Part shown: piece by piece, positions 1 through 64,000 of the stretch
Layout: each line of letters starts with the position of its first letter
How positions within the stretch are numbered: the stretch's first letter is position 1
Origin: a bacterium
Lineage (GTDB): Bacteria > Patescibacteriota > Minisyncoccia > Phycocordibacterales > JAKAEA01
Assembly (NCBI GenBank): GCA_021818465.1
Contig: JAKAEA010000001.1
Span: 235,662-299,661, forward strand
Direction of reading: 5' to 3'
DNA length: 64,000 nucleotides
Position numbers and translations under genes: made by a program
The notes under the pieces: model-generated
Seen by the model: the letters and a program-made list of their open reading frames with translations, nothing else
What the model was told of the DNA's origin: nothing
Database searches by the model: none

Positions 1-594
1 CCTCTTAAGGATGAAGAACTTGCCGCGCGCGTCCAGCAGGGCGACCACGAGGCCTTCGCTGTGCTCATGAATCGATACAGCGGAAAACTCCTTCGCTACG
101 GCGCGCGGCTGCTTCCTCGTGAAGCTAATCTCGGCGATATTATTCAAGATATTTTTATTACGGTGTATCGTAATATGCAGGACTTTGACGCCACCCGTCA
201 GTTTTCGCCGTGGATATACCGCATTGCTCATAATGCATTTGTTGACGTTATTCGCCGTAAACACACAGAACCGCTGTATGTATTTGACTTTGATGCTGTG
301 ATACCACATCCTGTATATCATGATCCTGTGCCACAAGAGAAAGAAGATACTCGTACACGCGTATTACTAGAGAAGGGGCTGGAAAATCTATCGCCGGCAT
401 ATCGCGAAATCATAGATCTGTATTATTTTGAAAATTTCAGTTACCAGCAGATTGCAGACATCTTGCACGTGCCGCTTGGCACGGTTGGTATTCGTTTAGC
501 ACGGGCGCGCGCTGCACTCAAAAAATACATTCCGCATCCTGATGACGCCGATACACCGCCCGAGATGACGCGCACTCATACTCAAAATACATGA
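1..594 (+). CDS. ECF-type RNA polymerase sigma-70 factor (5' end truncated by window start)
   Basis: The reading frame is open from position 1 (LKDEELAARVQQGDHEAFAVLMNRY...), which is the canonical ECF region-2 start. A region-4 HTH is present (YQQIADILHVPLGTVGIRLARARAALKK). The TGA stop overlaps the downstream ATG. Confidence 0.85.
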   Translation, partial: PLKDEELAARVQQGDHEAFAVLMNRYSGKLLRYGARLLPREANLGDIIQDIFITVYRNMQDFDATRQFSPWIYRIAHNAFVDVIRRKHTEPLYVFDFDAVIPHPVYHDPVPQEKEDTRTRVLLEKGLENLSPAYREIIDLYYFENFSYQQIADILHVPLGTVGIRLARARAALKKYIPHPDDADTPPEMTRTHTQNT

Positions 595-1310
595 ACGAAC
601 ATAACGACAACCTCATACTCAAAAAAATTCACGATACTGTTTTGCACCAGGTCGAAACGGGCTCGCTCCGTGTTCATTCACGTCGGTTTTTTATGATTCG
701 TTTTGCCGCTACGGTTGCGGTGGCTGTACTTGCTTTTCTTTTTTCTACACTGGTGATGAGTTTTATATTTTTCAGTATTCACGAAAGTGGTGAGCAGTTT
801 TTACTTGGTTTTGGTGGCGCTGGCGTGCTCACGTTTTTAGAATTATTTCCCTGGGTGGCGTTCGTTGTGGATATCGCCCTCTTGGTACTTTTGGAATGGT
901 TGTTGCAGGGATTTAAACTTGGCTATCGCGTTTCACTCATCGTTATTTTTATCGGTATTTTTGGTGGTAGCGCCGTGCTCGGTTTTCTTATAGATCTGAC
1001 ACCGTTACATAGCACACTTTTAGGACTTGCTAATAAAGGAGAGTTGCCTATTGTCGGAGGAGTATATGAAAGTCTTCGCGATAACCATGCTGCGCAGGGT
1101 GTGTTTCGTGGTATGGTGGTGGCAGTTTCTGAACACAGTATTATCATCGCTCACGAAGACAACGATCGTGATGGTGACGATGGGGTTTGGAATGTGCAGG
1201 TGCCACTAGGTAGTGGGCCGTTCCACGTAGGTGAGCGCGTCTATGTTTTTGGTTTGCTCGCGAGCAGCACCATTGAAGCGCAAGGAATTCAACTTCTCTC
1301 ATCAAACTAG
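591..1310 (+). CDS. membrane protein, putative anti-sigma factor partner of the upstream ECF sigma
   Basis: ATGA overlap with the sigma gene. Several predicted TM helices follow a short cytoplasmic N-terminus. The anti-sigma call comes from genomic context only. Confidence 0.5.
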   Translation: MNEHNDNLILKKIHDTVLHQVETGSLRVHSRRFFMIRFAATVAVAVLAFLFSTLVMSFIFFSIHESGEQFLLGFGGAGVLTFLELFPWVAFVVDIALLVLLEWLLQGFKLGYRVSLIVIFIGIFGGSAVLGFLIDLTPLHSTLLGLANKGELPIVGGVYESLRDNHAAQGVFRGMVVAVSEHSIIIAHEDNDRDGDDGVWNVQVPLGSGPFHVGERVYVFGLLASSTIEAQGIQLLSSN

Positions 1311-1412
1311 TTGTAATAAAAAAAGAAAATAAAAATAAAGTGAAATAAACATGCGTACTGTGCGTACTATAGACGTGTAAGCTTATTTATCTGTAACATC
1401 ACGTTTATTGTT

Positions 1413-1907
1413 ATGAAAAAATATGTTGTTTCAAGTATCGTTGTAGGAGCGATTGTTCTCTACATTCTGTATCAGCACGTGCAAGGACCGAGTGCTATCG
1501 CATTGGCACCAAGCACGCCTGCATCGTCATCATCTAAAAGCACAGCAGCTGCTTCTGGTTCGCAAACAGCGCCATCGCAGAGTTCTTCGTCTCAGACAAC
1601 ACCTAGTGCGCCGACAAGTTTGTATAAAAATGGTACGTATACTGGCGTAACGGCTAATGCTTTCTACGGGCCGATGCAGGTTGCTGCGGTGATACGTGGT
1701 GGTCAACTCGCCAGTGTTAAGGTGTTGCAATATCCACAGAGCCATAGTTATTCACAAATGGTTAATGGGGAAGCCTTGCCCTATTTAAAATCGGAAGCAG
1801 TGCAAGCGCAAAACGCCAACATTAACATTGTTTCGGGGGCGACAGCATCAAGTCAAGCGTTCATGCAATCGCTTTCTTCGGCTCTCTCGCAGGCGACCAA
1901 TGGCTAA
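1413..1907 (+). CDS. secreted FMN-binding domain protein (flavinylation substrate)
   Basis: N-terminal TM/signal, a Ser/Thr/Ala/Pro-rich linker, then an FMN_bind-like domain with a VSGATASS motif that matches the [S/T]GA[S/T] flavinylation site. It lies directly upstream of ApbE. Confidence 0.7.
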   Translation: MKKYVVSSIVVGAIVLYILYQHVQGPSAIALAPSTPASSSSKSTAAASGSQTAPSQSSSSQTTPSAPTSLYKNGTYTGVTANAFYGPMQVAAVIRGGQLASVKVLQYPQSHSYSQMVNGEALPYLKSEAVQAQNANINIVSGATASSQAFMQSLSSALSQATNG

Positions 1908-1913
1908 TACGGT

Positions 1914-2669
1914 ATGAAGCAAACACGAATGCTTATGGGCATGCCTATTACTGTTGAAATCGTGGATGCTATCGCCACCTCAACAGATATAGACAACGTA
2001 TTCGACTACTTCACCTACGTTGATATGAAATTCAGCACGTATAAACCAGAAAGTGAAATCAGTCGTATCAATAGGGGTGAAATAGCCGCGGCGGATTACA
2101 GTGCTGATATGCGCGAGGTGTTCGCACTTTCTGAAGAAACGAAACGTGCCACAAACGGTTACTTTGACATTCGCACCGCTGCTGGTCCTATTGATCCTTC
2201 GGGGCTGGTGAAGGGCTGGGCCATCTATAATGCTGCAAAAATTTTAGAACGTGAAGGTTTTCAAAATTTTTACGTTGAAGCGGGTGGTGATATTCAGGTG
2301 CGTGGCACTACTGCCCAAGGTCAGACTTGGCGTGTTGGTTTACGAAGCCCATTTGAACACGAAAAGATTGTTAAAGTAGTGGCGTTAACTAATGCGGGTA
2401 TTGCGACAAGTGGTACCTACTTGCGTGGTCAGCACATTTACGATCCACACTGCCCCGATGCACCGTTGACCGATGTGGTGAGCCTCAGTGTCATTGGTCC
2501 GAATGTCTATGAGGCAGATCGTTTTGCTACTGCCGCCTTTGCTATGGGTCGGCAGGGTATTGCCTATATTGAACATCTGCATGGTTTTGAGGGATATCAA
2601 ATTGACCACGCTGGTATCGCTACCATGACGAGCGGTTTTGAAAAGTATGTTATTAATTCCACCACATAA
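1914..2669 (+). CDS. apbE: ApbE-family FAD:protein FMN transferase
   Basis: Conserved ApbE blocks (GYFDI, GLVKGWA, EAGGDIQVRG, GIATSGTY). Adjacent to the FMN-binding substrate gene. Confidence 0.8.
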   Translation: MKQTRMLMGMPITVEIVDAIATSTDIDNVFDYFTYVDMKFSTYKPESEISRINRGEIAAADYSADMREVFALSEETKRATNGYFDIRTAAGPIDPSGLVKGWAIYNAAKILEREGFQNFYVEAGGDIQVRGTTAQGQTWRVGLRSPFEHEKIVKVVALTNAGIATSGTYLRGQHIYDPHCPDAPLTDVVSLSVIGPNVYEADRFATAAFAMGRQGIAYIEHLHGFEGYQIDHAGIATMTSGFEKYVINSTT

Positions 2670-2672
2670 ATT

Positions 2673-4211
2673 ATGAATACTCTGCGTACGTATATTGACA
2701 ATATGTTAAATAACATCACGATGTATAAACTCGTGTTGTATGTGCTTATTGGTTTGGTTGCGGTGACGGTACTCCTCGGTATAGTCGGTCTCACGCCATA
2801 TAATCCCATCGCCATAATTTTTTCAGTACTCTTTTTTACTGCTCTGTGTTTAGCTGGAAATGCGCTTTTTGCCTGGGCATTTAGCGTTCCAGCCAATACT
2901 GAATCGGTGTATATCACCGCTCTTATTTTGGCGCTTATTATTTCACCGCCACGCTCGCCAAGCGACAGTTTTTATTTTCCTTTAGCCATTGTTGCTTCGG
3001 TTGTTGCCATGGCTTCAAAATATATTTTTGCAATCAAGCGTAAGCACGTGTTTAACCCAGCCGCGCTCGCGGTGGTGGTTACTGGTTTTACCTTGGGGTT
3101 GCCAGCAAGTTGGTGGGTTGGCACCAAATGGACACTGCCATTCGTTATTGTTGGTGGACTTCTTATTACGAGAAAAATTCGTCGTTTCGATCTCGTACTA
3201 GCGTTCGGTGTTGTAGCTGCGGTAACTATGGCTGCAGCGACATTGAGCAGTCCGTTTGCTATTGTGTACAACTGGGGTGTGGCAATTGTTGATTCACCGA
3301 TTATTTTCTTTGCGACGGTGATGCTCACGGAGCCGTTGACGACACCGCCGACGCGGTGGCTACGGATTATCTACGGTGGTGTTGTGGGGTTTTTGTTTGC
3401 GCCAGCTATCCATATCGGATCGCTCTATACCTCTCCGGAGTTGGCGCTGGTGGCGGGGAACGTGTTTTCGTATCTCGTGAGTCCGAAGGATCGACTCATT
3501 CTGGAGTTGAAAAAAATTCAAAAGGTTGCCAATGACACCTATCATTTTGTTTTCAATACTCCGAAGCCGTTGGCGTTTGTGCCAGGGCAGTATCTTGAGT
3601 GGACGCTTACTCCTAAGGGGGCAGACAGTCGTGGTAATCGGCGCTATTTTACTATCGCGTCATCGCCAACAGAGCGTGAGCTTATGATGGGAGTGAAGTT
3701 TTATCCGAAGCCAAGTAGTTTCAAAAAACAATTAGCAACGATGCGTCCGCGTGACACTATTATTGCATCGCAGCGTGCTGGCGATTTTGTGTTGCCGCAC
3801 AATAAAAGAAAAAAACTTGTGTTTATCGCCGGCGGTATCGGTATCACGCCCTTTCGTAGCATGCTCAAGTTTCTCATTGATCGCGATGAGACTCGCGATA
3901 TCGTCGTCCTTTATTCTAATAAAACCATCGCTGATGTTGCGTACACCGACGTTTTGGAAACTGCACGAGAAAATCTTGGTGTTAGGACGGTGTACACGCT
4001 TACTGACGAGGCGTCTATTCCATCGACGTGGCGCGGACGGCGCGGTTTCATTGATCGAACGACGATTGTTGAAGAGGTGCCAGATTTTACAGAACGAATG
4101 TTCTATATTTCTGGTCCGCAAACGATGGTCGATCATTTTGACGAGGTGTTGCGTGATCTGGGAGTACCACGTCGACACATTAAAAAAGACTTTTTTCCAG
4201 GGTTTGCATAA
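2673..4211 (+). CDS. polytopic membrane oxidoreductase with C-terminal ferredoxin-NADP reductase-like FAD/NAD(P)-binding module
   Basis: About 8 TM helices in the N-terminal ~300 aa. The C-terminal part has an RRYFTIASSP (RxYS FAD-binding) motif and a GGIGITPFRSML (NAD(P) binding) motif. The membrane domain lacks the four His of bis-heme ferric-reductase domains. Confidence 0.7.
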   Translation: MNTLRTYIDNMLNNITMYKLVLYVLIGLVAVTVLLGIVGLTPYNPIAIIFSVLFFTALCLAGNALFAWAFSVPANTESVYITALILALIISPPRSPSDSFYFPLAIVASVVAMASKYIFAIKRKHVFNPAALAVVVTGFTLGLPASWWVGTKWTLPFVIVGGLLITRKIRRFDLVLAFGVVAAVTMAAATLSSPFAIVYNWGVAIVDSPIIFFATVMLTEPLTTPPTRWLRIIYGGVVGFLFAPAIHIGSLYTSPELALVAGNVFSYLVSPKDRLILELKKIQKVANDTYHFVFNTPKPLAFVPGQYLEWTLTPKGADSRGNRRYFTIASSPTERELMMGVKFYPKPSSFKKQLATMRPRDTIIASQRAGDFVLPHNKRKKLVFIAGGIGITPFRSMLKFLIDRDETRDIVVLYSNKTIADVAYTDVLETARENLGVRTVYTLTDEASIPSTWRGRRGFIDRTTIVEEVPDFTERMFYISGPQTMVDHFDEVLRDLGVPRRHIKKDFFPGFA

Positions 4212-4355
4212 CCGTATATCCAAAGCTGTACTGTCGATAGTGTACTCACACATAGCTATCCACTATAGTGACTTAACAAGAGAACGGGACGGGACTACAA
4301 TATGTGCAGGTGGTCTTTGATGAAGGTTCCTTAATGTACACAAAGGAGGTGTTTT

Positions 4356-5033
4356 ATGAAAGGAACTATGACGAGAAAGGGTTGTAATGTGGCACGTGCG
4401 TTGTGCAAGGCAAGTGGTGCAGGTGTTATACCCGCAACGCAGGCCGAGGAAATTCTAGGACGAGGGTACATAGGTGTTGCTGCGGGATGTGCATGTAATT
4501 TTTATTTCAGTCATCATGATCGGGTGTATTTGTGTGTCGTTGCGATGACCGAAGATGAACTCCTGACATGTCAGCAAACACATATACTAGTTGCAGTACC
4601 CGCCGGATCTCTTGTGGAGCATCGACAGATTATGGACACCGTTATTCACTCAAAACAGTCGTTGCATTATCTGTACGAACACGAACATGAAGACGGTTTC
4701 CATGAGCAACAATTTGCAACGGAACGTGGTGAAGCAGAATGGTGGCTCATACGTCGTCAGTTGGTTTCCGAAAAACAAACGCTTCTTAATGGGGAATGTG
4801 CAGTGTCAGCGCGGGCAGCAGATTACAGCATCTTTATGTGTGCGCAGCTTTTGGGGGAACGTTTGTTTTGGCAATGTGAGGCTTGCTGTTGTGATCGTCT
4901 AAAGGACGGTCGACAGGTTGCTCTTGATAATTTTAATCGAACATTCCCGTTCTTTTCATATCATATTCCTAACCAGTCACAATCGAATGTAAGTGGAGTG
5001 ATCGTTGGCCGAAAACTGGAGCTGAAACTTTAA
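4356..5033 (+). CDS. hypothetical Cys-rich protein
   Basis: Strong RBS (AAGGAGG) 7 nt upstream of the ATG. 225-aa ORF with a CEACCCD cysteine cluster. No family recognised. Confidence 0.45.
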   Translation: MKGTMTRKGCNVARALCKASGAGVIPATQAEEILGRGYIGVAAGCACNFYFSHHDRVYLCVVAMTEDELLTCQQTHILVAVPAGSLVEHRQIMDTVIHSKQSLHYLYEHEHEDGFHEQQFATERGEAEWWLIRRQLVSEKQTLLNGECAVSARAADYSIFMCAQLLGERLFWQCEACCCDRLKDGRQVALDNFNRTFPFFSYHIPNQSQSNVSGVIVGRKLELKL

Positions 5034-5141
5034 AGGTAGTATGGGGCTATCAACAACGATAGCTCCTTTTTGTTTTAGTAAGAAACAGATGTACTAAAAC
5101 GTCATTACAAAAGAGGGTTTATTTATTTTTATGTTTGCTTT

Positions 5142-5648
5142 ATGCAAAGAAATACTATTGTATTGCTTATAGTAGCACTTATCGTACTGGTGGGAGCGGG
5201 TGCTTATATAACAGCAGTGTATACGAATCCTAACATGTCGGTGCCCGCTACGGAGGTAGTGTCAAAAACGCAATCGAGTACGACGCACGATACAAACGAT
5301 ACGGTGGCATCAAAAAATTCTCTTGGTGTACTCCCGTCGGAAGGGAAAGGGATATTGCGCGGCGTTGTTATGGTAGCCTCGACGTGCTCAGGGAGCGCAT
5401 CGGTGAATTCTTTATGTACTTCACGACCGTATCCCACAACAATGTATGTATATCCAGGAGCTAGTCAGGTAGCGTCTCCAACTATTATTGCCACCAATAA
5501 TGATGGAGTATTTAACTTGACTCTAGCGGCGGGTACGTATCTGGTAGAAGCGCAAAATAGCCCAAGTGGAAATCCGTCTTGTCCAACGACAACGGTGGAA
5601 ATTGCCGCAGGTGCGACAAAAAATATCACTATGACGTGTACCCAGTAG
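5142..5648 (+). CDS. hypothetical secreted protein with a Thr/Ser-rich linker and a beta-rich domain, possibly CarboxypepD_reg-like
   Basis: N-terminal TM anchor (IVLLIVALIVLVGAGAYI), a low-complexity linker, and a C-terminal domain containing Cys pairs. Confidence 0.5.
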   Translation: MQRNTIVLLIVALIVLVGAGAYITAVYTNPNMSVPATEVVSKTQSSTTHDTNDTVASKNSLGVLPSEGKGILRGVVMVASTCSGSASVNSLCTSRPYPTTMYVYPGASQVASPTIIATNNDGVFNLTLAAGTYLVEAQNSPSGNPSCPTTTVEIAAGATKNITMTCTQ

Positions 5649-5668
5649 AGGGGAAATGAATCGGCTTT

Positions 5669-7987
5669 TTATAACGCGACTTCGCAAACACCTGCAACAC
5701 AAGCAAGTTCTTTTTTGACGTCTAGTTCGTCGGTTTTTTCGTAGGTGATGATTTTAGAGTAATCGATATGTTCCAAACGTTTAGCTAATTCATTGTATTT
5801 TTTCTCGTCAATTTCTTCATAGGGAGCGAGTTGGTAAACGTGATTGTCGCGCGGTAAGAAGGAAAGGCCACCAACAATGTCCCAGTTTTTATAAATCCAA
5901 TCGGCTACAGCAATCCATTCGTCGTCGCCAACAGAAATGGTAACGGAAGGGTTGTGTTCGGTGTAGTGTGTTTTGACAAGTTTCCAGTGTTCAAGTTGAT
6001 CGATGGCGCTAATATCATTTTTGAAGAGTGAATTTTTTGGAGCTTTGACGGGAAATTCTAGTACGTAGGTGGTGGCATTTTCTGGCGATTGTCCAACTTC
6101 TGGGTGGAACGGAACACCCTGATCGCGGAGCATTTTAAAGAGAGAATCGGTGGCAGAGATGCGAACACGACGAATATAATATGGAGCATGGCGTGGGTGC
6201 ATACCGGAAGAGCAATCAACCATTTGAGACAGTGTACCGGATGGTTTGACAGAGGTGGTGCAAGTTGATGCTTTTATACCAAACCGTTTGGCATATGCAG
6301 TATTTATTTTTATTACTTCCGCTTTGAGTTTTTCTAGAACTTCTGCGTTGCGAATAGCAGGGCAATCCCACTGACCGGTAATAGATACCCCGAGTAGGGC
6401 CTCATTTTCGCAATGGCGCTGCCATTTTTTGGAAAGGTAGGGGAAATAGGTAAGGGAAGCTTGGTATGTGCCAAGGATAGCGGCGAGGCGAACTTTTTTG
6501 AGTAATGTTTTTTCGGTATCTTCGTGACGAGCCACAACCTCGGAAAGGTTACAAAATTGCATCGGTTGCAAAATAATCTCACCACACGGATTGGTACCCA
6601 TTGGGCCAATTAATTTTTCACCCGTAGCATCGAAATAACCTTCCTCTTTGAGGGCCGCGAGGCGGCGTTGCGGTAAGGTTTTAACAAGTCCACCACGATT
6701 AAAGATGCCACGTTCACCGGAACCCGATTTCATTAACGCCATCCATTCTTCCATAAATTCTGTATTAGTTGGCTTATGGGTGTATACGGCGGAGTTATTG
6801 GCTAACATACGTTGTGGCTCATTGACGTAAAAAGCACCTATTTTAGCGTCACGGATTTCTTGATCATCTAAATCAGAAAGAGAAATCATAGCACTGCGAC
6901 GCACACCACCAGCAACAACACAATCGCCAATCATGCAAATGATATCGTGAACGTCAATATTGCGCAGGCGTCGGCCTTGGCGGGCGAGCATTTTTTCGCG
7001 AGTAAAGGCGAGTAGGCGGCGTAGCGGGTCAGGGCCGGACGCTTTGCCGCCCATTGTCTTGAGGCGAGTGCCGGCAGGGCGTAATTGGGAAAAATCGAAA
7101 TCAATATCGTGACCAGATGCCCACGTCTTCATACCCAGAGCAAGTGCGTCTGACCAACCTTCTTTGCTATCGGGAATAACATGCGTCGGTAGTTTTTTGC
7201 CGGTTTGCGGTAAAATTTGTGGAAATTTTTGCACATTCTGGCTTTCTACTGACCAGCCGCAACCCGTGCCGCACATCGAGATGTACATAATTTCAGCGAG
7301 ATCTTGAAAATTTTCTGGAGCGGTGTAGGCACAGTTGTACGCGCAGACGTTAGTTTTGCGCGCGGCGGGACCAGAAAATTGCAGAAGCCGCATGGATGGC
7401 ATCGATTCTTGTTTCAAAATACCCTCACGAATTTCTTGGTATTCAGCATCGGTTAATTTTTTGCCAAGATTCTCTTGCATAAAATTTATATAGCGATCAA
7501 CCGTTTCAACCCACGTTTCGCGTCGGCCTTCTTCGGTTATCCAGCGAGAATAGGTACGATAGTAGATAAATTCACCGAGTGAATTGCGAAAATATTTTTT
7601 ACTATCCTCGGCTAATTTTTTGACTTTCGGAGGAACGTATACACCCTTTTCACGCAGTTTCGCTCGTTCTTCACGGTACAAAATATACGTTTTTGCTGTT
7701 TTTACGTATTCTGAGAGAATGAGTTCCTTTTCTACTGTGTCCTGAATACCTTCTACAGTTGGTACGAACGTTTTATATTTTTTAGTGATACGCACCGCAT
7801 CAGCGTACACTTTGTTGGCCACCATTTCCGCCTCTTTTTGAGAACCTTCACCAGCGGCGATCATTGCTTTATTGATCGCGTTTGTAATTTTTTGAATATC
7901 AAACGGAACAACTGAACCATCACGTTTCTGAATTTTTTTAACAACTGTTTCAACTGACGCGGTTTTTTTTGCGGTAGCCATAAGCAA
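5669..7987 (-). CDS. nrdJ: class II adenosylcobalamin-dependent ribonucleotide reductase with N-terminal ATP-cone
   Basis: ATP-cone at the N-terminus (VVKKIQKRDGSVVPFDIQKITNAINKA). Conserved class II blocks include CGEIILQPMQFCNLSEV and a C-terminal Cys pair. Confidence 0.85.
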   Translation of the reverse strand: MLMATAKKTASVETVVKKIQKRDGSVVPFDIQKITNAINKAMIAAGEGSQKEAEMVANKVYADAVRITKKYKTFVPTVEGIQDTVEKELILSEYVKTAKTYILYREERAKLREKGVYVPPKVKKLAEDSKKYFRNSLGEFIYYRTYSRWITEEGRRETWVETVDRYINFMQENLGKKLTDAEYQEIREGILKQESMPSMRLLQFSGPAARKTNVCAYNCAYTAPENFQDLAEIMYISMCGTGCGWSVESQNVQKFPQILPQTGKKLPTHVIPDSKEGWSDALALGMKTWASGHDIDFDFSQLRPAGTRLKTMGGKASGPDPLRRLLAFTREKMLARQGRRLRNIDVHDIICMIGDCVVAGGVRRSAMISLSDLDDQEIRDAKIGAFYVNEPQRMLANNSAVYTHKPTNTEFMEEWMALMKSGSGERGIFNRGGLVKTLPQRRLAALKEEGYFDATGEKLIGPMGTNPCGEIILQPMQFCNLSEVVARHEDTEKTLLKKVRLAAILGTYQASLTYFPYLSKKWQRHCENEALLGVSITGQWDCPAIRNAEVLEKLKAEVIKINTAYAKRFGIKASTCTTSVKPSGTLSQMVDCSSGMHPRHAPYYIRRVRISATDSLFKMLRDQGVPFHPEVGQSPENATTYVLEFPVKAPKNSLFKNDISAIDQLEHWKLVKTHYTEHNPSVTISVGDDEWIAVADWIYKNWDIVGGLSFLPRDNHVYQLAPYEEIDEKKYNELAKRLEHIDYSKIITYEKTDELDVKKELACVAGVCEVAL

Positions 7988-8179
7988 TGAGTAATTATTA
8001 ATACTTACTCAGTTTATACCAACGAGTATGGAGGTGGAAAGAGTAAAAGTGGAAAAAATCTCTACTGCAACAGCTCCAATTTCCAGTGTCAATCTGGCGG
8101 ACGTGCACTTACTGTTTTCCAATCAAATTCGGCAACCAATTCTTAATTTTTTAGAGAAAAATCAGTCGTTTTTTGTGTA

Positions 8180-8812
8180 TTAGGCGGGTACGTTTGTGGG
8201 TATTGCTCGAATTTCTTTAGTAACCATTCGGCCTTTTTCATCAACACTATATATAAGAATGGCGCCAAACGGCACCTCAAAATCTGCTATATTTTGGTCC
8301 GAAATGCTTTCTATATACTTAATAATAGAGCGTAGAGAATTGCCGTGCGCGATAACAAGCACGTTTTTACCTTCTTTAATTTTGGACAAGATAGTTTGGA
8401 GATAATACGGAACTGCTCGTTCGTACACCATTTGTAACGTCTCGCCGTGTGGAATGGGGTAATTCCAGCCGCGCCGCAATTCCTTAAATGTTTCTTTGCC
8501 CAAAAGTTTTTCCATTTCCCATTTGTTTTTTCCGGTATAGTCACCATAGTCACGTTCGTCGAGGGCAGCGTTGTGTTCAGCAGGAATTTCATCTTCATTG
8601 TTCGTGCTTAAAATACACGACAGAGTTTCCACAGCGCGCACTTGCATAGACGCAAAGGCAAAATCAATAGGAATGTCTTTAATCAGATTACCCATTTCAT
8701 TTGCTTTTTCAAAACCATAATCGGTGAGGTGGCGATCGCGTCGGCCAGTCCACTTGCCGAGTTTATTCCACTCGGATTCTTGATGACGGGCGAGTAGTAA
8801 TTTTCCATGCAT
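8180..8812 (-). CDS. gpmA: histidine phosphatase superfamily protein, cofactor-dependent phosphoglycerate mutase-like
   Basis: The N-terminus LLARHQESEWNKLGKWTGRRDRHLTDYG matches the dPGM RHGE/TGW signature. At 210 aa it is shorter than canonical GpmA. Confidence 0.65.
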   Translation of the reverse strand: MHGKLLLARHQESEWNKLGKWTGRRDRHLTDYGFEKANEMGNLIKDIPIDFAFASMQVRAVETLSCILSTNNEDEIPAEHNAALDERDYGDYTGKNKWEMEKLLGKETFKELRRGWNYPIPHGETLQMVYERAVPYYLQTILSKIKEGKNVLVIAHGNSLRSIIKYIESISDQNIADFEVPFGAILIYSVDEKGRMVTKEIRAIPTNVPA

Positions 8813-8824
8813 GGTGGTGGGTAT

Positions 8825-9796
8825 TTAGTTGACGACGTAGTGGGGCCGACGACCCTCAAAAAAGTCAATAATATTTTGAGCAGTGATAACGGCCATTTCA
8901 TCGCGCGTTTCAATGCTCGCTGAAGCAATATGAGGGGTAAGAATAACATTATTTAGACTCCGCAAACCGAGACTAACTCTAGGCTCAAATTCAAAGACGT
9001 CTAGGGCCGCCGCCGCAATAATGTTATTTTTTAACGCGTGTTCCAATGCGGCTTCTTCCACCACTGGTCCGCGGGCAGTATTAATAAGAAACGCGGTTGG
9101 CTTCATACGGCGTAAATGTTCGCCATTAATGAGGTGGCGGGTTGTTGGCAAGAGGGGCACGTGGAGACTCACCACGTCAGCTTTTGGTAATAGTGCATCT
9201 ATAGTTTGGTAATACACAGCCCCAGTTTCTTTTTCTAATTGTTCATTTTTTGTAATGTCGGTGTAGATAATATTCATACCGAGAGCTCGAGCATAATGAA
9301 CAACTCGTGCACCAATTCGGCCGGCTCCCACCAAGCCAAATGTTTTGCCGAGAATGTCGGTACCGATGAAATTCATCGGTGACCAGCCGTGGTATTCGCC
9401 CCGGCGAACCGACTGATCGGCTTCAACAATTCGGCCCGCTAACGCGAGCATAAGGGCAATGGTGTGCTCAGCGACCGCCTCGGCTGAACGAGGCGCCGGT
9501 GCATTGGTTACGATAATTCCTCGTTTTTTGGCTTCAATAAGGTCAATGTTGTCAAAGCCGCTGGCGTAATTAGCGTAGATTTTAACACTCGGCGCTGCAG
9601 TAAAAACGTCGACACCAATCGAATCAGTTAAAAGTGTAATGACGCCGTCGTACGGCTTTTTTTGCAACAAGGAAATAGTCTCATCACGGCTTGGTATAGC
9701 GTCAGAAGCATTAACGTCAACGTTGTACCCATGCTCACGAAGCACACTAAGACCCGCCTCCGGAATGGGGCGAGTTACGAACACAGATTTAGACAT
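8825..9796 (-). CDS. D-isomer-specific 2-hydroxyacid dehydrogenase (glyoxylate/hydroxypyruvate reductase or PGDH-like)
   Basis: NAD-binding GLVGAGRIGARVVHYARALGMNIIY and the catalytic region ...TARGPVVEEAALEHAL... typical of the family. Confidence 0.75.
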   Translation of the reverse strand: MSKSVFVTRPIPEAGLSVLREHGYNVDVNASDAIPSRDETISLLQKKPYDGVITLLTDSIGVDVFTAAPSVKIYANYASGFDNIDLIEAKKRGIIVTNAPAPRSAEAVAEHTIALMLALAGRIVEADQSVRRGEYHGWSPMNFIGTDILGKTFGLVGAGRIGARVVHYARALGMNIIYTDITKNEQLEKETGAVYYQTIDALLPKADVVSLHVPLLPTTRHLINGEHLRRMKPTAFLINTARGPVVEEAALEHALKNNIIAAAALDVFEFEPRVSLGLRSLNNVILTPHIASASIETRDEMAVITAQNIIDFFEGRRPHYVVN

Positions 9797-9882
9797 GTAA
9801 AAAGTATAGCATGTTTGGTCTATTGGTTTTGCTATACTATATATAGTAGTGGTTGATAACTATTGTATTAATTTTTTTTAAA

Positions 9883-10425
9883 ATGGCTCAAAAAATTTTT
9901 ATTGAAGACTCACCGTTTGCAAAGTTTGTTTTTTCCGATACACGCATTACTTGGTTTTGGTTTGTGGTGCGATTGTACGTTGGTTGGCAGTGGCTATCGG
10001 CTGGTTTTGAAAAAATAACGAGCTCGGCTTGGTTTGGTTCGCACGCCGGTAGCGCGCTCACCGGTTTTCTTAATGGTGCCATTGCTCAAACCTCTGGCGC
10101 TCACCCAAACGTGCAGGGGTGGTATGGAGTTTTTTTGCACGTTATCGTACTTTCTCATCCGGTTATCTGGTCAAATATAATTTCTGTCGGCGAATGTGCT
10201 GTGGGCGTCGCGCTTATTATCGGCGTCTTCACTGGTATCGCCGCATTTTTCGGTCTCTTTATGAATCTCAACTATTTATTGGCCGGTACGGTGAGTACGA
10301 ATCCAATTCTTTTTACTCTTGGCATTGGCCTCGTTCTGGCGTGGCGTGTTGCTGGTTGGTGGGGCGTGGATCGCTGGTTGCTTCCTATCCTTGGCACACC
10401 CTGGCAGAAGGTGGAGGTGGTGTAA
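9883..10425 (+). CDS. DoxX-family membrane protein
   Basis: RLYVGWQWLSAGFEKI and four TM helices. The ATG at 9883 is preferred over the upstream TTG at 9853. Confidence 0.6.
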   Translation: MAQKIFIEDSPFAKFVFSDTRITWFWFVVRLYVGWQWLSAGFEKITSSAWFGSHAGSALTGFLNGAIAQTSGAHPNVQGWYGVFLHVIVLSHPVIWSNIISVGECAVGVALIIGVFTGIAAFFGLFMNLNYLLAGTVSTNPILFTLGIGLVLAWRVAGWWGVDRWLLPILGTPWQKVEVV

Positions 10426-10600
10426 GATTAAAATAGGTTCTAAACACCCCATTGGGGAAAGTCGCAATCTCGCCAATCAGCCGAGACAGAGTCATATTTT
10501 TGAGATTTTTCGGATGGCATAGAAACATCCACCTATTAATTTTATACAAAAAAACCGCACGCTCAATCTAATGAACGTGCAGCTACTCCTACTTGTGTTA

Positions 10601-11569
10601 TTACAACACTGTGCGTAGGAAATGCAGAGCATTGTTGGCCGTAATTTTTTTGACCGTGTCAGGATCTCGAAACTCTTCTGTGAGTTTTCCGCTAATTATC
10701 TCCGCTTTGAGCGGAGAGTTTAGACATACTGGTTCAACTGGAAACCGGATGGGCCACCGAGGATCATCCGGAGCAAACTGCTTCATTCGCTCGAAATGAG
10801 TTCGAGCCTGAGGTTCGGGAATCTGACGATAGATCCCATCAGTTCCCAGGCTGACATTACCCAATCCGCAGATTTCAATCATGTGGCGCACGTGTTGCAA
10901 CCACGGATTAAGTGAATCGTCCGTTTGGGACAGGCCAAACGTCAAATTATAGACGCCGACAATACCACTAAATCGGGCGATGCCTGACAGAATATCGTCA
11001 GGCAAATTACGCGGGTTGTTATAAACACTATGACAACCGCCGTGGCTAGCCATGATGCGTACCCCGGGATTCTTTCGAACGAATTCAATAGTTTCCCGTG
11101 CTGTCTGATGACACGCGTGCGAGAGGTCGGCGACGATTCCGGCAACCGCCAATCCTCGCAAGAATTTTTTTCCTTGCTCAGTGAGCGGTTTGGTAGTCAT
11201 ATATCCGCCGCCGTAGGGATTTTCTTCATTCTTATAGGCGAGCGTGGTAAAGAGAATACCGAGCCGGCGAAGGGTTTTTAGATCTTCGATGTTGGCATCC
11301 ATCGGCGGCAATTGCAAACCAAGCACCACTCCGATTCGATCTCCAAGATTGTCCAAGTCTTCAATGTTTTGAATGACCAGGACATCCTCTTGTTTTTCAA
11401 AGACGCCTACTGTCTTTTGAACTTCGGCGATAATCGCCTCAGCTGTGCTGAATCGGCTGGCTATTGGCGGGCAAGCAGTGTAGCCAACAATCGCTGGTTT
11501 TGGAAATCTTGCGGCGAAAACCGGCAGCTCCATTTGCGAAGCGGGGAATGCGCAAAAGTCAACGAACAT
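10601..11569 (-). CDS. membrane dipeptidase, peptidase family M19 (renal dipeptidase-like)
   Basis: Conserved M19 blocks (HGGCHSVYNNPRNLPDD, DLSHACH). Start chosen at the ATG at 11569, which is preceded by AAGGAGG. The ORF-track start at 11635 is likely too far upstream. A terminator-like hairpin lies downstream on the minus strand (~10550-10590). Confidence 0.75.
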   Translation of the reverse strand: MFVDFCAFPASQMELPVFAARFPKPAIVGYTACPPIASRFSTAEAIIAEVQKTVGVFEKQEDVLVIQNIEDLDNLGDRIGVVLGLQLPPMDANIEDLKTLRRLGILFTTLAYKNEENPYGGGYMTTKPLTEQGKKFLRGLAVAGIVADLSHACHQTARETIEFVRKNPGVRIMASHGGCHSVYNNPRNLPDDILSGIARFSGIVGVYNLTFGLSQTDDSLNPWLQHVRHMIEICGLGNVSLGTDGIYRQIPEPQARTHFERMKQFAPDDPRWPIRFPVEPVCLNSPLKAEIISGKLTEEFRDPDTVKKITANNALHFLRTVL

Positions 11570-11757
11570 ATAAACCTCCTTAAGGTTTGAGAAAATTAGC
11601 GTGAATTGAAGACATTTCAATTCATCTATTGACAATAATACTATATTAATGTATATATGTCAATAGGTTGTCGTGCAATAAGTATAGATAAAAAAGATAG
11701 AACTAATATGTTACGATATGCTATATATTTTATTCTTCTACTAGAAAATACAATTTT

Positions 11758-13350
11758 ATGCCTCAAAAAATATTCAGACCACCAACTCTTGTTGAGTTTT
11801 CTCATAAGGAATCAAAAATCCAAAAAACTATTGCCGATAAACAACTTGATTTTATATGTCAAAAAGATAGCGCTTTTTGGAGTCAAGAGCGCAAGAAACA
11901 ATTATTTTCTCTTTTTAAAACTTCGGTAAAAACTCTACCAGCGTATCAAGAATTTCTTACTCGAGCTGGTGTTGATTATAAGAAAATTACTACGTTCGAA
12001 CAGTTTTCGAAAACTGTTCCGCCAGTTAGTAAGGATAATTATCTCAGAACATATTCTTGGAAACAATTATGCGCCCCCGGCGCACTCACGGGTCAATCGT
12101 TAGTGTTGACATCAACTTCTGGATCGACAGGAAAACCCTTTTATTTTCCTCGTAATGGTATTCTCGATACTCAATCGTCGCTCTATCATCAAATGTATTT
12201 GCGTAATAGCGGTATTGATCCTGATAAATCAACGTTGGTGATTGTGTGTTTTGGTATGGGTGTGTGGATTGGCGGTCTTATCACGTATCAAGCCTTTAAA
12301 TATATTGCTGAGCGAGGTCATCCAATGACTATTATTACGCCCGGGGTCAATAAAAAGGAAATTTACGAAGCAATGAAAAATGTGGCACCGAATTACGATC
12401 AAATAATTCTTTGCGGATACCCGCCGTTTATGAAAGACGTGATTGATGAAGGGAAAGCTAATGGTGTTGAGTGGCGTGATTTTAATATTAAAATGAGTTT
12501 TGCGGCTGAAAGTTTTTCGGAAAAATTTCGCGATTATCTTCTTCGTAAGACTGGTATGAAAAACCCTTATCGTGACACGGCCAATGTGTATGGCAGTGCT
12601 GATCTTGGCACGATGGCTATGGAAACACCGATCGCTATTCTTATTCGCCGCTTGGCTCTTCGAAACAAAAAAATCTATAAAAAACTTTTTGGAGATGCTA
12701 GTCGTCTACCGACTCTTGCCCAATTTATTCCATCATTTGTTAATTTTGAGGCGATTAATCGAAATATTTATGTCAGCGGTGACAATGTGTTGCCATTAGT
12801 TCGTTATCAGATTGGTGACAATGGTGGTGTTCTTGATTTTGCCGAAGTAGAGGAGGTTTTTAGTGAGGCGGGAGTTAACTTGCGCGCTAAGGCGGCGGCT
12901 ATTGGTATTACCGATACCATCGCCGAATTACCATTTGTCTATGTTTATGAACGGACCGATCTCTCTACAAAGCTTTATGGGGCGATTATTTATCCGGAGT
13001 ATGTAAAAGCCGGTCTTCAACATCCGACTCTGGAAAAATATATCACTGGCAAATTTACGATGTTTACGCAATATGATAAAAAACAAAACGAATATTTAGA
13101 AATAAATGTTGAATTAAAGCCCGGTATTGTTGAGTCAGACTGGCTTAATGAGAAACTTTTAAAGTTCGTTGTAGAATTTCTTTTAAATCGAAGTGCTGAG
13201 TATAAATATCTTACTGATATGCTTGGGACGCGCGTAAGTCCTAAAATTGTTTTTTGGCCTTATGAACATGCGACTCATTTCCAGGTTGGTATTAAGCAAA
13301 AGTGGGTAAAGAAGAATGATCAAGAAAAACGTAAAAATTTTAAAAAATAG
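11758..13350 (+). CDS. adenylate-forming enzyme, phenylacetate-CoA ligase (PaaK)/CapK/F390-synthetase-like
   Basis: P-loop-like TSTSGSTGKPFYFP typical of the PaaK-like ANL subfamily. 530 aa. Confidence 0.6.
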   Translation: MPQKIFRPPTLVEFSHKESKIQKTIADKQLDFICQKDSAFWSQERKKQLFSLFKTSVKTLPAYQEFLTRAGVDYKKITTFEQFSKTVPPVSKDNYLRTYSWKQLCAPGALTGQSLVLTSTSGSTGKPFYFPRNGILDTQSSLYHQMYLRNSGIDPDKSTLVIVCFGMGVWIGGLITYQAFKYIAERGHPMTIITPGVNKKEIYEAMKNVAPNYDQIILCGYPPFMKDVIDEGKANGVEWRDFNIKMSFAAESFSEKFRDYLLRKTGMKNPYRDTANVYGSADLGTMAMETPIAILIRRLALRNKKIYKKLFGDASRLPTLAQFIPSFVNFEAINRNIYVSGDNVLPLVRYQIGDNGGVLDFAEVEEVFSEAGVNLRAKAAAIGITDTIAELPFVYVYERTDLSTKLYGAIIYPEYVKAGLQHPTLEKYITGKFTMFTQYDKKQNEYLEINVELKPGIVESDWLNEKLLKFVVEFLLNRSAEYKYLTDMLGTRVSPKIVFWPYEHATHFQVGIKQKWVKKNDQEKRKNFKK

Positions 13351-14008
13351 TATAGTTGTCATAACTGGCGCTGGCCGGGGTTTGGGAAAATCGCTTGTTG
13401 CCGCTTTTACTAATCGTGAAGCACATGTTATTGCTTCTGATATTGATTCACGTCAATACAAAACTGATGTTCGAGATGAGGTTGAAGTAAAAAGATTAGC
13501 TGATGAAATTGTTAAAAAATTTGGTCAAATAGATATTTGGATAAACAATGCCGGTATTTGGTTACCGCGGATGTCAGTTCAAGAATTAGATATGAACCGT
13601 GTTCGGGAGATTTTTAATGTTAATGTCTTCGGTACAATACATGGCACTCGAGCCGCCCTGAAAATTATGGAGCATCAAGGAAAGGGAACTATCGTCAATA
13701 TTGTTTCTACTGCCGCGCTCGTTGGTCGACCGTTCTTTGCAACCTATTCGGCGAGCAAGCATGCTGAAAAAGGTTTTACGGATTCTGTGCGAGAAGAGTT
13801 GAGAGAGCAAGGAAGCAATGTCTCCATTATCGGTATTTATCCCGGTGGTATAAAAACCAACCTTTTTGATGAGAAAAAACCTGATGATTTTGCTAAGTAT
13901 ATGGAGCCAGAATTTGTCGCGGAAGCCATTGTTGCGAACTTAGAAAAGGAAAAGCCGGAACCCGACCTCATTCTTAAACGACCAGGTCAAGATATCAAAT
14001 TTAAATAG
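13316..14008 (+). CDS. short-chain dehydrogenase/reductase (SDR)
   Basis: VVITGAGRGLGKSL (TGxxxGxG), NNAGI, and the YSASK catalytic YxxxK. Confidence 0.8.
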   Translation: MIKKNVKILKNSIVVITGAGRGLGKSLVAAFTNREAHVIASDIDSRQYKTDVRDEVEVKRLADEIVKKFGQIDIWINNAGIWLPRMSVQELDMNRVREIFNVNVFGTIHGTRAALKIMEHQGKGTIVNIVSTAALVGRPFFATYSASKHAEKGFTDSVREELREQGSNVSIIGIYPGGIKTNLFDEKKPDDFAKYMEPEFVAEAIVANLEKEKPEPDLILKRPGQDIKFK

Positions 14009-14093
14009 CTAAAATTTAGTCACACCTTGGACGGTGCATGTACTCTTTTAAAGATGGTAGTATAGGGGTATTAGTAAATTCATTTTTAATACT

Positions 14094-15272
14094 ATGCTTT
14101 CACTTCATGAGATGTTAGAGAAAAAAGATGACGTTGGTGCAAAACCGATATTTTTTGATTTGTCCCAAACTGCCGATCAAAACAAACTCTCCGCACTTTT
14201 TGCTGACAATAAAATCCAACACGTTTCCGATGATTTTGAAGAACAGCACCAAGAATTATTTGCAGTCAGAAATCCGACGATTGTCTATACGGCGGGTTTC
14301 AAAGAAAAATTTAAAAAATATTACGAGGAACTAAAAACTCAAAAGCCTCTTCAGGAACATGGCCATTGGGTCTATTTTCCATGGCTCTCGAAAATTGTTC
14401 ATATTTTAGCTGAAGAAGATTTTTTTATTGTTCGAACTGCACGCAATAAAAATCTCATTAATACCGAGGAGCAAGAAAAATTTCACAATGCCAAAATAGG
14501 TATTGGTGGTTTATCGGTTGGTTCAAGCGTCGCCTACGCTATGACTCTTCAAGGTGGGCCGAAACACGTCAAACTTGCCGATATGGATCGTCTTGCCCTT
14601 TCCAATACGAATCGCATTCTTTCTGGTGTTGATAATCTCGGAATGCTCAAAGTAGAAATGGCCGCTCGTTTCATGTATCAGATTAACCCATATATGGAAA
14701 TAGAACTTTACCCCGACGGCCTGACTCCTGAAAATATTGAAGGGTTTTGCAAAGACTTAGATGTAGTGATTGATGAGCTTGATAATTTATCGGTGAAATT
14801 TTTGATTCGTGAACAAGCCAAAAAATATAAAATACCAGTCGTTATGGCTGCTGATAATGGTGACAATGCTGTAGTAGACGTTGAACGGTATGATTTAGAG
14901 CCGGATATGCCGTACTTTCATGGTCGTATGGGTGATGTCTCATACGACATGCTCACAAAATTAGATAAATTCGGTATCGGCAAAATGATCACCAAGCACG
15001 TTGGTCCGGAAAATGTGACCGAACGAATGCAGCAATCGCTCATGGAGATGGGGAAGACTATTGTCTCTTGGCCCCAACTTGGCGGCGCGGCTTTGATTAA
15101 TGGCGCGGCTGTGGCTTATTGTGTGCGAAAAATTCTGAACAGTCAGCCACTGGAGAAAAATCGCGCCCTTGTGTATTTGGACGAAAAACTTATTCCGACC
15201 TGGAACGAGCCGACCGAAATAAAAAAACGTGCCGCTATCGCCGATGGTTTTCGGAAAATTTTTGGGTTGTAA
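14094..15272 (+). CDS. E1-like ThiF/MoeB-family adenylyltransferase with ~130-aa N-terminal extension
   Basis: Rossmann motif GIGGLSVGS and the E1 signature DMDRLALSNTNR (DxDxxxxSNLNR). There are no CxxC zinc motifs. The N-terminal extension is unassigned. Confidence 0.7.
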   Translation: MLSLHEMLEKKDDVGAKPIFFDLSQTADQNKLSALFADNKIQHVSDDFEEQHQELFAVRNPTIVYTAGFKEKFKKYYEELKTQKPLQEHGHWVYFPWLSKIVHILAEEDFFIVRTARNKNLINTEEQEKFHNAKIGIGGLSVGSSVAYAMTLQGGPKHVKLADMDRLALSNTNRILSGVDNLGMLKVEMAARFMYQINPYMEIELYPDGLTPENIEGFCKDLDVVIDELDNLSVKFLIREQAKKYKIPVVMAADNGDNAVVDVERYDLEPDMPYFHGRMGDVSYDMLTKLDKFGIGKMITKHVGPENVTERMQQSLMEMGKTIVSWPQLGGAALINGAAVAYCVRKILNSQPLEKNRALVYLDEKLIPTWNEPTEIKKRAAIADGFRKIFGL

Positions 15273-15288
15273 TTATTTTAGTTTAATT

Positions 15289-16092
15289 CTATTTATTATT
15301 TTTTTGAGAATTTTTACCCAGTCTCTTAGCTTCCTCCCAGGCGAGATCAAAAACACTCTTCATAACGTCTGCCATTTCTTTACTTTCAACACTTATCGCT
15401 ATACCCCCGTGGTCGTGAGAAGCATAGGCAATTTTGTTATCGTAAATGACTAAATCGGCGGATATTTTGTATTTGTCTGGTGGTATGAGTATTGGTTTGT
15501 CAAGATTTTTAGTGTTATATCTAAGTAAATTTCGATTAAACTCATTATCGGGATGGATACCATGCATTTTGATATTTAATTGGTATCTTTTTTGTAAATA
15601 TTGCGGCATATAGTCACCCATGATTTCTCTAAGATTTTCTGTGGCGGAAATCACCCGCATCAATTTTTCTTTTGTTTTAAGAGTCTCTTCAAAAGCGCTA
15701 ATTAAACCTTCTTTTCCTTCAAATACTCGAACTTTCGGTTTTTGTTTAGTATCTTTATGTAAGGCTTTTAGTTCTGGTAATATTTTCTCAATTTTATTTA
15801 AAATATTTTCTTGCTTATCCACCATATTTTCGGCGGTATGAAGTAAAATATCAGGAGAAGTGGCGATATACTGTCGAACATCCTTATCGTCTGAGATACT
15901 TACTAATCCTTTTTTTATAAGAGATTCAAGTACGACATAAATTGTGCTTCTATTGATTTCGGTATGTCGAGAGATTTCTTGCACGGGAGCAATTTCAAGT
16001 TCAAGCAACGCTACGTAAATACGTGCCTCTTTTTCATTAAGACCAAATTCTATAAGAGTTTTAGTAAGCATAGTGTTAATGGGTGTTAACAA
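15289..16092 (-). CDS. TrmB-family transcriptional regulator
   Basis: N-terminal wHTH (LIEFGLNEKEARIYVALLELEIAPVQEISRHTEINRSTIYVVLESLIKKGLV). Divergently oriented from the small peptide gene. Confidence 0.7.
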   Translation of the reverse strand: MLTPINTMLTKTLIEFGLNEKEARIYVALLELEIAPVQEISRHTEINRSTIYVVLESLIKKGLVSISDDKDVRQYIATSPDILLHTAENMVDKQENILNKIEKILPELKALHKDTKQKPKVRVFEGKEGLISAFEETLKTKEKLMRVISATENLREIMGDYMPQYLQKRYQLNIKMHGIHPDNEFNRNLLRYNTKNLDKPILIPPDKYKISADLVIYDNKIAYASHDHGGIAISVESKEMADVMKSVFDLAWEEAKRLGKNSQKNNK

Positions 16093-16143
16093 TATTGTTA
16101 TAATTTACGTTTCGAAACTATTTTTGTTGTTATAGTATAACAA
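16088..16143. promoter_or_regulatory. two palindromic operator-like sites sharing a TTGTTATA half-site in the divergent intergenic region
   Basis: AACAATATTGTT at 16088-16099 (extending to TTGTTATAA) and TTGTTATAgTATAACAA at 16127-16143 are perfect inverted repeats. They lie between the TrmB regulator and the peptide gene. Confidence 0.4.
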
Positions 16144-16345
16144 CACAATAGAAATAATACAAGCTACTAGCGAATTAGTGCGGTGATAATTTTTTTTAGC
16201 AGTAGTTGTTTATAGGGAAAAAGTATTGTCTCGTGATTGTTATATGTTTACAACATTTTTGAAGGGTTTATTTTTTAGTTAGATAAAAAGTTGGAGTGCG
16301 TGATTTGTATATCAACTCATTGAAAAAAGAAAGGAGGTGATTATC

Positions 16346-16450
16346 ATGGCAAACCAACCAACAGGCCCCCATGGGGGTTCGTCGGGTGGCACTAGTACCG
16401 GCAACAATGGTTCGGGCGGTGGCTCTCACGGTGGTCCTCGAGGAGGATAA
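16346..16450 (+). CDS. 34-aa Gly/Ser-rich small peptide (MANQPTGPHGGSSGGTSTGNNGSGGGSHGGPRGG)
   Basis: Not in the ORF track (<60 aa). A perfect RBS (AAAGGAGGTG) lies 7 nt upstream of the ATG, and a rho-independent terminator follows immediately. No Cys. Ser/Thr sit in a Gly-rich context. Confidence 0.55.
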   Translation: MANQPTGPHGGSSGGTSTGNNGSGGGSHGGPRGG

Positions 16451-16471
16451 TTTCTCGTCGGACTATAGTAG

Positions 16472-16505
16472 AATAGGGTGAGAGTTTTCTCACCCTATTT
16501 CTAAT
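16472..16505 (+). terminator. rho-independent terminator after the small peptide gene
   Basis: AGGGTGAGA-gttt-TCTCACCCT, a 9-bp perfect stem followed by a T-rich tract. Confidence 0.7.
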
Positions 16506-16519
16506 TTATATAAAAATAT

Positions 16520-16789
16520 ATGTCTAATAAAAATAATATAAAATATCCTGTTGTTTTTATTATCTACAGAGATATCGTTCTCTGGGAGAGTCAGGTTAAG
16601 ATTAAAAGTGGTTTTCCTGTACATATTTTTCACGCAGTTGGTTTTTTAATTGAAGATAATACTGATAATTATGTTATTGCCCGAGAGATTGTGACAAATC
16701 AAAATGACGATCTCCGAGGGGCAATGACTATTCCCAAAGAAACAATCTTGCATTTTGAAAAGATCAAAGAAAATAAAATAATTTCTTAA
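16520..16789 (+). CDS. hypothetical protein (89 aa)
   Basis: ORF inside the AT-rich island with no recognisable motifs. Confidence 0.35.
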   Translation: MSNKNNIKYPVVFIIYRDIVLWESQVKIKSGFPVHIFHAVGFLIEDNTDNYVIAREIVTNQNDDLRGAMTIPKETILHFEKIKENKIIS

Positions 16790-16811
16790 AGATTAGCATA
16801 TTGTTATTTTT

Positions 16812-17309
16812 ATGAAATTAAAATCTACTCTCACCAATCGTTCAGGCAAAATATTGTCTGTTATTTATTCGGAAAAAGATCCTCTCATTGGCTTAGAAGG
16901 GAAAATTTTGCAAGGCGTTCACGCTTTTTGTTTTTGGGGAAATCACATGGTATTGGTGCATCATCCTAAAAGTGGGTGGATGCCACCGGGTGGTGGCATT
17001 GAACGTAATGAAAATTATATAGAAGCGACGTTACGAGAAGTTAAAGAGGAAACAAATATGAAAGTCACGTATCTAAAAACAATCGGTTTTCAGGATACAT
17101 ATGAGCCGGGGAAAGTGGTCCGACAGGTGCGGAATTTTTGTTTAGTTGAACCGTGTGGAGATTTTACATCAGATCCCGATGGTGAAATTATGGAAATTAA
17201 ACTTATTAGACCGGAAGACTATAAACAATATTTTGATTGGGGCGAAATTGGCGATAGAATTATGACGCAAGCGTTGAAATATAAGAGTAAAATAGCCGGG
17301 ATTTTATAA
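16812..17309 (+). CDS. NUDIX hydrolase
   Basis: Nudix box GGGIERNENYIEATLREVKEETN (Gx5Ex7REUxEExGU). Confidence 0.8.
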   Translation: MKLKSTLTNRSGKILSVIYSEKDPLIGLEGKILQGVHAFCFWGNHMVLVHHPKSGWMPPGGGIERNENYIEATLREVKEETNMKVTYLKTIGFQDTYEPGKVVRQVRNFCLVEPCGDFTSDPDGEIMEIKLIRPEDYKQYFDWGEIGDRIMTQALKYKSKIAGIL

Positions 17310-17381
17310 ACTTCTTATATTATTTGGTCTATCTAAGCTTATGAGATATAATCTTAATATCGAAAGTTATTGTGTTTTTCT

Positions 17382-18416
17382 ATGAAAGAAAACTATAAAG
17401 CTTGGCAAATAGATCTGAACTCTTTCAAAGAGCTTAAAACTGAAGTTGAGAGATTAAAATTTTTCTTAAAATTTGCCGTATTAGCTCCTTCGAGTCATAA
17501 TTCACAACCTTGGTTATTTTCAGTTTCTGAAAATAGTATTCAAGTTTATCGAGCAAAGTTTCGTTCTCTTCCTATCGCTGATGTAAATAATCGTCAACTT
17601 TTTTTAAGTATTGGTTGTGCTATTGAACATATTGTTATTGCTGCTCAGTATTATGGATATAGCACTAATGTAGAATATAAGGACGATTTAATTAACCCCA
17701 ATCTTGCTGCTATTATCACGTTTAGAAAAGAAGAAAAAAAAATTCAAACAATCGAAAGTTTACGTTATATCCAAGCTATTCTAAAAAGAAAGACAAATCG
17801 TGGTAAATACAAAAAAGAAAAAATTTTAGAAAATTTATTGGAAAAAATAGAAAAGTTAAAAACTCCCAATCTTAATATATATGTGATTAGTGATACTGAA
17901 AAAATATCTAGACTTGCCGATATTGCCGTTCAAGCTTCTATTGAATCAATGGTTGACGATAATTTTCGTTTAGAACTCTCTCATCATCTTAAACATAATT
18001 TAACAAAATCTAAAATTGGCATGCCTGGTTTTAGTTTGGGTTTGCCGACGCTGGTTTCATTTTTATTACCACATTTAATGAAACAATTTAATTTGGAACG
18101 AGTAGCTCAAAAACAAAACGAGAAATTATTTAAAAAACATACTCCATATATAGTTATATTAACGACTAACGGTGATTCACGAAAAGATTGGCTAGAAGCT
18201 GGCCGAGTATTTGAACAGATTACCCTTACTCTAACGCACGATAATATTAGCGTGTCTCCTTGGGGTGCGCCAATTCAAATAGGAGAATTTTACAGAAATA
18301 TTCAGAAAATTCTTCACACTAGTTTTCGGCCACAGATGTTTTTTCGAGTAGGGTATGCTCAAAAAAAAGCAAGATTTAGTCCTAGATTAATAGTTGAAGA
18401 TGTTCTGGATAAATAG
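17382..18416 (+). CDS. nitroreductase-family protein, Acg/tandem-nitroreductase-like
   Basis: APSSHNSQPW motif and a ~340-aa length consistent with the double nitroreductase fold. The ATG at 17382 is preferred over the TTG at 17370. Confidence 0.6.
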   Translation: MKENYKAWQIDLNSFKELKTEVERLKFFLKFAVLAPSSHNSQPWLFSVSENSIQVYRAKFRSLPIADVNNRQLFLSIGCAIEHIVIAAQYYGYSTNVEYKDDLINPNLAAIITFRKEEKKIQTIESLRYIQAILKRKTNRGKYKKEKILENLLEKIEKLKTPNLNIYVISDTEKISRLADIAVQASIESMVDDNFRLELSHHLKHNLTKSKIGMPGFSLGLPTLVSFLLPHLMKQFNLERVAQKQNEKLFKKHTPYIVILTTNGDSRKDWLEAGRVFEQITLTLTHDNISVSPWGAPIQIGEFYRNIQKILHTSFRPQMFFRVGYAQKKARFSPRLIVEDVLDK

Positions 18417-18526
18417 TTTTAATTCTAGTTTAGTAAGACCATGCTAAAGTCTAGAGCTTAAAGAATGGAGGATGATTTCGCATAAATAAGTTATAAGGTG
18501 TATGCTATATACAATATAGCAAAAAT

Positions 18527-20131
18527 ATGACTTTTGTATTCAATATAGATATTCTATCGGTTGGAATTGCGATTGCGGCTAATATAATTCTTGGTTTCGT
18601 AATTTTTGTTTCAAACAAAAGAAATATTACTACAACTCTATTTTTTTTACAGACAATTATATTATCTTTATGGAGCGTTGCTAATTATTTAACATATCAG
18701 ATTACTGATTTACAAATATCTTTATGGATGGAAAGAATGGTTATATTTTTAGCTGTTCCTAATTCGATTGTTTTTCTTTTACTTATGTATCATTTTCCTG
18801 AAAAACGCTGGTTGCTTTCTAGGAAAATAACACTTATTGGATTCGTTGTTGTTGTAAGTACAATGTTTTTAACATTAACTCCTTATATTTTTTCGGGCGT
18901 GCGATTAGTTGCTGGTATTCCAACTCCACAACCAGTAGTTCAGCCAGGGATTCTTTTATTTGCTGTAGTTTCGGTGCTCTCAATTCCGGTTGGAATTTAT
19001 TTCTTAATTGTTAAGTATGTAAAAAGTACTCAATTAAATAAATCACGAATTGGTTATTTGTTATTGGGAGCAATAATTATGTTTCTTTTTATTGTAATAT
19101 TAGATTTTGTATTTCCGGTCTTCATAAACGATACTCAATTTATTCCTTTTAGTGCAGTTTTTACCTTTCCTTTTGTAGGATTTACTTTTTATTCAATCTA
19201 TAGGCATCAACTTTTTAATATACGAGCAGCGTTAGTGGCTGGTCTAACATTTATTCTTTCTGTTTCAGCTTTCATTGAAATAATTTTTTCAACAACAGTG
19301 TCGGTGATAATTTTGCGTAGTGCGGTCTTTATCCTTGTGCTGGCTATCAGTATTATGATGAATCGTTTTGTGCAGACAATTGCTGAACAGCGTGAAAAAT
19401 TGGTAGTTGCCAATGAGGGTCAACAACAATTCATCCACTACCTCAATCACGAGTCAAAGGGGTACTTGACTGATGACAACGTAGTGCTCGCGGCGGTGCG
19501 GGATCAGGATTTCGGGCCGACCTCGCCGGAACTGCAGAAGATGGCCACCACCGTGTTGCGCAAGAACGCGCGGGCGGTGGATGATATTGACGAAATGATT
19601 CTCGGCGCCGACCTCGGCAGCGGGGTGGTGCGCTACACTATGGAGCCGTTTGATCTGGCTGCCGCGACACGCACCTTTGTGGACGAGTATCGACCGGACG
19701 CTGAGGAGAAACAGCAGAAGCTGGAGTTTCGTTTGGAACCGGCCGACGGCGACTTTACGGTGGTGGGCGACAAGCGACGCCTCATCCGCCATGCCCTGAA
19801 AAATTATCTCAAGAATGCCATCGTCTACACGCCCGTCGGCGGAACGATTAGTGTGACGCTCTCGCGGGTGCCGGCGGCGAAGGCGGGCGAGCCGGCGCGC
19901 GTGCGGCTCGCCGTGCACGACTCGGGTGTCGGTATTGCGCCGGAGGACAAGCCACGACTCTTTACCGAGGGTGGCAAGGGTCTCCATTCTACCGACGTCA
20001 ATCCCAACTCCACTGGCCGCGGCCTCTTCATCGTCAAGCAAATTTTGGACGCCCACCACGGCCGCGTTTTTGCCGACTCCGAGGGCGCTGGCAAAGGCGC
20101 GACGTTTGGGTTTGAGGTGCCAGTAGGGTAG
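18527..20131 (+). CDS. membrane sensor histidine kinase (polytopic N-terminal sensor, C-terminal HATPase)
   Basis: About 7 TM helices, then an H-box-like IHYLNHESKGYL and an HATPase_c domain (HDSGVGIAPEDKPRLF, GRGLFIVKQILDAHHGRV, GKGATFGFEVP). No response regulator is adjacent. The 3' ~700 nt are strikingly GC-rich. Confidence 0.75.
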   Translation: MTFVFNIDILSVGIAIAANIILGFVIFVSNKRNITTTLFFLQTIILSLWSVANYLTYQITDLQISLWMERMVIFLAVPNSIVFLLLMYHFPEKRWLLSRKITLIGFVVVVSTMFLTLTPYIFSGVRLVAGIPTPQPVVQPGILLFAVVSVLSIPVGIYFLIVKYVKSTQLNKSRIGYLLLGAIIMFLFIVILDFVFPVFINDTQFIPFSAVFTFPFVGFTFYSIYRHQLFNIRAALVAGLTFILSVSAFIEIIFSTTVSVIILRSAVFILVLAISIMMNRFVQTIAEQREKLVVANEGQQQFIHYLNHESKGYLTDDNVVLAAVRDQDFGPTSPELQKMATTVLRKNARAVDDIDEMILGADLGSGVVRYTMEPFDLAAATRTFVDEYRPDAEEKQQKLEFRLEPADGDFTVVGDKRRLIRHALKNYLKNAIVYTPVGGTISVTLSRVPAAKAGEPARVRLAVHDSGVGIAPEDKPRLFTEGGKGLHSTDVNPNSTGRGLFIVKQILDAHHGRVFADSEGAGKGATFGFEVPVG

Positions 20132-20255
20132 AAAGCGCTAGCATCTTGAAATATTGACAAAATAATATATAGATGATAAAATAAAAACAGATTCTTAACT
20201 CTGGGCGTTCCAGAGTGATCGGGTTTTTTCAAGTTCTCTTTGAAAGGAGAATAAT

Positions 20256-20633
20256 ATGAGTATCTCTATTTTTCGAAGGATGACTACAGTGTTTTTTGCA
20301 ATGGCAATCCTGAGTCTCGGTTTGTTGACTGGCTGCACGGAAAGTCAGGGAACATCGGTCAATGAGCTGCAAACTGAAATTTCGTCCATCAAAGATGGAC
20401 AGACGACAGAAAAACAGCTTATTGCTGCTCTCGGCCAACCTTACATGGTCAAGACAAATCTGGACGGGACGGAGACCCTTGGCTGGATGGGGGCGCAAGA
20501 GCATCAAAACGCCCTCCTATTGCTGACTGCAGTGGGGGTGTCGGCGGGGCATTCATACCACTCAAGGACTCTTGATGTGGTCGTGAAAAATGGTGTGGTT
20601 ATTAGTCACACTATTGTGACTAATAATCAATGA
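20256..20633 (+). CDS. lipoprotein, possibly SmpA/OmlA-like
   Basis: RBS GAAAGGAG upstream. Signal peptide with lipobox LLTGC. Confidence 0.55.
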   Translation: MSISIFRRMTTVFFAMAILSLGLLTGCTESQGTSVNELQTEISSIKDGQTTEKQLIAALGQPYMVKTNLDGTETLGWMGAQEHQNALLLLTAVGVSAGHSYHSRTLDVVVKNGVVISHTIVTNNQ

Positions 20634-20654
20634 TAATGACGAGGTTATTGCTTA

Positions 20655-20687
20655 CCGCCGCGTTTCTCTGAAACGCGGCGGTTTTTG
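20655..20687 (+). terminator. rho-independent terminator
   Basis: ACCGCCGCGTTT-ctctg-AAACGCGGCGGT followed by TTTTTG. Confidence 0.75.
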
Positions 20688-20730
20688 TATGTATTTGAAT
20701 CAGTGCAAGCGTGAGGGTATACTTGAATAT

Positions 20731-21333
20731 ATGAAAAAAACAATACTCATTAGTATTCTTATTATAGTGGTGGCGGTGATTATTTGGGCACTGGTGGATT
20801 TACGTTCAGCAACAGCGCCGACAATTCAATCACCAGTGAGTACTCTGCCCGACGCCGGCATGCTTCTTAGTAATGCCACCTACTCATTTTATGGTGACAC
20901 ATTCACACTCGCAAACGGAGCGGTGACACTTCAAGGACACGCTTTCGCAACAAGTTCGGCAACAACAACCATGCCGCTTATTCCTATGGGGTATAATCTC
21001 GCGGCTACGTCTACAGGTACTATTGGACCAAGTGGCGAGCCTGGTGCGGTGGCCGCACTGTATCGTGGCTTCGGCGCCAATCTTCAATGGACAACACTCT
21101 TTTTGTTTGCTCAAAATGCTGATGGCACTATTCACCAAATTGCTTCCGGTGTGGCCTATCAAGGTGATGCAAAAATTCAGTCGGTCTCGCTCGATAATGG
21201 CTCTATTACACTCTCTTTACTTGTAGTGAGTGCTGCTGATATGCAGAAGCCGCATTATGAACAAGTACCGACGCAACCAACCACTTTACATTTTACTGTT
21301 TCAGGTGATCGTATAATTCCTGCCACAAAATAA
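20731..21333 (+). CDS. hypothetical secreted protein
   Basis: N-terminal signal anchor MKKTILISILIIVVAVIIWALV. Start moved to the ATG at 20731, downstream of the terminator. The ORF-track start at 20689 overlaps the terminator T-tract. Confidence 0.5.
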   Translation: MKKTILISILIIVVAVIIWALVDLRSATAPTIQSPVSTLPDAGMLLSNATYSFYGDTFTLANGAVTLQGHAFATSSATTTMPLIPMGYNLAATSTGTIGPSGEPGAVAALYRGFGANLQWTTLFLFAQNADGTIHQIASGVAYQGDAKIQSVSLDNGSITLSLLVVSAADMQKPHYEQVPTQPTTLHFTVSGDRIIPATK

Positions 21334-21387
21334 ATATTTTTCTAAAAATTATGTATTAAATTGTATATTTAAAAAAATCGGAAACAA

Positions 21388-21603
21388 CTACCATACCGAT
21401 TCTTTTAGAGCGTGTCTAAAATCATGTTGCTCGCTCGTTGACATATGTTTCATTGTATTCGGATGGACGTTTTGCATATGTCGCCATAATGCTCCCACTA
21501 CATTTTTGATTGATGAAGAAGTTATGACGTTACCGCAAACATCGCATGCCGCAATCTTTGTATCCTGCGTTTTTACTTTTGTTTTTTTGTAATCATCGTA
21601 CAT
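21388..21603 (-). CDS. small C2H2-like zinc-finger protein (hypothetical)
   Basis: CDVCG...HMQNVH pattern. 71 aa. Confidence 0.3.
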   Translation of the reverse strand: MYDDYKKTKVKTQDTKIAACDVCGNVITSSSIKNVVGALWRHMQNVHPNTMKHMSTSEQHDFRHALKESVW

Positions 21604-21824
21604 ATTTTTTATTTTTTAAAATTAATAATTATATGCATGTATAACGATCGACACAACGCTATTGTGTGCACCGCTATGGCTCACTTGGTATACGACAGGT
21701 AATAGTGTGTGAAATTACATGTTCCGCATGTAAGTGTTTTTTATTAGCTTCGTCTATATAAACAGTGGCTTGTAGTACGGCTTCTTAACATCACTTTATA
21801 TTATTAGCCTAAATTATTTTTTAT

Positions 21825-22556
21825 ATGAATACACGCGTATTTTTTGTAGCAATTGCTCTACTTTGTGCCGCATCATTCGGTGGAATAATACCGGCTATTG
21901 CATTTGCTCAATCTTATCCAACATACTCATCTAGCTCTAGTGGTACGTATACCTCTGTGCTTGGTACCAACGGTATTGTGTATACCTATAATGCGAATAC
22001 CGGTACATATATGTCATCTCCTACTGGTGTTGCCTATAATCCGATAACGCAAATGTATACCTATAATGGTGTTACTTATTCCTACAATCAAAATACGCGT
22101 TTGTATACGGCGCACGGTGTATTTTTTACGTTTAACGCCTCCACAAATACGTTTACGCCGATTACAAACAGTGGTGTTACGACAACTACAAATGCTTCAA
22201 ACAGTACAATCGTTTTCTACACCAAAACTGGTACGCCAATATATGCAACACAAGGTGCATCTATCCCGGCTGGCCTTTATTACACCGCACGTGGTCGGCC
22301 CCTCTATTACTACGGTAATGGTTACTACTATAATTCCACTACACAAACGTATGGCAGTATTAACAATCCGAGTTTTATTAGTACAACGTATCCATTAACA
22401 ACTACGGTTGCTACACCTGGCGCACCCAATACTGGTGAAGGAGGCAATGCGCCGCTCAACTGGACATTACTTATACTCGCGGCCATTATTACTCTTTCTG
22501 GATCCACATATTTTGTGCACCGAGCGGTGGTAGCTCAGCGTACTATTTCTAAGTGA
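21825..22556 (+). CDS. surface protein with Tyr/Thr/Asn-rich repeats and a C-terminal sortase sorting signal
   Basis: Signal peptide and YTYNxNT-type repeats. The C-terminus is APNTGEGG, then a hydrophobic segment, then the basic tail HRAVVAQR. The sortase gene overlaps it by 4 nt. Confidence 0.6.
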   Translation: MNTRVFFVAIALLCAASFGGIIPAIAFAQSYPTYSSSSSGTYTSVLGTNGIVYTYNANTGTYMSSPTGVAYNPITQMYTYNGVTYSYNQNTRLYTAHGVFFTFNASTNTFTPITNSGVTTTTNASNSTIVFYTKTGTPIYATQGASIPAGLYYTARGRPLYYYGNGYYYNSTTQTYGSINNPSFISTTYPLTTTVATPGAPNTGEGGNAPLNWTLLILAAIITLSGSTYFVHRAVVAQRTISK

Positions 22557-23140
22557 TGAAAAAGAAAATTATTCCTTTTTTGGTTGGGATCATAACTATG
22601 ACTGCGGCGGTAGGGGGAGTGTCCGTTTTGATCGGTGCGACACTCTATGCTCCAGATGGTCGATTGCCCGAAGTGCATGCGGCTGTTGGCGCAAATAAAA
22701 ATCCCGCGCGTCTTCTCATTCCCAGTTTAGGAATTAATGCTGCGGTGCAGCGAGTTGGTTTAAATAGTCAGGGTAATATAGGTGCACCAGATAATTTTAC
22801 TGATGTGGCGTGGTTTGTGAGGAGTGCTGCGCCGGGAACGGTGGGCGGCGTATCAGTTATTGATGGTCACGTTGATAACGGTTTAGGATTGGCCGGTGTG
22901 TTTATTCATCTGAATACAATTCGTCCTGGTGCAGCGGTGAATGTGGTGACGAAGGGTGGAAAAACAGTGTATTTTAAAGTGACGAATGTTACAGCCTACA
23001 ATTACGAGCGTGTGCCAATGGAAAAACTTTTGCAAACTTCAGGCTCCTCAACAATTCGCCTCATTACCTGCGACGGCACCTGGGTTTCTGATCAGAAAAC
23101 ATACAATAAGCGTTTGGTGGTAACGGCCGTGGAGACGTGA
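22553..23140 (+). CDS. srt: sortase (class E/F-like transpeptidase)
   Basis: N-terminal TM. Catalytic His (VIDGHVD) and the TLxTC-type Cys motif (IRLITCDG). Confidence 0.8.
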   Translation: MMKKKIIPFLVGIITMTAAVGGVSVLIGATLYAPDGRLPEVHAAVGANKNPARLLIPSLGINAAVQRVGLNSQGNIGAPDNFTDVAWFVRSAAPGTVGGVSVIDGHVDNGLGLAGVFIHLNTIRPGAAVNVVTKGGKTVYFKVTNVTAYNYERVPMEKLLQTSGSSTIRLITCDGTWVSDQKTYNKRLVVTAVET

Positions 23141-23261
23141 TGAAATTTTTAGGCCTGTCAAGTTGACATTATTCAAAATTTGTTTTAAAAACAATATAAA
23201 ACAGCCTACTAGAAGCACAATTTAGAACGATGTAGTCAAATGTAATAAAACGGCTACTATA

Positions 23262-23807
23262 TTGTCTATGACCACAAAAGTCGTTTCAATAAAATCAGAA
23301 ACCGACTTTTTAGCAGCTTACGACTGCTATAGTGACGCAGTCTTTCGCTACAGTCTCTTGCGCATTCGAGATAAAGAGTTAGCAAAGGATATTACCCAGG
23401 ATACGTTCTTGCAGACCTGGAAATATTTTCAAGAAAAGGGTCCTATCTCAAATGTTAAGCCCTTTTTGTATACTGTAGCAATACGTTTGATTATTAATCA
23501 AACGTATAAGCATAAGGAACAGTCCCTTGAACGGTTAGCGGAAGAAATAGACTTTGAACCGGTGGATGGCACTACAACAGACGTGGCGGCCAGCCGGTCT
23601 GATCTTTTAGAAGGAGAAGAAGCACTTGCACACATTGAGCGGCTCAATTCGAGCTATCGGGATGTGCTCTACCTACGCTTTGTGGAGGGTTTAAGCCCTA
23701 AAGAAATTGCTCAGGTAATTGGAGAAAGTCGCAACCTCGTCGGAGTGCGGCTCAACCGGGCAATTAAAGCGCTCCGAAAATATCTTCGGGGCGGTCGTCA
23801 TATATAA
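23262..23807 (+). CDS. ECF-type RNA polymerase sigma factor
   Basis: Region 2 (DITQDTFLQTWKYF) and region 4 (YRDVLYLRFVEGLSPKEIAQVIGESRNLVGVRLNRAIKALRK). Confidence 0.8.
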   Translation: MSMTTKVVSIKSETDFLAAYDCYSDAVFRYSLLRIRDKELAKDITQDTFLQTWKYFQEKGPISNVKPFLYTVAIRLIINQTYKHKEQSLERLAEEIDFEPVDGTTTDVAASRSDLLEGEEALAHIERLNSSYRDVLYLRFVEGLSPKEIAQVIGESRNLVGVRLNRAIKALRKYLRGGRHI

Positions 23808-23816
23808 AAGGACGTA

Positions 23817-24068
23817 ATGTTATTCTATCAATCTACTGAAAGGAAATTTTTGAAAAAATACGCGAGCGTTGTGCGCCGCGTTGCTTTGCGGAAAAACGAT
23901 AAAGAGCTTATGCGAAAAAGGCTCTCGGAAGAAATTAAAAGCGCAACGGTGGTAGCGCAGTATAAAAAAAGCATACAACAAGAAGAGGGGAAATTTTTTC
24001 GCGGCTATATTTTCAGAATATTTGGCGCAGTAGTACAAATATACTATTCGTATCGCGATAGCAAATAA
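23817..24068 (+). CDS. hypothetical small basic protein downstream of ECF sigma
   Basis: RBS-like AAAGGACG upstream. 83 aa with no TM helix. Its anti-sigma role is uncertain. Confidence 0.3.
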   Translation: MLFYQSTERKFLKKYASVVRRVALRKNDKELMRKRLSEEIKSATVVAQYKKSIQQEEGKFFRGYIFRIFGAVVQIYYSYRDSK

Positions 24069-24182
24069 AGCTCGTGCTTTATTTTTTAATGCTGTTGTGG
24101 TAGAATTGATTTTGTGATGAGCGACCAAATGTTTGGTCGCCATTTTGTTCTTTGGTTTTTCTAGTTATGAGGAGTATCTGTT

Positions 24183-24605
24183 ATGCAGGCTGCAACTGAA
24201 CCGGAGGTTCAGATAAAACACCTTGGAAATGGAGTGCATGTGGTAACGGGGGATGCATCTGACCAAAGTCTTATTGAGGGACTCAAAAGACTACGGCATA
24301 CTTTTAGTGACCAACTCGTATGCTACGGTTTGCTCTCTGTTGGTGTGACCACCGATATTATTGCTATTTGTTGTTCAGATAATCGTACTTCTTCCCCTGG
24401 TTTTTCAAGAAAACATAGTCGGAAAAATTATGATAAATCTTTCTGGGCGCTTGAAGTAGATCAGCTGGATGACGTTGCTTATTCACTGGTTGAATTTTTA
24501 GGTGAACATCCTGAAATAGACATTGTGCACCTAATTATTAGTATCACGAACGAACAGCATCATACTAATGTTGTTCTTATTGAAACTAAAAACAAGAATG
24601 TTTGA
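24183..24605 (+). CDS. hypothetical protein (140 aa)
   Basis: GAGGAG RBS upstream and a terminator immediately downstream. Confidence 0.4.
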   Translation: MQAATEPEVQIKHLGNGVHVVTGDASDQSLIEGLKRLRHTFSDQLVCYGLLSVGVTTDIIAICCSDNRTSSPGFSRKHSRKNYDKSFWALEVDQLDDVAYSLVEFLGEHPEIDIVHLIISITNEQHHTNVVLIETKNKNV

Positions 24606-24620
24606 AGAAAGCATCTATAC

Positions 24621-24648
24621 AGGACTGCGAAGCGCGCAGTCCTTTTTC
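24621..24648 (+). terminator. rho-independent terminator
   Basis: AGGACTGCG-aagcg-CGCAGTCCT followed by TTTTTC. Confidence 0.7.
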
Positions 24649-24688
24649 TATGTCCCATACTGTTTTTTTATGTTAGGATAGCGATGTT

Positions 24689-27262
24689 ATGCTTGGTCTA
24701 AAAAAGATTTTTAAGAATTATAGCGCGAAAAATATTGCGTCTTTACAGCCGTTACTAGAGAAGATTAACGCTCTGGAGGAGGATATTTCTGCATTGTCCG
24801 ATGAAGCTTTGCGTGCAAAAACGGCGGAATTCAAAAAACGTTTAGCTGATGGAGCAACGCTGGATGATTTGTTGCCAGAAGCCTTTGCAGTGGTTCGTGA
24901 AGCTGCGCGCCGCACACTTGGCCAGCGCCACTTCGATGTTCAACTTATTGGCGGCATCGTGATGCATCGTGGTGGTATTGCTGAAATGAAAACTGGTGAA
25001 GGTAAAACGCTGGTAGCCACATTACCGGCGTATCTCAATGCCTTAGAAGGCAAGGGGGTACACGTAGTGACTGTGAATGATTATCTTTCTCGACGTGACG
25101 CTGTGTGGATGGGGCAGATTTACGCACGTCTTGATATGCGTGTTGGGGTTATCAATCATGAGTCATCGTACGTTTATGATCCGGCGCATGTTGCGGCAGG
25201 CGAAGCGGCAGCATTTAAGGTGGCGCACGAATTTTTACGACCTTGCACACGACATGAAGCATATGCTGTTGATATTACCTATGGCACCAACAATGAGTTT
25301 GGATTTGATTACTTGCGTGACAATATTGAGTATGATCCAGCGAATTTGCGACAATCTGGTTTTCACTACGCTATTGTTGATGAAATTGATTCTATTTTGA
25401 TTGATGAAGCGCGAACGCCGCTTATTATCTCTGCGCCCACAATGGAATCTGAAGATTTATATGCACGATTTGCCAAAATTGCAGATGCGTTGCACGAGGG
25501 AGAGGAACACGAAGATGATGGGGAATCAACTGGCGATTATATTGTAGATGAGAAAAAACGAGCAATTTCTCTTACTGATGCAGGTATTTCTAAAGCAGAA
25601 AAACTTTTAGGCGTAGAAAATATATATACAGAAAAAGGTATCAAGTATGTTCATCATTTAGAAACAGCGGTGCGAGCTAAGGCACTTTTTAAGCGAGAAA
25701 AAGAGTATGTGGTTCGTGATGGGCAGGTAATTATCGTGGATGAATTTACGGGGCGTTTGCAGCTAGGGCGACGCTGGTCAGAGGGTTTGCATCAAGCTAT
25801 TGAAGCAAAAGAAGGTGTTGTTGTGCAAAAAGAAACGCGTACCTACGCTTCAGTAACATTTCAAAATTATTTCCGACTGTATGGAAAACTTGCTGGCATG
25901 ACTGGCACGGCACTGACGTCAGAAGAGGAATTTTATAAAGTATACGGTCTTGAGGTGACAGCTATTCCGACAAATAAGCCAATGGTTCGTACAGATTTGA
26001 ATGATCAAATTTTTCAGACAGAACTCGGTAAATTTAAAGCAGTTGCGCGGCGAATTAAAGAGCTTAATGAACGCGGTCAGCCGGTGCTCGTGGGTACGGT
26101 GTCTATTGAAAAAAATGAATTGCTCGGTCAATTTTTGAGTCGCGAAGGCATCAAACATGAAATCTTGAATGCTAAAAATCACGAACGTGAGGGTGAGATT
26201 GTTGCTGAAGCCGGTCGGCGTGGTGCAGTGACCATTGCTACGAACATGGCAGGTCGCGGTGTGGATATTAAACTTGGTGGGCCTGAAGCAGATGCTGCAG
26301 AGCGTCAAGCCATTGTAGATCTTGGCGGCTTGGCTGTGTTTGGCACAGAGCGGCACGAAGCTCGGCGTATTGATAATCAGCTGCGCGGACGATCTGGTCG
26401 ACAGGGCGATCCTGGCACGACACAATTTTTTGTGTCGCTTGAAGATAATTTGATGCGTGTATTTGCTTCAGACATGATTAAGAATTTGTTGGGTCGTTTT
26501 GGTATTCCCGAAGATGAGCCAATTGAAAATCGTATCATTAGTAAAGCTCTTGAAACTGCTCAAACTAAAATTGAGGGTTTACATTTTGATGCTCGTAAGC
26601 ATACTTTGGAATATGACGATGTATTAAATTTTCAGCGTGTAACTATGTATGATCGACGACGAGCACTATTGCTCGGACACGGTGATATGCTTCGAGAAAG
26701 TATTGAAACAGAATTGCAACTTACCACTGCCCGTGAGGATCTACAGCGTGCTTTTACTGAGAAAAAAGCGACCATGGGCGAAGAGGAATTTTACACATTG
26801 ATTCGTCGGCTACTACTCCAAACTATTGATATGTTTTGGATCGATCATTTAGAAGCAATGGAGTATTTGCGTAATTCGGTTGGTTTGCGTGGCTATGGTC
26901 AACGTGATCCCTTGGTTGAATACAAACGAGAAAGTCTACGACTCTTTAAAGAAATGGAGCAGGGAATTATCGATCAAGTTTTTTCAGTCATACCAACTCT
27001 TTCATCTGCCGCCGCAACGGCCCTGAGTGCCGAAGAGCGTCAGATGCGCGATGTGCAAAAACAAGCGCAATTACTTGGAGGTTCAGCTACTGCCACTGAT
27101 GCTATTCGTACGCAAAATCCAACAGTTATGGCAGGAGCGGTTGGACCAGAACCACTTGGTCGTAATGAAAAGATATTTGTTACTAAACATGGAGTAGAAA
27201 AGGAAATTAAATTTAAACGTCTTGAGCAGTATTTGGCTGAAGGTTGGACTATAAAAAAATAG
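24689..27262 (+). CDS. secA: preprotein translocase ATPase SecA
   Basis: Walker A MKTGEGKT, DEAD-like motor blocks, and an 857-aa length. Confidence 0.95.
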   Translation: MLGLKKIFKNYSAKNIASLQPLLEKINALEEDISALSDEALRAKTAEFKKRLADGATLDDLLPEAFAVVREAARRTLGQRHFDVQLIGGIVMHRGGIAEMKTGEGKTLVATLPAYLNALEGKGVHVVTVNDYLSRRDAVWMGQIYARLDMRVGVINHESSYVYDPAHVAAGEAAAFKVAHEFLRPCTRHEAYAVDITYGTNNEFGFDYLRDNIEYDPANLRQSGFHYAIVDEIDSILIDEARTPLIISAPTMESEDLYARFAKIADALHEGEEHEDDGESTGDYIVDEKKRAISLTDAGISKAEKLLGVENIYTEKGIKYVHHLETAVRAKALFKREKEYVVRDGQVIIVDEFTGRLQLGRRWSEGLHQAIEAKEGVVVQKETRTYASVTFQNYFRLYGKLAGMTGTALTSEEEFYKVYGLEVTAIPTNKPMVRTDLNDQIFQTELGKFKAVARRIKELNERGQPVLVGTVSIEKNELLGQFLSREGIKHEILNAKNHEREGEIVAEAGRRGAVTIATNMAGRGVDIKLGGPEADAAERQAIVDLGGLAVFGTERHEARRIDNQLRGRSGRQGDPGTTQFFVSLEDNLMRVFASDMIKNLLGRFGIPEDEPIENRIISKALETAQTKIEGLHFDARKHTLEYDDVLNFQRVTMYDRRRALLLGHGDMLRESIETELQLTTAREDLQRAFTEKKATMGEEEFYTLIRRLLLQTIDMFWIDHLEAMEYLRNSVGLRGYGQRDPLVEYKRESLRLFKEMEQGIIDQVFSVIPTLSSAAATALSAEERQMRDVQKQAQLLGGSATATDAIRTQNPTVMAGAVGPEPLGRNEKIFVTKHGVEKEIKFKRLEQYLAEGWTIKK

Positions 27263-27271
27263 TGTATTCGT

Positions 27272-27841
27272 ATGCGCTACATGATCGCCTATCTTCTTCG
27301 GGGTAAACCAGCGTGGCGAGTGCGACAGCTTTCTGATGAGTTGGCTGATGTATTTAATCTTGAACCAATTAGTTTACGTATTCCACCCCATCTGACACTT
27401 AAGGCACCATTTGAAACAGGGAGCGAACGTTCTATAGAAGAACTTAAAACTGTGCTTGCACATTTTGTAAAAGGACGCGCGCCGGCGCCACTCACGTATG
27501 ACGGTTTTGGTCAGTTTGATAAACGGGTCGTTTTTGTGTACATCAAGCCGTCGGCGGCTGCCGCCACACTCATCGCCGATCTTACGAAAGAGTTGCGTCG
27601 CTTGCCGTGGATTCGTTTTACTCGTACTGATAACGAAAAACATTTACATGCTACTATCGCCTATGCTGAAAAGCGCAGTCAATTTGAAGATATAAAAAAA
27701 TATTTATCCGATGAAACAGTTCATGTAGAAGGAGCTATTGATAACATCTCTATTCTCATGCAAGAAAAAGACCACACCAGTCCTTGGAAGCTTTATGCGG
27801 AATATTCGTTTGTAACACTTTCGTCAGAGCCAGAGTTATAA
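27272..27841 (+). CDS. 2H phosphoesterase superfamily protein (LigT/2'-5' RNA ligase-like)
   Basis: Two H-x-T/S-x motifs (PHLTLK and HLHATIAY). Confidence 0.65.
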   Translation: MRYMIAYLLRGKPAWRVRQLSDELADVFNLEPISLRIPPHLTLKAPFETGSERSIEELKTVLAHFVKGRAPAPLTYDGFGQFDKRVVFVYIKPSAAAATLIADLTKELRRLPWIRFTRTDNEKHLHATIAYAEKRSQFEDIKKYLSDETVHVEGAIDNISILMQEKDHTSPWKLYAEYSFVTLSSEPEL

Positions 27842-27873
27842 TAAGTGTAAAGGTCGACAGGCAAAACGGGCAA

Positions 27874-27897
27874 AGGGGCCGAAGTACGGCCTTTTTG
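27874..27897 (+). terminator. rho-independent terminator
   Basis: GGGGCCG-aagta-CGGCC followed by TTTTTG. Confidence 0.55.
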
Positions 27898-27974
27898 TGC
27901 CATAAAAAGTGTTTTTTTGTACAGAAGTATGTTTTTTGTGTAAGTAAAACCCTAAGTAATCTCTCTTAAACACT

Positions 27975-28589
27975 ATGAAGTCATTACTTCAACCAGTGGA
28001 TGAAAACGTACAAGAGTTGCGTGATGCGGAAATCCTAACTCTTTCGGAAAAAAAACCAGCGGTATTTCAAGTCTTGGTTGAACGTTGGCGTCCACGATTA
28101 TTTGCTCGGGCGGCTCGCGTTATGGGTAATGCCGATGATGCGGAGGATGTGGTACAAGAAACTTTGGTGCGCGTCTATAAATATGCCCATCGCTATCAGG
28201 AACAACACGAACATAGTTTTGCAAGTTGGGTCTATACTATTTTCTATAATGTGGCAAAAACCTACCAACGTCGCCGTCACGATCGGTCGGTGTTTGTGAA
28301 TGCGAGCCAACTCGTTGCCAATGAAGAAATGGCTGAATTTCCCGATGTCGCAGAGCAAGATTTTTTTAGGAAATTTTTAGATGTTGACCAAGTTGCTTCC
28401 GTATTAACGCGATTACCGGCGACCGTAGCCCGATTATTGAAACTTTATATACTTGAGGGTCGCAGTTATACTGAATTAGCTCAATCAGAAGGTGTATCGG
28501 TGGGAACCATTCGTGTGCGTTTGCATAGAGCGCGACAATCATTTCAAGACACATTGCATCGTGATAAAGAAGAAATATCATTACGTTAA
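27975..28589 (+). CDS. ECF-type RNA polymerase sigma factor
   Basis: Region 2 (DVVQETLVRVYKYAHRY) and region 4 (YTELAQSEGVSVGTIRVRLHRARQ). Confidence 0.8.
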   Translation: MKSLLQPVDENVQELRDAEILTLSEKKPAVFQVLVERWRPRLFARAARVMGNADDAEDVVQETLVRVYKYAHRYQEQHEHSFASWVYTIFYNVAKTYQRRRHDRSVFVNASQLVANEEMAEFPDVAEQDFFRKFLDVDQVASVLTRLPATVARLLKLYILEGRSYTELAQSEGVSVGTIRVRLHRARQSFQDTLHRDKEEISLR

Positions 28590-28602
28590 TGTATGAAAAT
28601 GT

Positions 28603-29022
28603 ATGAATATGAGTAAACAAACATCGTTGACGTGTGATGTTTTTACCCGTCGGGTGATGGGGCGTATTTATGTAGTCTATTTTTTACGTAAACTCAGTCG
28701 ACCAGTTTTTATAGAGAGTTTTTTGCTTGGTCTATGCACCTTAATTATTTCACTTATGGTTTCTCTTGGGCATGTTATCAATAATGCGGAACGCGTACCC
28801 GATGCGCCAATGATGCTGCCACTATTTCGCTTTTTTTGGTCGGCGTTTTTAGATACCAATGATGTTGTTAAAATTTTAAGTATTGCTCTTGTGTTAACGG
28901 CTATTATGTTTGTCTACACTATTAGTTTCTCTTTGTTTAAACGTTGTACGCGTATATCTGGCCGTCTTCTCGGTCAGATTTTTTTTCGGCACACAACAGC
29001 ACCGCATCCAGCTATTAATTAA
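28603..29022 (+). CDS. membrane protein, putative anti-sigma factor
   Basis: Immediately downstream of the ECF sigma. TM helices are present. The anti-sigma call comes from context only. Confidence 0.45.
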   Translation: MNMSKQTSLTCDVFTRRVMGRIYVVYFLRKLSRPVFIESFLLGLCTLIISLMVSLGHVINNAERVPDAPMMLPLFRFFWSAFLDTNDVVKILSIALVLTAIMFVYTISFSLFKRCTRISGRLLGQIFFRHTTAPHPAIN

Positions 29023-29052
29023 CAATATTTCCTCTTGCGTTTTCTAGGGTAG

Positions 29053-31886
<2,834 letters not shown>

Positions 31887-31890
31887 GTAT

Positions 31891-32325
31891 ATGTACGCTT
31901 TTTCTATTCATCCCTGGGCGATTCTCGTTGCGGCGGTGGTGTCGCTTGCGATAGGTGGTGTCTGGTATTCGTCGGTGCTATTTGCACGACCGTGGTCGCG
32001 CATCACTGGTGTAACTGCGGAAGATAAACAGCAGCGCGGTGTGGTGACACGATATATACATTTTGGTCTTATTTTTTTAAGTCTCATTATCGTTGCCTTG
32101 ATCACCGCTTTTTTTCAGGAAAATTTATTTGTGCCAACGGTGTATCAAGCGCTCAGTACTAGTTTTTGGTTATGGTTTGTGGGAGTTGCTGTTAGCAGTA
32201 TGGTGACTACCATAACCGAACCGCGCCGCAGCCCGGCTGATTCCTGGAAACTTTTTGCTATCACTGCTGGTTATTGGCTTGTGGTTTTTTTGGTGACCGC
32301 TCTCATTGTGTTCGCTATGAGTTAG
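31891..32325 (+). CDS. hypothetical membrane protein
   Basis: Four predicted TM helices. 144 aa. Confidence 0.45.
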   Translation: MYAFSIHPWAILVAAVVSLAIGGVWYSSVLFARPWSRITGVTAEDKQQRGVVTRYIHFGLIFLSLIIVALITAFFQENLFVPTVYQALSTSFWLWFVGVAVSSMVTTITEPRRSPADSWKLFAITAGYWLVVFLVTALIVFAMS

Positions 32326-32337
32326 CGTACGGTTACC

Positions 32338-33168
32338 ATGTCACTCGTTACGTACCACATACATCGGCATCGCAATCATTTTCGTCGAATTAGTTACCCA
32401 GCATCACTGTGGCAAAAAATATACTCATTGTTTTTGATGCCGTTGGGTGTTGTGGCGATAGCGATGGTGGCGGTGAAATTGTTCGCGGTGGCGGTGCCGG
32501 TTTCTAGTGATACTATCAGTATTAACACTCTACTAGCCGCCCTCGGTTTTACTCTTATGCGACTTGGTATTGCGTATATACTAGCGGTACTGGTAAGTAT
32601 TCCGTTGGCAGTACTTGCTACAGCATCGCCAACTATGGAAGCAATGTTTTTGCCCATGTTTGATATTTTTCAATCAGTGCCCATTTTAGCTTTTTTCCCT
32701 GTTATTATTTTGATTTTTATCAATGTTAAATTTTTTACCGGTGCGGCAATAACCATCCTTTTTTTGAGTATGGTGTGGAATATTGTTTTTACACTTATTG
32801 GAGGCATTAATGTGATTCCGCGTGATATTATTGCCGCCGCACACCTTTTTGGTTTGTGGGGATGGACTTATTTTTGGAAAGTGTTGTTGCCAGCAATGGT
32901 TCCGCAACTTGTCACGGGTTCTATTTTAGCTTTCGCCCAAGGGTGGAATATTATTATTGTGGCGGAAGTGTTGCATACGTACATTCCTCACGGTACCGCG
33001 GCGCAAGATCTTTTTGGTATAGGTAGTATTTTAGTTTCTGCTTCGGCACATGGTCAGAGTACTGTTTTTCTTTGGGCTCTTTGTATAACAATTGTGGCCA
33101 TTGCTCTGATTAATTTCTTTATATGGCAAAAATTACTTCGCTATGCTCAACGCTTCCGATTCGAATAA
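32338..33168 (+). CDS. ABC transporter permease (TauC/SsuC/NrtB-type)
   Basis: Binding-protein-dependent inner-membrane component fold with conserved loop region. The exact start is uncertain. Confidence 0.7.
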   Translation: MSLVTYHIHRHRNHFRRISYPASLWQKIYSLFLMPLGVVAIAMVAVKLFAVAVPVSSDTISINTLLAALGFTLMRLGIAYILAVLVSIPLAVLATASPTMEAMFLPMFDIFQSVPILAFFPVIILIFINVKFFTGAAITILFLSMVWNIVFTLIGGINVIPRDIIAAAHLFGLWGWTYFWKVLLPAMVPQLVTGSILAFAQGWNIIIVAEVLHTYIPHGTAAQDLFGIGSILVSASAHGQSTVFLWALCITIVAIALINFFIWQKLLRYAQRFRFE

Positions 33169-33883
33169 CCTAATCGTTTTTAATGGGATAGGGAAAACGT
33201 ATCCGCATGAACACACATCGGCACTGCACGACATTTCTTTTTCCGTGGAAAAAGGAACACTCACCTGTTTTATTGGTCCGTCGGGTAGTGGTAAATCGAC
33301 CGTTTTAAAACTGATTGCTGGTTTGGAAAAGCCGACCATTGGCAGTATCCAGGCGCCACCACCTAAAAATATTTCTATGGTCTTTCAATCAGGTGCTCTT
33401 TTTCCGTGGCTTACCGCAGTAGATAATGTTGCTCTTGTTTTACAAGTTCGTGATGCCCGCTTATCTAAAACTATAGCGCGAAAAAAAGCTCAAGAATTTT
33501 TAGCCTTAGTACGTTTACAAGAGTACGCTGAAAAATATCCAGCTGATCTTTCTGGTGGTCAGCGCCAGCGGGTTGGTATTGCACGGGCACTTGCAGTTAC
33601 ACCCGACGTGCTTCTTCTTGACGAACCGTTTTCTGCTCTAGATCCGAAAACTACCGCCGAGCTTCACGATGATTTGTTGCGTCTTTGGAAACAAACAGGT
33701 ACGACAATTCTGGCTGTATCGCACCTTATTGAAGAGGCGGTTGCGTTGGCTAGTTCAATTATTCTGATCAAAGAAGGAACTATTGCCCAGCGGTACACAC
33801 TCCATATCCCATATCCGAGGCGCGAACAGGAAACAGCGTTTATACAAGAAGTTCACCACATCCGCCGCGACTTTTTTGCGTGA
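33143..33883 (+). CDS. ABC transporter ATP-binding protein (TauB/SsuB-type)
   Basis: Walker A GPSGSGKST, signature LSGGQRQRV, and Walker B LLLDEP. Confidence 0.85.
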   Translation: MLNASDSNNLIVFNGIGKTYPHEHTSALHDISFSVEKGTLTCFIGPSGSGKSTVLKLIAGLEKPTIGSIQAPPPKNISMVFQSGALFPWLTAVDNVALVLQVRDARLSKTIARKKAQEFLALVRLQEYAEKYPADLSGGQRQRVGIARALAVTPDVLLLDEPFSALDPKTTAELHDDLLRLWKQTGTTILAVSHLIEEAVALASSIILIKEGTIAQRYTLHIPYPRREQETAFIQEVHHIRRDFFA

Positions 33884-34953
33884 TTGCATGGGGAATGTCG
33901 TGGTATACTACACGTATGCCCGCCATGCACAGTCGCTTCCAACATTTTTTCTTTTTTGCCGTTTTTGTTGTGGTCTTAGTGCTCGTGTTTTTTATCATCG
34001 AATCTTTTTTAGCGCCGCTTGTATTGGCGTTTGCTCTAGCTATTATTTTTCAACCGCTATATCAATATCTCAAGCGACGTATGGGAGGAAAAGAGACACT
34101 CGCTGCCCTCATTGCCGTTATGATTATTGTAGCAATTGTTTTGGTACCACTTATTTTTGTGGGACAAGCGCTTTTTAATGAAGCACTCTCGCTCTATACA
34201 ATGGTGAGTGTAAATGGTCATGCGCAAAATTGGTTTAATCAGAGTGTTGCTAATCTGCAATCGTATCTGCGCGCTCATATTTCACCTCAAATTACGCTGA
34301 ATGCGTCCACCTATTTACAACAGGGTCTACAGTGGGTGGTGTCGCGTCTCAACGGTTTCTTTACTGAATTTCTGCGTATTCTTTTTGAGGTTTTAATTAT
34401 GATTATTGCCCTTTTTTATATTTTACGTGATGGTCATTTGTTACGTGACCAGTATTTAAAAATTAGTCCACTGCCTGATGAATATGATAATCGTATTATT
34501 AAAACGTTGAGTTCCGCTATTGGCTCAGTGATCAAAGGTTCACTTATTGTTGCTGTACTTCAAGCTATACAAGGTTCCGTAGCGGTACTGATTGCTGGGT
34601 ATCCTTCGCCGGTGATTTGGGGGGTCATTATCGGTATTGCTAGTTTTATACCAGGCGTTGGCACAGGTATTATTATGATTCCGCTTATCCTGTTCACTTT
34701 TTTTACTGGTCATATTGTGCAGGGAATTTTGTTAACAGTGTGGTATATCTTAGCCGTGAGTTTAATAGATAATATTCTTTCACCGAATGTATTAAAACGT
34801 GGTGGTATTGCCGTACACCCATTTATGATTTTGCTTGGTGTCATTGGTGGTATCGTCATTTTTGGACCAATTGGCTTTATTGTTGGGCCATTAATCATTG
34901 CATTATTCTTTGCTTTGTTGGAGTTATACCCGTTTGTTATACGAGAGACATAA
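33880..34953 (+). CDS. AI-2E family transporter (PerM/YhhT, UPF0118)
   Basis: Characteristic AI-2E membrane topology and conserved central blocks. Confidence 0.7.
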   Translation: MIAWGMSWYTTRMPAMHSRFQHFFFFAVFVVVLVLVFFIIESFLAPLVLAFALAIIFQPLYQYLKRRMGGKETLAALIAVMIIVAIVLVPLIFVGQALFNEALSLYTMVSVNGHAQNWFNQSVANLQSYLRAHISPQITLNASTYLQQGLQWVVSRLNGFFTEFLRILFEVLIMIIALFYILRDGHLLRDQYLKISPLPDEYDNRIIKTLSSAIGSVIKGSLIVAVLQAIQGSVAVLIAGYPSPVIWGVIIGIASFIPGVGTGIIMIPLILFTFFTGHIVQGILLTVWYILAVSLIDNILSPNVLKRGGIAVHPFMILLGVIGGIVIFGPIGFIVGPLIIALFFALLELYPFVIRET

Positions 34954-35960
34954 TGGCATTTATAGATGAAATTACCATTCATGCGCGGGCAGGTCGCGGT
35001 GGCGACGGTGTTGTGCGTTGGTTGCATGAAAAGGGCAAAGAATTTTCAGGAGCGGCCGGCGGCAATGGCGGGGCGGGTGGAAGTGTGTGGGTGCGGGCGG
35101 TGCGCGATATACATCGTTTGGCGAGCTATCGGCACGTCAAGGAATTTGCCGCCGGCCGCGGCGAAGATGGTAAACGTGCATCACGTCACGGACGTGACGG
35201 CACAGATGTGGTTATAGAATTACCCATCGGTTCTATTATTACGAATGTGTCGGCGGAACGTGGTGCTGCACCAACGCGAGGTAATCCGTTTAATAAAAAA
35301 ATTATTCTTACGCAAGAAGATGAACAGGTTCTTTTGCTTGCTGGTGGTCGGGGTGGTTTAGGTAATGAACATTTTAAAGCTTCTACTAATACCACACCGT
35401 ATGAATGGACACCTGGAAAAGAAGGTGAAGAAGCGGATTTTTTAATTGAACTTGAATTGGTTGCTGATGCTGGTCTTATTGGGTTCCCTAATGCTGGGAA
35501 ATCTAGTTTGTTAAACGCACTGACGCATGCTCGTTCCAAAGTCGCTCACTATGCTTTTACCACCCTTGATCCAGCGCTCGGTGCTATGGAAGAATTTGTG
35601 CTTGCCGATATTCCTGGTCTTATAGAAGGCGCGGCGCGTGGTAAGGGGCTTGGCGTAAAATTTTTGCGTCACGTACGCCGCACGCGTATTTTATTTCATT
35701 GTATTTCCCTGGAGCTTGATGATGTGGTGGCGGCGTATAAAACAGTACGTGCCGAATTAGCGGCATTTGATGCAGTATTGAGCACGAAGGCTGAGGTATG
35801 TATTTTAACTAAAAGCGATATGGTGCCACCGGAAAAAATTCAAGAAGCGCAAGCCGCATTAAAAAAACATGTTGCAACCGTCTATGTGGTGTCGATACTC
35901 GACGATGCTGCTGTTAAACATCTTAGAGATACACTCGTACACGTATTGCGCTCACTCTAA
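34953..35960 (+). CDS. obg: GTPase Obg
   Basis: Obg fold N-terminus (FIDEITIHARAGRGGDGVVRW...GGNGGAGGSV) and G domain (GFPNAGKSSL, DIPGLIEGA). Confidence 0.9.
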   Translation: MAFIDEITIHARAGRGGDGVVRWLHEKGKEFSGAAGGNGGAGGSVWVRAVRDIHRLASYRHVKEFAAGRGEDGKRASRHGRDGTDVVIELPIGSIITNVSAERGAAPTRGNPFNKKIILTQEDEQVLLLAGGRGGLGNEHFKASTNTTPYEWTPGKEGEEADFLIELELVADAGLIGFPNAGKSSLLNALTHARSKVAHYAFTTLDPALGAMEEFVLADIPGLIEGAARGKGLGVKFLRHVRRTRILFHCISLELDDVVAAYKTVRAELAAFDAVLSTKAEVCILTKSDMVPPEKIQEAQAALKKHVATVYVVSILDDAAVKHLRDTLVHVLRSL

Positions 35961-36614
35961 TTCTTGTTCTTGTCCTGGCTTATCCTCAAAATCTTCCTCC
36001 GTGTCCTCGTCGCTGTCGGTGTCAGCAGTAATGCTGCCATACCGTCGACTACGTGCGGCGTTTTCTAAAAGTTGCCGTGAAAGATTGTGCGCTAGTGACG
36101 CGTCTATTATTGGCATCAGAAATTTTTTTGTTCCACGATCGCCACGATCGTCGCTGCGGTCGGCGGCAGTAACAATATCAAGTTGCGCTAAGCCAAAGAG
36201 GCGGTAGTGATATGGTCGAGCAATATGTACATTGCTAATTTGGTGGTAGGGAATAGTGGTTTCGCGAATATAAAAGAGACCGCTTCGTAAATGTACGGCA
36301 TATTCATCAAGAAAAAATTTATATACTCGGTATAAAACATTAGCGCGGAGATAGGCTACAAGAAAAAAAGAAATACCCACAAGGGCAAACCATTCAGCAA
36401 GCATTCCGTTGGTTATATACCAGGTGGGGTGGGCGGCGAGAAACATAGTCGCTTGCTGTGTTAGATTCCCCCAATATATTGCCCAAGCCAGATACAAACA
36501 ACCAATACCCGCTAGTGCAAGCCACCAGCATTTATGAATAAAAATAAAAAGAAAGGTACGCCGCCCGCGTTTGTGTTTTTTTCCTAGCTCTAGTTGCTGA
36601 TATGCATAATCCAT
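35952..36614 (-). CDS. membrane protein with bacterial PH (bPH_2, YdbS/YdbT-like) domain
   Basis: Two TM helices followed by a PH-like domain. Acidic C-terminal tail. Confidence 0.45.
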   Translation of the reverse strand: MDYAYQQLELGKKHKRGRRTFLFIFIHKCWWLALAGIGCLYLAWAIYWGNLTQQATMFLAAHPTWYITNGMLAEWFALVGISFFLVAYLRANVLYRVYKFFLDEYAVHLRSGLFYIRETTIPYHQISNVHIARPYHYRLFGLAQLDIVTAADRSDDRGDRGTKKFLMPIIDASLAHNLSRQLLENAARSRRYGSITADTDSDEDTEEDFEDKPGQEQELE

Positions 36615-36688
36615 ATACTATATATTGTAGCGTATATAGTATACTAGTGTTAGGTTGGATGTGGTGTATAAACTAATTTTCAATTTTT

Positions 36689-37108
36689 ATGAAACATCGT
36701 TTTCTACGAGATAGTGCAAAATTTTTAGCCGGTTTAGTGTTGGGCGATTTTTTGACGTTATGGTGGTTGGCCGCTCAAGGCATTTGGCCCGTACATTTTT
36801 TCGGTATTATATGGTCATCACAAATTGTACTCCCCGGACTACTTTTTGATGCGGCACTTTTTCTTATGTTGGTGCACTACGGTTGGCATGTTGGAAAAAT
36901 TCCCATGTTTCGTGAGCGTACCTACCTCGTTATCGCCGGGGCTATTTTTATGGTAGTCGCTGTGGTGCATCTCATTCGACTTTTTACCGGTGATATCAAT
37001 CTAAATATTTTAGGTTGGGTGGTGCCGCTGTGGATCTCGTGGATTGGCGTTATCGTTGCCGGATATCTTTCATATCTTAGTTTTTCTCTTGCTGCAAAGC
37101 TTGAGTAA
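36689..37108 (+). CDS. hypothetical membrane protein
   Basis: Four TM helices. 139 aa. Confidence 0.4.
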   Translation: MKHRFLRDSAKFLAGLVLGDFLTLWWLAAQGIWPVHFFGIIWSSQIVLPGLLFDAALFLMLVHYGWHVGKIPMFRERTYLVIAGAIFMVVAVVHLIRLFTGDINLNILGWVVPLWISWIGVIVAGYLSYLSFSLAAKLE

Positions 37109-37669
37109 TTGTGTATGGCACTTTTTACTGGTAAAGGTGATGGCGGTACGACAAAAACCTATGGCTGCGATCAGCGCGTTTCGAAAAGCTCGGCGATAGC
37201 TGAGGCGCTCGGTTCGCTTGATGAAATAAATTCTTTTCTCGGGATTGTAAAAGTAACAGCGACGACGACGTCGTTTACCGTTGTTCAGAAAAAAGTCAGC
37301 GTTATTGTTCACAATCTCCAGCAGACTCTTTTTATGGTGCAAGCCCAGGTCGCGGGATTTCCCATGGAGATACCGGCAAGTAAAGTTAAAGAACTAGAAG
37401 AAATTATTGTTGCGTGTGAGCAGGAGTTGCCGCCAATAAAAAATTTTTTTATCTCTGGCGGTACTGAATTAGCGGCTCTATTTGATATTTCTCGAACAAT
37501 AGCGCGACGAGCCGAGCGACGAGTGGTAGCAGTTGCGGAAGAAAAAAAGATTACTATTGAAGCAACTACGCTCGCATTTCTTAATCGTTTGTCCAGTATT
37601 TTGTACGCTTTGGCGCGGCTTTCAAATCATAAAGCCGGCATTTCTGAAGAGTCGCCAACATACACCTAA
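37109..37669 (+). CDS. pduO: ATP:cob(I)alamin adenosyltransferase, PduO/MMAB type
   Basis: N-terminus FTGKGDGGTTKTYGCDQRVSKSSAIAEALGSLDEINSFLG matches the PduO-type consensus. Confidence 0.8.
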   Translation: MCMALFTGKGDGGTTKTYGCDQRVSKSSAIAEALGSLDEINSFLGIVKVTATTTSFTVVQKKVSVIVHNLQQTLFMVQAQVAGFPMEIPASKVKELEEIIVACEQELPPIKNFFISGGTELAALFDISRTIARRAERRVVAVAEEKKITIEATTLAFLNRLSSILYALARLSNHKAGISEESPTYT

Positions 37670-37758
37670 AAAACACGAAAGAGGGTTGAGTATTTTTGAT
37701 GCCTGACCTTACGTTAGTTTTGTGGTATGCTGTTTCGGAAACAAAGTCAGACTTCTTT

Positions 37759-39186
37759 ATGAAAAACTATATTCCCACAATTGGTTTGGAAATTCATGCC
37801 GAACTTAAAACACAAACAAAAATGTTTTGTGATTCGCGCAATGATCCCGACGAAGAGCGGCCGAACGTCAATATTTGTCCGATTTGTATGGGTCATCCGG
37901 GCACATTACCGACCATAAATAAAGAAGCTGTTAAGCATGTGTTAAAGGTTGGCATTGCTGTTGGTGGTCAATTAGCCGACTTCACGGAATTTGATCGCAA
38001 AAACTATTTTTATCCCGATATTCCCAAAGGCTATCAGATTTCGCAGTACAAATACCCGCTCGTTTCCGGCGGCAGACTTGCTGGTGTGGCGCTTACACGT
38101 GTGCATTTGGAAGAAGATACCGGGAAAAATATGCATACCGGCGATGCAAGTCTTATTGATTTCAATCGTGCTGGAGTGCCGCTTATGGAATTAGTAACTG
38201 AGCCGGTTATACACAGTGCTGAAGAGGCGGTGCGTTTCGCAAAAGAATTACAGTTACTGTTGCGTTATCTTGGTGTGGCCGAAGCAAATATGGACAAAGG
38301 AGAGATGCGGGTGGAAGCAAATATTTCTGTGAGTGCTGATGCGCAAAAATTTGGCACTAAGGTAGAAGTGAAAAATCTTAATTCATTTCGGGCGGTTGAG
38401 CGGGCAATCGTCTACGAACTAGAGCGTCAACAGACACTTCTCGAAAAAGGAGAAGTTGTTGTTCAGGAAACGCGTGGCTGGAACGAAACCAAAGAGGCCA
38501 CCGTTAGTCAGCGTCAAAAAGAAGATTCGCATGATTATCGCTATTTTCCTGATCCAGATTTACCCAAACTTCATCTAAGCAAAATTCCTGAATGTGCGCG
38601 CGCCGAGTTGGAAAAAGAAATTGGTGAATTGCCCCAAGCTCGGCGTGAACGTTATGTCAAAGATTTCAATCTTCCCCCGGAGGATGTTGAATTATTTGTG
38701 ACGCAGCCGGAATGGGGGGATTATTTTGAAAAGCTCATTGCTGATTTTGGGGGTGATACAAAAAAAATAAAGCTTTCTTCAAATTACCTTTCATCGGATC
38801 TCTTGGGTTTAGTAAAAAAGGAACCAACTCACTGGCAGACACATCCCATTGCTCATGATGCGTTTGCTTCACTCATTACAATGCTTGCCGAAGGAAAAAT
38901 TGGCTCGCGAGCAGCTAAAGATATTTTGGCTCTATTGTTTAGTTCTGGTGGTCATCCACAAACGATTGCCGAAGAAAAAGGATTACTTCAGAAAACCGAT
39001 GAAGGTGAATTACAGAACATCGCCCAAAAAATTATTACCGATAATCCTAAGGTTGTTGCTGATTATAGAGCTGGCAAACAAGCTGCCTTGCAATTTCTGA
39101 TTGGTCAGGCTATGAAAGCTACTCGTGGCGCGGCAAAACCAGAATTGCTCACCAAAATTTTTAAAGATTTGTTGCAGGTTTCTTAA
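37759..39186 (+). CDS. gatB: aspartyl/glutamyl-tRNA(Asn/Gln) amidotransferase subunit B
   Basis: MKNYIPTIGLEIHAELKT... is the canonical GatB N-terminus. The ATG at 37759 is preferred over the upstream TTG/ATG at 37696/37699. Confidence 0.9.
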   Translation: MKNYIPTIGLEIHAELKTQTKMFCDSRNDPDEERPNVNICPICMGHPGTLPTINKEAVKHVLKVGIAVGGQLADFTEFDRKNYFYPDIPKGYQISQYKYPLVSGGRLAGVALTRVHLEEDTGKNMHTGDASLIDFNRAGVPLMELVTEPVIHSAEEAVRFAKELQLLLRYLGVAEANMDKGEMRVEANISVSADAQKFGTKVEVKNLNSFRAVERAIVYELERQQTLLEKGEVVVQETRGWNETKEATVSQRQKEDSHDYRYFPDPDLPKLHLSKIPECARAELEKEIGELPQARRERYVKDFNLPPEDVELFVTQPEWGDYFEKLIADFGGDTKKIKLSSNYLSSDLLGLVKKEPTHWQTHPIAHDAFASLITMLAEGKIGSRAAKDILALLFSSGGHPQTIAEEKGLLQKTDEGELQNIAQKIITDNPKVVADYRAGKQAALQFLIGQAMKATRGAAKPELLTKIFKDLLQVS

Positions 39187-39224
39187 AGCCATTTTACTAT
39201 AGAAATTTTTTGTGGTACAATGCC

Positions 39225-39665
39225 AACGCTGTTTGTTGGATTCGTGCGCTATTCGATAGTTCTTTTACACAAAGTACTATTGGAAGTGAGGAAAGTCCGA
39301 ACACCAGCATTGGCAAAATTTTTTGTTAATGCAGCAAGTAGCGGGTAATGCCCGCACACGGTGACGTGCGAGGTGCGAACAGAGACGCCGGAAGCGAAAG
39401 CCGAAGGCATCCTACCAAGGATGAGTCTGGTAGTAATATCAGAGTGAAACGGCTAAATCCTTACTTTGGTGCAAGACCGTATCACAGTACTCTAAATGCC
39501 GACGCGTTTAGGACGACTGTGATGAGTCGCAAAGAGTTGATAGGCAACTATTAACCAAGGCAAATACGAATCTCGAGAATAATGGGGGAATGATGGCAGT
39601 GACGCAATGTCAGCACGGTTCCTCTTTTGTTTTTAGACAGAATTCGGCTTATAGACAAACAGCAC
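39225..39665 (+). ncRNA. rnpB: RNase P RNA (bacterial)
   Basis: Conserved GGAAAGTCCG (P4 5' strand) and ACAGAAtTCGGCTTAT (P4 3' strand). The putative P1 pairs GCTGTTTGT (39227-) with ACAAACAGC (39655-). The span overlaps a spurious 68-aa ORF in the track. Confidence 0.6.
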
Positions 39666-39675
39666 AATCAAGAAA

Positions 39676-39702
39676 AACCAGGCCCTAAAGGCCTGGTTTT
39701 TC
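39676..39702 (+). terminator. rho-independent terminator after rnpB
   Basis: ACCAGGCC-ctaaa-GGCCTGGT followed by TTTTTCC. Confidence 0.75.
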
Positions 39703-39776
39703 CTATTGCTACGTTGAGGTGATAGCACTATAATAGAAAGTTGTTATACGAGGTTTAATTTAAAGATAAAATTATT

Positions 39777-42245
39777 ATGAACGAAGATAAGATATTGGAC
39801 TCCTCATCGTCAATGGCACATGGCGAAAATAGGGCAGATAAGGTATCCTTTTGGACTTTGTTACTCGGACTTTTTTTGGCGCCTGTTTTTTTTATTCCGT
39901 CGGCTATTGTTCCACTACAATCTGCTAAAGCCTATTTATTGTTTGTGGTGGTTATTGTTGCGGCGGCAGCTTGGATCGTGGCGCGTCTTAAAGACGGCAA
40001 ACTCATACTACCTCGTTCATGGATTTATCTATTTTTCTTGGCGTTACCTCTATGGTTTCTTATAACGTCGCTCTTTTCTCCTAATCAATCACTCTCGCTC
40101 ATTGGTGAAGCCTATGAAGTTGGTACATTCGCTTTTATTACAGCTCTCTTTGTGCTCGGGTATCTTGTTTCGGTTCTTTTTAAAGGTACGCGTCGTAGTG
40201 CGTATGCATATTTGGCATTTTTTATTTCTTTTATTGTTGTTGCCTTATTTCAGTTTATACATTTGTTTGCTCCTCAGGTTCTTTCGTTTGGTGTTTTTTC
40301 ATCGCCTGCCGCAAGTATTTTGGGGAATTGGAATGATTTGGGCATTTATTTTGGTGGTGTAGTTTTGTTTGCCTTCATCACGTTAGAGTTATTGGCCTTG
40401 GAAGCAAAATACAAATACCTCTTCACTGTCATTATGATTGTAGCGCTTTTTATGCTGTCGGTGGTCAATTTTTCTGATGTGTGGTATGTCTTGGCGGCTT
40501 CAGCGATTATTTTCTTCGTTTACAATTTTTCCTTTAAGAAAGTTGCTGCTGGTGATGATCAATCAGCAGGAGATGTCTCGCGCAGTCGTCACTTGCCCTG
40601 GGCGTCACTCGTTATATTCATTGTCTCAATTATTTTCATTTTGATTCGAGGAAATGTTTATACAACACTTGCAAATCAACCCTTCAATATAGGCTTTCTT
40701 GGCAATCTTTCTGTTCCATCAACAGAAGTGCGGCCATCTTTGCAAGGTACGCTCGATGTGGCCGGCGCAACGCTTCATACCAGTCCAATAATTGGTACAG
40801 GCCCTAATCGTTTCTCGTATGAATGGTTACTTGCTCGACCGGTAAGTATCAATGCTACACCATTTTGGAGTGTTATTTTTAGTTATGGTGTCGGTTTGAT
40901 TCCAACATTCTTCATTACAACTGGTCCAATTGGTTTTGTGCTATGGCTCGGTTTCTTTGCTCTCTTTTTATGGCTTGGTTTTCGATCTTTATTTGCTCGA
41001 AAAGAAAATGTGTTTGCTGAGTACGTGACGGTTTCCAGTTTTATCATCGCTCTTTATTTCTGGATTTTTACGGTTGTTGAAGTACCATCGGCAGCGCTCC
41101 TGGTGCTCACATTCTTTTTCACCGGTCTTTTCTTGGGATCAATTGCTGAAACATCCCTTGTACGTTCTTGGGAATTTGATTTTACAACAAATCCAAAAAC
41201 GAGTTTCGTGTCAGTTTTGGTTTTCGTTGTCTTACTTCTTGTTGGTCTCATTTCGATTTATGGTGTGACTCGTCGTTTTGTTTCTGTTATTTATTTCAAC
41301 GCTGCTGTTGCTGATGCAAGTGTGAATGGAAATGTTTCTGCTGCTCACGATAATCTTGTACGAGCAATTCAGTTTAATGCAGATCCACTCTACTATCGCA
41401 GTCTGGCGCAACTTGACTTGACAAGTATGCAGCAAATTTTAGCAACAACGAGTGCGGCGCAAAGCGCAATGGCAAATCAATTTCGAGGGTATCTCAACGA
41501 AGCACAGGCAGCTGCTCTCGCAGCACGAAATATTGATCCAACCGATTATCAAAACTGGTTACTACTTGGTCAAATCGCTGGTTCAGTAGCATCGTTTGAT
41601 AATGCCACAAGTACCTATACTGCAGCACGAGCATATTATGGGCAAGCTGAGAAACTTGATCCCACTGATCCCTCTGTGCCGTTTGCTTTAGCCCAGCTTG
41701 ATATAGCACATAATGCTGTGGCCACTGCTACGGCCGATATTAATCAAGCGCTAGCTCTTAAGAGTGATTATACGAATGCTATTTTCTTGCTTTCTCAAAT
41801 TCAGGCCAGTCAAGGAGAAACAGCAAACGCTATTAAGTCATTACAGGCAGCAATAATTTCTTCCCCCCAAAGCGCTGGTTTATTCTTTAATCTTGGATTG
41901 TTGTATTACGACACAAAAGATTGGACAAATGCCGCAGCCTCGTTCCAGCAAGCAGTGAATCTTGTGCCGCAATATGCGAATGCGCAATATTTCCTCGGTT
42001 TATCTGAAGCAAATTTAGGTGACACAAAAGCAGCTCTTATTCAGTTTGAAAATCTTGCTGCTTCAAATCCGAACAATACTACCATTGCGGCAATTGTCAC
42101 TAATCTCAAAGCTGGTCATAGTCCACTTGCCGGTTTAACACCACCAGCAAGTACTCCACAAAAAGGTTCTCAACCACCGATTAAAGATGTGACTACTGGT
42201 AGTACGGTTTCCAATCCGACTTCTCCTGTAATAAAGAAACCTTAA
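39777..42245 (+). CDS. polytopic membrane protein (O-antigen ligase/Wzy-like N-terminal domain) with C-terminal TPR repeats
   Basis: About 12 TM helices over ~500 aa, then TPR-like repeats (YYRSLAQLDL..., ANAQYFLGLSEANLGD). Confidence 0.55.
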   Translation: MNEDKILDSSSSMAHGENRADKVSFWTLLLGLFLAPVFFIPSAIVPLQSAKAYLLFVVVIVAAAAWIVARLKDGKLILPRSWIYLFFLALPLWFLITSLFSPNQSLSLIGEAYEVGTFAFITALFVLGYLVSVLFKGTRRSAYAYLAFFISFIVVALFQFIHLFAPQVLSFGVFSSPAASILGNWNDLGIYFGGVVLFAFITLELLALEAKYKYLFTVIMIVALFMLSVVNFSDVWYVLAASAIIFFVYNFSFKKVAAGDDQSAGDVSRSRHLPWASLVIFIVSIIFILIRGNVYTTLANQPFNIGFLGNLSVPSTEVRPSLQGTLDVAGATLHTSPIIGTGPNRFSYEWLLARPVSINATPFWSVIFSYGVGLIPTFFITTGPIGFVLWLGFFALFLWLGFRSLFARKENVFAEYVTVSSFIIALYFWIFTVVEVPSAALLVLTFFFTGLFLGSIAETSLVRSWEFDFTTNPKTSFVSVLVFVVLLLVGLISIYGVTRRFVSVIYFNAAVADASVNGNVSAAHDNLVRAIQFNADPLYYRSLAQLDLTSMQQILATTSAAQSAMANQFRGYLNEAQAAALAARNIDPTDYQNWLLLGQIAGSVASFDNATSTYTAARAYYGQAEKLDPTDPSVPFALAQLDIAHNAVATATADINQALALKSDYTNAIFLLSQIQASQGETANAIKSLQAAIISSPQSAGLFFNLGLLYYDTKDWTNAAASFQQAVNLVPQYANAQYFLGLSEANLGDTKAALIQFENLAASNPNNTTIAAIVTNLKAGHSPLAGLTPPASTPQKGSQPPIKDVTTGSTVSNPTSPVIKKP

Positions 42246-42279
42246 TATAAACCAAAATTTCCAACTGAACGGATAAGAA

Positions 42280-44046
42280 ATGGTTAAGCGATTCTGGAAC
42301 TTCATTGCCCGAGAAATCGGCGGCTTACACGAAGCAGCGTATTTGCTCGCAGCGTTTTCCATCGGCTCAACTATTCTCGCGTTTATTCGAGATCACTTAC
42401 TTGCCAACTACTTTGGCGAGAGCCGAACACTAGATCTCTACTATGCGGCATTCCGTGTGCCCGATTTCATTTATGCCCTTATGGGTTCTATTGTTGCTGG
42501 TGGCGTTATTATTCCATTTTTACTTGAACGGTTGGAGCGTAGTGAGCGTGAAGCTAAGGAACTCATTGATGGTATTTTTTCGGCCTTCTTCTTGATTATT
42601 GGTGTAACGGCGCTTATCGCGTATGCGTTTGCGCCGTTTTTGATGCATCTTTTTTTTCCGACTCTGATGAATGGTGGTGATGCGGGTACGTTGGTGGCGA
42701 TGACTCGCATTATGCTCCTCTCGCCAGTGTTTTTAGGATTCTCAAACTTTTTTTCCAGTATTACTCAAATCTACCGCCGCTACCTCATCTATTCGCTGTC
42801 GCCGTTGCTCTATAACATCGGTATTATTGTGGGTACGGTGGTGCTCTATCCACGTTTTGGTTTGGCTGGCTTGGCTTGGGGTGTTGCTTTGGGGGCATTT
42901 ATGCATATGTTTATCCAGTTGCCGTTTGTGTGGAAGAAAGCACTATTTCCAAAATTTACCTTTAATTTTCGCAGCGGCATTATTCGTGAAGTCGTGCTCA
43001 CGTCCTTTCCACGTACGATTACGGTTTCATCAAATGAGATTGCTGAATTTTTTCTCATTGTGATGGCCGGCGGTTTAGCGAGTGGTGCTATTTCCGCCTT
43101 TAATTTTTCTTGGAATTTACAATCGGTGCCGTTGGCTATTATCGGTACCAGCTATGCCCTAGCAGCATTTCCGGTATTGACGCGACACTTTGTCAATGGT
43201 GACACAAAACGTTTTGTGGAGCAGATGGTAGTATCAACGCGCCACATCATTTTTTGGTCACTGCCGGTAATGACGCTCTTTATTGTGGTACGAGCACAGA
43301 TTGTACGCGTCATTCTTGGTTCTGGTCAGTTTACTTGGACAGATACCCGTTTGACTGCTGCAGCTCTGGCTCTTTTTACATTGTCACTCATTCCGCAAAG
43401 TTTGGTGACGCTTTTTGTACGCGCCTATTATTCGCGTACCAATACAGCTAAACCACTACTCATGAATGTTTTTTCTGCGGTATTCATTGTTGGGTGTGCC
43501 TATGGTTTATTGCAACTTTTTCAGTCGTGGCCGTTATTTCGTTTTTTTATAGAGGCGCTTTTTCGCGTCGACAATGTGCCGGGCACCGAAGTGCTTATGT
43601 TGCCGCTCGGTTTCACCCTCGGTATGTTTGTGAATATGCTGCTACACTGGTATGCGTTTGAGCGTGATTTTCCCGGATTTACTCGCTCGGTTATTCGATC
43701 GGTATTTGAAGTTTTTTCTGCATCAATCATTATGGGTGTCGTCTGCTATTTTTTCTTAAGTGTCCTGGCACCGCTTTTAGGTCTTTCCGATATTTTGAAT
43801 GCTACTGGACCAGGTGCGCCGCTCGCCACGCTGGCTTTTACGCTTGGATTACACGGACATGTAGTTACAATGAGTACCACTATAGCTGTCTTTTTGCAGG
43901 GTTTTATTGCCGGTCTCGTGGCAATCATTGTTGGTTTGGGCATTTTGTATTTTTTCCGCAATCATGAGCTTTTTGAAGTGGCTCGTGCTCTACATCATCG
44001 TATTTGGAAACGGGAAGTGGTGCCACCCGATCCATCTGGCGCATAG
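42280..44046 (+). CDS. murJ: lipid II flippase MurJ (MviN)
   Basis: N-terminus AAYLLAAFSIGSTILAFIRDHLLANYFG...LDLYYAAFRVPDFIYAL is the MurJ signature. 14 TM helices. Confidence 0.85.
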   Translation: MVKRFWNFIAREIGGLHEAAYLLAAFSIGSTILAFIRDHLLANYFGESRTLDLYYAAFRVPDFIYALMGSIVAGGVIIPFLLERLERSEREAKELIDGIFSAFFLIIGVTALIAYAFAPFLMHLFFPTLMNGGDAGTLVAMTRIMLLSPVFLGFSNFFSSITQIYRRYLIYSLSPLLYNIGIIVGTVVLYPRFGLAGLAWGVALGAFMHMFIQLPFVWKKALFPKFTFNFRSGIIREVVLTSFPRTITVSSNEIAEFFLIVMAGGLASGAISAFNFSWNLQSVPLAIIGTSYALAAFPVLTRHFVNGDTKRFVEQMVVSTRHIIFWSLPVMTLFIVVRAQIVRVILGSGQFTWTDTRLTAAALALFTLSLIPQSLVTLFVRAYYSRTNTAKPLLMNVFSAVFIVGCAYGLLQLFQSWPLFRFFIEALFRVDNVPGTEVLMLPLGFTLGMFVNMLLHWYAFERDFPGFTRSVIRSVFEVFSASIIMGVVCYFFLSVLAPLLGLSDILNATGPGAPLATLAFTLGLHGHVVTMSTTIAVFLQGFIAGLVAIIVGLGILYFFRNHELFEVARALHHRIWKREVVPPDPSGA

Positions 44047-44070
44047 ACGATTTTCTGGTAGTATGGCGCT

Positions 44071-45876
44071 ATGAACTCTCGTCACATTCGTAATTTTTCC
44101 ATCATTGCCCACATTGACCATGGCAAGTCAACGCTGGCTGATCGTATGTTAGAAGTAACCGACACGGTAGAACGACGCAAAATGCGTGACCAAGTGTTGG
44201 ATTCTATGGAGCTAGAGCGGGAACGGGGAATTACCATTAAAATGCAACCGGTGCGAATGGAGTATCAGCACAACGGTGAAGTATATGTTTTGAATTTGAT
44301 TGATACTCCCGGACATATCGATTTTTCCTATGAAGTTTCGCGGGCACTTAAAGCAGTGGAGGGTTGTGTTCTTTTGGTCGATGCTACGCAGGGTGTTCAA
44401 GCGCAAACGCTCACTACACTTTCTATGGCCCGAGAGCAGGGACTGGTGATTGTGCCGGCGGTAAGCAAGATTGATTCGCCGTTGGCTCGGATTAGCGAAA
44501 CAAAAGCAGAAATTGCTTCCGTACTTGGTATTTTGCCAAACGAAATTTTGGAGTGCTCTGGTAAGACAGGTCAAGGAGTGACGGAACTACTGGAGGCAAT
44601 TGTTGCTCGGGTGCCACCGCCACATATGACGAATGAAACAATATTTCGCGGACTCATCTTTGATTTCCAGTATTCAAATCATCGTGGCGTTATTGTGTAT
44701 ATTCGTGCAACTGATGGTACTGTCAAAAAAGGCGATCGGCTCAGCTTTGTTGCTGCCGGAAAAATTTTTAATGTATTAGAAGTCGGCATTTTTGCGCCGG
44801 AAGAAAAGTCCGTCGTGGCGCTTGGTGCAGGTGAGATAGGGTATATTGTTACTGGTATTAAAGAAGCTGGTATTGCCTCGGTTGGTGATACTCTTGCGGC
44901 TCTTGGTCCAGCAAATAAGCCAGCACTGCCAGCGTTGCCAGGTTATGAAATGCCGCGGCCGGTAGTGTGGGCGTCGCTCTATCCAGAAAGTCAAGATGAT
45001 TTTCCGGCACTGCGTCAAGCTCTCGGTCGCTTAAAGCTTTCCGACTCATCACTCGCTTTTGAAGAAGAAACCTCGGGCACACTCGGCCGAGGTTTTCGCT
45101 GCGGCTTTTTAGGTATGCTTCATATGGAAATTGTCACTGAGCGTTTGCGCCGTGAGTTCAATCTTACCCTCATCGTTACTTCACCGAGTATCACATACGA
45201 AATCACGCTCGTGGATGGTACAAAGGAAATTGTGTATTCACCAGTTTTTTTTCCTGACGATGGGCACATTAAAGAAGTTCGTGAGCCATGGGTCAAGGCA
45301 AACATTATCACACCAGCCCAGTATCTCGGACCAATTCTGACCCTTCTCTATGAACATGAGGCTGAAACCGGTGAGACAGAAACATTTGGTGATAATCGCA
45401 CCGGTATTTCCTTAATGATGCCGTTACGCGAAATGATGCGCGGTTTTTTTGATGAGCTCAAAAGTGTTTCGTCCGGCTTCGCTTCTATTTCATACGAATT
45501 AGGAGAGCAACGTGTAGCTGATGTGACGCGCTTGAATATTTTAGTTGCCGATGAGCCAGTGCCAGCGTTCGCGCGTGTCGTTTCGCGTCGACGAGTAGAA
45601 GAAGAAGCACGTAATGCTGTAGAAAAACTGCATAAAATTCTACCGCGTCAACTTTTTGTTACTAAAATTCAAGCCCAAGCTCTCGGCCGCATTATTGCTT
45701 CTGAAACACTTTCAGCTTTACGTAAAGACGTTACTGGCTACCTCTATGGTGGCGACGTGACCAGAAAAATGAAGCTTTTGGAAAAACAAAAGCGAGGTAA
45801 AAAGAAGATGAAAGAGCGTGGCAGTGTTACTATCCCCCAAGATGTCTTCCTTAAAATGATGCGCGACGAAAAATAG
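44071..45876 (+). CDS. lepA: elongation factor 4 (LepA)
   Basis: IRNFSIIAHIDHGKSTLADRMLE, DTPGHIDF, and the LepA C-terminal domain. Confidence 0.95.
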   Translation: MNSRHIRNFSIIAHIDHGKSTLADRMLEVTDTVERRKMRDQVLDSMELERERGITIKMQPVRMEYQHNGEVYVLNLIDTPGHIDFSYEVSRALKAVEGCVLLVDATQGVQAQTLTTLSMAREQGLVIVPAVSKIDSPLARISETKAEIASVLGILPNEILECSGKTGQGVTELLEAIVARVPPPHMTNETIFRGLIFDFQYSNHRGVIVYIRATDGTVKKGDRLSFVAAGKIFNVLEVGIFAPEEKSVVALGAGEIGYIVTGIKEAGIASVGDTLAALGPANKPALPALPGYEMPRPVVWASLYPESQDDFPALRQALGRLKLSDSSLAFEEETSGTLGRGFRCGFLGMLHMEIVTERLRREFNLTLIVTSPSITYEITLVDGTKEIVYSPVFFPDDGHIKEVREPWVKANIITPAQYLGPILTLLYEHEAETGETETFGDNRTGISLMMPLREMMRGFFDELKSVSSGFASISYELGEQRVADVTRLNILVADEPVPAFARVVSRRRVEEEARNAVEKLHKILPRQLFVTKIQAQALGRIIASETLSALRKDVTGYLYGGDVTRKMKLLEKQKRGKKKMKERGSVTIPQDVFLKMMRDEK

Positions 45877-45894
45877 CTCATACACAATCTATCA

Positions 45895-45925
45895 AAAAAA
45901 CCCGCTGCGCAGCGGGTTTTTTGTG
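45895..45925 (+). terminator. rho-independent terminator after lepA
   Basis: AAACCCGCTGCGCAGCGGGTTTTTTG. Confidence 0.8.
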
Positions 45926-45931
45926 AATTCT

Positions 45932-46039
45932 CTAAAAGAATCCTGGCATATAGAGAAGAATCATGCCTAATGCAACGACGATGGAAACTATAATCATCAA
46001 AACATTAAGAGCTTTTCTCTGGCGTTTATTCAAAAGCAT
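45932..46039 (-). CDS. possible 35-aa small membrane protein (MLLNKRQRKALNVLMIIVSIVVALGMILLYMPGFF)
   Basis: Short ORF with a single TM helix. Not in the ORF track. No clear RBS. Confidence 0.2.
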   Translation of the reverse strand: MLLNKRQRKALNVLMIIVSIVVALGMILLYMPGFF

Positions 46040-46060
46040 AATGCGCTATAATAGCATGAT

Positions 46061-46405
46061 ATGAGAGAATTTCAACAAAAAAAAAAGCGCCGCAGCCGAA
46101 TCTCTCATATACTTTTTTCACCGCTTGTTATCGTGGTGTTGGCTGTTATTGTAGTATTGCTTGGTCGCTCGGTGTGGAATCTTTATGGTAAAGAACGTGA
46201 TGCGGCTACTGAACTTGCAGGTGCTGCCGCTCAAAACCAAAGACTGTTGAAAAATAAAGCGACCCTTTCGCAGGAAATTGCCCATTTACAAACACCCGAG
46301 GGAGTAGATGAAGCTATTCGCTCAACTTTTAATGTTGCTAAACCAGGCGAAAATTTGATAATTATTGAAGGTTCTGGCACAGTGGCGACGAGTAGTGGAC
46401 AATAA
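46061..46405 (+). CDS. ftsB: septum formation initiator family protein (FtsB/DivIC-like)
   Basis: Basic N-terminus, a single TM helix, then a coiled coil (ATELAGAAAQNQRLLKNKATLSQEIAHLQ). Confidence 0.6.
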   Translation: MREFQQKKKRRSRISHILFSPLVIVVLAVIVVLLGRSVWNLYGKERDAATELAGAAAQNQRLLKNKATLSQEIAHLQTPEGVDEAIRSTFNVAKPGENLIIIEGSGTVATSSGQ

Positions 46406-46428
46406 CGACTAGGCATACAAGTAAAACT

Positions 46429-46502
46429 GCGGGATTAGTTTAGTGGTAAAACGAGTGCTTCCCAAGCATTAGACAGGAGTTCGATTCTCCTATCCCGCAC
46501 CG
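46429..46502 (+). tRNA. tRNA-Gly (anticodon CCC)
   Basis: Cloverleaf with acceptor GCGGGAT/ATCCCGC, T-arm AGGAG-TTCGATT-CTCCT, and anticodon loop TTCCCAA. Confidence 0.8.
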
Positions 46503-46669
46503 GTAACTTTTAGTTGTGAATTCTTATATACCAGTAGGATTTTTATCAAAAAGGATTGAGAGCAATCGCTAAAATATGCTAATATATAACTGCTATTAAA
46601 AGGAAATTTAAAAAACGATATGTAGTTTTAAGTATCGGTATTCTTATTGTTGCCGGTATTGTTTTTTTC

Positions 46670-48058
46670 GTGACGCAACCTAAGCCGTCTGGTATTGAAA
46701 CGGCAACAGCTGAGCCGACAACGATCACCAGTATTGTCAGTGTGACGGGCAATGTTAAACCAGTAGCACAAGCAAATTTTGGTTTTCAAATCGGCGGTGT
46801 TGTTAAAAGCATTCCCGTCACCGTGGGAGAATATGTGAAAGCCGGTGACCTTATCGCTAGTTTGGATGATCAAACTATTAAAGCTTCACTCCTTTCAGCT
46901 CAAGCTGCACTCCAAGAAGCGCAAGCGAATCTTGCTACGAATCAAACCAATACGGATATCAACTACGCTAATGCAAAGCGTAGTGCTGTTGTTGCTGCTA
47001 TTGATGCGTATAATAAAGTACAAAATGCTGTAAATAGCTATTCCAATTCACTTTTTCAGAGTTCGCAGTCGGCAAATCCAACCTTACTTATTCCAACTCA
47101 GACCCAAGCCCAAGAGCGCAGTATAGAAAATGCGCAAGTTGGCGTTATCGTACTGTTGCAAAAATGGAACGCTGAAGTAAGTACGGCTAGTACAAGTGTT
47201 GCAGAGACACTTATTCTCGATTCGGAAGGATACATGAACACGGTTACCTCGTTTATGAATAATCTGGTGGCTGCAGCAAATGCCTATGCTCAAACCAGTG
47301 GTCCCACACAAACAAATGCAGCGGCATATGTCGCTACAGCTAATGCGGCCAAAGCAGCAGTGTCGTCAGCAATGAGTGAAATAACAACAGCAGAAAACAA
47401 TCTAGTTACTACTCGTCCGCAAAGCACTGCGGCACTGGTGGCGCAAATCGCTCAAGCCCAAGCCAATGTTGCTAATTGGCAAGCCCAAGATAATGAATCG
47501 CGCGTTACCGCGCCGTTTGACGGTATTATTACTCAAATTACTCCGCAAGTCGGTGATTTAATTGCTGCCAACACGATTCAATTTTCTGAAATGTCCAATA
47601 ATATGTATAAAGTGACGGTTGACGTACCAGAAACAAACATTGTTGGGATGGCAGTTGGTGATCCGGCTAATATTACGCTTGATGCGTTTGGCGATACGGT
47701 TAATTTTCCAGCTACCGTAACCAAAATCGATCCTGCCGACACGCTTGTTGAAGGTGTGCCAACGTACAAAGTGACGCTGCATTTTAATCAGCCCGATAGT
47801 CGCATTCGCTCGGGTATGACCGCAAATATTGATATCACTACAGACTCTATTCATAATGTTTTAGCTATTCCTTTTCGGTCTGTTTTACAAGGAGGAGGTT
47901 CCACGACGGTGCGTGTACTGAATTCTAATGGGACCACGTGGAGCTATGTGCCCATCATCACTGGTCTTAAAGGCTCTGATGGTATGGTGCAGATTGTACG
48001 TGGTATTGCCACAGGCACGCAGGTTGTAACATACGCTCCTGGTGATAATGCTTCTTAA
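46670..48058 (+). CDS. efflux transporter periplasmic adaptor subunit (MacA/HlyD-like)
   Basis: Biotinyl/lipoyl-like hairpin (VKAGDLIASLDD), a coiled-coil region, and a beta-barrel. The first canonical start is the GTG at 46670. The membrane anchor is encoded in frame upstream (see findings). Confidence 0.7.
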   Translation: MTQPKPSGIETATAEPTTITSIVSVTGNVKPVAQANFGFQIGGVVKSIPVTVGEYVKAGDLIASLDDQTIKASLLSAQAALQEAQANLATNQTNTDINYANAKRSAVVAAIDAYNKVQNAVNSYSNSLFQSSQSANPTLLIPTQTQAQERSIENAQVGVIVLLQKWNAEVSTASTSVAETLILDSEGYMNTVTSFMNNLVAAANAYAQTSGPTQTNAAAYVATANAAKAAVSSAMSEITTAENNLVTTRPQSTAALVAQIAQAQANVANWQAQDNESRVTAPFDGIITQITPQVGDLIAANTIQFSEMSNNMYKVTVDVPETNIVGMAVGDPANITLDAFGDTVNFPATVTKIDPADTLVEGVPTYKVTLHFNQPDSRIRSGMTANIDITTDSIHNVLAIPFRSVLQGGGSTTVRVLNSNGTTWSYVPIITGLKGSDGMVQIVRGIATGTQVVTYAPGDNAS

Positions 48059-48066
48059 AATTACGT

Positions 48067-48789
48067 ATGAATGTTATTGAAGTCGAACACGTGAGTAAAA
48101 CCTATTCTGATGGTGGCGAAACTACGACGGTGGCGTTGCGCGATGTAAGTTTTAATGTGCGAGAAGGAGAATTTCTGGCCATTATGGGGCCTTCTGGTAG
48201 TGGTAAATCAACCTTGCTGCACCTGTTAGGGTTGCTGGATATTTCAACAGCTGGTCAGTATCGTTTTGATGGCAAGAATGTTGAAATGTACAGTCGTGAT
48301 GAACAAGCTTATATTCGTAATGCAAAAATGGGTTTCGTATTTCAAGCTTTTAATTTATTGCCGCGTACGACGGTTTTGGAAAATGTAAAATTGCCCCTCG
48401 CATATTCCCAAGTTCCGGAAGCAAAATGGAATACGATGGCTCGTCAGGCCGTAGAAGCGGTTGGTTTGGGACATCGGGAGCAACATCAAACGAGTGAGCT
48501 TTCTGGTGGTGAACGTCAACGCGTTGCTATTGCGCGCGCGCTGGTTAATAATCCTCAAGTTATTTTTGCCGATGAACCGACAGGAAATCTTGATTCAAAG
48601 TCTGGTAAACAAGTGATGAGTATTATTCAAAAGCTTAATGAAGAACAGGGGAGAACTATTGTGCTCATTACTCACGAAACAGCAACGGCTGAGCACGCCG
48701 AGCGAGTCATTCGTCTTAAGGACGGTGTTATTGAGCGTGATGAAAAAGTTCTCCATCGCTTACGACCAGATGATGAGTATGTTAAATAA
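48067..48789 (+). CDS. ABC transporter ATP-binding protein (MacB/LolD-type)
   Basis: Walker A GPSGSGKST, signature LSGGERQRV, and Walker B IFADEPTGNLD. Confidence 0.9.
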   Translation: MNVIEVEHVSKTYSDGGETTTVALRDVSFNVREGEFLAIMGPSGSGKSTLLHLLGLLDISTAGQYRFDGKNVEMYSRDEQAYIRNAKMGFVFQAFNLLPRTTVLENVKLPLAYSQVPEAKWNTMARQAVEAVGLGHREQHQTSELSGGERQRVAIARALVNNPQVIFADEPTGNLDSKSGKQVMSIIQKLNEEQGRTIVLITHETATAEHAERVIRLKDGVIERDEKVLHRLRPDDEYVK

Positions 48790-48807
48790 CATTTTCTTAT
48801 AATTTTT

Positions 48808-50049
48808 ATGAATTTTCGTAATAGTCTCAATACGGCCCTGCGAGCGCTCACGGTGAATAGGTCTCGTTCGGTATTGACCATCCTGGGTATCGTTATCGGT
48901 ATCACGGCTATTATTTTAGTACTATCCATTGGGCAAGGAGCACAGGGACTCATTATGCAAGAAATTCAAGGTGTTGGCCCTCGAAATATTTCTATTGTTC
49001 CTGGGCGTAACGTTAATAGCCCCTCAGCCATTGCCGCATCGTTTTTAACTAATTCACTCACTATAAATGATCTTAAAGCGTTGCAACAAAAAATAAATGT
49101 TCCCACCCTGAGTGCTATTTCGCCGGTAGAAACGACAATTTTCCCTGTATCGGCCGGTAGTCAAACGTATCAAGCAACAATTGATGGAGTGGCCCCGTCA
49201 ATGCAACAAATTATAAACATATCCCTAACGCAAGGGTATTTTTTTACTAATAGTGATGTGACCGATGCCTCTCATGTGGCCGTTATTGGGCACAAGGTTG
49301 AAACAAATCTTTTTGGTAATCAATCTGCACTCGGTAAGCGTATTATGTTTGATAATCAGACGTTCGTGGTGGTTGGTGTCGTGGGGGCAAATGGTTCATC
49401 CGTTTTTACAAATCCTGATCAAACAGTTTTTATTCCTTGGAGTACGATGCAAAATTATATTCTTGGCATAAAATATTTTCATCGTATTATTGCTGAAGCT
49501 GATTCTGTACAAAATATTAATCGCACGGTGAACGATATTACCTTAACGTTACGCTCCGATCATAATATTACGGATCCAACAAAAGATGATTTTACTATTC
49601 AAACACAAGTAAATCTTGCTAATACGGTGAGTATTATTACCACCGCTTTAACATTACTTTTAACGGGAGTCACGGGCATTTCACTCATAGTTGGTGGTGT
49701 GGGTATTATGAATATTATGCTTGTGTCGGTGACTGAGCGAACGCGCGAAATTGGTTTGCGCAAAGCGCTCGGCGCCACAGATCGTGCTATATTAATGCAA
49801 TTTCTGCTTGAAGCGGTTCTTTTAACTGGTATCGGCGGTATTATTGGCATCGCCCTCGGTACATTCTTTTCTGCAATTATTGCTATTGCTATAGTGCACT
49901 TCTCTGGTCTTAATTGGCAATTTAGTTTTCCATATATGGGAGCAGTTATCGGTATTGTGGTGTCGGCCGTCATCGGTCTTGTTTTTGGTATCTATCCTGC
50001 GCGTCAAGCGGCGCGAAAGAGTCCTATGGAAGCGTTGCGGTACGAATAG
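48808..50049 (+). CDS. ABC transporter permease (MacB_PCD + FtsX domain)
   Basis: N-terminal TM helix, a large periplasmic domain, and a C-terminal FtsX-like four-TM region (GIMNIMLVSVTERTREIGLRKALGA). Confidence 0.85.
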   Translation: MNFRNSLNTALRALTVNRSRSVLTILGIVIGITAIILVLSIGQGAQGLIMQEIQGVGPRNISIVPGRNVNSPSAIAASFLTNSLTINDLKALQQKINVPTLSAISPVETTIFPVSAGSQTYQATIDGVAPSMQQIINISLTQGYFFTNSDVTDASHVAVIGHKVETNLFGNQSALGKRIMFDNQTFVVVGVVGANGSSVFTNPDQTVFIPWSTMQNYILGIKYFHRIIAEADSVQNINRTVNDITLTLRSDHNITDPTKDDFTIQTQVNLANTVSIITTALTLLLTGVTGISLIVGGVGIMNIMLVSVTERTREIGLRKALGATDRAILMQFLLEAVLLTGIGGIIGIALGTFFSAIIAIAIVHFSGLNWQFSFPYMGAVIGIVVSAVIGLVFGIYPARQAARKSPMEALRYE

Positions 50050-50072
50050 CGCTCATGCTATAATTTTGTTCT

Positions 50073-50309
50073 ATGAAAAATGTAACTATATATAGCACTC
50101 CAACTTGTCACTTTTGTCACGCTGCCAAAGATTTTTTTAAGGCGCATAACGTCGCTTTTACCGATTATGATGTTGCCGCTGATGTTGTTAAACGTCAAGA
50201 AATGTTGCACAAAAGTGGTCAGATGGGCGTGCCTGTTATTTTTGTTGGCGATGAAATGGTTGTTGGTTTTAATGAGCCGCATTTACGCGAATTGCTCAGT
50301 ATCAACTAA
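50073..50309 (+). CDS. glutaredoxin-like protein (NrdH/YruB family)
   Basis: IYSTPTCHFCHAAKDFF holds the CxxC active site. 78 aa. Confidence 0.75.
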   Translation: MKNVTIYSTPTCHFCHAAKDFFKAHNVAFTDYDVAADVVKRQEMLHKSGQMGVPVIFVGDEMVVGFNEPHLRELLSIN

Positions 50310-51317
50310 TTATTTTTCTACTACCGTGTAGATGGCGGATGGTTCTAAACCAAGTCGCCATGCGGAAAAGCCGGCCAGACCGGCTTTTTTAATGAGCGCG
50401 ATTTTCGTAGCTATGCTGCGAGCGTTTTCGTACCAAATTGTAGTATAACCAAAACGTACAAATGATTCTGCTTCGTAACTACTATAGCCAAATTGTGCAG
50501 ACTTGGCATGCTCTTTAATACTGCGAGCTAAAGTTGTAGCGCCACCGATGCCTATGCGTCGGCCAGTGCGATTATTCCATTGCCAATAGTAGAGCGGAAT
50601 GCCGAGCGATATTTTAGCTGCCGGCACGTGGGTGAGGGCATAGGCAACAACCTTTTTAAGCCAAGGATACGCTACGACCGGTCCATGGGAAAGCGGATCG
50701 TCGTAGCTCATAATGCTTAAAAAATCGGCGCTTTTAGCTAGTGTTGTGTAATCAAACACGCCCGCCGTGCTTTGCCAAAAGCCGGCGGGGTAGTCGGCTG
50801 GTCGGTCGCTTGTGTGCGCAACGACAGCCACGCTTAAAATCAAACCGTTTGTGTGTAGTATTGTCGCAGCATTCGCGACGAACGCGGAAAATTTTTGTCG
50901 ATAGAGCGCGTTCATTGGCTCAAAATCAATCTGCCAACCCCAGTAATGTTCTTTTTTGGCTTCGGTCACGAGGGCGGCAATTGCCACGTTCTCTATGATT
51001 GGATTATCTAAGAGTGCCTCGGTTACCTGTTGACTAAATGCGCCGTTTGTTACCAAAGGCATGATGCGTATGTTGTGTGCGGCGGCAAAGACTCGAATTG
51101 CAGGACTGGTGCTACCAACGAGCGTGCCGCTTGCGGTGAATGAATACGTCTGTGGCGCAAGTACATCAATAGCATTGGCGTGGTTGAAAAAATCTTGTTG
51201 AGCCGCAGGACTTTGGCGATAGTAGAAAATACGGGTGTAGGAAGTAGCTGCATACGCATCTTGAAAAACAAAGAAGGTCCCTAGAATAAAAATGACTAAT
51301 AAACTATATTTTTTCAT
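50310..51317 (-). CDS. secreted glycoside hydrolase family 18-like protein (chitinase/peptidoglycan hydrolase-like)
   Basis: Signal peptide plus GWQIDFEP (DxxDxDxE-type catalytic motif). Its stop abuts the convergent glutaredoxin stop with zero gap. Confidence 0.6.
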   Translation of the reverse strand: MKKYSLLVIFILGTFFVFQDAYAATSYTRIFYYRQSPAAQQDFFNHANAIDVLAPQTYSFTASGTLVGSTSPAIRVFAAAHNIRIMPLVTNGAFSQQVTEALLDNPIIENVAIAALVTEAKKEHYWGWQIDFEPMNALYRQKFSAFVANAATILHTNGLILSVAVVAHTSDRPADYPAGFWQSTAGVFDYTTLAKSADFLSIMSYDDPLSHGPVVAYPWLKKVVAYALTHVPAAKISLGIPLYYWQWNNRTGRRIGIGGATTLARSIKEHAKSAQFGYSSYEAESFVRFGYTTIWYENARSIATKIALIKKAGLAGFSAWRLGLEPSAIYTVVEK

Positions 51318-51318
51318 G

Positions 51319-51390
51319 TGCCCTCGGCCAGAATCGAACTGACATCAGCTCCTTAGGACGGAGCTGTTCTATCCATTGAACTACGAGGGC
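51319..51390 (-). tRNA. tRNA-Arg (anticodon CCT)
   Basis: Acceptor GCCCTCG/CGAGGGC, anticodon stem GCTCC/GGAGC with loop GTCCTAA, T-loop TTCGATT. Confidence 0.7.
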
Positions 51391-51452
51391 AATAGCGCGA
51401 ATCAGGCTGCTGATGGCTAGACTATAGCATAATTTTTTGCTATAGTTTTTTC

Positions 51453-51698
51453 GTGACACCCGAAGAACGTCAACTTCTTGAGCGTGTGGCGACATTGACT
51501 GAGCGTAATTATAAAATGTTACGTCGGTTACATTCCTCAATGGTTTGGGGTCGGGTGCTACAAATAGCGTATTGGGTGATTATTATAGGTCTCGCATTCG
51601 GAGCATATTACGTTATTCAACCCTATATTAGTCCGCTATATACTTTATTGAACAAGATGAGTCAAATAGCCAATTTGCCATCGTTACCGAAACTGTAA
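51453..51698 (+). CDS. hypothetical small membrane protein
   Basis: GTG/TTG start directly after a T-tract. C-terminal TM helix. Weak support. Confidence 0.3.
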   Translation: MTPEERQLLERVATLTERNYKMLRRLHSSMVWGRVLQIAYWVIIIGLAFGAYYVIQPYISPLYTLLNKMSQIANLPSLPKL

Positions 51699-51702
51699 AA
51701 AT

Positions 51703-51778
51703 GCCGAGGTAGCTCAGTTGGTAGAGCATGCGCCTGAAGAGCGTGGGGTCGCCGGTTCAAGTCCGGCCCTCGGCACCA
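51703..51778 (+). tRNA. tRNA-Phe (anticodon GAA)
   Basis: GCCGAGGTAGCTCAGTTGGTAGAGC... with anticodon loop CTGAAGA and an encoded CCA. Confidence 0.85.
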
Positions 51779-51795
51779 TTGAGGAGTTAATGAGT

Positions 51796-52350
51796 TTAGC
51801 TAACAGTTTTGACGCGCAGCTTGGTTTGGCGGCGTTTGTCAATTTTGGGAAGGCGAATAGTGAGAAGACCGTGCGTTTGTGAGGCTTCAGCGCCTTCTAC
51901 GTCAACCTCTTCTGGTAGCATGATAGTTCGAGAAAAGGCGCCCCAATACAATTCTTTATGAAAATAATCCTCGTCGCTGGTTTCTTTTTGCTCTTCGCGC
52001 CGGCCGCGAACGGTAACCATATCGCGTGTGATAGAGATATCGAGGTCGTCGGGACGAACGCCGGCAACGATAGTTTTTATAACAATATCATTAGCGGTTT
52101 GGTATACGTCTACCGCGACTTGCCCTTCCTCAGCACTTTCTTCTAACCATTCGGATTCAGTTGTTGGCTCGGGCGTTGATTTGGGAGTGACTCGAACGCT
52201 CGTTGCAGGGTTGTTGATCGATCGACCACTTGAAGCACGGGGTTGCACACGTCGCGGCTCTTCTGCTGCCGGCTCAAAAGTATCCATATCATCATCAACT
52301 TTAACACTGCCAGTTAATCGTTCAAAAAAAGATCGTTTATCTTTTGCCAT
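51796..52350 (-). CDS. Hsp20/alpha-crystallin family small heat-shock protein
   Basis: C-terminal ACD (FSRTIMLPEEVDVEGAEASQTHGLLTIRLPK) and an acidic N-terminal region. Confidence 0.75.
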   Translation of the reverse strand: MAKDKRSFFERLTGSVKVDDDMDTFEPAAEEPRRVQPRASSGRSINNPATSVRVTPKSTPEPTTESEWLEESAEEGQVAVDVYQTANDIVIKTIVAGVRPDDLDISITRDMVTVRGRREEQKETSDEDYFHKELYWGAFSRTIMLPEEVDVEGAEASQTHGLLTIRLPKIDKRRQTKLRVKTVS

Positions 52351-52361
52351 AGTACATTTAA

Positions 52362-53096
52362 TTATGTGGTTTTAAGATGTTTAATTCTTTCAAAAATAAG
52401 AATGAGGGCAATGACACCAATCCAGATAAAATACAGAGAATCTATTTCTGAGCCGCCTATGCTGTATAGTATAGATAAATCAAGAGCGGCGTGCAAGACA
52501 ATAGCGGTGCATAACCCAAGTGTGGTATAGAAAGTTCGTTTGGCTGGTGGTTTATGAAAACCGAGCGCTAGAGCGTAGCCAACGGCTGCAGAGGCGATGA
52601 TGTGGATAACTGTTGCGCCAAAAAAGCGATTGATACCAAGAGCGATGGCAAGATGGAAATTGCCGTGAATAATTGGGCTGATAATAAAAAAAGCATTTTC
52701 CACGGCGGAAAAACCTAAAGCAGCGGTAATCATATACATCATGCCGTCAATAGGTTCATCGTTTTCTGCTCGCCAGAGAGTGGTAATGTAGGCCGCGGAA
52801 TATTTTATTGCTTCTTCGATAGCGGCCCACACCAGAATCGTGAGAGGAATTGTCGTGAAGATGTTGCTGGTAAGACTTTCTAAAGGTAAAGCAACAAAAA
52901 CCCCAAGCGCACCACCGATAAAAGCGTAGGTAACAAGTTTTGCTGGTTCAGGGTGCTTGTCTTCGTGTTCCCATATCCACAACCACACTAAAACTGGGCC
53001 AATACCTGCAGCAATAGCAAGTAAGGCAGATAGGGCAAGATATGACGGATAATTGTGTATGCCGTTAAGAAATTGGGCAACTAGTGGAATGGCCAT
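52362..53096 (-). CDS. PrsW-family intramembrane protease-like membrane protein
   Basis: Polytopic protein with an AAIEEAIKYS (EExxK) motif and conserved His residues in TM helices. Confidence 0.45.
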   Translation of the reverse strand: MAIPLVAQFLNGIHNYPSYLALSALLAIAAGIGPVLVWLWIWEHEDKHPEPAKLVTYAFIGGALGVFVALPLESLTSNIFTTIPLTILVWAAIEEAIKYSAAYITTLWRAENDEPIDGMMYMITAALGFSAVENAFFIISPIIHGNFHLAIALGINRFFGATVIHIIASAAVGYALALGFHKPPAKRTFYTTLGLCTAIVLHAALDLSILYSIGGSEIDSLYFIWIGVIALILIFERIKHLKTT

Positions 53097-55312
53097 GATG
53101 CTATAAGAAGAAGTTCAGGTTCAGATGTTTTTAAATTTTTTGGTAGAGATTCCCAAATTGCTTCAGTTACGAACGGCATAAAAGGGTGTAGAAACTTAAG
53201 AAGAGCAACGAGAAGGTAAGCGAGTGTCCAGCGAGCACTGTGTGCCAAGCTTTCATCGCTTTGCGCGATTGCTTTCTTGCTTTCCTCAATGATGTTGTCG
53301 GCAAAGGTATGCCAGAAATAATGATACAATTTTTCAGCAGCGAGATACAAGCGATAGTGTTCGATATCGGTGGTAATGTCTTGAGAAAAATTTTTAAATT
53401 CTTGTAGGTCGGATTCATTTTTTGCTGAAAGTTGTGGTTTAGTTTCTAAGGATACATCGGCGGTATTTTCCAAAACAAATCGTGTGGCGTTCCAAATTTT
53501 ATTGGCAAAATTTTTGTAGCCGCGGATTTTGTCCTCAGAAAGTTTACTGTCGTTACCGGGGCCGGTGCCGATCAAGAGGGAAAGACGCACGGCGTCAGCG
53601 CCGTATTTTTTCGTCATCTCTAGTGGATCAATAATATTGCCGAGTGATTTACTCATCTTGCGACCCTTGCTGTCGCGCACCAAGCCGTGCAGATAGACGG
53701 TGTGGAATGGAATAGTGTCGAGCAGATACCCACTCATTAGAATCATGCGGGCGACCCAGAAAAAAAGAATATCGTAACCAGTCTCTAGTAAACTGGTGGG
53801 GTGATAAGTTTTAAAATCCGGAGTTTGATTTGGCCAGCCAAGCGGGGAAAATGTCCAAAGACCCGAAGAAAACCAGGTATCTAAGGTGTCGGGGTCTTGT
53901 GTCCAATCATCGCCTTGTGGTGGCTCTATGTCGCAGTATATTTCCTCTTTCTTGGCGTTTGAACGATACCACACTGGAATGCGGTGGCCGAACCAAATCT
54001 GTCGCGAGATACACCAATCGTGCAAATTTTCAATCCAATTGAAGTAAATTTTTTCAAAACGCTCGGGGATAATTTTGATGCTGCCGCTCGCTACTGCTTC
54101 CCGCATAATTTTCTTAAGTGTCGTTGAAACGCCGTTGCGCGAAAACTCCTTATTGACCGCAACAAACCACTGAAGCTTTGGTAGTGGTTCTATAATACCA
54201 CCACTGCGCTCGGCAGTGGCGAGATTGTGGGTAATAGTTTCTTCTTTTTCTACAAGTTCGTTTTGCTTCAACCAATCTACAACAGCTGCGCGTGCCTCGG
54301 TAACTTTTTTGCCGGCAAGCAGGGGTGCGGGCACGGTCATTTTGCCAAATTCGTCAATGACTTGTTTCAGCGGCAGTTGGTGGCGCTGAGCAATTTCCCA
54401 GTCAGTGTGACTATGAGCCGGTGTGACACCAACAGCGCCAGTGCCGAATGCTTGATCAACTGCCGTATCAGCCACAATTTTCAAGTGGATTTTTTCACCG
54501 ACAAAATCAACATCATATTCTGTGCCGATAAATTTTTTATATTTTCCCTCTGGATGTACCGCCACGGCGGTGTCGCCGACTTTTGTCTCCGGACGGGTGG
54601 TGGCTATAGGAATAGGAAAATCTTTTGCATATTTGAACGTATAGAGTGTTGTTGAGGCCTCAGTGTACACAATTTCGTCGTCGGAAATGGTCGTTTGACC
54701 TTTGGGGTCCCAGTTGACAATGCGATAGCCACGATAGATAAGACCGTCGTCGTACATTTTCTTAAAAGCGGTACGCACGGCGCGCGAGCGCGGCTCGTCG
54801 AGGGTATAGGCCTCGCGACTCCAATCAACCGAAGCGCCCATACCGCGGATTTGGTCGGTGATGGTATCGTGACTTTCTTGGGCAAATTGGTGTACACGCT
54901 TTAAGAATTCTTCACGGCCGAGATCGTGGCGGCGAATTTTCTCTTTTTCAAGGTTTTTTTCTACGCGCGACTGGGTGGCGATGGCAGCATGATCAGTGCC
55001 AGGAAGCCAGAGAGTGCGCTTACCACGCATTCGCTCAAAACGAACCAAACTGTCTTCAATAGCGAGCATGGTGGCGTGGCCAATATGCAGTGTACCAGTG
55101 ACGTTAGGTGGTGGCAAAACTATAGAAAATATAGGCGCATCACTGCGGGTTACGCCTTTTTGCACGCACACGTCGGGATTAAAAAAACCACTGTCTAGCC
55201 AGGTTTTATATATGTTTGATTCAGTTTCTTGAGGATTGTAGGGTTTGAGAAATTTTTTCGGAATACTGGGTTGCATGAGAGAAATACTAGCAAAAAATGG
55301 CCGTTTGTGCAC
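53081..55312 (-). CDS. valS: valyl-tRNA synthetase (short form lacking C-terminal coiled coil)
   Basis: HIGH motif (PNVTGTLHIGHA), KMSKS, and editing-domain blocks. The GTG at 55312 directly follows the tsaD stop. An alternative ATG lies at 55276. Confidence 0.9.
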   Translation of the reverse strand: MHKRPFFASISLMQPSIPKKFLKPYNPQETESNIYKTWLDSGFFNPDVCVQKGVTRSDAPIFSIVLPPPNVTGTLHIGHATMLAIEDSLVRFERMRGKRTLWLPGTDHAAIATQSRVEKNLEKEKIRRHDLGREEFLKRVHQFAQESHDTITDQIRGMGASVDWSREAYTLDEPRSRAVRTAFKKMYDDGLIYRGYRIVNWDPKGQTTISDDEIVYTEASTTLYTFKYAKDFPIPIATTRPETKVGDTAVAVHPEGKYKKFIGTEYDVDFVGEKIHLKIVADTAVDQAFGTGAVGVTPAHSHTDWEIAQRHQLPLKQVIDEFGKMTVPAPLLAGKKVTEARAAVVDWLKQNELVEKEETITHNLATAERSGGIIEPLPKLQWFVAVNKEFSRNGVSTTLKKIMREAVASGSIKIIPERFEKIYFNWIENLHDWCISRQIWFGHRIPVWYRSNAKKEEIYCDIEPPQGDDWTQDPDTLDTWFSSGLWTFSPLGWPNQTPDFKTYHPTSLLETGYDILFFWVARMILMSGYLLDTIPFHTVYLHGLVRDSKGRKMSKSLGNIIDPLEMTKKYGADAVRLSLLIGTGPGNDSKLSEDKIRGYKNFANKIWNATRFVLENTADVSLETKPQLSAKNESDLQEFKNFSQDITTDIEHYRLYLAAEKLYHYFWHTFADNIIEESKKAIAQSDESLAHSARWTLAYLLVALLKFLHPFMPFVTEAIWESLPKNLKTSEPELLLIASWPFH

Positions 55313-55313
55313 T

Positions 55314-56468
55314 TTATAGTGTGAGATTACCAGCGGCTTTGATGGTTGTGGCCGGTTGGGCGCCGCTGAGGATAGAAATATACGCGGCGGCGGCGATCAT
55401 GACGGCATTGTCAGTAGAAAGCGTGACGGGGGGAATATAAAGGTTGAGGTCAGGATAATTCGCGGCAAGTTTTTCAAAAGCGTCGCGAATGTGAGCATTG
55501 GCACTGACGCCGCCGGCGATTACCAGTGTGCGCGGCTCGTACGCGGCAATAGCATGGGTGGTTTTCGTTATGAGTACGTCGGTGACGGCGTCTTCAAATT
55601 CGCGTGCCACCTGGCGGCGTACATCGTCGGTCATGTTGTCAAATTTTTTAAGCAAATAGAGCACAGCAGTCTTGAGGCCGGAAAAAGAAAAAGCAAAATC
55701 TCCGGAATCAAGCATGGGACGTGGTAGAGAAAATTGCGGGGTGCTGTTTGCGTCACGCGCTTCTTGGGCCAGACGTGAGATTGCCGGTCCGCCAGGATAC
55801 GGTACGTTGAGTAAGCGTGCCACTTTATCAAATGCTTCGCCGACGGCGTCGTCACGTGTCTGACCGACGACCTTGTGATTTTGCCAGTCTTTGGCGACGA
55901 CAAGCTCGGTGTGGCCGCCGGAAATAAGAAGCGCCAGCACAGGGAATTGAAAAGTTGTGCCGGCGGTAATCAGTGGTGAAAAAAGATGTCCGGCCATATG
56001 GTTTGTGGGATAGACGGGTATGTGCCAGATTTCGCCGAGAGCTAAAGCGAAATTAATACCAACCCAGAGTGCTGGTTCCAGACCTGGTCCAGCAGTGACG
56101 GCAATAGCGTCAATAGCCGGTCGGTCTATATCCGCACTATGTTTTAAAAGCATATCAGCTAAACCGGTTTCTCGTTCCAAAATCTTTTTTATTTTTTCTT
56201 CATTAAAATTTGATTTTTCTTTTATTTGTTCTATAGCTGCGTCATGTACAGCTTTTTTTAAAAGTGGTACAAGATTTTTTGCGTGTTCGCGTTTGGCGAG
56301 AGCGGGGAAGACACCACCATACGCCGCATGAATTTTAACTTGCGAATAGAGTGCTTGACTACGCACGTTAAACCTAACAGATTCGTGTGTTGAATCTAAT
56401 GTGCCACGTGCTTCCACAACGCTCACCGCTGTTTCATCGCAGCTCGTTTCAATACCGAGGATAATCAT
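55314..56468 (-). CDS. tsaD: tRNA N6-adenosine threonylcarbamoyltransferase
   Basis: MIILGIETSCDETAVSVV... plus the Kae1/TsaD metal-binding H-x-x-GH motif (HMAGHL). Confidence 0.85.
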   Translation of the reverse strand: MIILGIETSCDETAVSVVEARGTLDSTHESVRFNVRSQALYSQVKIHAAYGGVFPALAKREHAKNLVPLLKKAVHDAAIEQIKEKSNFNEEKIKKILERETGLADMLLKHSADIDRPAIDAIAVTAGPGLEPALWVGINFALALGEIWHIPVYPTNHMAGHLFSPLITAGTTFQFPVLALLISGGHTELVVAKDWQNHKVVGQTRDDAVGEAFDKVARLLNVPYPGGPAISRLAQEARDANSTPQFSLPRPMLDSGDFAFSFSGLKTAVLYLLKKFDNMTDDVRRQVAREFEDAVTDVLITKTTHAIAAYEPRTLVIAGGVSANAHIRDAFEKLAANYPDLNLYIPPVTLSTDNAVMIAAAAYISILSGAQPATTIKAAGNLTL

Positions 56469-56469
56469 T

Positions 56470-56545
56470 TGGTCGGGATGCCGGGATTCGAACCCGGAGT
56501 CACACGTACCCGAAACGTGTATGTTAGCCGTTACACCACATCCCG
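56470..56545 (-). tRNA. tRNA-Pro (anticodon CGG)
   Basis: The reverse complement folds with acceptor CGGGATG/CATCCCG, anticodon stem CACGT/ACGTG, loop TTCGGGT, and an encoded CCA. Confidence 0.85.
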
Positions 56546-56571
56546 TGGTCGCGCCGATTTTTTATCGTGCG

Positions 56572-56646
56572 GTGGGCGATACAGGGCTCGAACCTGTGAC
56601 CTTGTCGACGTCAACGACACGCTCTAGCCAACTGAGCTAATCGCCC
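56572..56646 (-). tRNA. tRNA-Val (anticodon GAC)
   Basis: The reverse complement is GGGCGATTAGCTCAGTTGGCTAGAGC... with anticodon stem TGTCG/CGACA and loop TTGACGT. Confidence 0.85.
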
Positions 56647-56770
56647 AATAAAAACACAATGACCTAACCAAAACAACTAATCGCCCAATAAAAACACAAT
56701 GACCTAACCAAAACAACTAATCGCCCAATAAAAACACAATGACCTAACCAAAACAGCTAATCGCCCGATA
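56637..56770. repeat. 40-bp exact tandem direct repeat, 3 full copies plus a partial fourth
   Basis: Unit CTAATCGCCCAATAAAAACACAATGACCTAACCAAAACAA starts at 56637, 56677 and 56717. A degenerate partial copy starts at 56757. The first 10-13 nt of each unit copy the 5' end of the adjacent tRNA-Val. Confidence 0.85.
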
Positions 56771-56839
56771 GAAAATGATTCTATCAGAAAAAGCGCCGGA
56801 ACTCCAGCGCTTTTTCTTGTAACCAATTAGGCAAAAAAA

Positions 56840-57202
56840 CTATTTTGTCACTGTTGTTGGTGTTGGTGTTGTGGGCGCATTATTGACAGGTACTTGATTT
56901 CCGACAGAGCGATAGTAATAAAATGGCATTGGACCATTGTTTTCTCCCATCATGCTCCAACCAAAACCATGACCCCAGCCGCCATAGCCATAGTCGCCGT
57001 AGCCCCCAAGAGCGGCGTGTAATTCACCGAGCATAAAACCACCCCAGAAAATCACGATCGCTAAAATAATAGCCACAATGATACGAATAATAAAGAAACC
57101 GTGCCATTTCCCCCATCGGTTGCCGCAATATGCGCAGTAACCATTTTTATTAGTGCATGCAACGCACTTACATCCTTCCGGATGATTAGTATTTGCTTCC
57201 AT
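56840..57202 (-). CDS. hypothetical membrane protein with N-terminal Cys-rich (zinc-ribbon-like) segment and Gly/aromatic-rich tail
   Basis: CKCVAC...CAYCG, one TM helix, and GGYGDYGYGGWGHGFGW. Confidence 0.4.
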   Translation of the reverse strand: MEANTNHPEGCKCVACTNKNGYCAYCGNRWGKWHGFFIIRIIVAIILAIVIFWGGFMLGELHAALGGYGDYGYGGWGHGFGWSMMGENNGPMPFYYYRSVGNQVPVNNAPTTPTPTTVTK

Positions 57203-57279
57203 AGATAGTATGAGTTTAATTTTTTAACTTCGACGTTCTTTAGTATAGCAAATCAAAAAAAGTTTTGTTGCCGAGGTGT

Positions 57280-57537
57280 TTATGGTTTTGTTGGGTGAGC
57301 GATTTTATTATATACCCAAGAGATGAGTACACCAGTAATAAAGCCATCAATAAAAGCCCAAATAGCGCCAATGATTGCGCCGGCAATTGAGGCGCTGTAA
57401 CCGATGTATAGTGATGAGAGAGCAGTTACGAGTGAGTTGCCCCAACCAGCCATTGCAACCAATCCTAAAAAGAACACATACAGGGCTCCCAGTACGCCAA
57501 TGGCGATGCCGAGAGCGAATGGTTGGCATTTGTTCAT
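57280..57537 (-). CDS. hypothetical small membrane protein (85 aa, 3 TM, Gly/Ala-rich)
   Basis: Hydrophobic GxxxG-rich helices. No family recognised. Confidence 0.4.
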   Translation of the reverse strand: MNKCQPFALGIAIGVLGALYVFFLGLVAMAGWGNSLVTALSSLYIGYSASIAGAIIGAIWAFIDGFITGVLISWVYNKIAHPTKP

Positions 57538-57616
57538 TATTTTTTACTACATTAGTTTTATATAATAGTCGACACGATTATTATATACTAATCCATTTTA
57601 TTAGCGTTTCGGGCAT

Positions 57617-57706
57617 TGGCGGATGGGGAGGGATTTGAACCCTCGAGACCCTTTCGGGCCTGCCGCGTTTCGAGTGCGGTGCCTTCGACCACTCAGCCAC
57701 CCATCC
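57617..57706 (-). tRNA. tRNA-Ser (anticodon CGA), long variable arm
   Basis: The reverse complement is GGATGGGTGGCTGAGTGG... with anticodon loop CTCGAAA, a long variable arm, T-arm GAGGG-TTCAAAT-CCCTC, and an encoded CCA. Confidence 0.65.
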
Positions 57707-57788
57707 ATCGCTGGAGTGTTTAGATACTAGCACGTATGGCTTTTTTAGCAAAAAATGGTATGCTTTTTCAGCAGTCTTTCCGATTTTT

Positions 57789-57863
57789 GGCCTCATCGTC
57801 TAGTCTGGTCTAGGACACGGGCTTTTCAAGCCTGGAACTCGGGTTCAAATCCCGATGAGGTCA
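57789..57863 (+). tRNA. tRNA-Glu (anticodon TTC)
   Basis: GGCCTCATCGTCTAG...GGAC resembles the tRNA-Glu D-arm. Anticodon loop TTTTCAA, T-arm TCGGG-TTCAAAT-CCCGA. Confidence 0.75.
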
Positions 57864-57878
57864 CATTCAAAAACGTAT

Positions 57879-58805
57879 CTAGTGGTGTAGTTTTGTGTAG
57901 AGGTAGAGATCTTCTAAGGCTTTGACGGCGTCGCCGGCGGCAATATTATTTTGGTGGAAGAGGCCATCGGTGCAGTCGCCAGCAGCCCAGATACCAGCAA
58001 CAGAAGTGCGTTGTGTACGTGGGTCAACAACGATACGATTGAATGTATCTAATGTGACAAGATCTTTGACGAAAGTGGTGTTGGGCACGAGACCAATCTC
58101 TACAAAAACGCCGCGCACGGGAAGCTGTATAGGTGTGTCACTGCCTTTTATTTGATACGTGATACCCGTCACCAAATTATTACCTGTAATTTCTGTAATG
58201 TCAGCATTCTCAATATTGTGAAAGTGAGGATTGGCTTTGATGCGTTCTACGGTCACCGCGTCGGCGCGAATGGGGCCGTGGGTGATAAGGGTGACACTTT
58301 TACAATACGCCAAGAGCTGGGCGGCTGATTCCATACCGGCATTACCACCGCCAACCACCGCAACATCTAAGCCACTAAATAATAAACCATCGCAGGAGGC
58401 GCAGTAGGTAACACCCTTGTTTTCAAATTGAGCAGCCCCGGGAACTTCAAGTTTGCGGCGGCTGGATCCGGCAGCAATAAGAATAGTTTTGCCCAGGAAA
58501 ACATCTTTGCCGGTGACAACTTCAAATATGTCGTCAGTTTTTTTATGAATAGCAGAAACCCAAAGACCTTCACGAATATCTAGCCACTCGCCTTTGTACG
58601 ATTCAAGATGCTCTTTAAAACGCTGGGCGAGATCGCTACCAGAAAGACTCGGAGTACCAATCCAATTTTGGATATTTTCGGAAACATTGCTTTGGCCGCC
58701 CCACTCCTTGGTTATAAAAAGAGTGCGTAGGCGCTTGCGAGCAGCATAAATGCCGGCAGCTACACCGCCAGGTCCACCGCCAATAATAATGGTGTCATAT
58801 ATCAT
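57879..58805 (-). CDS. trxB: thioredoxin-disulfide reductase
   Basis: FAD site GGGPGG, redox-active CASC, and NADPH site GGGNAG. The ATG at 58805 (MIYDTIIIGGG) is preferred over the upstream TTG at 58844. Confidence 0.85.
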   Translation of the reverse strand: MIYDTIIIGGGPGGVAAGIYAARKRLRTLFITKEWGGQSNVSENIQNWIGTPSLSGSDLAQRFKEHLESYKGEWLDIREGLWVSAIHKKTDDIFEVVTGKDVFLGKTILIAAGSSRRKLEVPGAAQFENKGVTYCASCDGLLFSGLDVAVVGGGNAGMESAAQLLAYCKSVTLITHGPIRADAVTVERIKANPHFHNIENADITEITGNNLVTGITYQIKGSDTPIQLPVRGVFVEIGLVPNTTFVKDLVTLDTFNRIVVDPRTQRTSVAGIWAAGDCTDGLFHQNNIAAGDAVKALEDLYLYTKLHH

Positions 58806-58871
58806 AGGGTAAACATTATAACAAACGTTTGAATGTTTACACAAGAAGAAAAAGAGTTTTTCGAATTACGA

Positions 58872-60188
58872 CTATTTAATTTTTGATCTTCGCAAGAACG
58901 CAGGAATGGCGTTCCAATCATCACTTTCATCTGGTTTTTTATCGTCTTTTATATCTATTTTTGTTTCAGTTTTTGGAATTGGTCGGGTATTAATAGGGTT
59001 AGGGGTGATGCTATTAAAAATACGGGCGCGATCTTTTTCTTTATCAGTGTGTTCAATAGATTCGTTTAACGTGCTCGTTACAACAGTAGAACGGCCTCCA
59101 AAAAAGCTCGCAATACCATTACTCGATTTTTCGCTATCGATAGTTTTTTCATCAGCAGAAGCAGATGTTTTCTTTTCTGGTGATACACGCTCTACTTTGC
59201 TGTCACGAATATCAGAAAAACGGCGATTGTTGGGCTCTGGAAAGCCGGAAGCAATAACGGTCACTTTTAATTCGCCTTTTTTAATATTTTCATCGCGAAT
59301 AGAACCGAATATGATTTTTGCATTTGGATCGGCAGATTCGGTAATAATTTTAGCGGCATCTTGAATTTCAAACATGGTGACATCGTCGCTGCCAGCAATA
59401 GAAAATAAAATACCTTTGGCGCCATGAATGGAAATATCCAAAAGAGGGGAATTAATAGCAGCTTTAGCGGCTTCCTCAGCTCGTTTTTCGCCCGAACCAA
59501 TACCGACGCCCATTAAGGCTGAGCCGGCATTATCCAGCACGGCGCGCACGTCGGCAAAGTCAACGTTAATGTCGCCTGGTGTGGTGATTAAATCAGAAAT
59601 TCCTTGAACGGCCTGACGTAACACCTCGTCGCACATCGCGAATGCATTGCGAGCGGTGGTTTCTTTGCTGACCGTGCTTAAAATACGATCATTAGGGATG
59701 ATAATGATAGCATCAACAGTTTTTCGTAGCTCTTCTATTGCTTGCTCGGCGATACGCATACGTTGTTGACCCTCAAAGAAAAAAGGTTTGGTTACTACGG
59801 CAACAGTAAGTGCTCCCATTTCTTTAGCAACTTTGGCGATAACTGGAGCGGAACCGCTGAATGTACCACCGCCCGGGCCCCCAGTAAGGAAAATCATATC
59901 AGCGCCTTTCAGAGCTTCTTGAATTTCTTCTTTAGTTTCTTCAGCTGCGCGTTTGCCAAGTTCGGGATTCATGCCAGCCCCAAGACCACGAGTGACATTT
60001 TTTCCAATATGAATTTTCTTTTTGGCAAGAGAATGATGGAGATCTTGCGCATCGGTGTTAATAGCAATGAACTCGATACCATCAACCTTTGAACTTATCA
60101 TATGGTTAACAGCATTTTTGCCAGAACCGCCGGCACCGACGACGCGAATTCGAGCAAATGTTTCAACTTCTGGTTTTATTTGAGGCAT
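58872..60188 (-). CDS. ftsZ: cell division GTPase FtsZ
   Basis: [15 protein letters not shown] and a [12 protein letters not shown] tubulin-like signature. Long disordered C-terminal linker. Confidence 0.9.
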
Positions 60189-60286
60189 ACGTTTTTGGTG
60201 GTTATAGTACCACCGATATAAAAAGAAAACACTTGATTTTTAAAAAAATCGTGCTGTGCTTAAGAACAGGTCGATATGCAGCTATT

Positions 60287-61507
60287 TTATGGCATAAATT
60301 GCCGCAACCACTCCCAAAAACTCTTACGTGCTTGACCGATAATTTTTATACCCATCGATGATTCGTTTTCTTGAGTAAGGCCAAGAATAGCTAGGCCGTG
60401 AGCAGTGCTCCAGAGCGTTTCAGGTAGACCGTGACGATCGGCATCAAACGCTGGGCGAGCAATTTTTGCTGGAATTTTTAATACTGACCGAGCAAGATTT
60501 TCAATGTCAGCACTCATCGCACCACCGCCCGTTAGTATGATACCTGCTGGCAACAATCCCGAACGCCCAATTTTTTTAAGATGTCCTTCTATAAGTTCAA
60601 ATATGTCGTGCATTCGAGCCTCTATAATTTCATCAAGTTTCTTTTTTGAATACGAGAGGCCACTTGGTGTAGTCCATGTATGCATCGTTGAGTTTATATT
60701 TGAACCAGCGGTAATTTTTATCTTTTCTGCTTCTTCAATAGGAATTTTTAAACCAAGGGCGATATCGTGGGTGATGTCGGTTGAACCGATAGGAAACACT
60801 TCAAGTGAAATAGGAATATTGTTTTCAAAAACAGCAATAGAAACGGTTTCTGAGCCGATGGTTGCCAATACGCAACCAGCAATTTTTTGTGTCTTGCTGA
60901 GTGTGACAAGACCAGCTGCTAGTGGACCGGCATACACATCTTCTATTTCCAAACCAGCATCATCAAACACCTGTAACATATCAAGAAGATGTTGTTCGAT
61001 GGTGGTAATAAAGAGAGTGCGGGCTTCCAATTTCATACCTTTCATACCCTGCGGTCGACCTAAAACTATTTTGCCATCTATTTTATATGAAAGGGGGATA
61101 GCGTGAATGATTTTACGATTGAGCGAGAATGAGTTGGGTAAATCGTGCTCACTTATCTCTAAAGCTTTATTAACATCTAAATCGCCAACTTCAGCATCGC
61201 CGCGCGATACCGTTACTGATCCTAAGCTGGCCAAAGCGGCCAAGCCGATACCATTCGCTGAAACAAAGGCACGTTTGAGGGTTACCCCTGCTATTTTTTC
61301 CGCTTGACGTACTGCGGCGCTAACCGAACGAGCTGCATCGGAAATACTCATCACATAGCCATGTCGTAAGCCACGGGTTTCGGCCCAGCCAGTGGCAATA
61401 AGCTTCGGTGCCACTTTGTTGGTTATCCGATCGTGGACAAGCTCTGCCACCACGACTTTTACGCCGCTGGTGCCGAGGTCTATGCCGGTTGTTATTGTTC
61501 GTGCCAC
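60287..61507 (-). CDS. ftsA: cell division protein FtsA
   Basis: Actin-like ATPase fold (GIDLGTSGVKVVV). Located upstream of ftsZ. Confidence 0.85.
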   Translation of the reverse strand: MARTITTGIDLGTSGVKVVVAELVHDRITNKVAPKLIATGWAETRGLRHGYVMSISDAARSVSAAVRQAEKIAGVTLKRAFVSANGIGLAALASLGSVTVSRGDAEVGDLDVNKALEISEHDLPNSFSLNRKIIHAIPLSYKIDGKIVLGRPQGMKGMKLEARTLFITTIEQHLLDMLQVFDDAGLEIEDVYAGPLAAGLVTLSKTQKIAGCVLATIGSETVSIAVFENNIPISLEVFPIGSTDITHDIALGLKIPIEEAEKIKITAGSNINSTMHTWTTPSGLSYSKKKLDEIIEARMHDIFELIEGHLKKIGRSGLLPAGIILTGGGAMSADIENLARSVLKIPAKIARPAFDADRHGLPETLWSTAHGLAILGLTQENESSMGIKIIGQARKSFWEWLRQFMP

Positions 61508-61911
61508 AGGTTGCCGAGCTTGAGGTTAAACAGCGCACAGTACTCTTGCTCTTTATGCTCCATTGTAGCGCCGTGGTCGAAACCTTTCAAATGCAATAAA
61601 CCGTGGATAAATAAAAAATAGATATAATCGTTCATTGGTACGCCTAGTATCGTTGCTTCTTTTTTTGCGATTGCGGGGCAGATAAGTATTTGACCACTGC
61701 TAGTATCAAAAGGAAAACTCAAAACATTCGTCGGCTTATTTTTGGCGCGGTATGTTTTATTGGCGTGGTGAGATTGGCGCGGTGAGACAAAACTTATATC
61801 TAGATCGTATGCGTTACCAAGTACCGTCCGTTTAATAGCAGCGAACTTTTTTTTAATTTGTGGAGCTATGGTACTAGGTGAAAAACCAGGCACGAATTTA
61901 GTGACGAGCAA
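61492..61911 (-). CDS. ybeY: rRNA maturation endoribonuclease YbeY
   Basis: HGLLHLKGFDH zinc-binding motif. Confidence 0.8.
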   Translation of the reverse strand: MLVTKFVPGFSPSTIAPQIKKKFAAIKRTVLGNAYDLDISFVSPRQSHHANKTYRAKNKPTNVLSFPFDTSSGQILICPAIAKKEATILGVPMNDYIYFLFIHGLLHLKGFDHGATMEHKEQEYCALFNLKLGNLWHEQ

Positions 61912-62137
61912 TTGGCTCGGCGATTTTTCCGAGTTTGGTCAAACGTTCGCGTTCGGTGCGGCGTGACAAAACCTTAAGAGCACGTTTCTTGCGAACATAA
62001 CGGGATTCGGTGCGTTTTGCGTAACGAATACCTCGTACGCGTGGCAAAATTCCCGCTCCTTGGACGCGGCGAGTGAAGCGTTTTAGAACACCCATCGGAT
62101 TTTCGGTACCAGTTTTTTGGACTTCAACATTTATCAT
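61898..62137 (-). CDS. rpsU: 30S ribosomal protein S21 (probable)
   Basis: A 79-aa basic protein with an S21-like pattern (VLKRFTRRVQGAGIL...RYAKRTESR). Confidence 0.5.
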   Translation of the reverse strand: MINVEVQKTGTENPMGVLKRFTRRVQGAGILPRVRGIRYAKRTESRYVRKKRALKVLSRRTERERLTKLGKIAEPIARH

Positions 62138-62187
62138 GAGCGAATACTATACCAGAAGCGGTATGACTATGCAAGAATATAGCCTCA

Positions 62188-63447
62188 TTATTTCTTAATG
62201 AGATTTTTTAAATATTCAGCAAGACGATTGAGTGGTACGGTTTCTTGAGAACGTGTTCGCATATGACGAATGAGGATGGTGCCATCAACGCTTTCTTTTT
62301 GGCCCATAATAAGAATATAAGGAACTCCAAGATATTCAGCACTTCCAAGTTGCACAGCCATAGTGTCTTTAAGTAACGCGTGATATACAGCAATTTTTGC
62401 TCGACGTAAATTTTCTATAATAGTGAGACTTTTAAGTAGGGCATCGTAGCCGATATGAATAAAGTAAAATAGGGGCGTGGACATTTTTTTGATTCGGGTT
62501 TCGCGATTGTTTTTGTGTATAGGAATTTTAACAATAGCACTTGTACCGAGTACATCTTTTTTGAAACCCATGCGCCGGGCAAGGCCACCCCAGCGGGCGC
62601 CACGAGCTATGACAATGGAGTGGTCCGCTGAGGACGTTTCATTTTTTTCAGTCACTGGTTGATCAAGAGAAACACGAAAAATAGTGTGTTGGACAATGTC
62701 TGGTTCAACAACAAGTTGTTTATCAAAAATATATGGCGTCTCAGCTGCCTCTAAACGTTCAAGGACGCGCATAAAATGATTTCGAGATGGTTCAGAAAGA
62801 AATCCAACAGATTCAGGCATTGTTGCGCGAGCATTTTGACACTCTGTGTGTTTACAATCAATTGGCGCGAACGAACTTTTTTTAAAATTTTGCCGACAGT
62901 CAGCGTGGAGTTCGTTTAGGTGGCGGTGAAAGTGGGCGGTGATATCTCGCGAAAATCTATTAAATGATTCACGCTCGCCAACGCTGTTGATTTTTAAAAC
63001 AATCTCGCTTTTGGTGGGGATTGAGTAGGAATGTTCACGAGCAATTTCATAGCAAAGTTTTATAAGTAACGTTTCTGCTGTTGGTTCGGCGGTGCCAATG
63101 ATATCAATATGATATTCAGCTTGAATATACTCACCACGACCGATTGTTTTTTCTGAAAATAAAGCGACAGGGTTTGCCGTAGCCGCTCGAGAAAAATACT
63201 GACGTAGAAGAGCAATTTTTTCAGGTATGGAGAAAAGTATACCAATTCGATCAGAAAATTCACTAGCAAGTCGTTCGTCTTGTTTTTCTAACTTAGGAGT
63301 GTGTTCAAGAGGGAAAAAACCGTAATAGCGAGCCATTTCAGGGACCATAGTTGTCGTTTTATAATCCCAAGATTTTTCTGGTTTGTGGACAGGTTGCTGC
63401 TTTAGCGTAATCACTGGTTTTACTTTGTGTTTTTCCGCTGTAGGCAT
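62188..63447 (-). CDS. hisS: class II aminoacyl-tRNA synthetase, histidyl-tRNA synthetase-like with C-terminal anticodon-binding domain
   Basis: Insertion and motif-3 regions align with HisRS (ARGARWGGLARRMG matches GGRYDGL). HGTP anticodon-binding domain at the C-terminus. The N-terminal ~100 aa are divergent. Confidence 0.55.
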   Translation of the reverse strand: MPTAEKHKVKPVITLKQQPVHKPEKSWDYKTTTMVPEMARYYGFFPLEHTPKLEKQDERLASEFSDRIGILFSIPEKIALLRQYFSRAATANPVALFSEKTIGRGEYIQAEYHIDIIGTAEPTAETLLIKLCYEIAREHSYSIPTKSEIVLKINSVGERESFNRFSRDITAHFHRHLNELHADCRQNFKKSSFAPIDCKHTECQNARATMPESVGFLSEPSRNHFMRVLERLEAAETPYIFDKQLVVEPDIVQHTIFRVSLDQPVTEKNETSSADHSIVIARGARWGGLARRMGFKKDVLGTSAIVKIPIHKNNRETRIKKMSTPLFYFIHIGYDALLKSLTIIENLRRAKIAVYHALLKDTMAVQLGSAEYLGVPYILIMGQKESVDGTILIRHMRTRSQETVPLNRLAEYLKNLIKK

Positions 63448-63486
63448 TGTATGGATTTGTTATTTTTTAAAAAGTGTAACTGCTAC

Positions 63487-64000
63487 TCAATTTTGTTCCC
63501 CAGTAGGTTCGGTGTATGTACCGGGCGAGACGCCTAGAGAACTGAATGGATACAGTCTAAAGAGTGGCGTACCAACAATGAGGTTGCGAGGCACTGGTCC
63601 CCATGCTCGAGAATCAGAGCTGGCATGTCGGTTGTCACCCATAACAAAATATTGGTTAGGACCAAGCGTTACCGTCATCATGTTTTGACTTTGATCGGCT
63701 GGAAGGACATAGGGTTCATTAAGGGTAAAGCTCGTGGTGCAGCCTGGAGGGTTTTTACACACGGTTACTTTAGAGCCAGTCAATGTTAATTTTTCACCCG
63801 GTAAACCGATAACTCTTTTGATAAAATATTGGCTAGGATCAAGGGGGTATCTGAATATAATAATATCGCCGCGTTGGGGGTTACTGAAATGGTAGCTGAG
63901 TTCGTTAACAATAAGATACTGGCCATTTTTAAATGTTGGATACATTGATGAGCCGCTGACCACGAATGGTTGGGCAACATACATTCTGATGGGGATGACA
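63487..64000 (-). CDS. lepB: signal peptidase I (5' end beyond window)
   Basis: SGSSMYPT (SxSMxPT), KRVIGLPGE, GDNRHASSDSR. The reading frame stays open upstream of the listed Met to the window edge. Confidence 0.85.
   Translation of the reverse strand, partial: VIPIRMYVAQPFVVSGSSMYPTFKNGQYLIVNELSYHFSNPQRGDIIIFRYPLDPSQYFIKRVIGLPGEKLTLTGSKVTVCKNPPGCTTSFTLNEPYVLPADQSQNMMTVTLGPNQYFVMGDNRHASSDSRAWGPVPRNLIVGTPLFRLYPFSSLGVSPGTYTEPTGEQN

What the first reader, a model, noticed from the sequence alone, without database searches (positions are those of the whole stretch)
16346..16505. Unannotated 34-aa Gly/Ser-rich peptide gene with perfect RBS and its own terminator
The ORF (MANQPTGPHGGSSGGTSTGNNGSGGGSHGGPRGG) is missing from the six-frame track because it is <60 aa. 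It has AAAGGAGGTG 7 nt upstream of the ATG and a 9-bp perfect-stem terminator immediately after the stop. This is the hallmark of a highly expressed small precursor or structural peptide. The Gly-rich context with Ser/Thr recalls microcin B17-type precursors, which are Gly/Ser/Cys-rich. This peptide has no Cys and no obvious leader/core split.
Basis: seen in the sequence. Interest (0 to 1): 0.7.

Follow-up and report, generated by a model that had tools for sequence, protein, structure and literature searches.

The report
Conserved glycine-rich microprotein and partner gene
This is a real, conserved 34-codon gene for a glycine-rich, positively charged mini-protein that always sits just upstream of a small beta-barrel protein gene in Patescibacteria (CPR bacteria); it is not the substrate of the neighbouring ThiF/nitroreductase enzymes, and its function is unknown.

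Summary
The ORF is real. It runs from ATG 16346 to TAA 16450. AAAGGAGGTG lies 6 nt upstream, and a 12-13-bp hairpin plus U-rich tract starts 21 nt after the stop. Most genes in this genome lack a Shine-Dalgarno motif, so this one is exceptional.

The gene is conserved. The 89-aa ORF just downstream (u89, 16520-16789) has six relatives in public data, and each is preceded by a homologous Gly-rich ORF. The shared core is GG-TSTGNNGSGGGS-[HRQ]-GG-x-RG-x. Core differences are mostly synonymous (window vs L173: 10 synonymous, 1 non-synonymous).

The constant partner is u89, a predicted Sm/SH3-like beta-barrel, not ThiF. The flanking ThiF and Acg-type flavoenzyme match the two halves of TrzS/Rv1355c, an oxazolone synthetase acting on N-acyl amino acids. 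In 80 other Patescibacteria species none of these ThiF loci has such a peptide, and ThiF and Acg usually abut. A TrmB-type regulator with palindromic operators (TGTTGT-N9-ACAACA) lies divergently upstream.

Verdict: a genuine, probably abundant, cationic, disordered microprotein in a two-gene cassette. The microcin B17/C-type precursor reading is not supported. Function is unknown.

The parts
15289..16092 (-). TrmB-family winged-helix regulator, divergent from the peptide gene. The public gene call starts at ATG 16071 (260 aa).
   Evidence: Pfam PF01978, E = 1.8e-16. Homologs at 50-61% identity sit next to ThiF/Acg clusters or Gly-rich peptide genes in other loci.
16125..16145 (.). Operator-like perfect palindrome O1, TGTTGTTATAGTATAACAACA, 33 nt upstream of the TrmB start.
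   Evidence: It is the only exact match in the window. Among the first 84 loci, the exact motif occurs almost only where the TrmB homolog is present, directly upstream of it. Variants lie upstream of TrmB in most of the metagenome loci examined. Binding is inferred, not shown.
16235..16255 (.). Second operator-like site O2, GATTGTTATATGTTTACAACA (2 mismatches). It overlaps the -35 of the predicted peptide promoter.
   Evidence: L084 has an equivalent second site in the aligned intergenic region.
16247..16274 (+). Sigma-70-like promoter candidate for the peptide gene (TTTACA, 16-nt spacer, TATTTT).
   Evidence: Consensus scan, 9 of 12 matches. This is a prediction only.
16330..16339 (+). Shine-Dalgarno AAAGGAGGTG, 6 nt before the ATG.
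   Evidence: It is rare in this genome. Similar strong SDs precede the homologs in L172, L177 and L178.
16346..16450 (+). 34-aa Gly/Ser/Thr/Asn-rich cationic microprotein gene (pI 9.5, GRAVY -1.1, 2950 Da with Met).
   Evidence: Family alignment with conserved core TSTGNNGSGGGS[HRQ]GG. Codon comparison gives 149 synonymous vs 72 non-synonymous pairwise differences, and one Ser column switches between TCN and AGY codons.
16471..16510 (+). Stem-loop (12-13 bp) plus U-rich tract between the peptide gene and u89; likely a partial terminator or attenuator.
   Evidence: A stem-loop of unrelated sequence occupies the same position after all nine related peptide genes, with seven of nine z-scores between -2.2 and -5.0.
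16520..16789 (+). u89, the conserved partner gene: an 89-aa all-beta protein with invariant motifs GFL.E...RE...NQNDDLRGA..IPK.

Best explanation
The 34-codon ORF is a genuine, translated gene for a small, intrinsically disordered, cationic Gly/Ser/Thr/Asn-rich microprotein. It is the first gene of a conserved two-gene cassette. The second gene is u89, a small all-beta (Sm/SH3-like) protein.

Proposed mechanism:
1. A strong SD gives high translation of the peptide.
2. The stem-loop/U-tract between the genes lets only part of the transcripts continue into u89. The peptide is therefore made in large excess over its partner.
3. u89 then acts sub-stoichiometrically on or with the peptide, as a binding, assembly or chaperone-type partner.
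4. In this genome the cassette sits behind a promoter overlapped by palindromic operators of the divergent TrmB-type regulator, which probably represses it.

The cassette lies between the two halves of an oxazolone-type ThiF/flavoenzyme cluster, but the peptide is not their substrate.

Shown: the gene's existence, its signals, its conservation, purifying selection, the linkage to u89, and the lack of linkage to ThiF/Acg.

Inferred: repression by TrmB, attenuation by the hairpin, physical or functional interaction with u89, and the absence of post-translational modification. The cellular role remains unknown.
For: - ORF, SD and hairpin are present.
- SD is rare in this genome: 48 of 55 large ORFs have none, and AAGGAGGTG occurs twice in the window.
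- The window plus all six u89 homolog clusters have a homologous Gly-rich ORF 46-77 nt upstream. The core is conserved.
- Substitutions are mostly synonymous. Window vs L173 gives 5 identical, 10 synonymous and 1 non-synonymous codons. The total is 149 synonymous vs 72 non-synonymous, and one Ser column uses both TCN and AGY codons. L084 vs L101 gives 14 synonymous vs 2 non-synonymous.
- Nucleotide similarity between cassettes is confined to the two coding regions.
- A stem-loop follows all nine related peptide genes.
- ThiF and Acg match the N- and C-halves of NF005901, the Rv1355c family. That family is TrzS, an oxazolone synthetase.
- In 80 species loci ThiF has Acg within 400 nt in 49, and none has a Gly-rich ORF.
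- The other cassette loci have no ThiF, Acg or TrmB.
- The operator palindrome is tied to TrmB loci, and O2 overlaps the predicted -35.
Against: - There are no expression or peptide data.
- The family is small: seven u89 clusters, all from MAGs or metagenomes.
- In L177 the peptide ORF appears frameshifted while u89 is intact. This could be an assembly error, or it could mean the peptide is dispensable there.
- The Sm/Hfq relationship fails at sequence level.
- Two TrmB-linked Gly-rich peptides (L084, L101) have no u89. In L101 the peptide is followed by C39-like peptidases, and in L103 the same slot holds a graspetide-like precursor plus an ATP-grasp maturase. This keeps a processed or secreted-peptide role alive.
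- Radical-SAM and ATP-grasp genes lie near the cassette in L177 and L173.
Confidence: 0.55

Rival explanations
1. It is a leaderless or short-leader ribosomal peptide natural product (RiPP or bacteriocin-like). u89 would be its immunity or recognition partner, and variable neighbouring enzymes or peptidases would process it.
For: - The operon architecture (abundant peptide gene, hairpin, accessory gene) is typical of RiPP and bacteriocin loci (established knowledge).
- Distribution is sporadic and context-independent, including a phage/plasmid-like region in L168.
- L101 has C39-like peptidases after the peptide. L103 has a leader-type precursor plus an ATP-grasp maturase in the same TrmB-controlled slot.
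- Radical SAM genes lie near the cassette in L177, and an ATP-grasp plus a methyltransferase in L173.
- The longer homologs have 13-30-aa non-Gly N-termini.
Against: - No enzyme, exporter or peptidase is shared among the seven cassette contexts. Only u89 is constant.
- u89 is all-beta, not an RRE-type winged helix.
- N-termini are variable and the core is conserved, the opposite of most RiPP families.
- There is no Cys and no hydrophobic segment.
- No RiPP precursor or bacteriocin family matched.
Confidence: 0.2
2. It is an input or output of the HisKA_7TM histidine-kinase circuit that recurs nearby, for example a signalling peptide or a kinase-regulated effector.
For: A kinase homologous to the window's HK lies near the peptide in four places:
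- the window;
- L084;
- L165-167, at 28% identity over 366 aa with no ThiF/Acg nearby;
- L172, as a truncated remnant.
Against: - It is absent from L168, L173, L177 and L178.
- The peptide has no signal or export sequence and no response regulator was seen.
- In the window and L084 the kinase is simply part of the conserved ThiF cluster.
- The adjacency could reflect a shared variable island.
Confidence: 0.1
3. It is the substrate of the adjacent ThiF-like enzyme. Its C-terminal Gly-Gly would be adenylated, as in a mini ubiquitin/ThiS-like tag or a microcin C-like precursor, or it would be heterocyclised as in microcin B17.
For: - The window peptide ends in RGG.
- ThiF and a nitroreductase-fold flavoenzyme flank it.
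- The composition is Gly/Ser-rich, like McbA (my recollection of McbA).
Against: - The C-terminus is not conserved: GG, GK, GR, RG, HK.
- No peptide ends in Asn.
- No YcaO was found.
- The ThiF/Acg pair is of the TrzS type, which acts on N-acyl amino acids.
- 80 species have the enzymes without the peptide.
- The closest ThiF relative (87% identity, L083) has no such ORF on its contig.
- Six cassettes lack the enzymes.
Confidence: 0.04
4. It is a glycine-codon leader peptide of a transcription attenuator that controls the downstream genes. The peptide itself would have no function.
For: The 34 codons include 14 Gly codons, and a terminator hairpin follows directly, upstream of further genes.
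Against: - Non-Gly residues (T, S, N, H/R) are conserved through synonymous changes.
- The fold shows no convincing antiterminator competing with the terminator.
- The downstream genes (u89, NUDIX, Acg) are unrelated to glycine supply.
Confidence: 0.03
5. It is a spurious ORF in a GC-rich spacer.
For: Other frames of the same G-rich stretch are also open.
Against: It has a strong SD, it is conserved in six further lineages, and the frame-specific synonymous substitution pattern supports coding.
Confidence: 0.01

Closest known systems
Microcin B17 precursor McbA with McbBCD (a linear azole peptide / TOMM system)
   Same: A Gly/Ser-rich small peptide. An E1/ThiF-like protein and a nitroreductase-fold flavoprotein are encoded nearby in the window.
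   Different: - There is no YcaO, no conserved leader and no Cys.
- The ThiF/flavoenzyme pair belongs to the TrzS/Rv1355c oxazolone-synthetase type.
- That pair is conserved without the peptide, and the peptide travels with u89, not with these enzymes.
Microcin C (MccA heptapeptide with the MccB ThiF-like adenylyltransferase)
   Same: A very small peptide gene with a strong start, followed by a terminator hairpin before the next gene. A ThiF-family enzyme is in the neighbourhood.
   Different: - No peptide in the family ends in Asn, and the family's C-terminus is variable.
- ThiF is not adjacent to the peptide in any other member.
- The ThiF here has the TrzS-type architecture.
Oxazolone synthetases OxzB, TyzB/TyzC and TrzS (Rv1355c). 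This comparison concerns the flanking genes, not the peptide.
   Same: A ThiF-like cyclase sits next to a flavin-dependent oxidase of the nitroreductase superfamily. The window ThiF matches the N-half of the Rv1355c family model at E = 3.7e-102, and the Acg-type protein matches the C-half.
   Different: - The two genes are split rather than fused.
- The upstream enzyme is a 530-aa protein with only weak PaaK-type adenylate-forming signals, not a GNAT-type N-acyltransferase.
- A 7TM histidine kinase follows.
- The product is unknown.
Sm/LSm/Hfq barrels with Gly-rich or RG-rich disordered tails (eukaryotic SmB/D1/D3 and LSm4, the Hfq C-terminal tail; from my own knowledge)
   Different: - There is no sequence-level relationship (Pfam LSM gives no hit; hhalign probability is about 0.1%).
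- The model has no N-terminal helix.
- The disordered part is a separate gene, upstream, and separated by a terminator.
- RNA binding is untested.
Class II bacteriocin plus immunity-gene pairs
   Same: A small cationic peptide gene is followed directly by a small partner gene, and the distribution is sporadic and cassette-like.
   Different: - There is no double-glycine leader, no hydrophobic or amphipathic segment and no exporter.
- The partner is a soluble beta-barrel.
- A terminator lies between the two genes.
Small hydrophilic Gly-rich stress proteins (KGG-repeat YciG/GsiB type; from my own knowledge)
   Same: Small, very hydrophilic, Gly-rich, disordered, and under a dedicated regulator.
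   Different: No match to the KGG repeat or to any Pfam/NCBIfam model. The obligatory u89 partner has no counterpart in those proteins.

Membership tests
Microcin B17 / linear azole peptide (TOMM) precursor | A YcaO cyclodehydratase is encoded in the cluster. | tested here: not met
   No YcaO among the ten neighbours scanned, nor among the Pfam-annotated gene calls within +/-8 kb.
Microcin B17 / linear azole peptide (TOMM) precursor | A conserved N-terminal leader recognised by the synthetase. | tested here: not met
   Family N-termini are variable in length and sequence. The window has only about 10 residues before the conserved core.
Microcin B17 / linear azole peptide (TOMM) precursor | A Cys/Ser/Thr-rich core that can be heterocyclised. 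| tested here: inconclusive
   Ser and Thr are present and conserved, but there is no Cys. Chemistry is not testable here.
Microcin B17 / linear azole peptide (TOMM) precursor | The peptide co-occurs with the E1-like and dehydrogenase genes across genomes. | tested here: not met
   80 ThiF loci have no Gly-rich ORF. Six cassette contexts have no ThiF or Acg.
Microcin C-type precursor (MccA/MccB) | A C-terminal Asn that is adenylated by an adjacent MccB. | tested here: not met
   C-termini are GG, GK, GR, RG and HK. ThiF is adjacent only in the window.
Ubiquitin-like / ThiS / MoaD / Pup-type tags | A conserved C-terminal Gly-Gly (or GGQ/GGE) used for activation. | tested here: not met
   Only the window and L173 end in GG. 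The others end in K, R, RG or HK.
Amino-acid attenuation leader peptide | Alternative antiterminator/terminator structures, and a downstream operon for the cognate amino acid. | tested here: not met
   No competing structure appears in the fold. Downstream genes are u89, NUDIX and a flavoenzyme. Non-Gly residues are under selection.
KGG-repeat stress proteins, and rSAM-associated Gly-rich repeat proteins (GRRM; family recalled from memory) | A match to the family profile. | tested here: not met
   No Pfam or NCBIfam family matched at E <= 10 for four family members or at E <= 0.01.
Sm/LSm/Hfq (for u89) | A five-stranded, strongly bent beta-sheet (the Sm fold). | tested here: inconclusive
Sm/LSm/Hfq (for u89) | Sm1/Sm2 sequence motifs, or a match to the family profile. 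| tested here: not met
   Pfam gives no hit at E <= 10. hhalign against E. coli Hfq and an archaeal SmAP1 (both sequences recalled from memory) gives a probability of about 0.1%.
Sm/LSm/Hfq (for u89) | Ring oligomer and RNA binding. | not testable with these tools
   Needs biochemistry or multimer modelling.
RiPP recognition element (PqqD-like; for u89) | A winged-helix fold with three helices and a three-stranded sheet. | tested here: not met
   The model is all-beta with no helix of 4 or more residues.
Oxazolone synthetase systems (OxzAB, TyzACB, TrzAS; for the flanking ThiF and Acg genes) | A ThiF-like cyclase adjacent to, or fused with, a flavin-dependent oxidase of the nitroreductase superfamily. 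| tested here: met
   NF005901 (Rv1355c family) matches ThiF over model positions 5-349 at E = 3.7e-102, and matches Acg over positions 371-653 at E = 2e-23. NF047509 (Acg family) matches at E = 4.6e-67. The two genes are within 400 nt in 49 of 80 species loci. The definition comes from PMC12856293.
Oxazolone synthetase systems (OxzAB, TyzACB, TrzAS; for the flanking ThiF and Acg genes) | An adjacent amino-acid N-acyltransferase (OxzA/TyzA/TrzA type). | tested here: not met
   The upstream gene is a 530-aa protein with no Pfam hit. It shows only weak acyl-CoA-ligase/PaaK-type signals: FlxY at E = 0.004, and AMP-binding_C_2 at E = 0.039 in a homolog. It is conserved directly upstream of ThiF in 67 of 80 loci.
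TrmB-family transcription regulators (for ORF 15289-16092) | An N-terminal TrmB winged-helix domain, with a palindromic operator at its own promoter. | tested here: met
   PF01978 at E = 1.8e-16. The palindrome lies upstream of the gene in the window and in its homolog loci. DNA binding itself is not tested.

The most novel reading that the evidence does not exclude
The peptide and u89 form a previously undescribed two-component system of CPR bacteria. An abundant, disordered, RG-ended Gly-rich microprotein would work with a small Sm/SH3-like barrel. Two possible forms are a split 'barrel plus low-complexity tail' nucleic-acid chaperone or condensate-forming pair, or a new leaderless Gly-rich peptide effector with a dedicated barrel partner. 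The system would be carried as a mobile cassette, plugged into TrmB-type and 7TM-kinase regulatory circuits.
Probability: 0.2. Interest if true: 0.7.

Novelty: categorically new. Interest (0 to 1): 0.5.

Why it matters
It shows that a sub-60-aa ORF, invisible to ordinary six-frame and protein-database screens, is a real gene under selection. These peptides are absent from the 15-billion-protein collection. In one relative the public gene call even mis-reads the peptide region out of frame.

It defines a new microprotein/partner gene pair in the poorly understood Patescibacteria.

It also prevents a wrong assignment: proximity to ThiF and a nitroreductase looks like a microcin/RiPP cluster, but that pair is most likely a split oxazolone-type small-molecule pathway.

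The label 'new' applies to the family and the gene-pair architecture. The function is unknown, the family is small, and many CPR genes are uncharacterised, so the interest is moderate, not high.

Tried and rejected
Searches that found nothing:
- Profile and word-index searches with the peptide returned only the L084 peptide itself.
- The exact peptide sequences are not in the protein collection.
- A scan of 80 ThiF loci for Gly-rich ORFs found none.
- tblastn of u89 against annotated phages found no match, and IMG/VR holds no relative.
- A back-translated core motif in viral contigs gave one chance hit, in another frame of a 711-aa tail-fibre-like ORF.
- Rfam has no family for the region.
- Pfam, NCBIfam and PADLOC gave nothing for the peptide or u89.
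- PDB sequence searches for u89 and for the 530-aa enzyme gave nothing useful.
- The afdb50 fold library was unavailable.

Ideas considered and rejected:
- A Gly attenuator.
- Stop-codon read-through fusing the peptide to u89. The two ORFs are in the same frame in the window, but the spacer contains four in-frame stops (read).
- Sm/Hfq homology at sequence level.

Full report
OBSERVATION

The window comes from a 540-kb contig of a Patescibacteria MAG (GCA_027341405.1). The ORF runs from ATG 16346 to TAA 16448-16450 and encodes MANQPTGPHGGSSGGTSTGNNGSGGGSHGGPRGG. AAAGGAGGTG lies at 16330-16339, 6 nt before the ATG.

It has 12 perfect pairs, or 13 by the scan (16471-16500), and it starts 21 nt after the stop. 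A U-rich tract follows. Folding gives -20.9 kcal/mol with z = -4.0.

A gene caller did call this ORF on the public contig, but the sequence is absent from the large protein collection.

The SD is not routine here. 48 of 55 large ORFs in the window have no SD before their first ATG, and AAGGAGGTG occurs only twice in the 64 kb on both strands. The ORF has 61% GC inside 28-30% GC surroundings. No Rfam family matches the region.

NEIGHBOURHOOD

Upstream on the + strand lie three genes:
- a 530-aa protein with no Pfam match and a weak acyl-CoA-ligase signal;
- an SDR;
- a ThiF-family protein.

A TrmB-family regulator lies on the - strand, divergent from the peptide. Downstream of the peptide are u89 (89 aa, no family), a NUDIX hydrolase, an Acg-family FMN oxidoreductase and a HisKA_7TM histidine kinase.

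The ThiF protein matches the N-terminal half of the 'Rv1355c family' model (E = 3.7e-102), and the Acg protein matches its C-terminal half. [quoted passage not shown] It converts N-acyl tryptophan to N-acyl tryptazolone. TyzB/TyzC and OxzB do the same with N-acyl Tyr/Phe (PMC12856293, PMC10404671). So these enzymes have a known small-molecule chemistry that needs no ribosomal peptide.

IS THE PEPTIDE PART OF THE ThiF/Acg CLUSTER? NO.

I fetched 80 loci from distinct Patescibacteria species through the ThiF protein. The 530-aa gene lies directly upstream of ThiF in 67 of them. Acg lies downstream on the same strand in 63, and within 400 nt in 49. The kinase commonly follows. None of the 80 loci contains a Gly-rich small ORF. 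The closest ThiF relative (87% identity, L083) has none on its contig either. In the window the TrmB-peptide-u89-NUDIX block therefore looks like an insertion between ThiF and Acg. That junction is also expanded in 14 other species.

THE REGULATOR

A 78%-identical ThiF relative (L084) has a TrmB homolog that is divergent from a 53-aa Gly-rich ORF with GGAGG and a terminator. The two intergenic regions share the palindrome TGTTGT-N9-ACAACA, present twice in each. In the window there is an exact copy at 16125-16145 and a 2-mismatch copy at 16235-16255. The second copy overlaps the -35 of the best + strand promoter candidate.

Among the first 84 loci, the exact palindrome occurs almost only where the TrmB homolog is present, directly upstream of it. 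Variants precede TrmB in most of the metagenome loci examined. This supports autoregulation and control of the divergent gene. Binding itself is inferred.

This TrmB subfamily is itself often next to ThiF/Acg/kinase genes.

A third TrmB-linked Gly-rich peptide (L101) is followed by two C39-like peptidases. In a close relative (L103) the same slot holds a leader-type precursor and an ATP-grasp peptide maturase.

Between L084 and L101, 14 of 19 aligned codons differ only synonymously and 2 differ non-synonymously.

THE CONSTANT PARTNER IS u89

u89 has six homolog clusters at 59-80% identity. I looked up all six. Each has a Gly-rich ORF 46-77 nt upstream of the u89 homolog. The aligned family is shown:
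- L165: MLRTTHSAGGNGGSGTGQTGGNGGGSSTGNNGSGGGSRGGPRGK
- L168: MGYGKKGGTGGTSSGNNGSGGGSRGSGRPPRG
- L172: MQTKEVTWIGPRYNKGGGNGGSGTGQTGGNGGGTSTGNNGSGGGSRGGTRGR
- L173: MSAQVEYVWKRVAHGKGNGGTGTHGGNSGGTSTGNNGSGGGSQGGSGRGG
- L178: MSKSNPHQGSSGGHSTGNEGSGGGSHGVGNGGGGHK
- L177: a frameshifted copy

Over the 16-codon core, pairwise differences total 149 synonymous vs 72 non-synonymous. Window vs L173 gives 10 vs 1, and window vs L172 gives 8 vs 1. One Ser column alternates between TCN and AGY codons. This is frame-specific purifying selection, so the ORF is translated.

Nucleotide similarity between cassettes is limited to the two coding regions. These loci contain no ThiF, Acg or TrmB. Their contexts differ:
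- L168 is phage- or plasmid-like (HNH, RusA, ParB_N, NUMOD3, SLT).
- L165 lies between dnaK/dnaJ and a SET-domain gene plus a kinase.
- L173 is near an ATP-grasp and a methyltransferase.
- L177 is near two radical-SAM genes.

Two lineages carry a second, divergent u89 paralog after the first.

All nine related peptide genes are followed by a stem-loop plus U-tract of unrelated sequence.

WHAT THE TWO PROTEINS LOOK LIKE

The peptides are 29-53 aa, 38-55% Gly and 60-77% G/S/T/N. They are basic (pI 7.9-12) and very hydrophilic, and have almost no acidic residues and no hydrophobic segment. They are therefore expected to be disordered and soluble. Their N-termini vary, while the C-terminal core and a basic RG-type end are conserved.

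At sequence level there is no relation to LSM or Hfq. No relatives occur in annotated phages or in IMG/VR.

MECHANISM, WITH ITS STATUS

Shown:
- a real, selected microprotein gene with exceptional translation signals;
- obligatory linkage to u89;
- a structured spacer between the two genes;
- no linkage to ThiF/Acg.

Inferred:
- The TrmB homolog represses the peptide promoter through O2.
- The hairpin terminates most transcripts, so the peptide greatly outnumbers u89.
- u89 acts on or with the peptide sub-stoichiometrically.
- The peptide is not modified by ThiF/Acg.

The cellular role is open. The candidates, in my order of likelihood, are:
1. an abundant disordered cofactor or partner of the barrel protein, possibly nucleic-acid related;
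2. a processed or secreted peptide (bacteriocin- or RiPP-like);
3. a component of the 7TM-kinase circuit that recurs nearby.

COMPARISON WITH KNOWN SYSTEMS AND NOVELTY

Every family I tested fails at least one defining feature:
- microcin B17/TOMM: no YcaO, no leader, no co-occurrence;
- microcin C: no C-terminal Asn;
- ubiquitin-like tags: the C-terminus is not conserved;
- attenuation leaders: no alternative structure, and the residues are under selection;
- KGG and GRRM Gly-rich proteins: no profile match;
- Sm/Hfq and RRE, for u89.

The flanking enzymes, by contrast, fit the oxazolone-synthetase kind, except for the acylating enzyme. I therefore rate the peptide-u89 pair as an undescribed family and architecture. 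Its function is unknown and its known distribution is narrow, so the interest is moderate.

Noticed in passing
window 11758-20131; loci L003-L082: A conserved Patescibacteria cluster: a 530-aa PaaK-like(?) enzyme, a ThiF (TrzS N-half type), an Acg-family flavin oxidase and a HisKA_7TM histidine kinase. Across 80 species, the 530-aa gene is directly upstream of ThiF in 67 and Acg is within 400 nt in 49. It may be a split oxazolone-type pathway coupled to a sensor kinase. The oxazolone paper I read does not mention CPR.
   Followed up: partly
L103 1376-2462, compared with L101 2476-4010: Behind the same conserved TrmB-linked promoter region, L103 has a leader-type precursor (MKKPKVVNQISLEELRANMAQGIWRITRHHCG) plus an ATP-grasp ribosomal-peptide maturase homolog (TIGR04187, E = 2.5e-15). 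L101 has the Gly-rich peptide plus two C39-like peptidases. This looks like a swappable peptide slot in CPR genomes.
   Followed up: partly
window 18527-20131; L165 7981-9633; L172 1580-1745 (-): A histidine kinase homologous to the window's 7TM kinase recurs near the Gly-rich peptide gene in unrelated contexts. In L172 it survives only as a truncated N-terminal remnant divergent from the peptide. Whether this reflects function or an integration hot-spot is unresolved.
   Followed up: partly
window 18527-20131: GC content jumps from about 32% to about 48% near position 19000, inside the histidine-kinase gene (7TM half vs kinase half). This suggests a recombination junction at the edge of a low-GC region spanning about 11-19 kb.
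   Followed up: no
window 4356-5033: The only other AAGGAGGTG-type SD in the window precedes a 225-aa ORF with no Pfam match. SD use is otherwise rare in this genome (48 of 55 large ORFs have none).
   Followed up: partly
L165 6001-6414: The public gene call (137 aa, P0123) fuses an out-of-frame reading of the Gly-rich ORF to the u89 homolog. This is an annotation artefact that hides the peptide gene.
   Followed up: yes
L177 3646-3811: The peptide gene starts like the window's (SD plus ATG GCC AAC), but its Gly-rich core lies in another frame after an A-run, while u89 is intact. It is either a pseudogene or an assembly error in a single-run contig.
   Followed up: partly
L023 10669-10878 (-): A 69-aa very hydrophilic ORF with a GGAGG SD (MGKFSDSSGTFRSGTDGRGNVSSDRVEHGGSSSHEH...) lies between ThiF and Acg in another species. 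It has no family match, and its relation to the Gly-rich peptides is unclear.
   Followed up: no
L084 1-6554 and 15370-15694: A SpvB/RHS-type polymorphic toxin with a C-terminal ribonuclease and a Barstar immunity gene lies near the ThiF cluster. Two further small hydrophilic ORFs (57 and 29 aa) with SDs follow the Gly-rich peptide, and the 57-aa ORF is preceded by the TrmB-type palindrome.
   Followed up: no
L165 6443-6649; L170 517-753; L172 2339-2650: A second, divergent u89 paralog (21-34% identity) directly follows u89 in two lineages. It keeps the GFLI.ED ... RG..TIPK motifs.
   Followed up: partly

Follow-up and report, generated by a model that had tools for sequence, protein, structure and literature searches.

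A sensor histidine kinase gene in the 64-kb stretch of DNA analysed here (the window) joins an AT-rich 7TM sensor half to a GC-rich kinase core, and we consider it probable that it is a real, functional mosaic in which the core of a higher-GC homologue of the same family recombined into an AT-rich 7TM kinase gene. The event is of a known type, histidine-kinase domain shuffling, here seen at unusual resolution. Two-component systems diversify by recombination of sensors and cores, which is usually inferred from domain architectures long afterwards, whereas here the core still has its foreign composition, so that the breakpoint can be read to within a few codons. The features on which this reading is based are collected in Table 1.

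Table 1. The kinase gene, its parts and its neighbours (positions count from the first nucleotide of the window)
Feature	Position	Strand	Remarks
Sensor histidine kinase ORF, complete, mosaic of two parts	18527..20131	+	534 aa
Polytopic 7TM sensor, last TM helix and start of the cytoplasmic connector; recipient-type	18527..19408	+	GC3 0.21, AT-rich
Putative crossover zone, codons 295-301 (A-N-E-G-Q-Q-Q)	19409..19429	+	DNA and protein alignments, GC3 change point
GC-rich kinase-core cassette	19430..20131	+	GC 0.62, GC3 0.75; ends at stop codon
His308 codon, predicted phospho-acceptor, H-box NHESKG	19448..19450	+	Invariant in 47 homologues
HATPase_c, aa 417-533	19775..20125	+	Pfam and conserved residues
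Antisense ORF, 201 aa	19454..20059	-	By-product of high GC3, no gene
Acg-family FMN-binding oxidoreductase (nitroreductase-like)	17370..18416	+	NCBIfam NF047509, 226.8 bits, cutoff 199; GC3 0.19
ThiF-like protein	14094..15272	+	N-terminal part of Rv1355c family, below model cutoff
TrmB-family regulator, recurrent neighbour of the kinase family	15289..16092	-
Variable genomic island holding the kinase, approximate limits	9850..21900		tblastx collinearity, gene tables

With a predicted CA domain and a two-helix DHp bearing an H-box histidine, the protein has the features of a class I histidine kinase. Pfam matches give the coherent order of domains that an earlier note on this DNA had described, HisKA_7TM (PF16927) at aa 16-232 (42.1 bits against a cutoff of 28.6) being followed by HATPase_c (PF02518; 70.8 bits against 26.4). 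Across the 47 aligned homologues, residues N426, N430, D465, G467, G469, F479, G497 and G499 are invariant, and from general knowledge of class I kinases we take N426/N430, D465-G467-G469, F479 and G497-G499 to be the N, G1, F and G2 boxes. The kinase has no Pfam match to the HisKA model PF00512 at E ≤ 0.01, and its H-box is atypical, of a form common to the “HxxKG” cores of related Patescibacteria kinases; the absent match makes membership of the canonical HisKA subfamily less likely and leaves the assignment as a histidine kinase unaffected. Solved class I cores can be aligned with the sequence, the position of His308 included, and aa ~291-530 align to the solved kinase core 7z8n with E = 1e-15 (phmmer). 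In the AlphaFold model (pLDDT 86), a bundle of long helices spans aa 3-283 in the sensor region, and helices 258-325 and 334-365 form the two-helix DHp, the first of them running unbroken across the junction with His308 in DHp helix 1. The GC-rich cassette takes in both DHp helices, His308 being in the first, and the CA (ATP-binding) domain. Its catalytic motifs are all intact, and dN/dS between copies of the core is 0.07-0.10 (about 0.09), a sign of purifying selection. Together with the invariant catalytic residues and the continuity of the modelled helix, this selection leads us to predict that the mosaic core is functional.

GC content in 200-nt windows is 0.24-0.38 up to ~19400, 0.62-0.64 at 19500-20100 and 0.36 past the stop codon, while 50-codon bins have a GC3 of 0.14-0.36 over the first half of the gene and 0.70-0.82 over the second, in agreement with the earlier note's picture of an AT-rich sensor half and a catalytic half of about 60% GC. 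The step is located in the synonymous positions of the ORF, with GC1 and GC2 also higher in the second half; because the change is greatest at third positions, a difference in amino-acid composition between membrane and soluble parts is ruled out as its cause. Maximum likelihood places the change in GC3 directly behind codon 301 (nt 19430, support interval codons 300-302), seven codons 5' of the predicted phospho-accepting histidine; GC3 is 0.21 before this point and 0.75 beyond it. The gain of 81.2 in lnL compares with a maximum of 10.8 among 1000 codon shuffles, and the change in synonymous-site composition within the kinase ORF thus exceeds chance. The 3' change point, nt 20129 (support 20092-20151), is the stop codon. 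Measured against the window background, taken as 100-codon windows from the remaining ORFs 150 aa or more in length (mean GC3 0.375, sd 0.079, maximum 0.62), the core (GC3 0.74-0.77) stands about 5 sd over the mean, and the sensor half and the nitroreductase gene upstream of it lie about 2 sd under it. Codons 295-301 encode a motif that is conserved in both parental types; in the window they are AT-ending and carry the recipient-type Glu, and we place the likely crossover within them.

The antisense ORFs of the GC-rich half, of which a second (135 aa) lies at 19825..20232, had been called spurious, and rightly: the longest antisense stop-free run is not above that of codon shuffles of the same segment (p = 0.14-0.22). 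A true overlapping gene in the place of the longer ORF is ruled out, its length falling within the shuffle expectation and the sense-frame synonymous sites being near saturation (dS 1.2-2.0), so that no second frame is constrained.

The two halves of the gene have different nearest relatives, as judged from comparisons of identity. Whereas the sensor half is 53-55% identical to the Patescibacteria kinases P0002, P0005 and P0009, the cores of those three are only 27-41% identical to the window core; two further proteins show the reverse, P0003 matching the window kinase at 21% in the N half and 83% in the C half, and P0004 at 17% and 82%. At the level of contigs, the window core shares 82-83% aa and 77-78% nt identity with the cores of L003 and L004 and 80% aa identity with that of L017. 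At the DNA level the core copies are homologous from window nt ~19405 as far as the stop codon, with unrelated flanks; no sequence homology was found downstream of the stop codon among these copies, two of the four having little or no downstream flank on their contigs. The start of core homology lies within ~25 nt 5' of the composition step at 19430, so that the similarity and composition breakpoints coincide. A comparable break separates P0003 from P0280: their N halves share 73% identity, and immediately past “REALAV|AN” the figure, as estimated from the alignment, is down to ~35%, at a point that carries a 14-aa (two-heptad) indel; this pair documents a second replacement.

The sensor half, by contrast with the core, has kept the usual neighbourhood of its family. 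The nitroreductase gene stands directly 5' of the kinase in the contigs of five relatives, the ThiF-like gene lies upstream in three of these five, with none seen in the other two, and a TrmB gene is nearby in three relatives' contigs; P0002, P0005 and P0009 sit in the shared ThiF / nitroreductase / kinase / TrmB neighbourhood. The island that holds the kinase is missing from the sister genome L029, and the sisters L027 and L028 are collinear with the window only from ~20806 rightwards (tblastx). Accordingly, gene tables and tblastx yielded no orthologous kinase in the sister genomes, the whole island being missing there. Within the 64-kb window, no response regulator (receiver domain) and no second copy of the core were found.

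At least four copies of the core were found (the window, L003, L004 and L017), each GC-rich within AT-rich DNA. The fourth, L017, is on a short contig that begins exactly at “ANAGQQQF”; its core has GC of about 0.55 and GC3 of 0.60, falling to a GC of 0.21-0.27 past the stop. The composition breakpoint lies 7 codons before the histidine in the window, 14 in L004 and 25 in L003, and these different distances indicate that the crossovers were independent. The alignments thus suggest that, besides the sensor of the window, at least two further and very different 7TM sensors were joined to this core in independent events, making at least three sensors in all. The crossovers fall in the conserved helical connector, with the heptad register kept.

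Since the window is a metagenome-assembled contig, the join could in principle be a chimera, as the earlier note had allowed, in which an assembler fused the kinase genes of two organisms at a k-mer shared in the H-box region. The junction does lie inside a conserved motif, and a number of related contigs start or stop at, or close to, the edges of the core (L017 at the 5' edge, L004 11 nt past the stop codon), which indicates that the core perturbs assembly graphs. However, a Logan contig from SRR13299515, produced by a second assembler, is identical over window positions 8527-23366, both boundaries included, and the identical protein is on record in NCBI GCA_027341405.1, in Logan SRR13299515 and in further large contigs. 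The GC block is only ~700 nt long and gives way to host-like composition exactly at the stop codon, so a chimera would need two joins, both in frame and at functional boundaries, and the contig runs on beyond the block collinear with the sister genomes. Three contigs from other samples have the same type of in-frame join, with the same architecture and other sensors and breakpoints, and the helix register is kept at the join. With an independent assembly in agreement, we regard a chimera as extremely improbable; for annotation and binning it follows that an abrupt change of GC inside a gene of a metagenome-assembled genome is not necessarily a misassembly. A quite different explanation dispenses with transfer: the sensor half would follow the AT bias of the host, and in the core a high GC content would be maintained in situ, through GC-biased gene conversion or selection acting on the mRNA or DNA. 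All four copies of the core are indeed GC-rich in AT-rich DNA, no GC-rich donor is among the matches listed, in several further members of the family, too, the core exceeds the sensor half in GC, and copies separated by dS above 1 (1.2-2.0; 1.17 between window and L003) have nonetheless kept GC3 at 0.60-0.75 (0.70-0.75 in the latter pair). Against this, maintenance of composition is insufficient to account for halves that are discordant at 17-21% versus 82-83% identity, and the L021 core, with GC3 of 0.24, indicates that a GC-rich core is not required in the family. In a polarised-substitution test, which is based on parsimony at nearly saturated sites in four sequences only, changes specific to the window core have no AT bias (S>W 15, W>S 19), whereas the L017 lineage, whose GC3 has reached 0.60, decays towards AT (S>W 46, W>S 15), as expected if nothing actively maintains the GC of the core. 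From the window's genome, no other protein with the window core was among the matches listed, which leaves conversion between paralogues with no visible partner, and the antisense ORF has the length that composition predicts. We therefore judge maintenance without transfer to be a poor candidate, and suggest instead that the divergence of the core took place mostly outside an AT-rich host.

If transfer occurred, its polarity could be the reverse of the one proposed, a gene with a GC-rich core having come first and an AT-rich sensor half, together with the nitroreductase cluster, having recombined onto it. L022 and L024 present just such an opposite pattern, in which the core agrees with its host in GC3 and the foreign composition is that of the AT-rich sensor half and nitroreductase gene, so that the incoming side may vary from case to case; moreover, the window island is AT-rich right up to the junction. 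In the window, however, it is the core that is mismatched (GC 0.62 and GC3 0.75, against 0.43 and 0.375 for the host), the sister genomes have no kinase at the locus, and the conserved neighbourhood is kept by the sensor half and not by the core. One core spreading to three sensors is also simpler than three replacements of sensors. For the window we accordingly hold the reverse polarity to be unlikely, though less so than maintenance without transfer, and retain import of the core as the probable course of events.

We hypothesize that import of the core took place by homologous recombination in the short conserved helical connector, with a crossover in the A-N-E-G-Q-Q-Q codons, seven codons before His308, and that it would have exchanged the entire transmitter core, up to the stop codon, while preserving the helical register at the join. 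The sensor would then still drive autophosphorylation of His308, and the DHp surface that selects the response regulator would now be that of the imported core, so that the old input may have been rewired to a different, unlinked response regulator. The donor of the incoming core was probably a different kinase of this Patescibacteria 7TM family, one of higher GC. Cores at ≤46% identity, the next in order of similarity, are from this family too, some of them in genomes of 0.59 GC, and the nearest cores occur in proteins of the same family size; P0121, 43% identical, is on a contig of uniformly 0.59 GC with GC3 of about 0.8. The earlier note had proposed asking whether the best matches of the two halves fall in different phyla; they do not, the nearest relatives of both being Patescibacteria in every case where a source gives their identity, and a donor from another phylum was not seen. 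Gene exchange mainly among Patescibacteria has been documented (PMC12455944). That note's proposal of an in-frame graft thus agrees with the discordant halves, with the start of homology just 5' of the step and with the core's presence on other sensors, although a copy of the core in a high-GC donor was not found and “recent” holds true only in a relative sense. Among the matches listed from 5.8 billion protein clusters, 1.84 billion representatives, GTDB species and JGI metagenomes, none is a donor in a GC-rich genome, all core copies lying in AT-rich surroundings, and the best match among GTDB species genomes has 31% identity. Carriage as a mobile-element cassette (phage, plasmid or integron-like) was rejected: no flanking repeats or site-specific recombination sites were found around the core, phage and plasmid collections gave only generic kinase matches of ≤32% identity to it, and IMG/VR, searched by peptide or DNA pattern, gave no match.

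A bolder proposal, which we put forward with little confidence, is that the GC-rich DHp-CA core is a “portable” transmitter module that repeatedly invades Patescibacteria 7TM sensor-kinase genes. Each copy has its own crossover point in AT-rich DNA and, where visible, a different sensor; many inputs could thereby be funnelled into one response regulator, and spread might be favoured by compatibility with a widely shared or co-transferred regulator. If true, such a module would be a selectable signalling “adaptor” that moves between genomes within a gene. Short of this, the gene suggests that exchange in Patescibacteria acts below the level of the whole gene, and it offers a concrete case for asking whether a swap of the DHp-CA core rewires partner specificity.

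Domain shuffling has been described as a source of new combinations of sensor and kinase core during kinase evolution (Alm, Huang & Arkin 2006, PMC1630713), where it was inferred from domain architectures, mostly among paralogues in one genome, where orphan kinases with no adjacent regulator are typical products, and where the mechanism behind the associated expansions was called unclear and transposition was noted to be unable to create in-frame fusions. In contrast, the join studied here is readable at codon resolution through unameliorated composition, and one core is found on three sensors, on different contigs and with its own crossover in the connector helix in each. A similar intragenic boundary is familiar from agr loci, in which the sensor half of AgrC is hypervariable and its kinase half conserved; AgrC belongs to the HPK10 subfamily, is paired with agrB/agrD/agrA and varies allelically within species, with no large GC step. 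Both systems set a variable polytopic sensor half against a shared kinase half, and in both the sensor half travels with adjacent upstream genes, but the present locus has no agr genes, its neighbours being a ThiF-like gene and an Acg-type oxidoreductase, and its shared half is compositionally foreign. In the mosaic pbp genes of pneumococci, foreign blocks come from close relatives at a few to ~20% DNA divergence, with homology on both sides. There, as here, foreign sequence replaces part of a gene in frame between diverged homologues; here, however, the segment is a whole functional module with ~27-41% aa identity to the cores of the sensor's relatives, and it ends at the stop codon with downstream homology absent. 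A parallel in construction is with engineered sensor/kinase chimeras such as Taz and YF1, whose fusions in the connector ahead of the H-box function only when the heptad register is maintained. Homologues with indels of 7 and 14 residues obey this rule, as does the join described here, which differs in having arisen naturally, in an uncultivated lineage, and not in the laboratory; such joins may thus supply natural design rules for kinase chimeras. The structures 4gcz, 8a3u and 4cti, which we take to be solved engineered chimeras, are among the structure matches of the kinase.

The sensor histidine kinase gene of the window changes composition abruptly within its reading frame, as the earlier note had claimed: in 200-nt windows, GC is 0.24-0.38 before ~19400, 0.62-0.64 across 19500-20100 and 0.36 past the stop codon, and GC at third codon positions (GC3) per 50-codon bin goes from 0.14-0.36 to 0.70-0.82, the change falling mostly on synonymous sites. 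A two-segment likelihood fit, with 1000 codon shuffles as the null, places the 5' change point after codon 301 (nt 19430; support codons 300-302), where GC3 moves from 0.21 to 0.75 with a lnL gain of 81.2, the best of the 1000 shuffles reaching 10.8, and puts the 3' boundary of the GC-rich block at nt 20129, i.e. the stop codon. Since the other ORFs of the window have a 100-codon GC3 mean of 0.375 (sd 0.079, maximum 0.62), the DHp-CA kinase core stands ~5 sd above background; values of 0.21 for the sensor half and 0.19 for the nitroreductase gene upstream are each ~2 sd below it. Antisense ORFs opposite the core, also reported in the earlier note, do exist, and their longest stop-free run is within codon-shuffle expectation (p = 0.14-0.22).

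Features of the kinase gene and its surroundings (window coordinates unless marked aa)
Feature	Position	Strand	Basis or remark
Sensor histidine kinase, 534 aa	18527-20131	+	ORF call
HisKA_7TM	aa 16-232 of window kinase		Pfam, above curated cutoff
HATPase_c	aa 417-533 of window kinase		Pfam, above curated cutoff
Genes missing from sister genome L029: DoxD, M19 peptidase, 530-aa protein, SDR, ThiF-like, TrmB, NUDIX, nitroreductase, kinase, small ORFs	~9850-21900
AT-rich part of variable island	11.5-19.4 kb
530-aa protein	11758-13350		no Pfam or NCBIfam family
ThiF-like	14094-15272		N-terminal half of NCBIfam 'Rv1355c family' model, below its cutoff
Nitroreductase	17370-18416		C-terminal half of the same model, below its cutoff; passes 'Acg family FMN-binding oxidoreductase' model
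Sigma-70-like promoter	20154-20182		near-consensus: TTGACA, 17 nt, TAAAAT, with TG
243-aa secreted protein	21825-22556		Tyr/Thr/Ser/Asn-rich; weak OCRE-domain match
Sortase	22553-23140

The two halves of the protein have discordant relatives. Its full-length homologues, about 50 in number and 28-57% identical, are Patescibacteria in every case where the source gives a name, and this holds for the named relatives of both halves, so that their best matches do not lie in different phyla as had been envisaged. In a 47-sequence alignment, the homologues P0003 and P0004 match the window kinase at 21% and 17% in the sensor half and at 83% and 82% in the core, while P0002, P0005 and P0009 match it at 54%, 53% and 54% in the sensor half and at 36%, 41% and 27% in the core. 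The gene neighbourhood is the one common to the sensor-half relatives, with an Acg-type nitroreductase gene directly upstream of the kinase in 5/5 related contigs examined, a ThiF-like gene upstream in 3/5 and a gene for a TrmB regulator close by in 3/5; thus the sensor half has its normal surroundings, and the discordance lies with the core. Another replacement is just as clear, in the alignment of P0003 with P0280, whose sensor halves are 73% identical and whose identity is ~35% (read from the alignment) straight after the REALAV that precedes AN, with a 14-residue indel there.

At the DNA level, we aligned window 19330-20200 with the matching parts of two other contigs that carry this core, L003 (ENA ERZ27237460) and L004 (ERZ27237538). 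Homology starts at window nt ~19405 (GCC AAY G..) and ends at the stop codon, with unrelated flanks in all three; the window core is 77-78% identical to either in nucleotides and 83-84% in amino acids, and the cores of L003 and L004 share 96.8% of nucleotides despite very different sensors. All three genes have a GC3 step of 0.24-0.28 to 0.70-0.75. The directly observed breakpoints lie at different places in the connector: 7 codons before the predicted phospho-acceptor His308 in the window, following ...ANEGQQQ; 14 codons before the phospho-His in L004, immediately preceding ANAGQQQ; and 25 codons before it in L003, at the membrane exit, between ...LIRSVN and QEVKSRE. Because these change points differ relative to the phospho-His, the crossovers were independent events. 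In window codons 295-301 (GCC AAT GAG GGT CAA CAA CAA), AT-ending codon use persists and the Glu of the sensor-half relatives is retained (ANEGQ in P0002 and P0010), the remaining core copies having ANAGQ with GC-ending codons; the window crossover therefore most likely fell between nt 19409 and 19430, where both parents share a conserved motif.

Related loci L022 and L024, which have other cores, show GC3 steps of 0.28 to 0.62 and 0.26 to 0.56, 34-35 codons before the His; here the AT-rich alien part is the sensor half plus the nitroreductase gene, and the core fits the host. A step is absent from L021. The steps in the window, L004, L003, L022 and L024 thus show that breakpoints in this 7TM-kinase family recur in the connector of ~35 codons that links the last TM helix to the His. 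Junction indels among homologues are exactly 7 or 14 residues, i.e. one or two heptads (alignment columns ~317-323; P0003 vs P0280), which fits a coiled-coil connector of fixed register. L022 and L024 mirror the window's pattern, and in them too the boundary falls in the connector: the alien segments (L022 2001-4800, including a 323-aa gene; L024 2800-4800) have GC3 0.27-0.31, and the hosts about 0.5-0.65.

The earlier note had offered two explanations, a chimeric assembly join and an in-frame recombination. The window is contained in NCBI GCA_027341405.1 (contig DAIEME010000001.1, 540 kb), and a protein identical to the window kinase is recorded from further large contigs. A Logan contig from SRR13299515, made with a different assembler, is identical across window 8527-23366, a span that includes both boundaries; moreover, the GC-rich block is ~700 nt, in frame and terminated by the stop codon, and to its right the contig is collinear with sister genomes. 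As far as assembled contigs allow, the join is no assembly artefact. Recombination is supported by the discordant halves, by DNA homology that coincides with the core and by the differing breakpoints. We suggest that homologous recombination between diverged family members, inside the conserved connector, would have replaced the DHp-CA core, probably from a higher-GC Patescibacteria lineage. Downstream of the stop codon there is no homology, so the proposed recombination leaves the 3' join there unaccounted for. In histidine kinases, the choice of partner is set by DHp helix 1 below the His and by the base of helix 2, and the imported DHp would be expected to phosphorylate a different response regulator. 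Alm et al. (2006, PMC1630713) have described domain shuffling in kinases, orphan kinases and kinase expansions whose mechanism is unclear, and Gios et al. (2025, PMC12455944) frequent gene exchange chiefly among Patescibacteria. The window kinase is a variant of that known shuffling process, set apart by the codon-level resolution of its join and by the recurrence of a single core on several sensors via independent crossovers.

The source of the core lies beyond current sampling. Searched with the core alone, a protein collection of 5.8 billion clusters yielded no further relative more than 43% identical, and in 1.84 billion representatives, scanned exhaustively with HMMER, the P0004 cluster (83%) was the only close match, the rest being at 46% or less; most of the latter are 510-550-aa proteins whose core occupies the same place as that of the window kinase, suggesting that they belong to the same 7TM-kinase family. 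Nothing close turned up in the GTDB species genomes, in records of phages and plasmids or in IMG/VR. Named relatives are Paceibacterota and Kaiserbacteria. Among the nearest outside cores, that of P0121 (43% identical) lies on a uniformly GC-rich contig (GC 0.59, GC3 about 0.8) and that of P0122 on one of GC 0.51; the same broad group thus does include members of higher GC. No GC-rich donor genome is among the sampled sequences, and the actual donor is outside the sampled genomes. Two long proteins, P0202 (2017 aa) and P0271 (1486 aa), have 4 and 2 matches to this kinase-core type and may be transmitter proteins with multiple or repeated cores.

A fourth copy, L017 (VFSW01471855.1, 1144 bp; 80% amino-acid identity), has GC about 0.55, dropping to 0.21-0.27 just past the stop. 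The window core differs from the other copies by dS 1.2-1.5. Its specific substitutions lack AT bias (S>W 15, W>S 19; third positions 7 and 14), those of L017 (GC3 0.60) are AT-biased (46 vs 15), and those of L003 and L004 lean mildly AT-ward. From these saturated data we infer that the copies diverged mainly in a GC-rich background and then entered AT-rich genomes separately, L017 probably being the longest resident and the window copy the least ameliorated; the decay of L017 argues against active maintenance of core GC. L017 begins with 'ANAGQQQF' (L017 1-10), an edge at which an assembler would be expected to break if more than one sequence precedes the core in that sample. Core-bearing metagenome contigs tend to end at or just past core edges, L004 (3358-3369) 11 nt and L003 (4764-4919) 155 nt past the stop, and the ends of all three suggest several core contexts within those samples.

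The core is under purifying selection (dN/dS 0.07-0.10 between copies; 0.045 for L003 vs L004) and its catalytic motifs are intact, with His308, N426, N430, D465, G467, G469, F479, G497 and G499 invariant in 47 homologues. Pfam HisKA (PF00512) has no match on the window kinase; the H-box NHESKG is an 'HxxKG' variant common in related Patescibacteria kinases, and aa ~291-530 align to solved class I kinase cores (top 7z8n, E = 1e-15, phmmer). The AlphaFold model (mean pLDDT 86.4) has helices over aa 3-283, a single unbroken helix (258-325) running from the last TM segment through the connector and the junction into DHp helix 1, then DHp helix 2 at 334-365 and an alpha/beta CA domain at 373-533. 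Taken with the selection, the motifs and the alignment to solved cores, this predicted fold makes the kinase look functional.

By SecA, the organism groups with Paceibacteria-like Patescibacteria (nearest named: Paceibacterota, Parcubacteria, Taylorbacteria, 64-71% identity). Sister genome L029, whose SecA is 80% identical, matches the window collinearly over 8180-9815 and again from 22014; it lacks the ~12 kb between, so that its 2-hydroxyacid dehydrogenase gene directly adjoins the genes that precede the sortase. Sisters L027 and L028 (86%) are collinear solely from about 20806 rightwards. This places the kinase in a variable island, no more than about 700 nt from the right edge, and none of the three sisters has an orthologous kinase by which to date the swap. 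Neither a receiver domain nor a second kinase core occurs within the 64-kb window, so the kinase is an orphan there. In L024, two response-regulator genes together with type II/IV secretion ATPase genes come after a homologue that has a canonical HisKA core, and they may be an output pathway (pilus or secretion) of this sensor family; the order at L024 5583-9145 is 7TM kinase, single-domain response regulator, receiver-T2SSE fusion and another T2SSE ATPase, and such genes are absent beside the window kinase.

Within the island, the ThiF-like and nitroreductase pair looks, by its family matches, like a split Rv1355c-type protein. Proteins of similar length (510-529 aa) lie upstream of ThiF in L021, L022 and L023, so the 530-aa protein may be part of the same conserved cluster. 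The 243-aa protein, directly upstream of the sortase gene, ends in 'APNTGEGG' and a hydrophobic tail, which probably mark it as a sortase substrate whose sorting signal is non-canonical. The sigma-70-like promoter lies 23 nt past the kinase stop, before a 125-aa gene at the island's right edge.

Follow-up and report, generated by a model that had tools for sequence, protein, structure and literature searches.

In Escherichia coli, the tRNA genes tyrT and tyrV are accompanied by 178-bp repeats (the rttR/tpr region), which are arranged as tandem direct repeats abutting the tRNA and each contain a terminal segment of that tRNA. In strain K-12, the 19-nt 3′ end of tRNA-Tyr (AATCCTTCCCCCACCACCA) recurs three times downstream of tyrV at a spacing of 178 bp. 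No mobile element is known to be involved in these repeats. RttR is encoded by one repeat unit of the tyrT operon, and the repeat units are therefore part of the tRNA operon (PMC3318445).

Repeats of this kind share features with several other described systems. Bacterial VNTRs (minisatellites) consist of identical units lying head to tail, with perfect short direct repeats at the unit boundaries and a differing copy number. Partial tRNA pseudogenes derived from tandem duplication have been described for organelle genomes, in which a truncated tRNA copy neighbours the gene it came from. Att-site duplications in tRNA genes and islands inserted into dusA likewise involve direct repeats, here of the end of the tRNA or gene. 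Integrases that target tRNA genes reportedly replace the 3′ part of the gene and not the 5′ part, as Williams is said to have described in 2002. The dusA islands leave a remnant 5′ end behind (PMC4482086). Our literature searches returned no description of a repeated 5′-end tRNA fragment in a bacterial leader.

The locus described here is part of the window, that is, the whole 64-kb stretch of DNA that was analysed, and carries 40-bp repeats next to a tRNA-Val(GAC) gene. Compared with the tyrT/tyrV repeats it is a mirror image: in E. coli it is the 3′ end of the tRNA that has been copied, with the repeats downstream, whereas the window has copies of the 5′ end in the leader, upstream of the tRNA. 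The existence of the E. coli arrangement thus indicates that such arrays arise without mobile elements. The unit is considerably shorter (40 bp versus 178 bp), has neither an ORF nor an Rfam match while a tyrT/tyrV unit encodes an sRNA and a small peptide, and has, unlike its E. coli counterpart, single-copy homologues in distant relatives. No homology to the tyrT repeat, rttR, or tpr was found, and the likeness is one of analogy. Unlike a typical VNTR, the unit is not anonymous DNA; it is a conserved piece of leader, derived from the tRNA, within a tRNA/mRNA transcription unit. It differs from the att-site and dusA systems in that the locus has no element or inter-repeat DNA and no integrase among the ORFs at 39.7-64 kb, and from the organelle pseudogenes in that it comprises only about 23 nt of the tRNA, belongs to a bacterial leader, and has been conserved in several lineages.

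Tandem Repeats Finder (TRF) detected a single strong tandem array in the 64-kb window, at 56637-56775 (period 40, 3.5 copies, 96% matches, score 255), and together with a direct reading of the minus strand this confirms the 40-bp tandem repeat abutting tRNA-Val that an earlier note on this DNA had pointed out. Three units of 40 bp (A, B, and C, Table 1) are arranged head to tail on the minus strand at 56647-56766, immediately 5′ of tRNA-Val(GAC). The first 12 nt of this tRNA (GGGCGATTAGCT) are the template for the repeat heads, and the true tRNA begins with GGGCGATTAGCTCAGTTGG. The proposed templating from the tRNA 5′ end is upheld, as each unit is headed by the first 10-12 nt of tRNA-Val. The likeness extends further than the roughly 10-13 nt first noticed, because positions 13-23 of the unit match the D-arm in 7 of 11 positions, and it stops near position 23. 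The copies had been described as identical, which is true for B and C; unit A differs from both at one base (C/T at tRNA position 11, with C11 in A and T11 in B), giving one differing base per 120 (119/120 identity) for the three units. In the phase chosen by the earlier note, the first 10 nt of the "first copy" belong to the tRNA itself, and the "degenerate fourth copy" is no decayed unit but the 12-nt head of unit A together with the native promoter and leader.

The 10-mer GGGCGATTAG occurs exactly four times in the window, always at the tRNA-Val locus, and the 28-mer that completes each unit has three exact occurrences in the window compared with none expected in shuffled sequences; no further copy of the unit was found elsewhere within the 64 kb. 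The 28-nt stretches that would serve as spacers are identical, which excludes a CRISPR array, as had been argued before. No ORF remains open in the array: TAG codons in two frames, in combination with a period of 40 nt (3n+1), shut all of the frames. A further tRNA gene or full tRNA pseudogene was considered and rejected, as ARAGORN and the Rfam tRNA model detect the genuine genes only. TRF also reported a weaker 19-nt sub-period within the 40-bp unit (56651-56755, 5.3 copies, 68% matches), and both halves of the unit hold GRTTAG...TTGG, which suggests older nested duplications or earlier slippage in other registers.

Table 1. Features of the tRNA-Val locus, listed in the direction of transcription with their positions in the window.
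Feature	Position	Strand	Basis or remark
120-aa membrane-protein ORF	57202-56840	minus	upstream of hairpin
Putative intrinsic terminator, GCGCTGG-AGTT-CCGGCGC + T run	56810-56788	minus	read from sequence
Extended -10 promoter-like element, TGATAGAAT	56786-56778	minus	read from sequence
Native leader, CATTTTCTATC (11 nt), between -10 element and first pseudo G1	56777-56767	minus	read from sequence
Unit A (distal)	56766-56727	minus	GGGCGATTAGCT + 28 nt GTTTTGGTTAGGTCATTGTGTTTTTATT
Unit B	56726-56687	minus	GGGCGATTAGTT + GTTTTGGTTAGGTCATTGTGTTTTTATT; identical to unit C
Unit C (proximal)	56686-56647	minus	GGGCGATTAGTT + GTTTTGGTTAGGTCATTGTGTTTTTATT
tRNA-Val(GAC), genuine gene	56571-56646	minus	ARAGORN; Rfam tRNA 65.7 bits
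tRNA-Pro(CGG)	56470-56545	minus	ARAGORN; Rfam; 25 nt downstream of tRNA-Val
tsaD	55314-56468	minus	ORF; Pfam TsaD on source contig
valS	53081-55312	minus	ORF; Pfam tRNA-synt_1 on source contig

The array is embedded in what appears to be a single transcription unit. The hairpin upstream of the array presumably terminates the 120-aa membrane-protein gene and would set the upstream limit of the tRNA transcription unit; the same hairpin is kept in three relatives (L005, L007, and L011). The extended -10 element downstream of it is the candidate promoter of the tRNA-Val - tRNA-Pro - tsaD - valS unit, and equivalent TGnTAnnnT elements are present in L009, L012, L005, L011, and L007. A generic promoter scan left the element unflagged because it has no -35. 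The first pseudo G1 (the first base of the tRNA-like fragment) is separated from the -10 element by 11 nt in L009 as well, and its distance from TGnTAnnnT amounts to 9-11 nt in the window, L009, and L012. Pre-tRNA-Val thus most likely includes the units in its 5′ leader, with transcription presumably running from the -10 element through the array. A perfect 7-bp inverted repeat (GATAGAA-TCATT-TTCTATC, 56785-56767, minus strand) shares bases with both the -10-like TAGAAT and the native leader; it has an operator-like look and is not conserved in L009.

On the downstream side, the ATG of tsaD follows one base past the encoded CCA of tRNA-Pro (56466-56473, minus strand), which leaves no room for a promoter of its own, so that the repeat-bearing leader, the tRNAs, tsaD, and valS would all belong to one transcript. 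There is no space for a Shine-Dalgarno sequence either. The tsaD gene of L022, which has a GTG start, begins 2 nt after the discriminator base of tRNA-Val (2596-2602). Because tsaD starts hard against tRNA 3′ ends, the 5′ end of its mRNA would be made by tRNA 3′ processing and the message would be nearly leaderless, which resembles the "tRNA punctuation" of mitochondria. In L012, a 184-aa gene without a Pfam domain is located on the opposite strand (1249-1803, minus) and splits tRNA-Val from tRNA-Pro-tsaD. A terminator-like hairpin follows tRNA-Val there, and the linkage between tRNA-Val and tsaD-valS is broken while the pseudo-5′ fragment is retained.

Relatives were searched for with TsaD homologues as anchors, which recovered the syntenic locus from nine other lineages; a TsaD scan of the genome_contigs collection added only a locus of 38% identity (L004), which has no tRNAs. 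Three other, distantly related lineages of uncultured bacteria carry one or two copies of the pseudo-5′ fragment some 40 nt in front of tRNA-Val(GAC). L009 carries one copy (GGGCGATTAGCTGTCTTGGTTAGGTCATTGTGTTCCACTAA) followed by the tRNA, and over its first 34 nt this copy is identical to the window unit at 33 positions. L022 also has one copy (GGGCGATTAGCTGTTTTGGCTGATAACGCCAGATTCATT, then the tRNA), whose first 19 nt are identical to the window unit and which is placed in the spacer after tRNA-Glu. L012/L013 show a copy (GGGCGGTTAGGTGTCTTGGTAGACAAAGCACGATTATGAAA), then a second, partial copy (GGTTAGGTGTCTTGGTAGACAAAGCACGAAGTATTCAC), and then the tRNA. The period of the fragment is 38-41 nt in all four lineages. 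Unit A corresponds by homology to the single pseudo-5′ fragment of L009, L022, and L012, and it is probably the oldest of the three units in the window.

The carriers are far apart, as TsaD in the alignment is 73% (L009), 67% (L012), and 56% (L022) identical to that of the window, and they occur in both major clades of the TsaD tree. The region upstream of tRNA-Val is free of the fragment in L005, L011, L007, and L017. A search for decayed remnants in these lineages gave a marginal match in L007 (12/19, p=0.05) and nothing significant in L005 and L017. In L016, L023, and L024, tRNA-Val is not located next to tsaD. Among the tRNA genes of the window and of the recovered loci, tRNA-Val is the only one with an upstream copy of its own 5′ end. 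A comparison of L012, L017, and L022 with the window, L005, L007, L009, and L011 distinguishes two types of tRNA-Val(GAC), with anticodon stems TGTCG/CGACA and CAACA/TGTTG, which follow the two TsaD clades; the first 12 nt are the same in both types, apart from A6G in L012.

Across the four carrier lineages, the fragment has the common motif GGGCGRTTAGsTGTyTTGG, which is composed of tRNA positions 1-12, a GTY replacing CAG at positions 13-15, and then TTGG as in the D-loop. Positions 1-19 show 84-100% pairwise identity between the lineages. For positions 20-39 the identity is 20-50% (80% between the window and L009), and for the 25 nt following the tRNA (the trailers) it is 12-40%. Since the derived GTY at positions 13-15 is common to all four lineages, a single origin of the fragment is indicated; a shared period of 38-41 nt is not what independent scars would produce. 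In L012, G6 is found in both the tRNA and the fragment, a single case of co-variation that is compatible with selection for identity or pairing as well as with local homogenisation.

It could be objected that the fragment is a neutral relic, i.e., a functionless piece of junk in the leader that has persisted by chance and has been kept tRNA-like by slippage or conversion (concerted evolution). The fragment is lost or absent in half of the lineages, it shows no significant conserved secondary structure and no Rfam match, and its expansion in both the window and L012 marks a mutationally active locus, all of which such a relic would account for. However, conversion from the tRNA would overwrite GTY with CAG, and as GTY is kept in all four lineages, this argues against conversion as the cause of the conservation. 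In principle, the adjacent tRNA could renew positions 1-12 and 16-19, so that only positions 13-15 are left as independent evidence. Furthermore, neutral 12-nt direct repeats 40 bp apart should vanish fast, yet the fragment spans lineages with TsaD identities of 56-73%, and the neighbouring non-coding DNA has been randomised in the meantime (12-40% identity). We therefore regard a neutral relic as rather unlikely, though it deserves serious consideration. With moderate confidence, the fragment can be described as apparently old and under constraint where it has been kept; it would be dispensable where it has been lost, because L005, L011, L007, and L017 do without it. Selection on the fragment is suggested by few sequences from the four carrier lineages sampled.

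We infer the following course of events. A partial duplication of the tRNA-Val 5′ end would have created a unit in which positions 1-12 represent the acceptor 5′ strand, followed by a stretch that resembles the D-arm but has GTY in place of CAG at positions 13-15, and by about 20 variable nucleotides. This duplication would be older than the split of the sampled lineages, and four of the eight would have retained the unit, with purifying selection apparently acting on the first 19 nt. In the species of the window, a recent amplification would then have raised the single copy to two or three. Perfect direct repeats of 10-12 nt at the boundaries of a unit, 40 bp apart, make it a textbook substrate for slippage and unequal exchange, and because the 12-nt heads form such repeats, the copy number is expected to rise and fall easily. 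Slippage as the mechanism would also fit the identity of B and C, the single difference between A and B, a difference of one unit between two assemblies (see below), and the independent partial duplication in L012, which together are in line with recent and recurrent expansion. The earlier conclusion that the near-identity of the units reflects recent expansion thus holds; what the note missed is the age of the unit, a single-copy version of which is conserved in other lineages. With near-identical units head to tail and without spacers, the array has the appearance of a VNTR, and it is probably a small one, for which an older 40-nt pseudo-5′ unit of the leader would have served as the substrate of slipped-strand mispairing or unequal recombination.

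A different origin had been proposed in the earlier note, which took the array as a footprint of site-specific integration. According to this proposal, the duplicated 5′ ends are att sites left by a small element that targets tRNA-Val and that may have carried the two small membrane-protein genes as cargo. Such an element would carry an attP of the form ...TTTTTATT-GGGCGATTAGCT-GTTTTGGTTAGG... Direct repeats of a tRNA end are indeed typical for att sites, dusA-specific islands replace the 5′ end of a gene and leave the old one as a remnant (PMC4482086), and in L006/L007 a large serine recombinase gene abuts tRNA-Glu about 0.7 kb upstream of tRNA-Val. In the window, however, the repeats follow each other at 40 bp without any intervening DNA, so there is no kb-scale segment that could be present or absent, and the neighbouring genes are syntenic in relatives that lack the repeats. 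The note had suggested looking for an integrase on the contig, but no recombinase or integrase was found among the ORFs at 39.7-64 kb of the window or among the called genes of the source contig (ftsA, ftsZ, thioredoxin-reductase-like, two small membrane proteins, tsaD, valS, prsW, and hsp20). The sizeable ORFs from 39.7 kb to the end of the window are all housekeeping or unannotated genes and include a TPR protein, MurJ, LepA, DivIC, HlyD/ABC/FtsX, GH18, Hsp20, PrsW, ValRS, TsaD, a thioredoxin-reductase-like protein, FtsZ, FtsA, and others.

The supposed cargo is part of the conserved neighbourhood as well. The two small membrane-protein genes, in which no Pfam domain was detected, are retained together with the terminator in relatives that have no repeat: homologous small genes, the terminator hairpin, and the tRNA order were found in L005, L006-8, and L011, and the order small membrane gene(s) - terminator - tRNA-Val - tRNA-Pro - tsaD - valS - prsW is conserved in L005, L007, and L011. 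The unit has no match in mobile-element collections that could represent an attP. An exact 24-mer and a degenerate 26-mer were searched for in metagenome_contigs, the unit and the pattern of motif plus tRNA-Val start in viral_contigs (IMG/VR), all without a match, and blastn against phages and plasmids gave nothing meaningful. Moreover, independent imprecise deletions of an element would not yield a unit length of 38-41 nt in all four lineages, and the recombinase-bearing relative lacks the pseudo fragment. Taken together, an integrated element is a highly improbable source of the array and can in practice be discarded.

The recombinase gene of L006/L007 (TsaD 73% identical to that of the window by BLASTP) extends over 554-2080, encodes Resolvase, Recombinase, and Zn_ribbon_recom domains, and overlaps with its 3′ end the 3′ 40 nt of tRNA-Glu(TTC); it may represent an element integrated at tRNA-Glu. 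In the window and in L005, a thioredoxin-reductase-like gene is found at that tRNA-Glu position. Elsewhere in the window, the region 12001-18000 has a G+C content of 0.33-0.40 compared with about 0.44 in the remainder, and may be horizontally acquired or otherwise atypical.

The exact TsaD and membrane-protein sequences of the window are also present on GCA_027341405.1 (DAIEME010000001.1, 540 kb) and sister contigs. Over 9.1 kb, GCA_027341405.1 is 100% identical to the window except that exactly one 40-bp unit is missing (C or its twin B). The comparison of copy numbers recommended in the earlier note thus yields three units in the window and two in GCA_027341405.1, with the possibility of assembly ambiguity. 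Related species have one to about two copies of the fragment. A Logan contig from a k-mer assembly (L003, SRR13299515) terminates precisely at the final 31-mer found in unit A only, as a graph with k=31 does if the next unit carries T at position 11.

These differences raise the question of whether the third copy, or even the whole array, is an artefact of short-read metagenome assembly. In favour of this, two otherwise identical assemblies differ by exactly one unit, and three 40-bp units with their flanks are in general longer than a 150-nt read can span. On the other hand, each assembly contains at least two types of unit, A with C11 and B with T11, the point at which L003 breaks off implies the same, and the presence of the same fragment in related species shows that the repeat is real and that the count alone is uncertain. 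An artefact is accordingly possible but doubtful. The repeat thus exists, in at least two types of unit, and the count of two versus three reflects either true heterogeneity or short-read assembly ambiguity. As a caveat for this genome assembly, the copy number of a slippage-prone 40-bp unit cannot be fixed by short-read assemblies.

Several possible functions of the fragment were considered. In a nearest-neighbour model, a fold that uses the pseudo strand is at least as stable as the native fold in all four lineages, which makes strand competition possible and nothing more, as the model ignores tRNA tertiary structure and the order of co-transcriptional folding. The extra 5′ acceptor strands might thus act as decoys that compete for the 3′ acceptor strand of the tRNA and thereby modulate the folding or processing of pre-tRNA-Val, a reading that we prefer among the functional ones but offer tentatively and at low probability. 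Still less likely is its extended form, in which a cis-acting RNA decoy with a disabled D-arm is conserved in a Patescibacteria-like clade and tunes how pre-tRNA-Val folds and is processed at its 5′ end, with the copy number (1, 2 or 3) as a quickly evolvable dial for the supply of tRNA-Val. If this form is true, the fate of the downstream tsaD-valS message might change too, since tsaD and valS have no promoter of their own.

The amplification could alternatively provide tandem promoters, with one sigma-70-type site per unit (TTGTTT, a 17-nt spacer, and TGT-TTTTAT in B and C), and raise the transcription of tRNA-Val or of the whole operon. The C-to-T change in B and C turns CTGTTT into TTGTTT and brings it nearer to a -35 element, and TGn-TTTTAT is located 17 nt downstream of it. 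A generic promoter scan, however, flagged nothing within the array; with the putative -10 ending just 1 nt short of the following G1, the proximal unit would initiate transcription inside the tRNA; and the tail with the -10-like motif is where the unit is not conserved (CCACTAA in L009 and ATTCATT in L022). Tandem promoters are hence quite improbable, and any role tied to the start of transcription is unlikely, because the L022 fragment sits in the spacer after tRNA-Glu.

Searches for other known types of regulatory RNA were negative. No sRNA, ribozyme, or T-box family of Rfam was matched at the gathering score, and only chance-level matches appeared at E up to 10. A T-box leader in particular was discarded, as 56400-56900 gave no covariance match even at E up to 10 and the leader unit is just 40 nt long. 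GUY at positions 13-15 and the UGGU that follows resemble T-box contacts by coincidence, for L022 has UGGC; lying 2 nt apart, they cannot touch both the anticodon and the acceptor end of one tRNA. A hairpin closed by UGU...CA, seen by eye in the four lineages, was dismissed with folding z-scores of -0.4, +1.0, -0.6, and -1.0, and single-unit folding exceeds that of shuffled sequences in L022 only (z -2.5). The possibility that the tail of the unit is a duplicate of the native leader or promoter was likewise abandoned (about 8/17 match in the window and nil in L009).

As a tandem repeat, the array is ordinary. What is unexpected, and modestly novel, is the deeply conserved single-copy mimic of the tRNA-Val 5′ end, which has been kept with its D-arm-disabling three-base change while the surrounding non-coding DNA was randomised. 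The window array forms the 5′-end counterpart to the 3′-end repeats of E. coli tyrT, and a duplicated tRNA end need not signal integration. The mimic is found in an operon setting in which tRNAs and the gene for valyl-tRNA synthetase apparently share one promoter. Should its conservation reflect a function, the mimic would represent a novel type of cis element, situated in the leader of a pre-tRNA and made from the 5′ end of that very tRNA.
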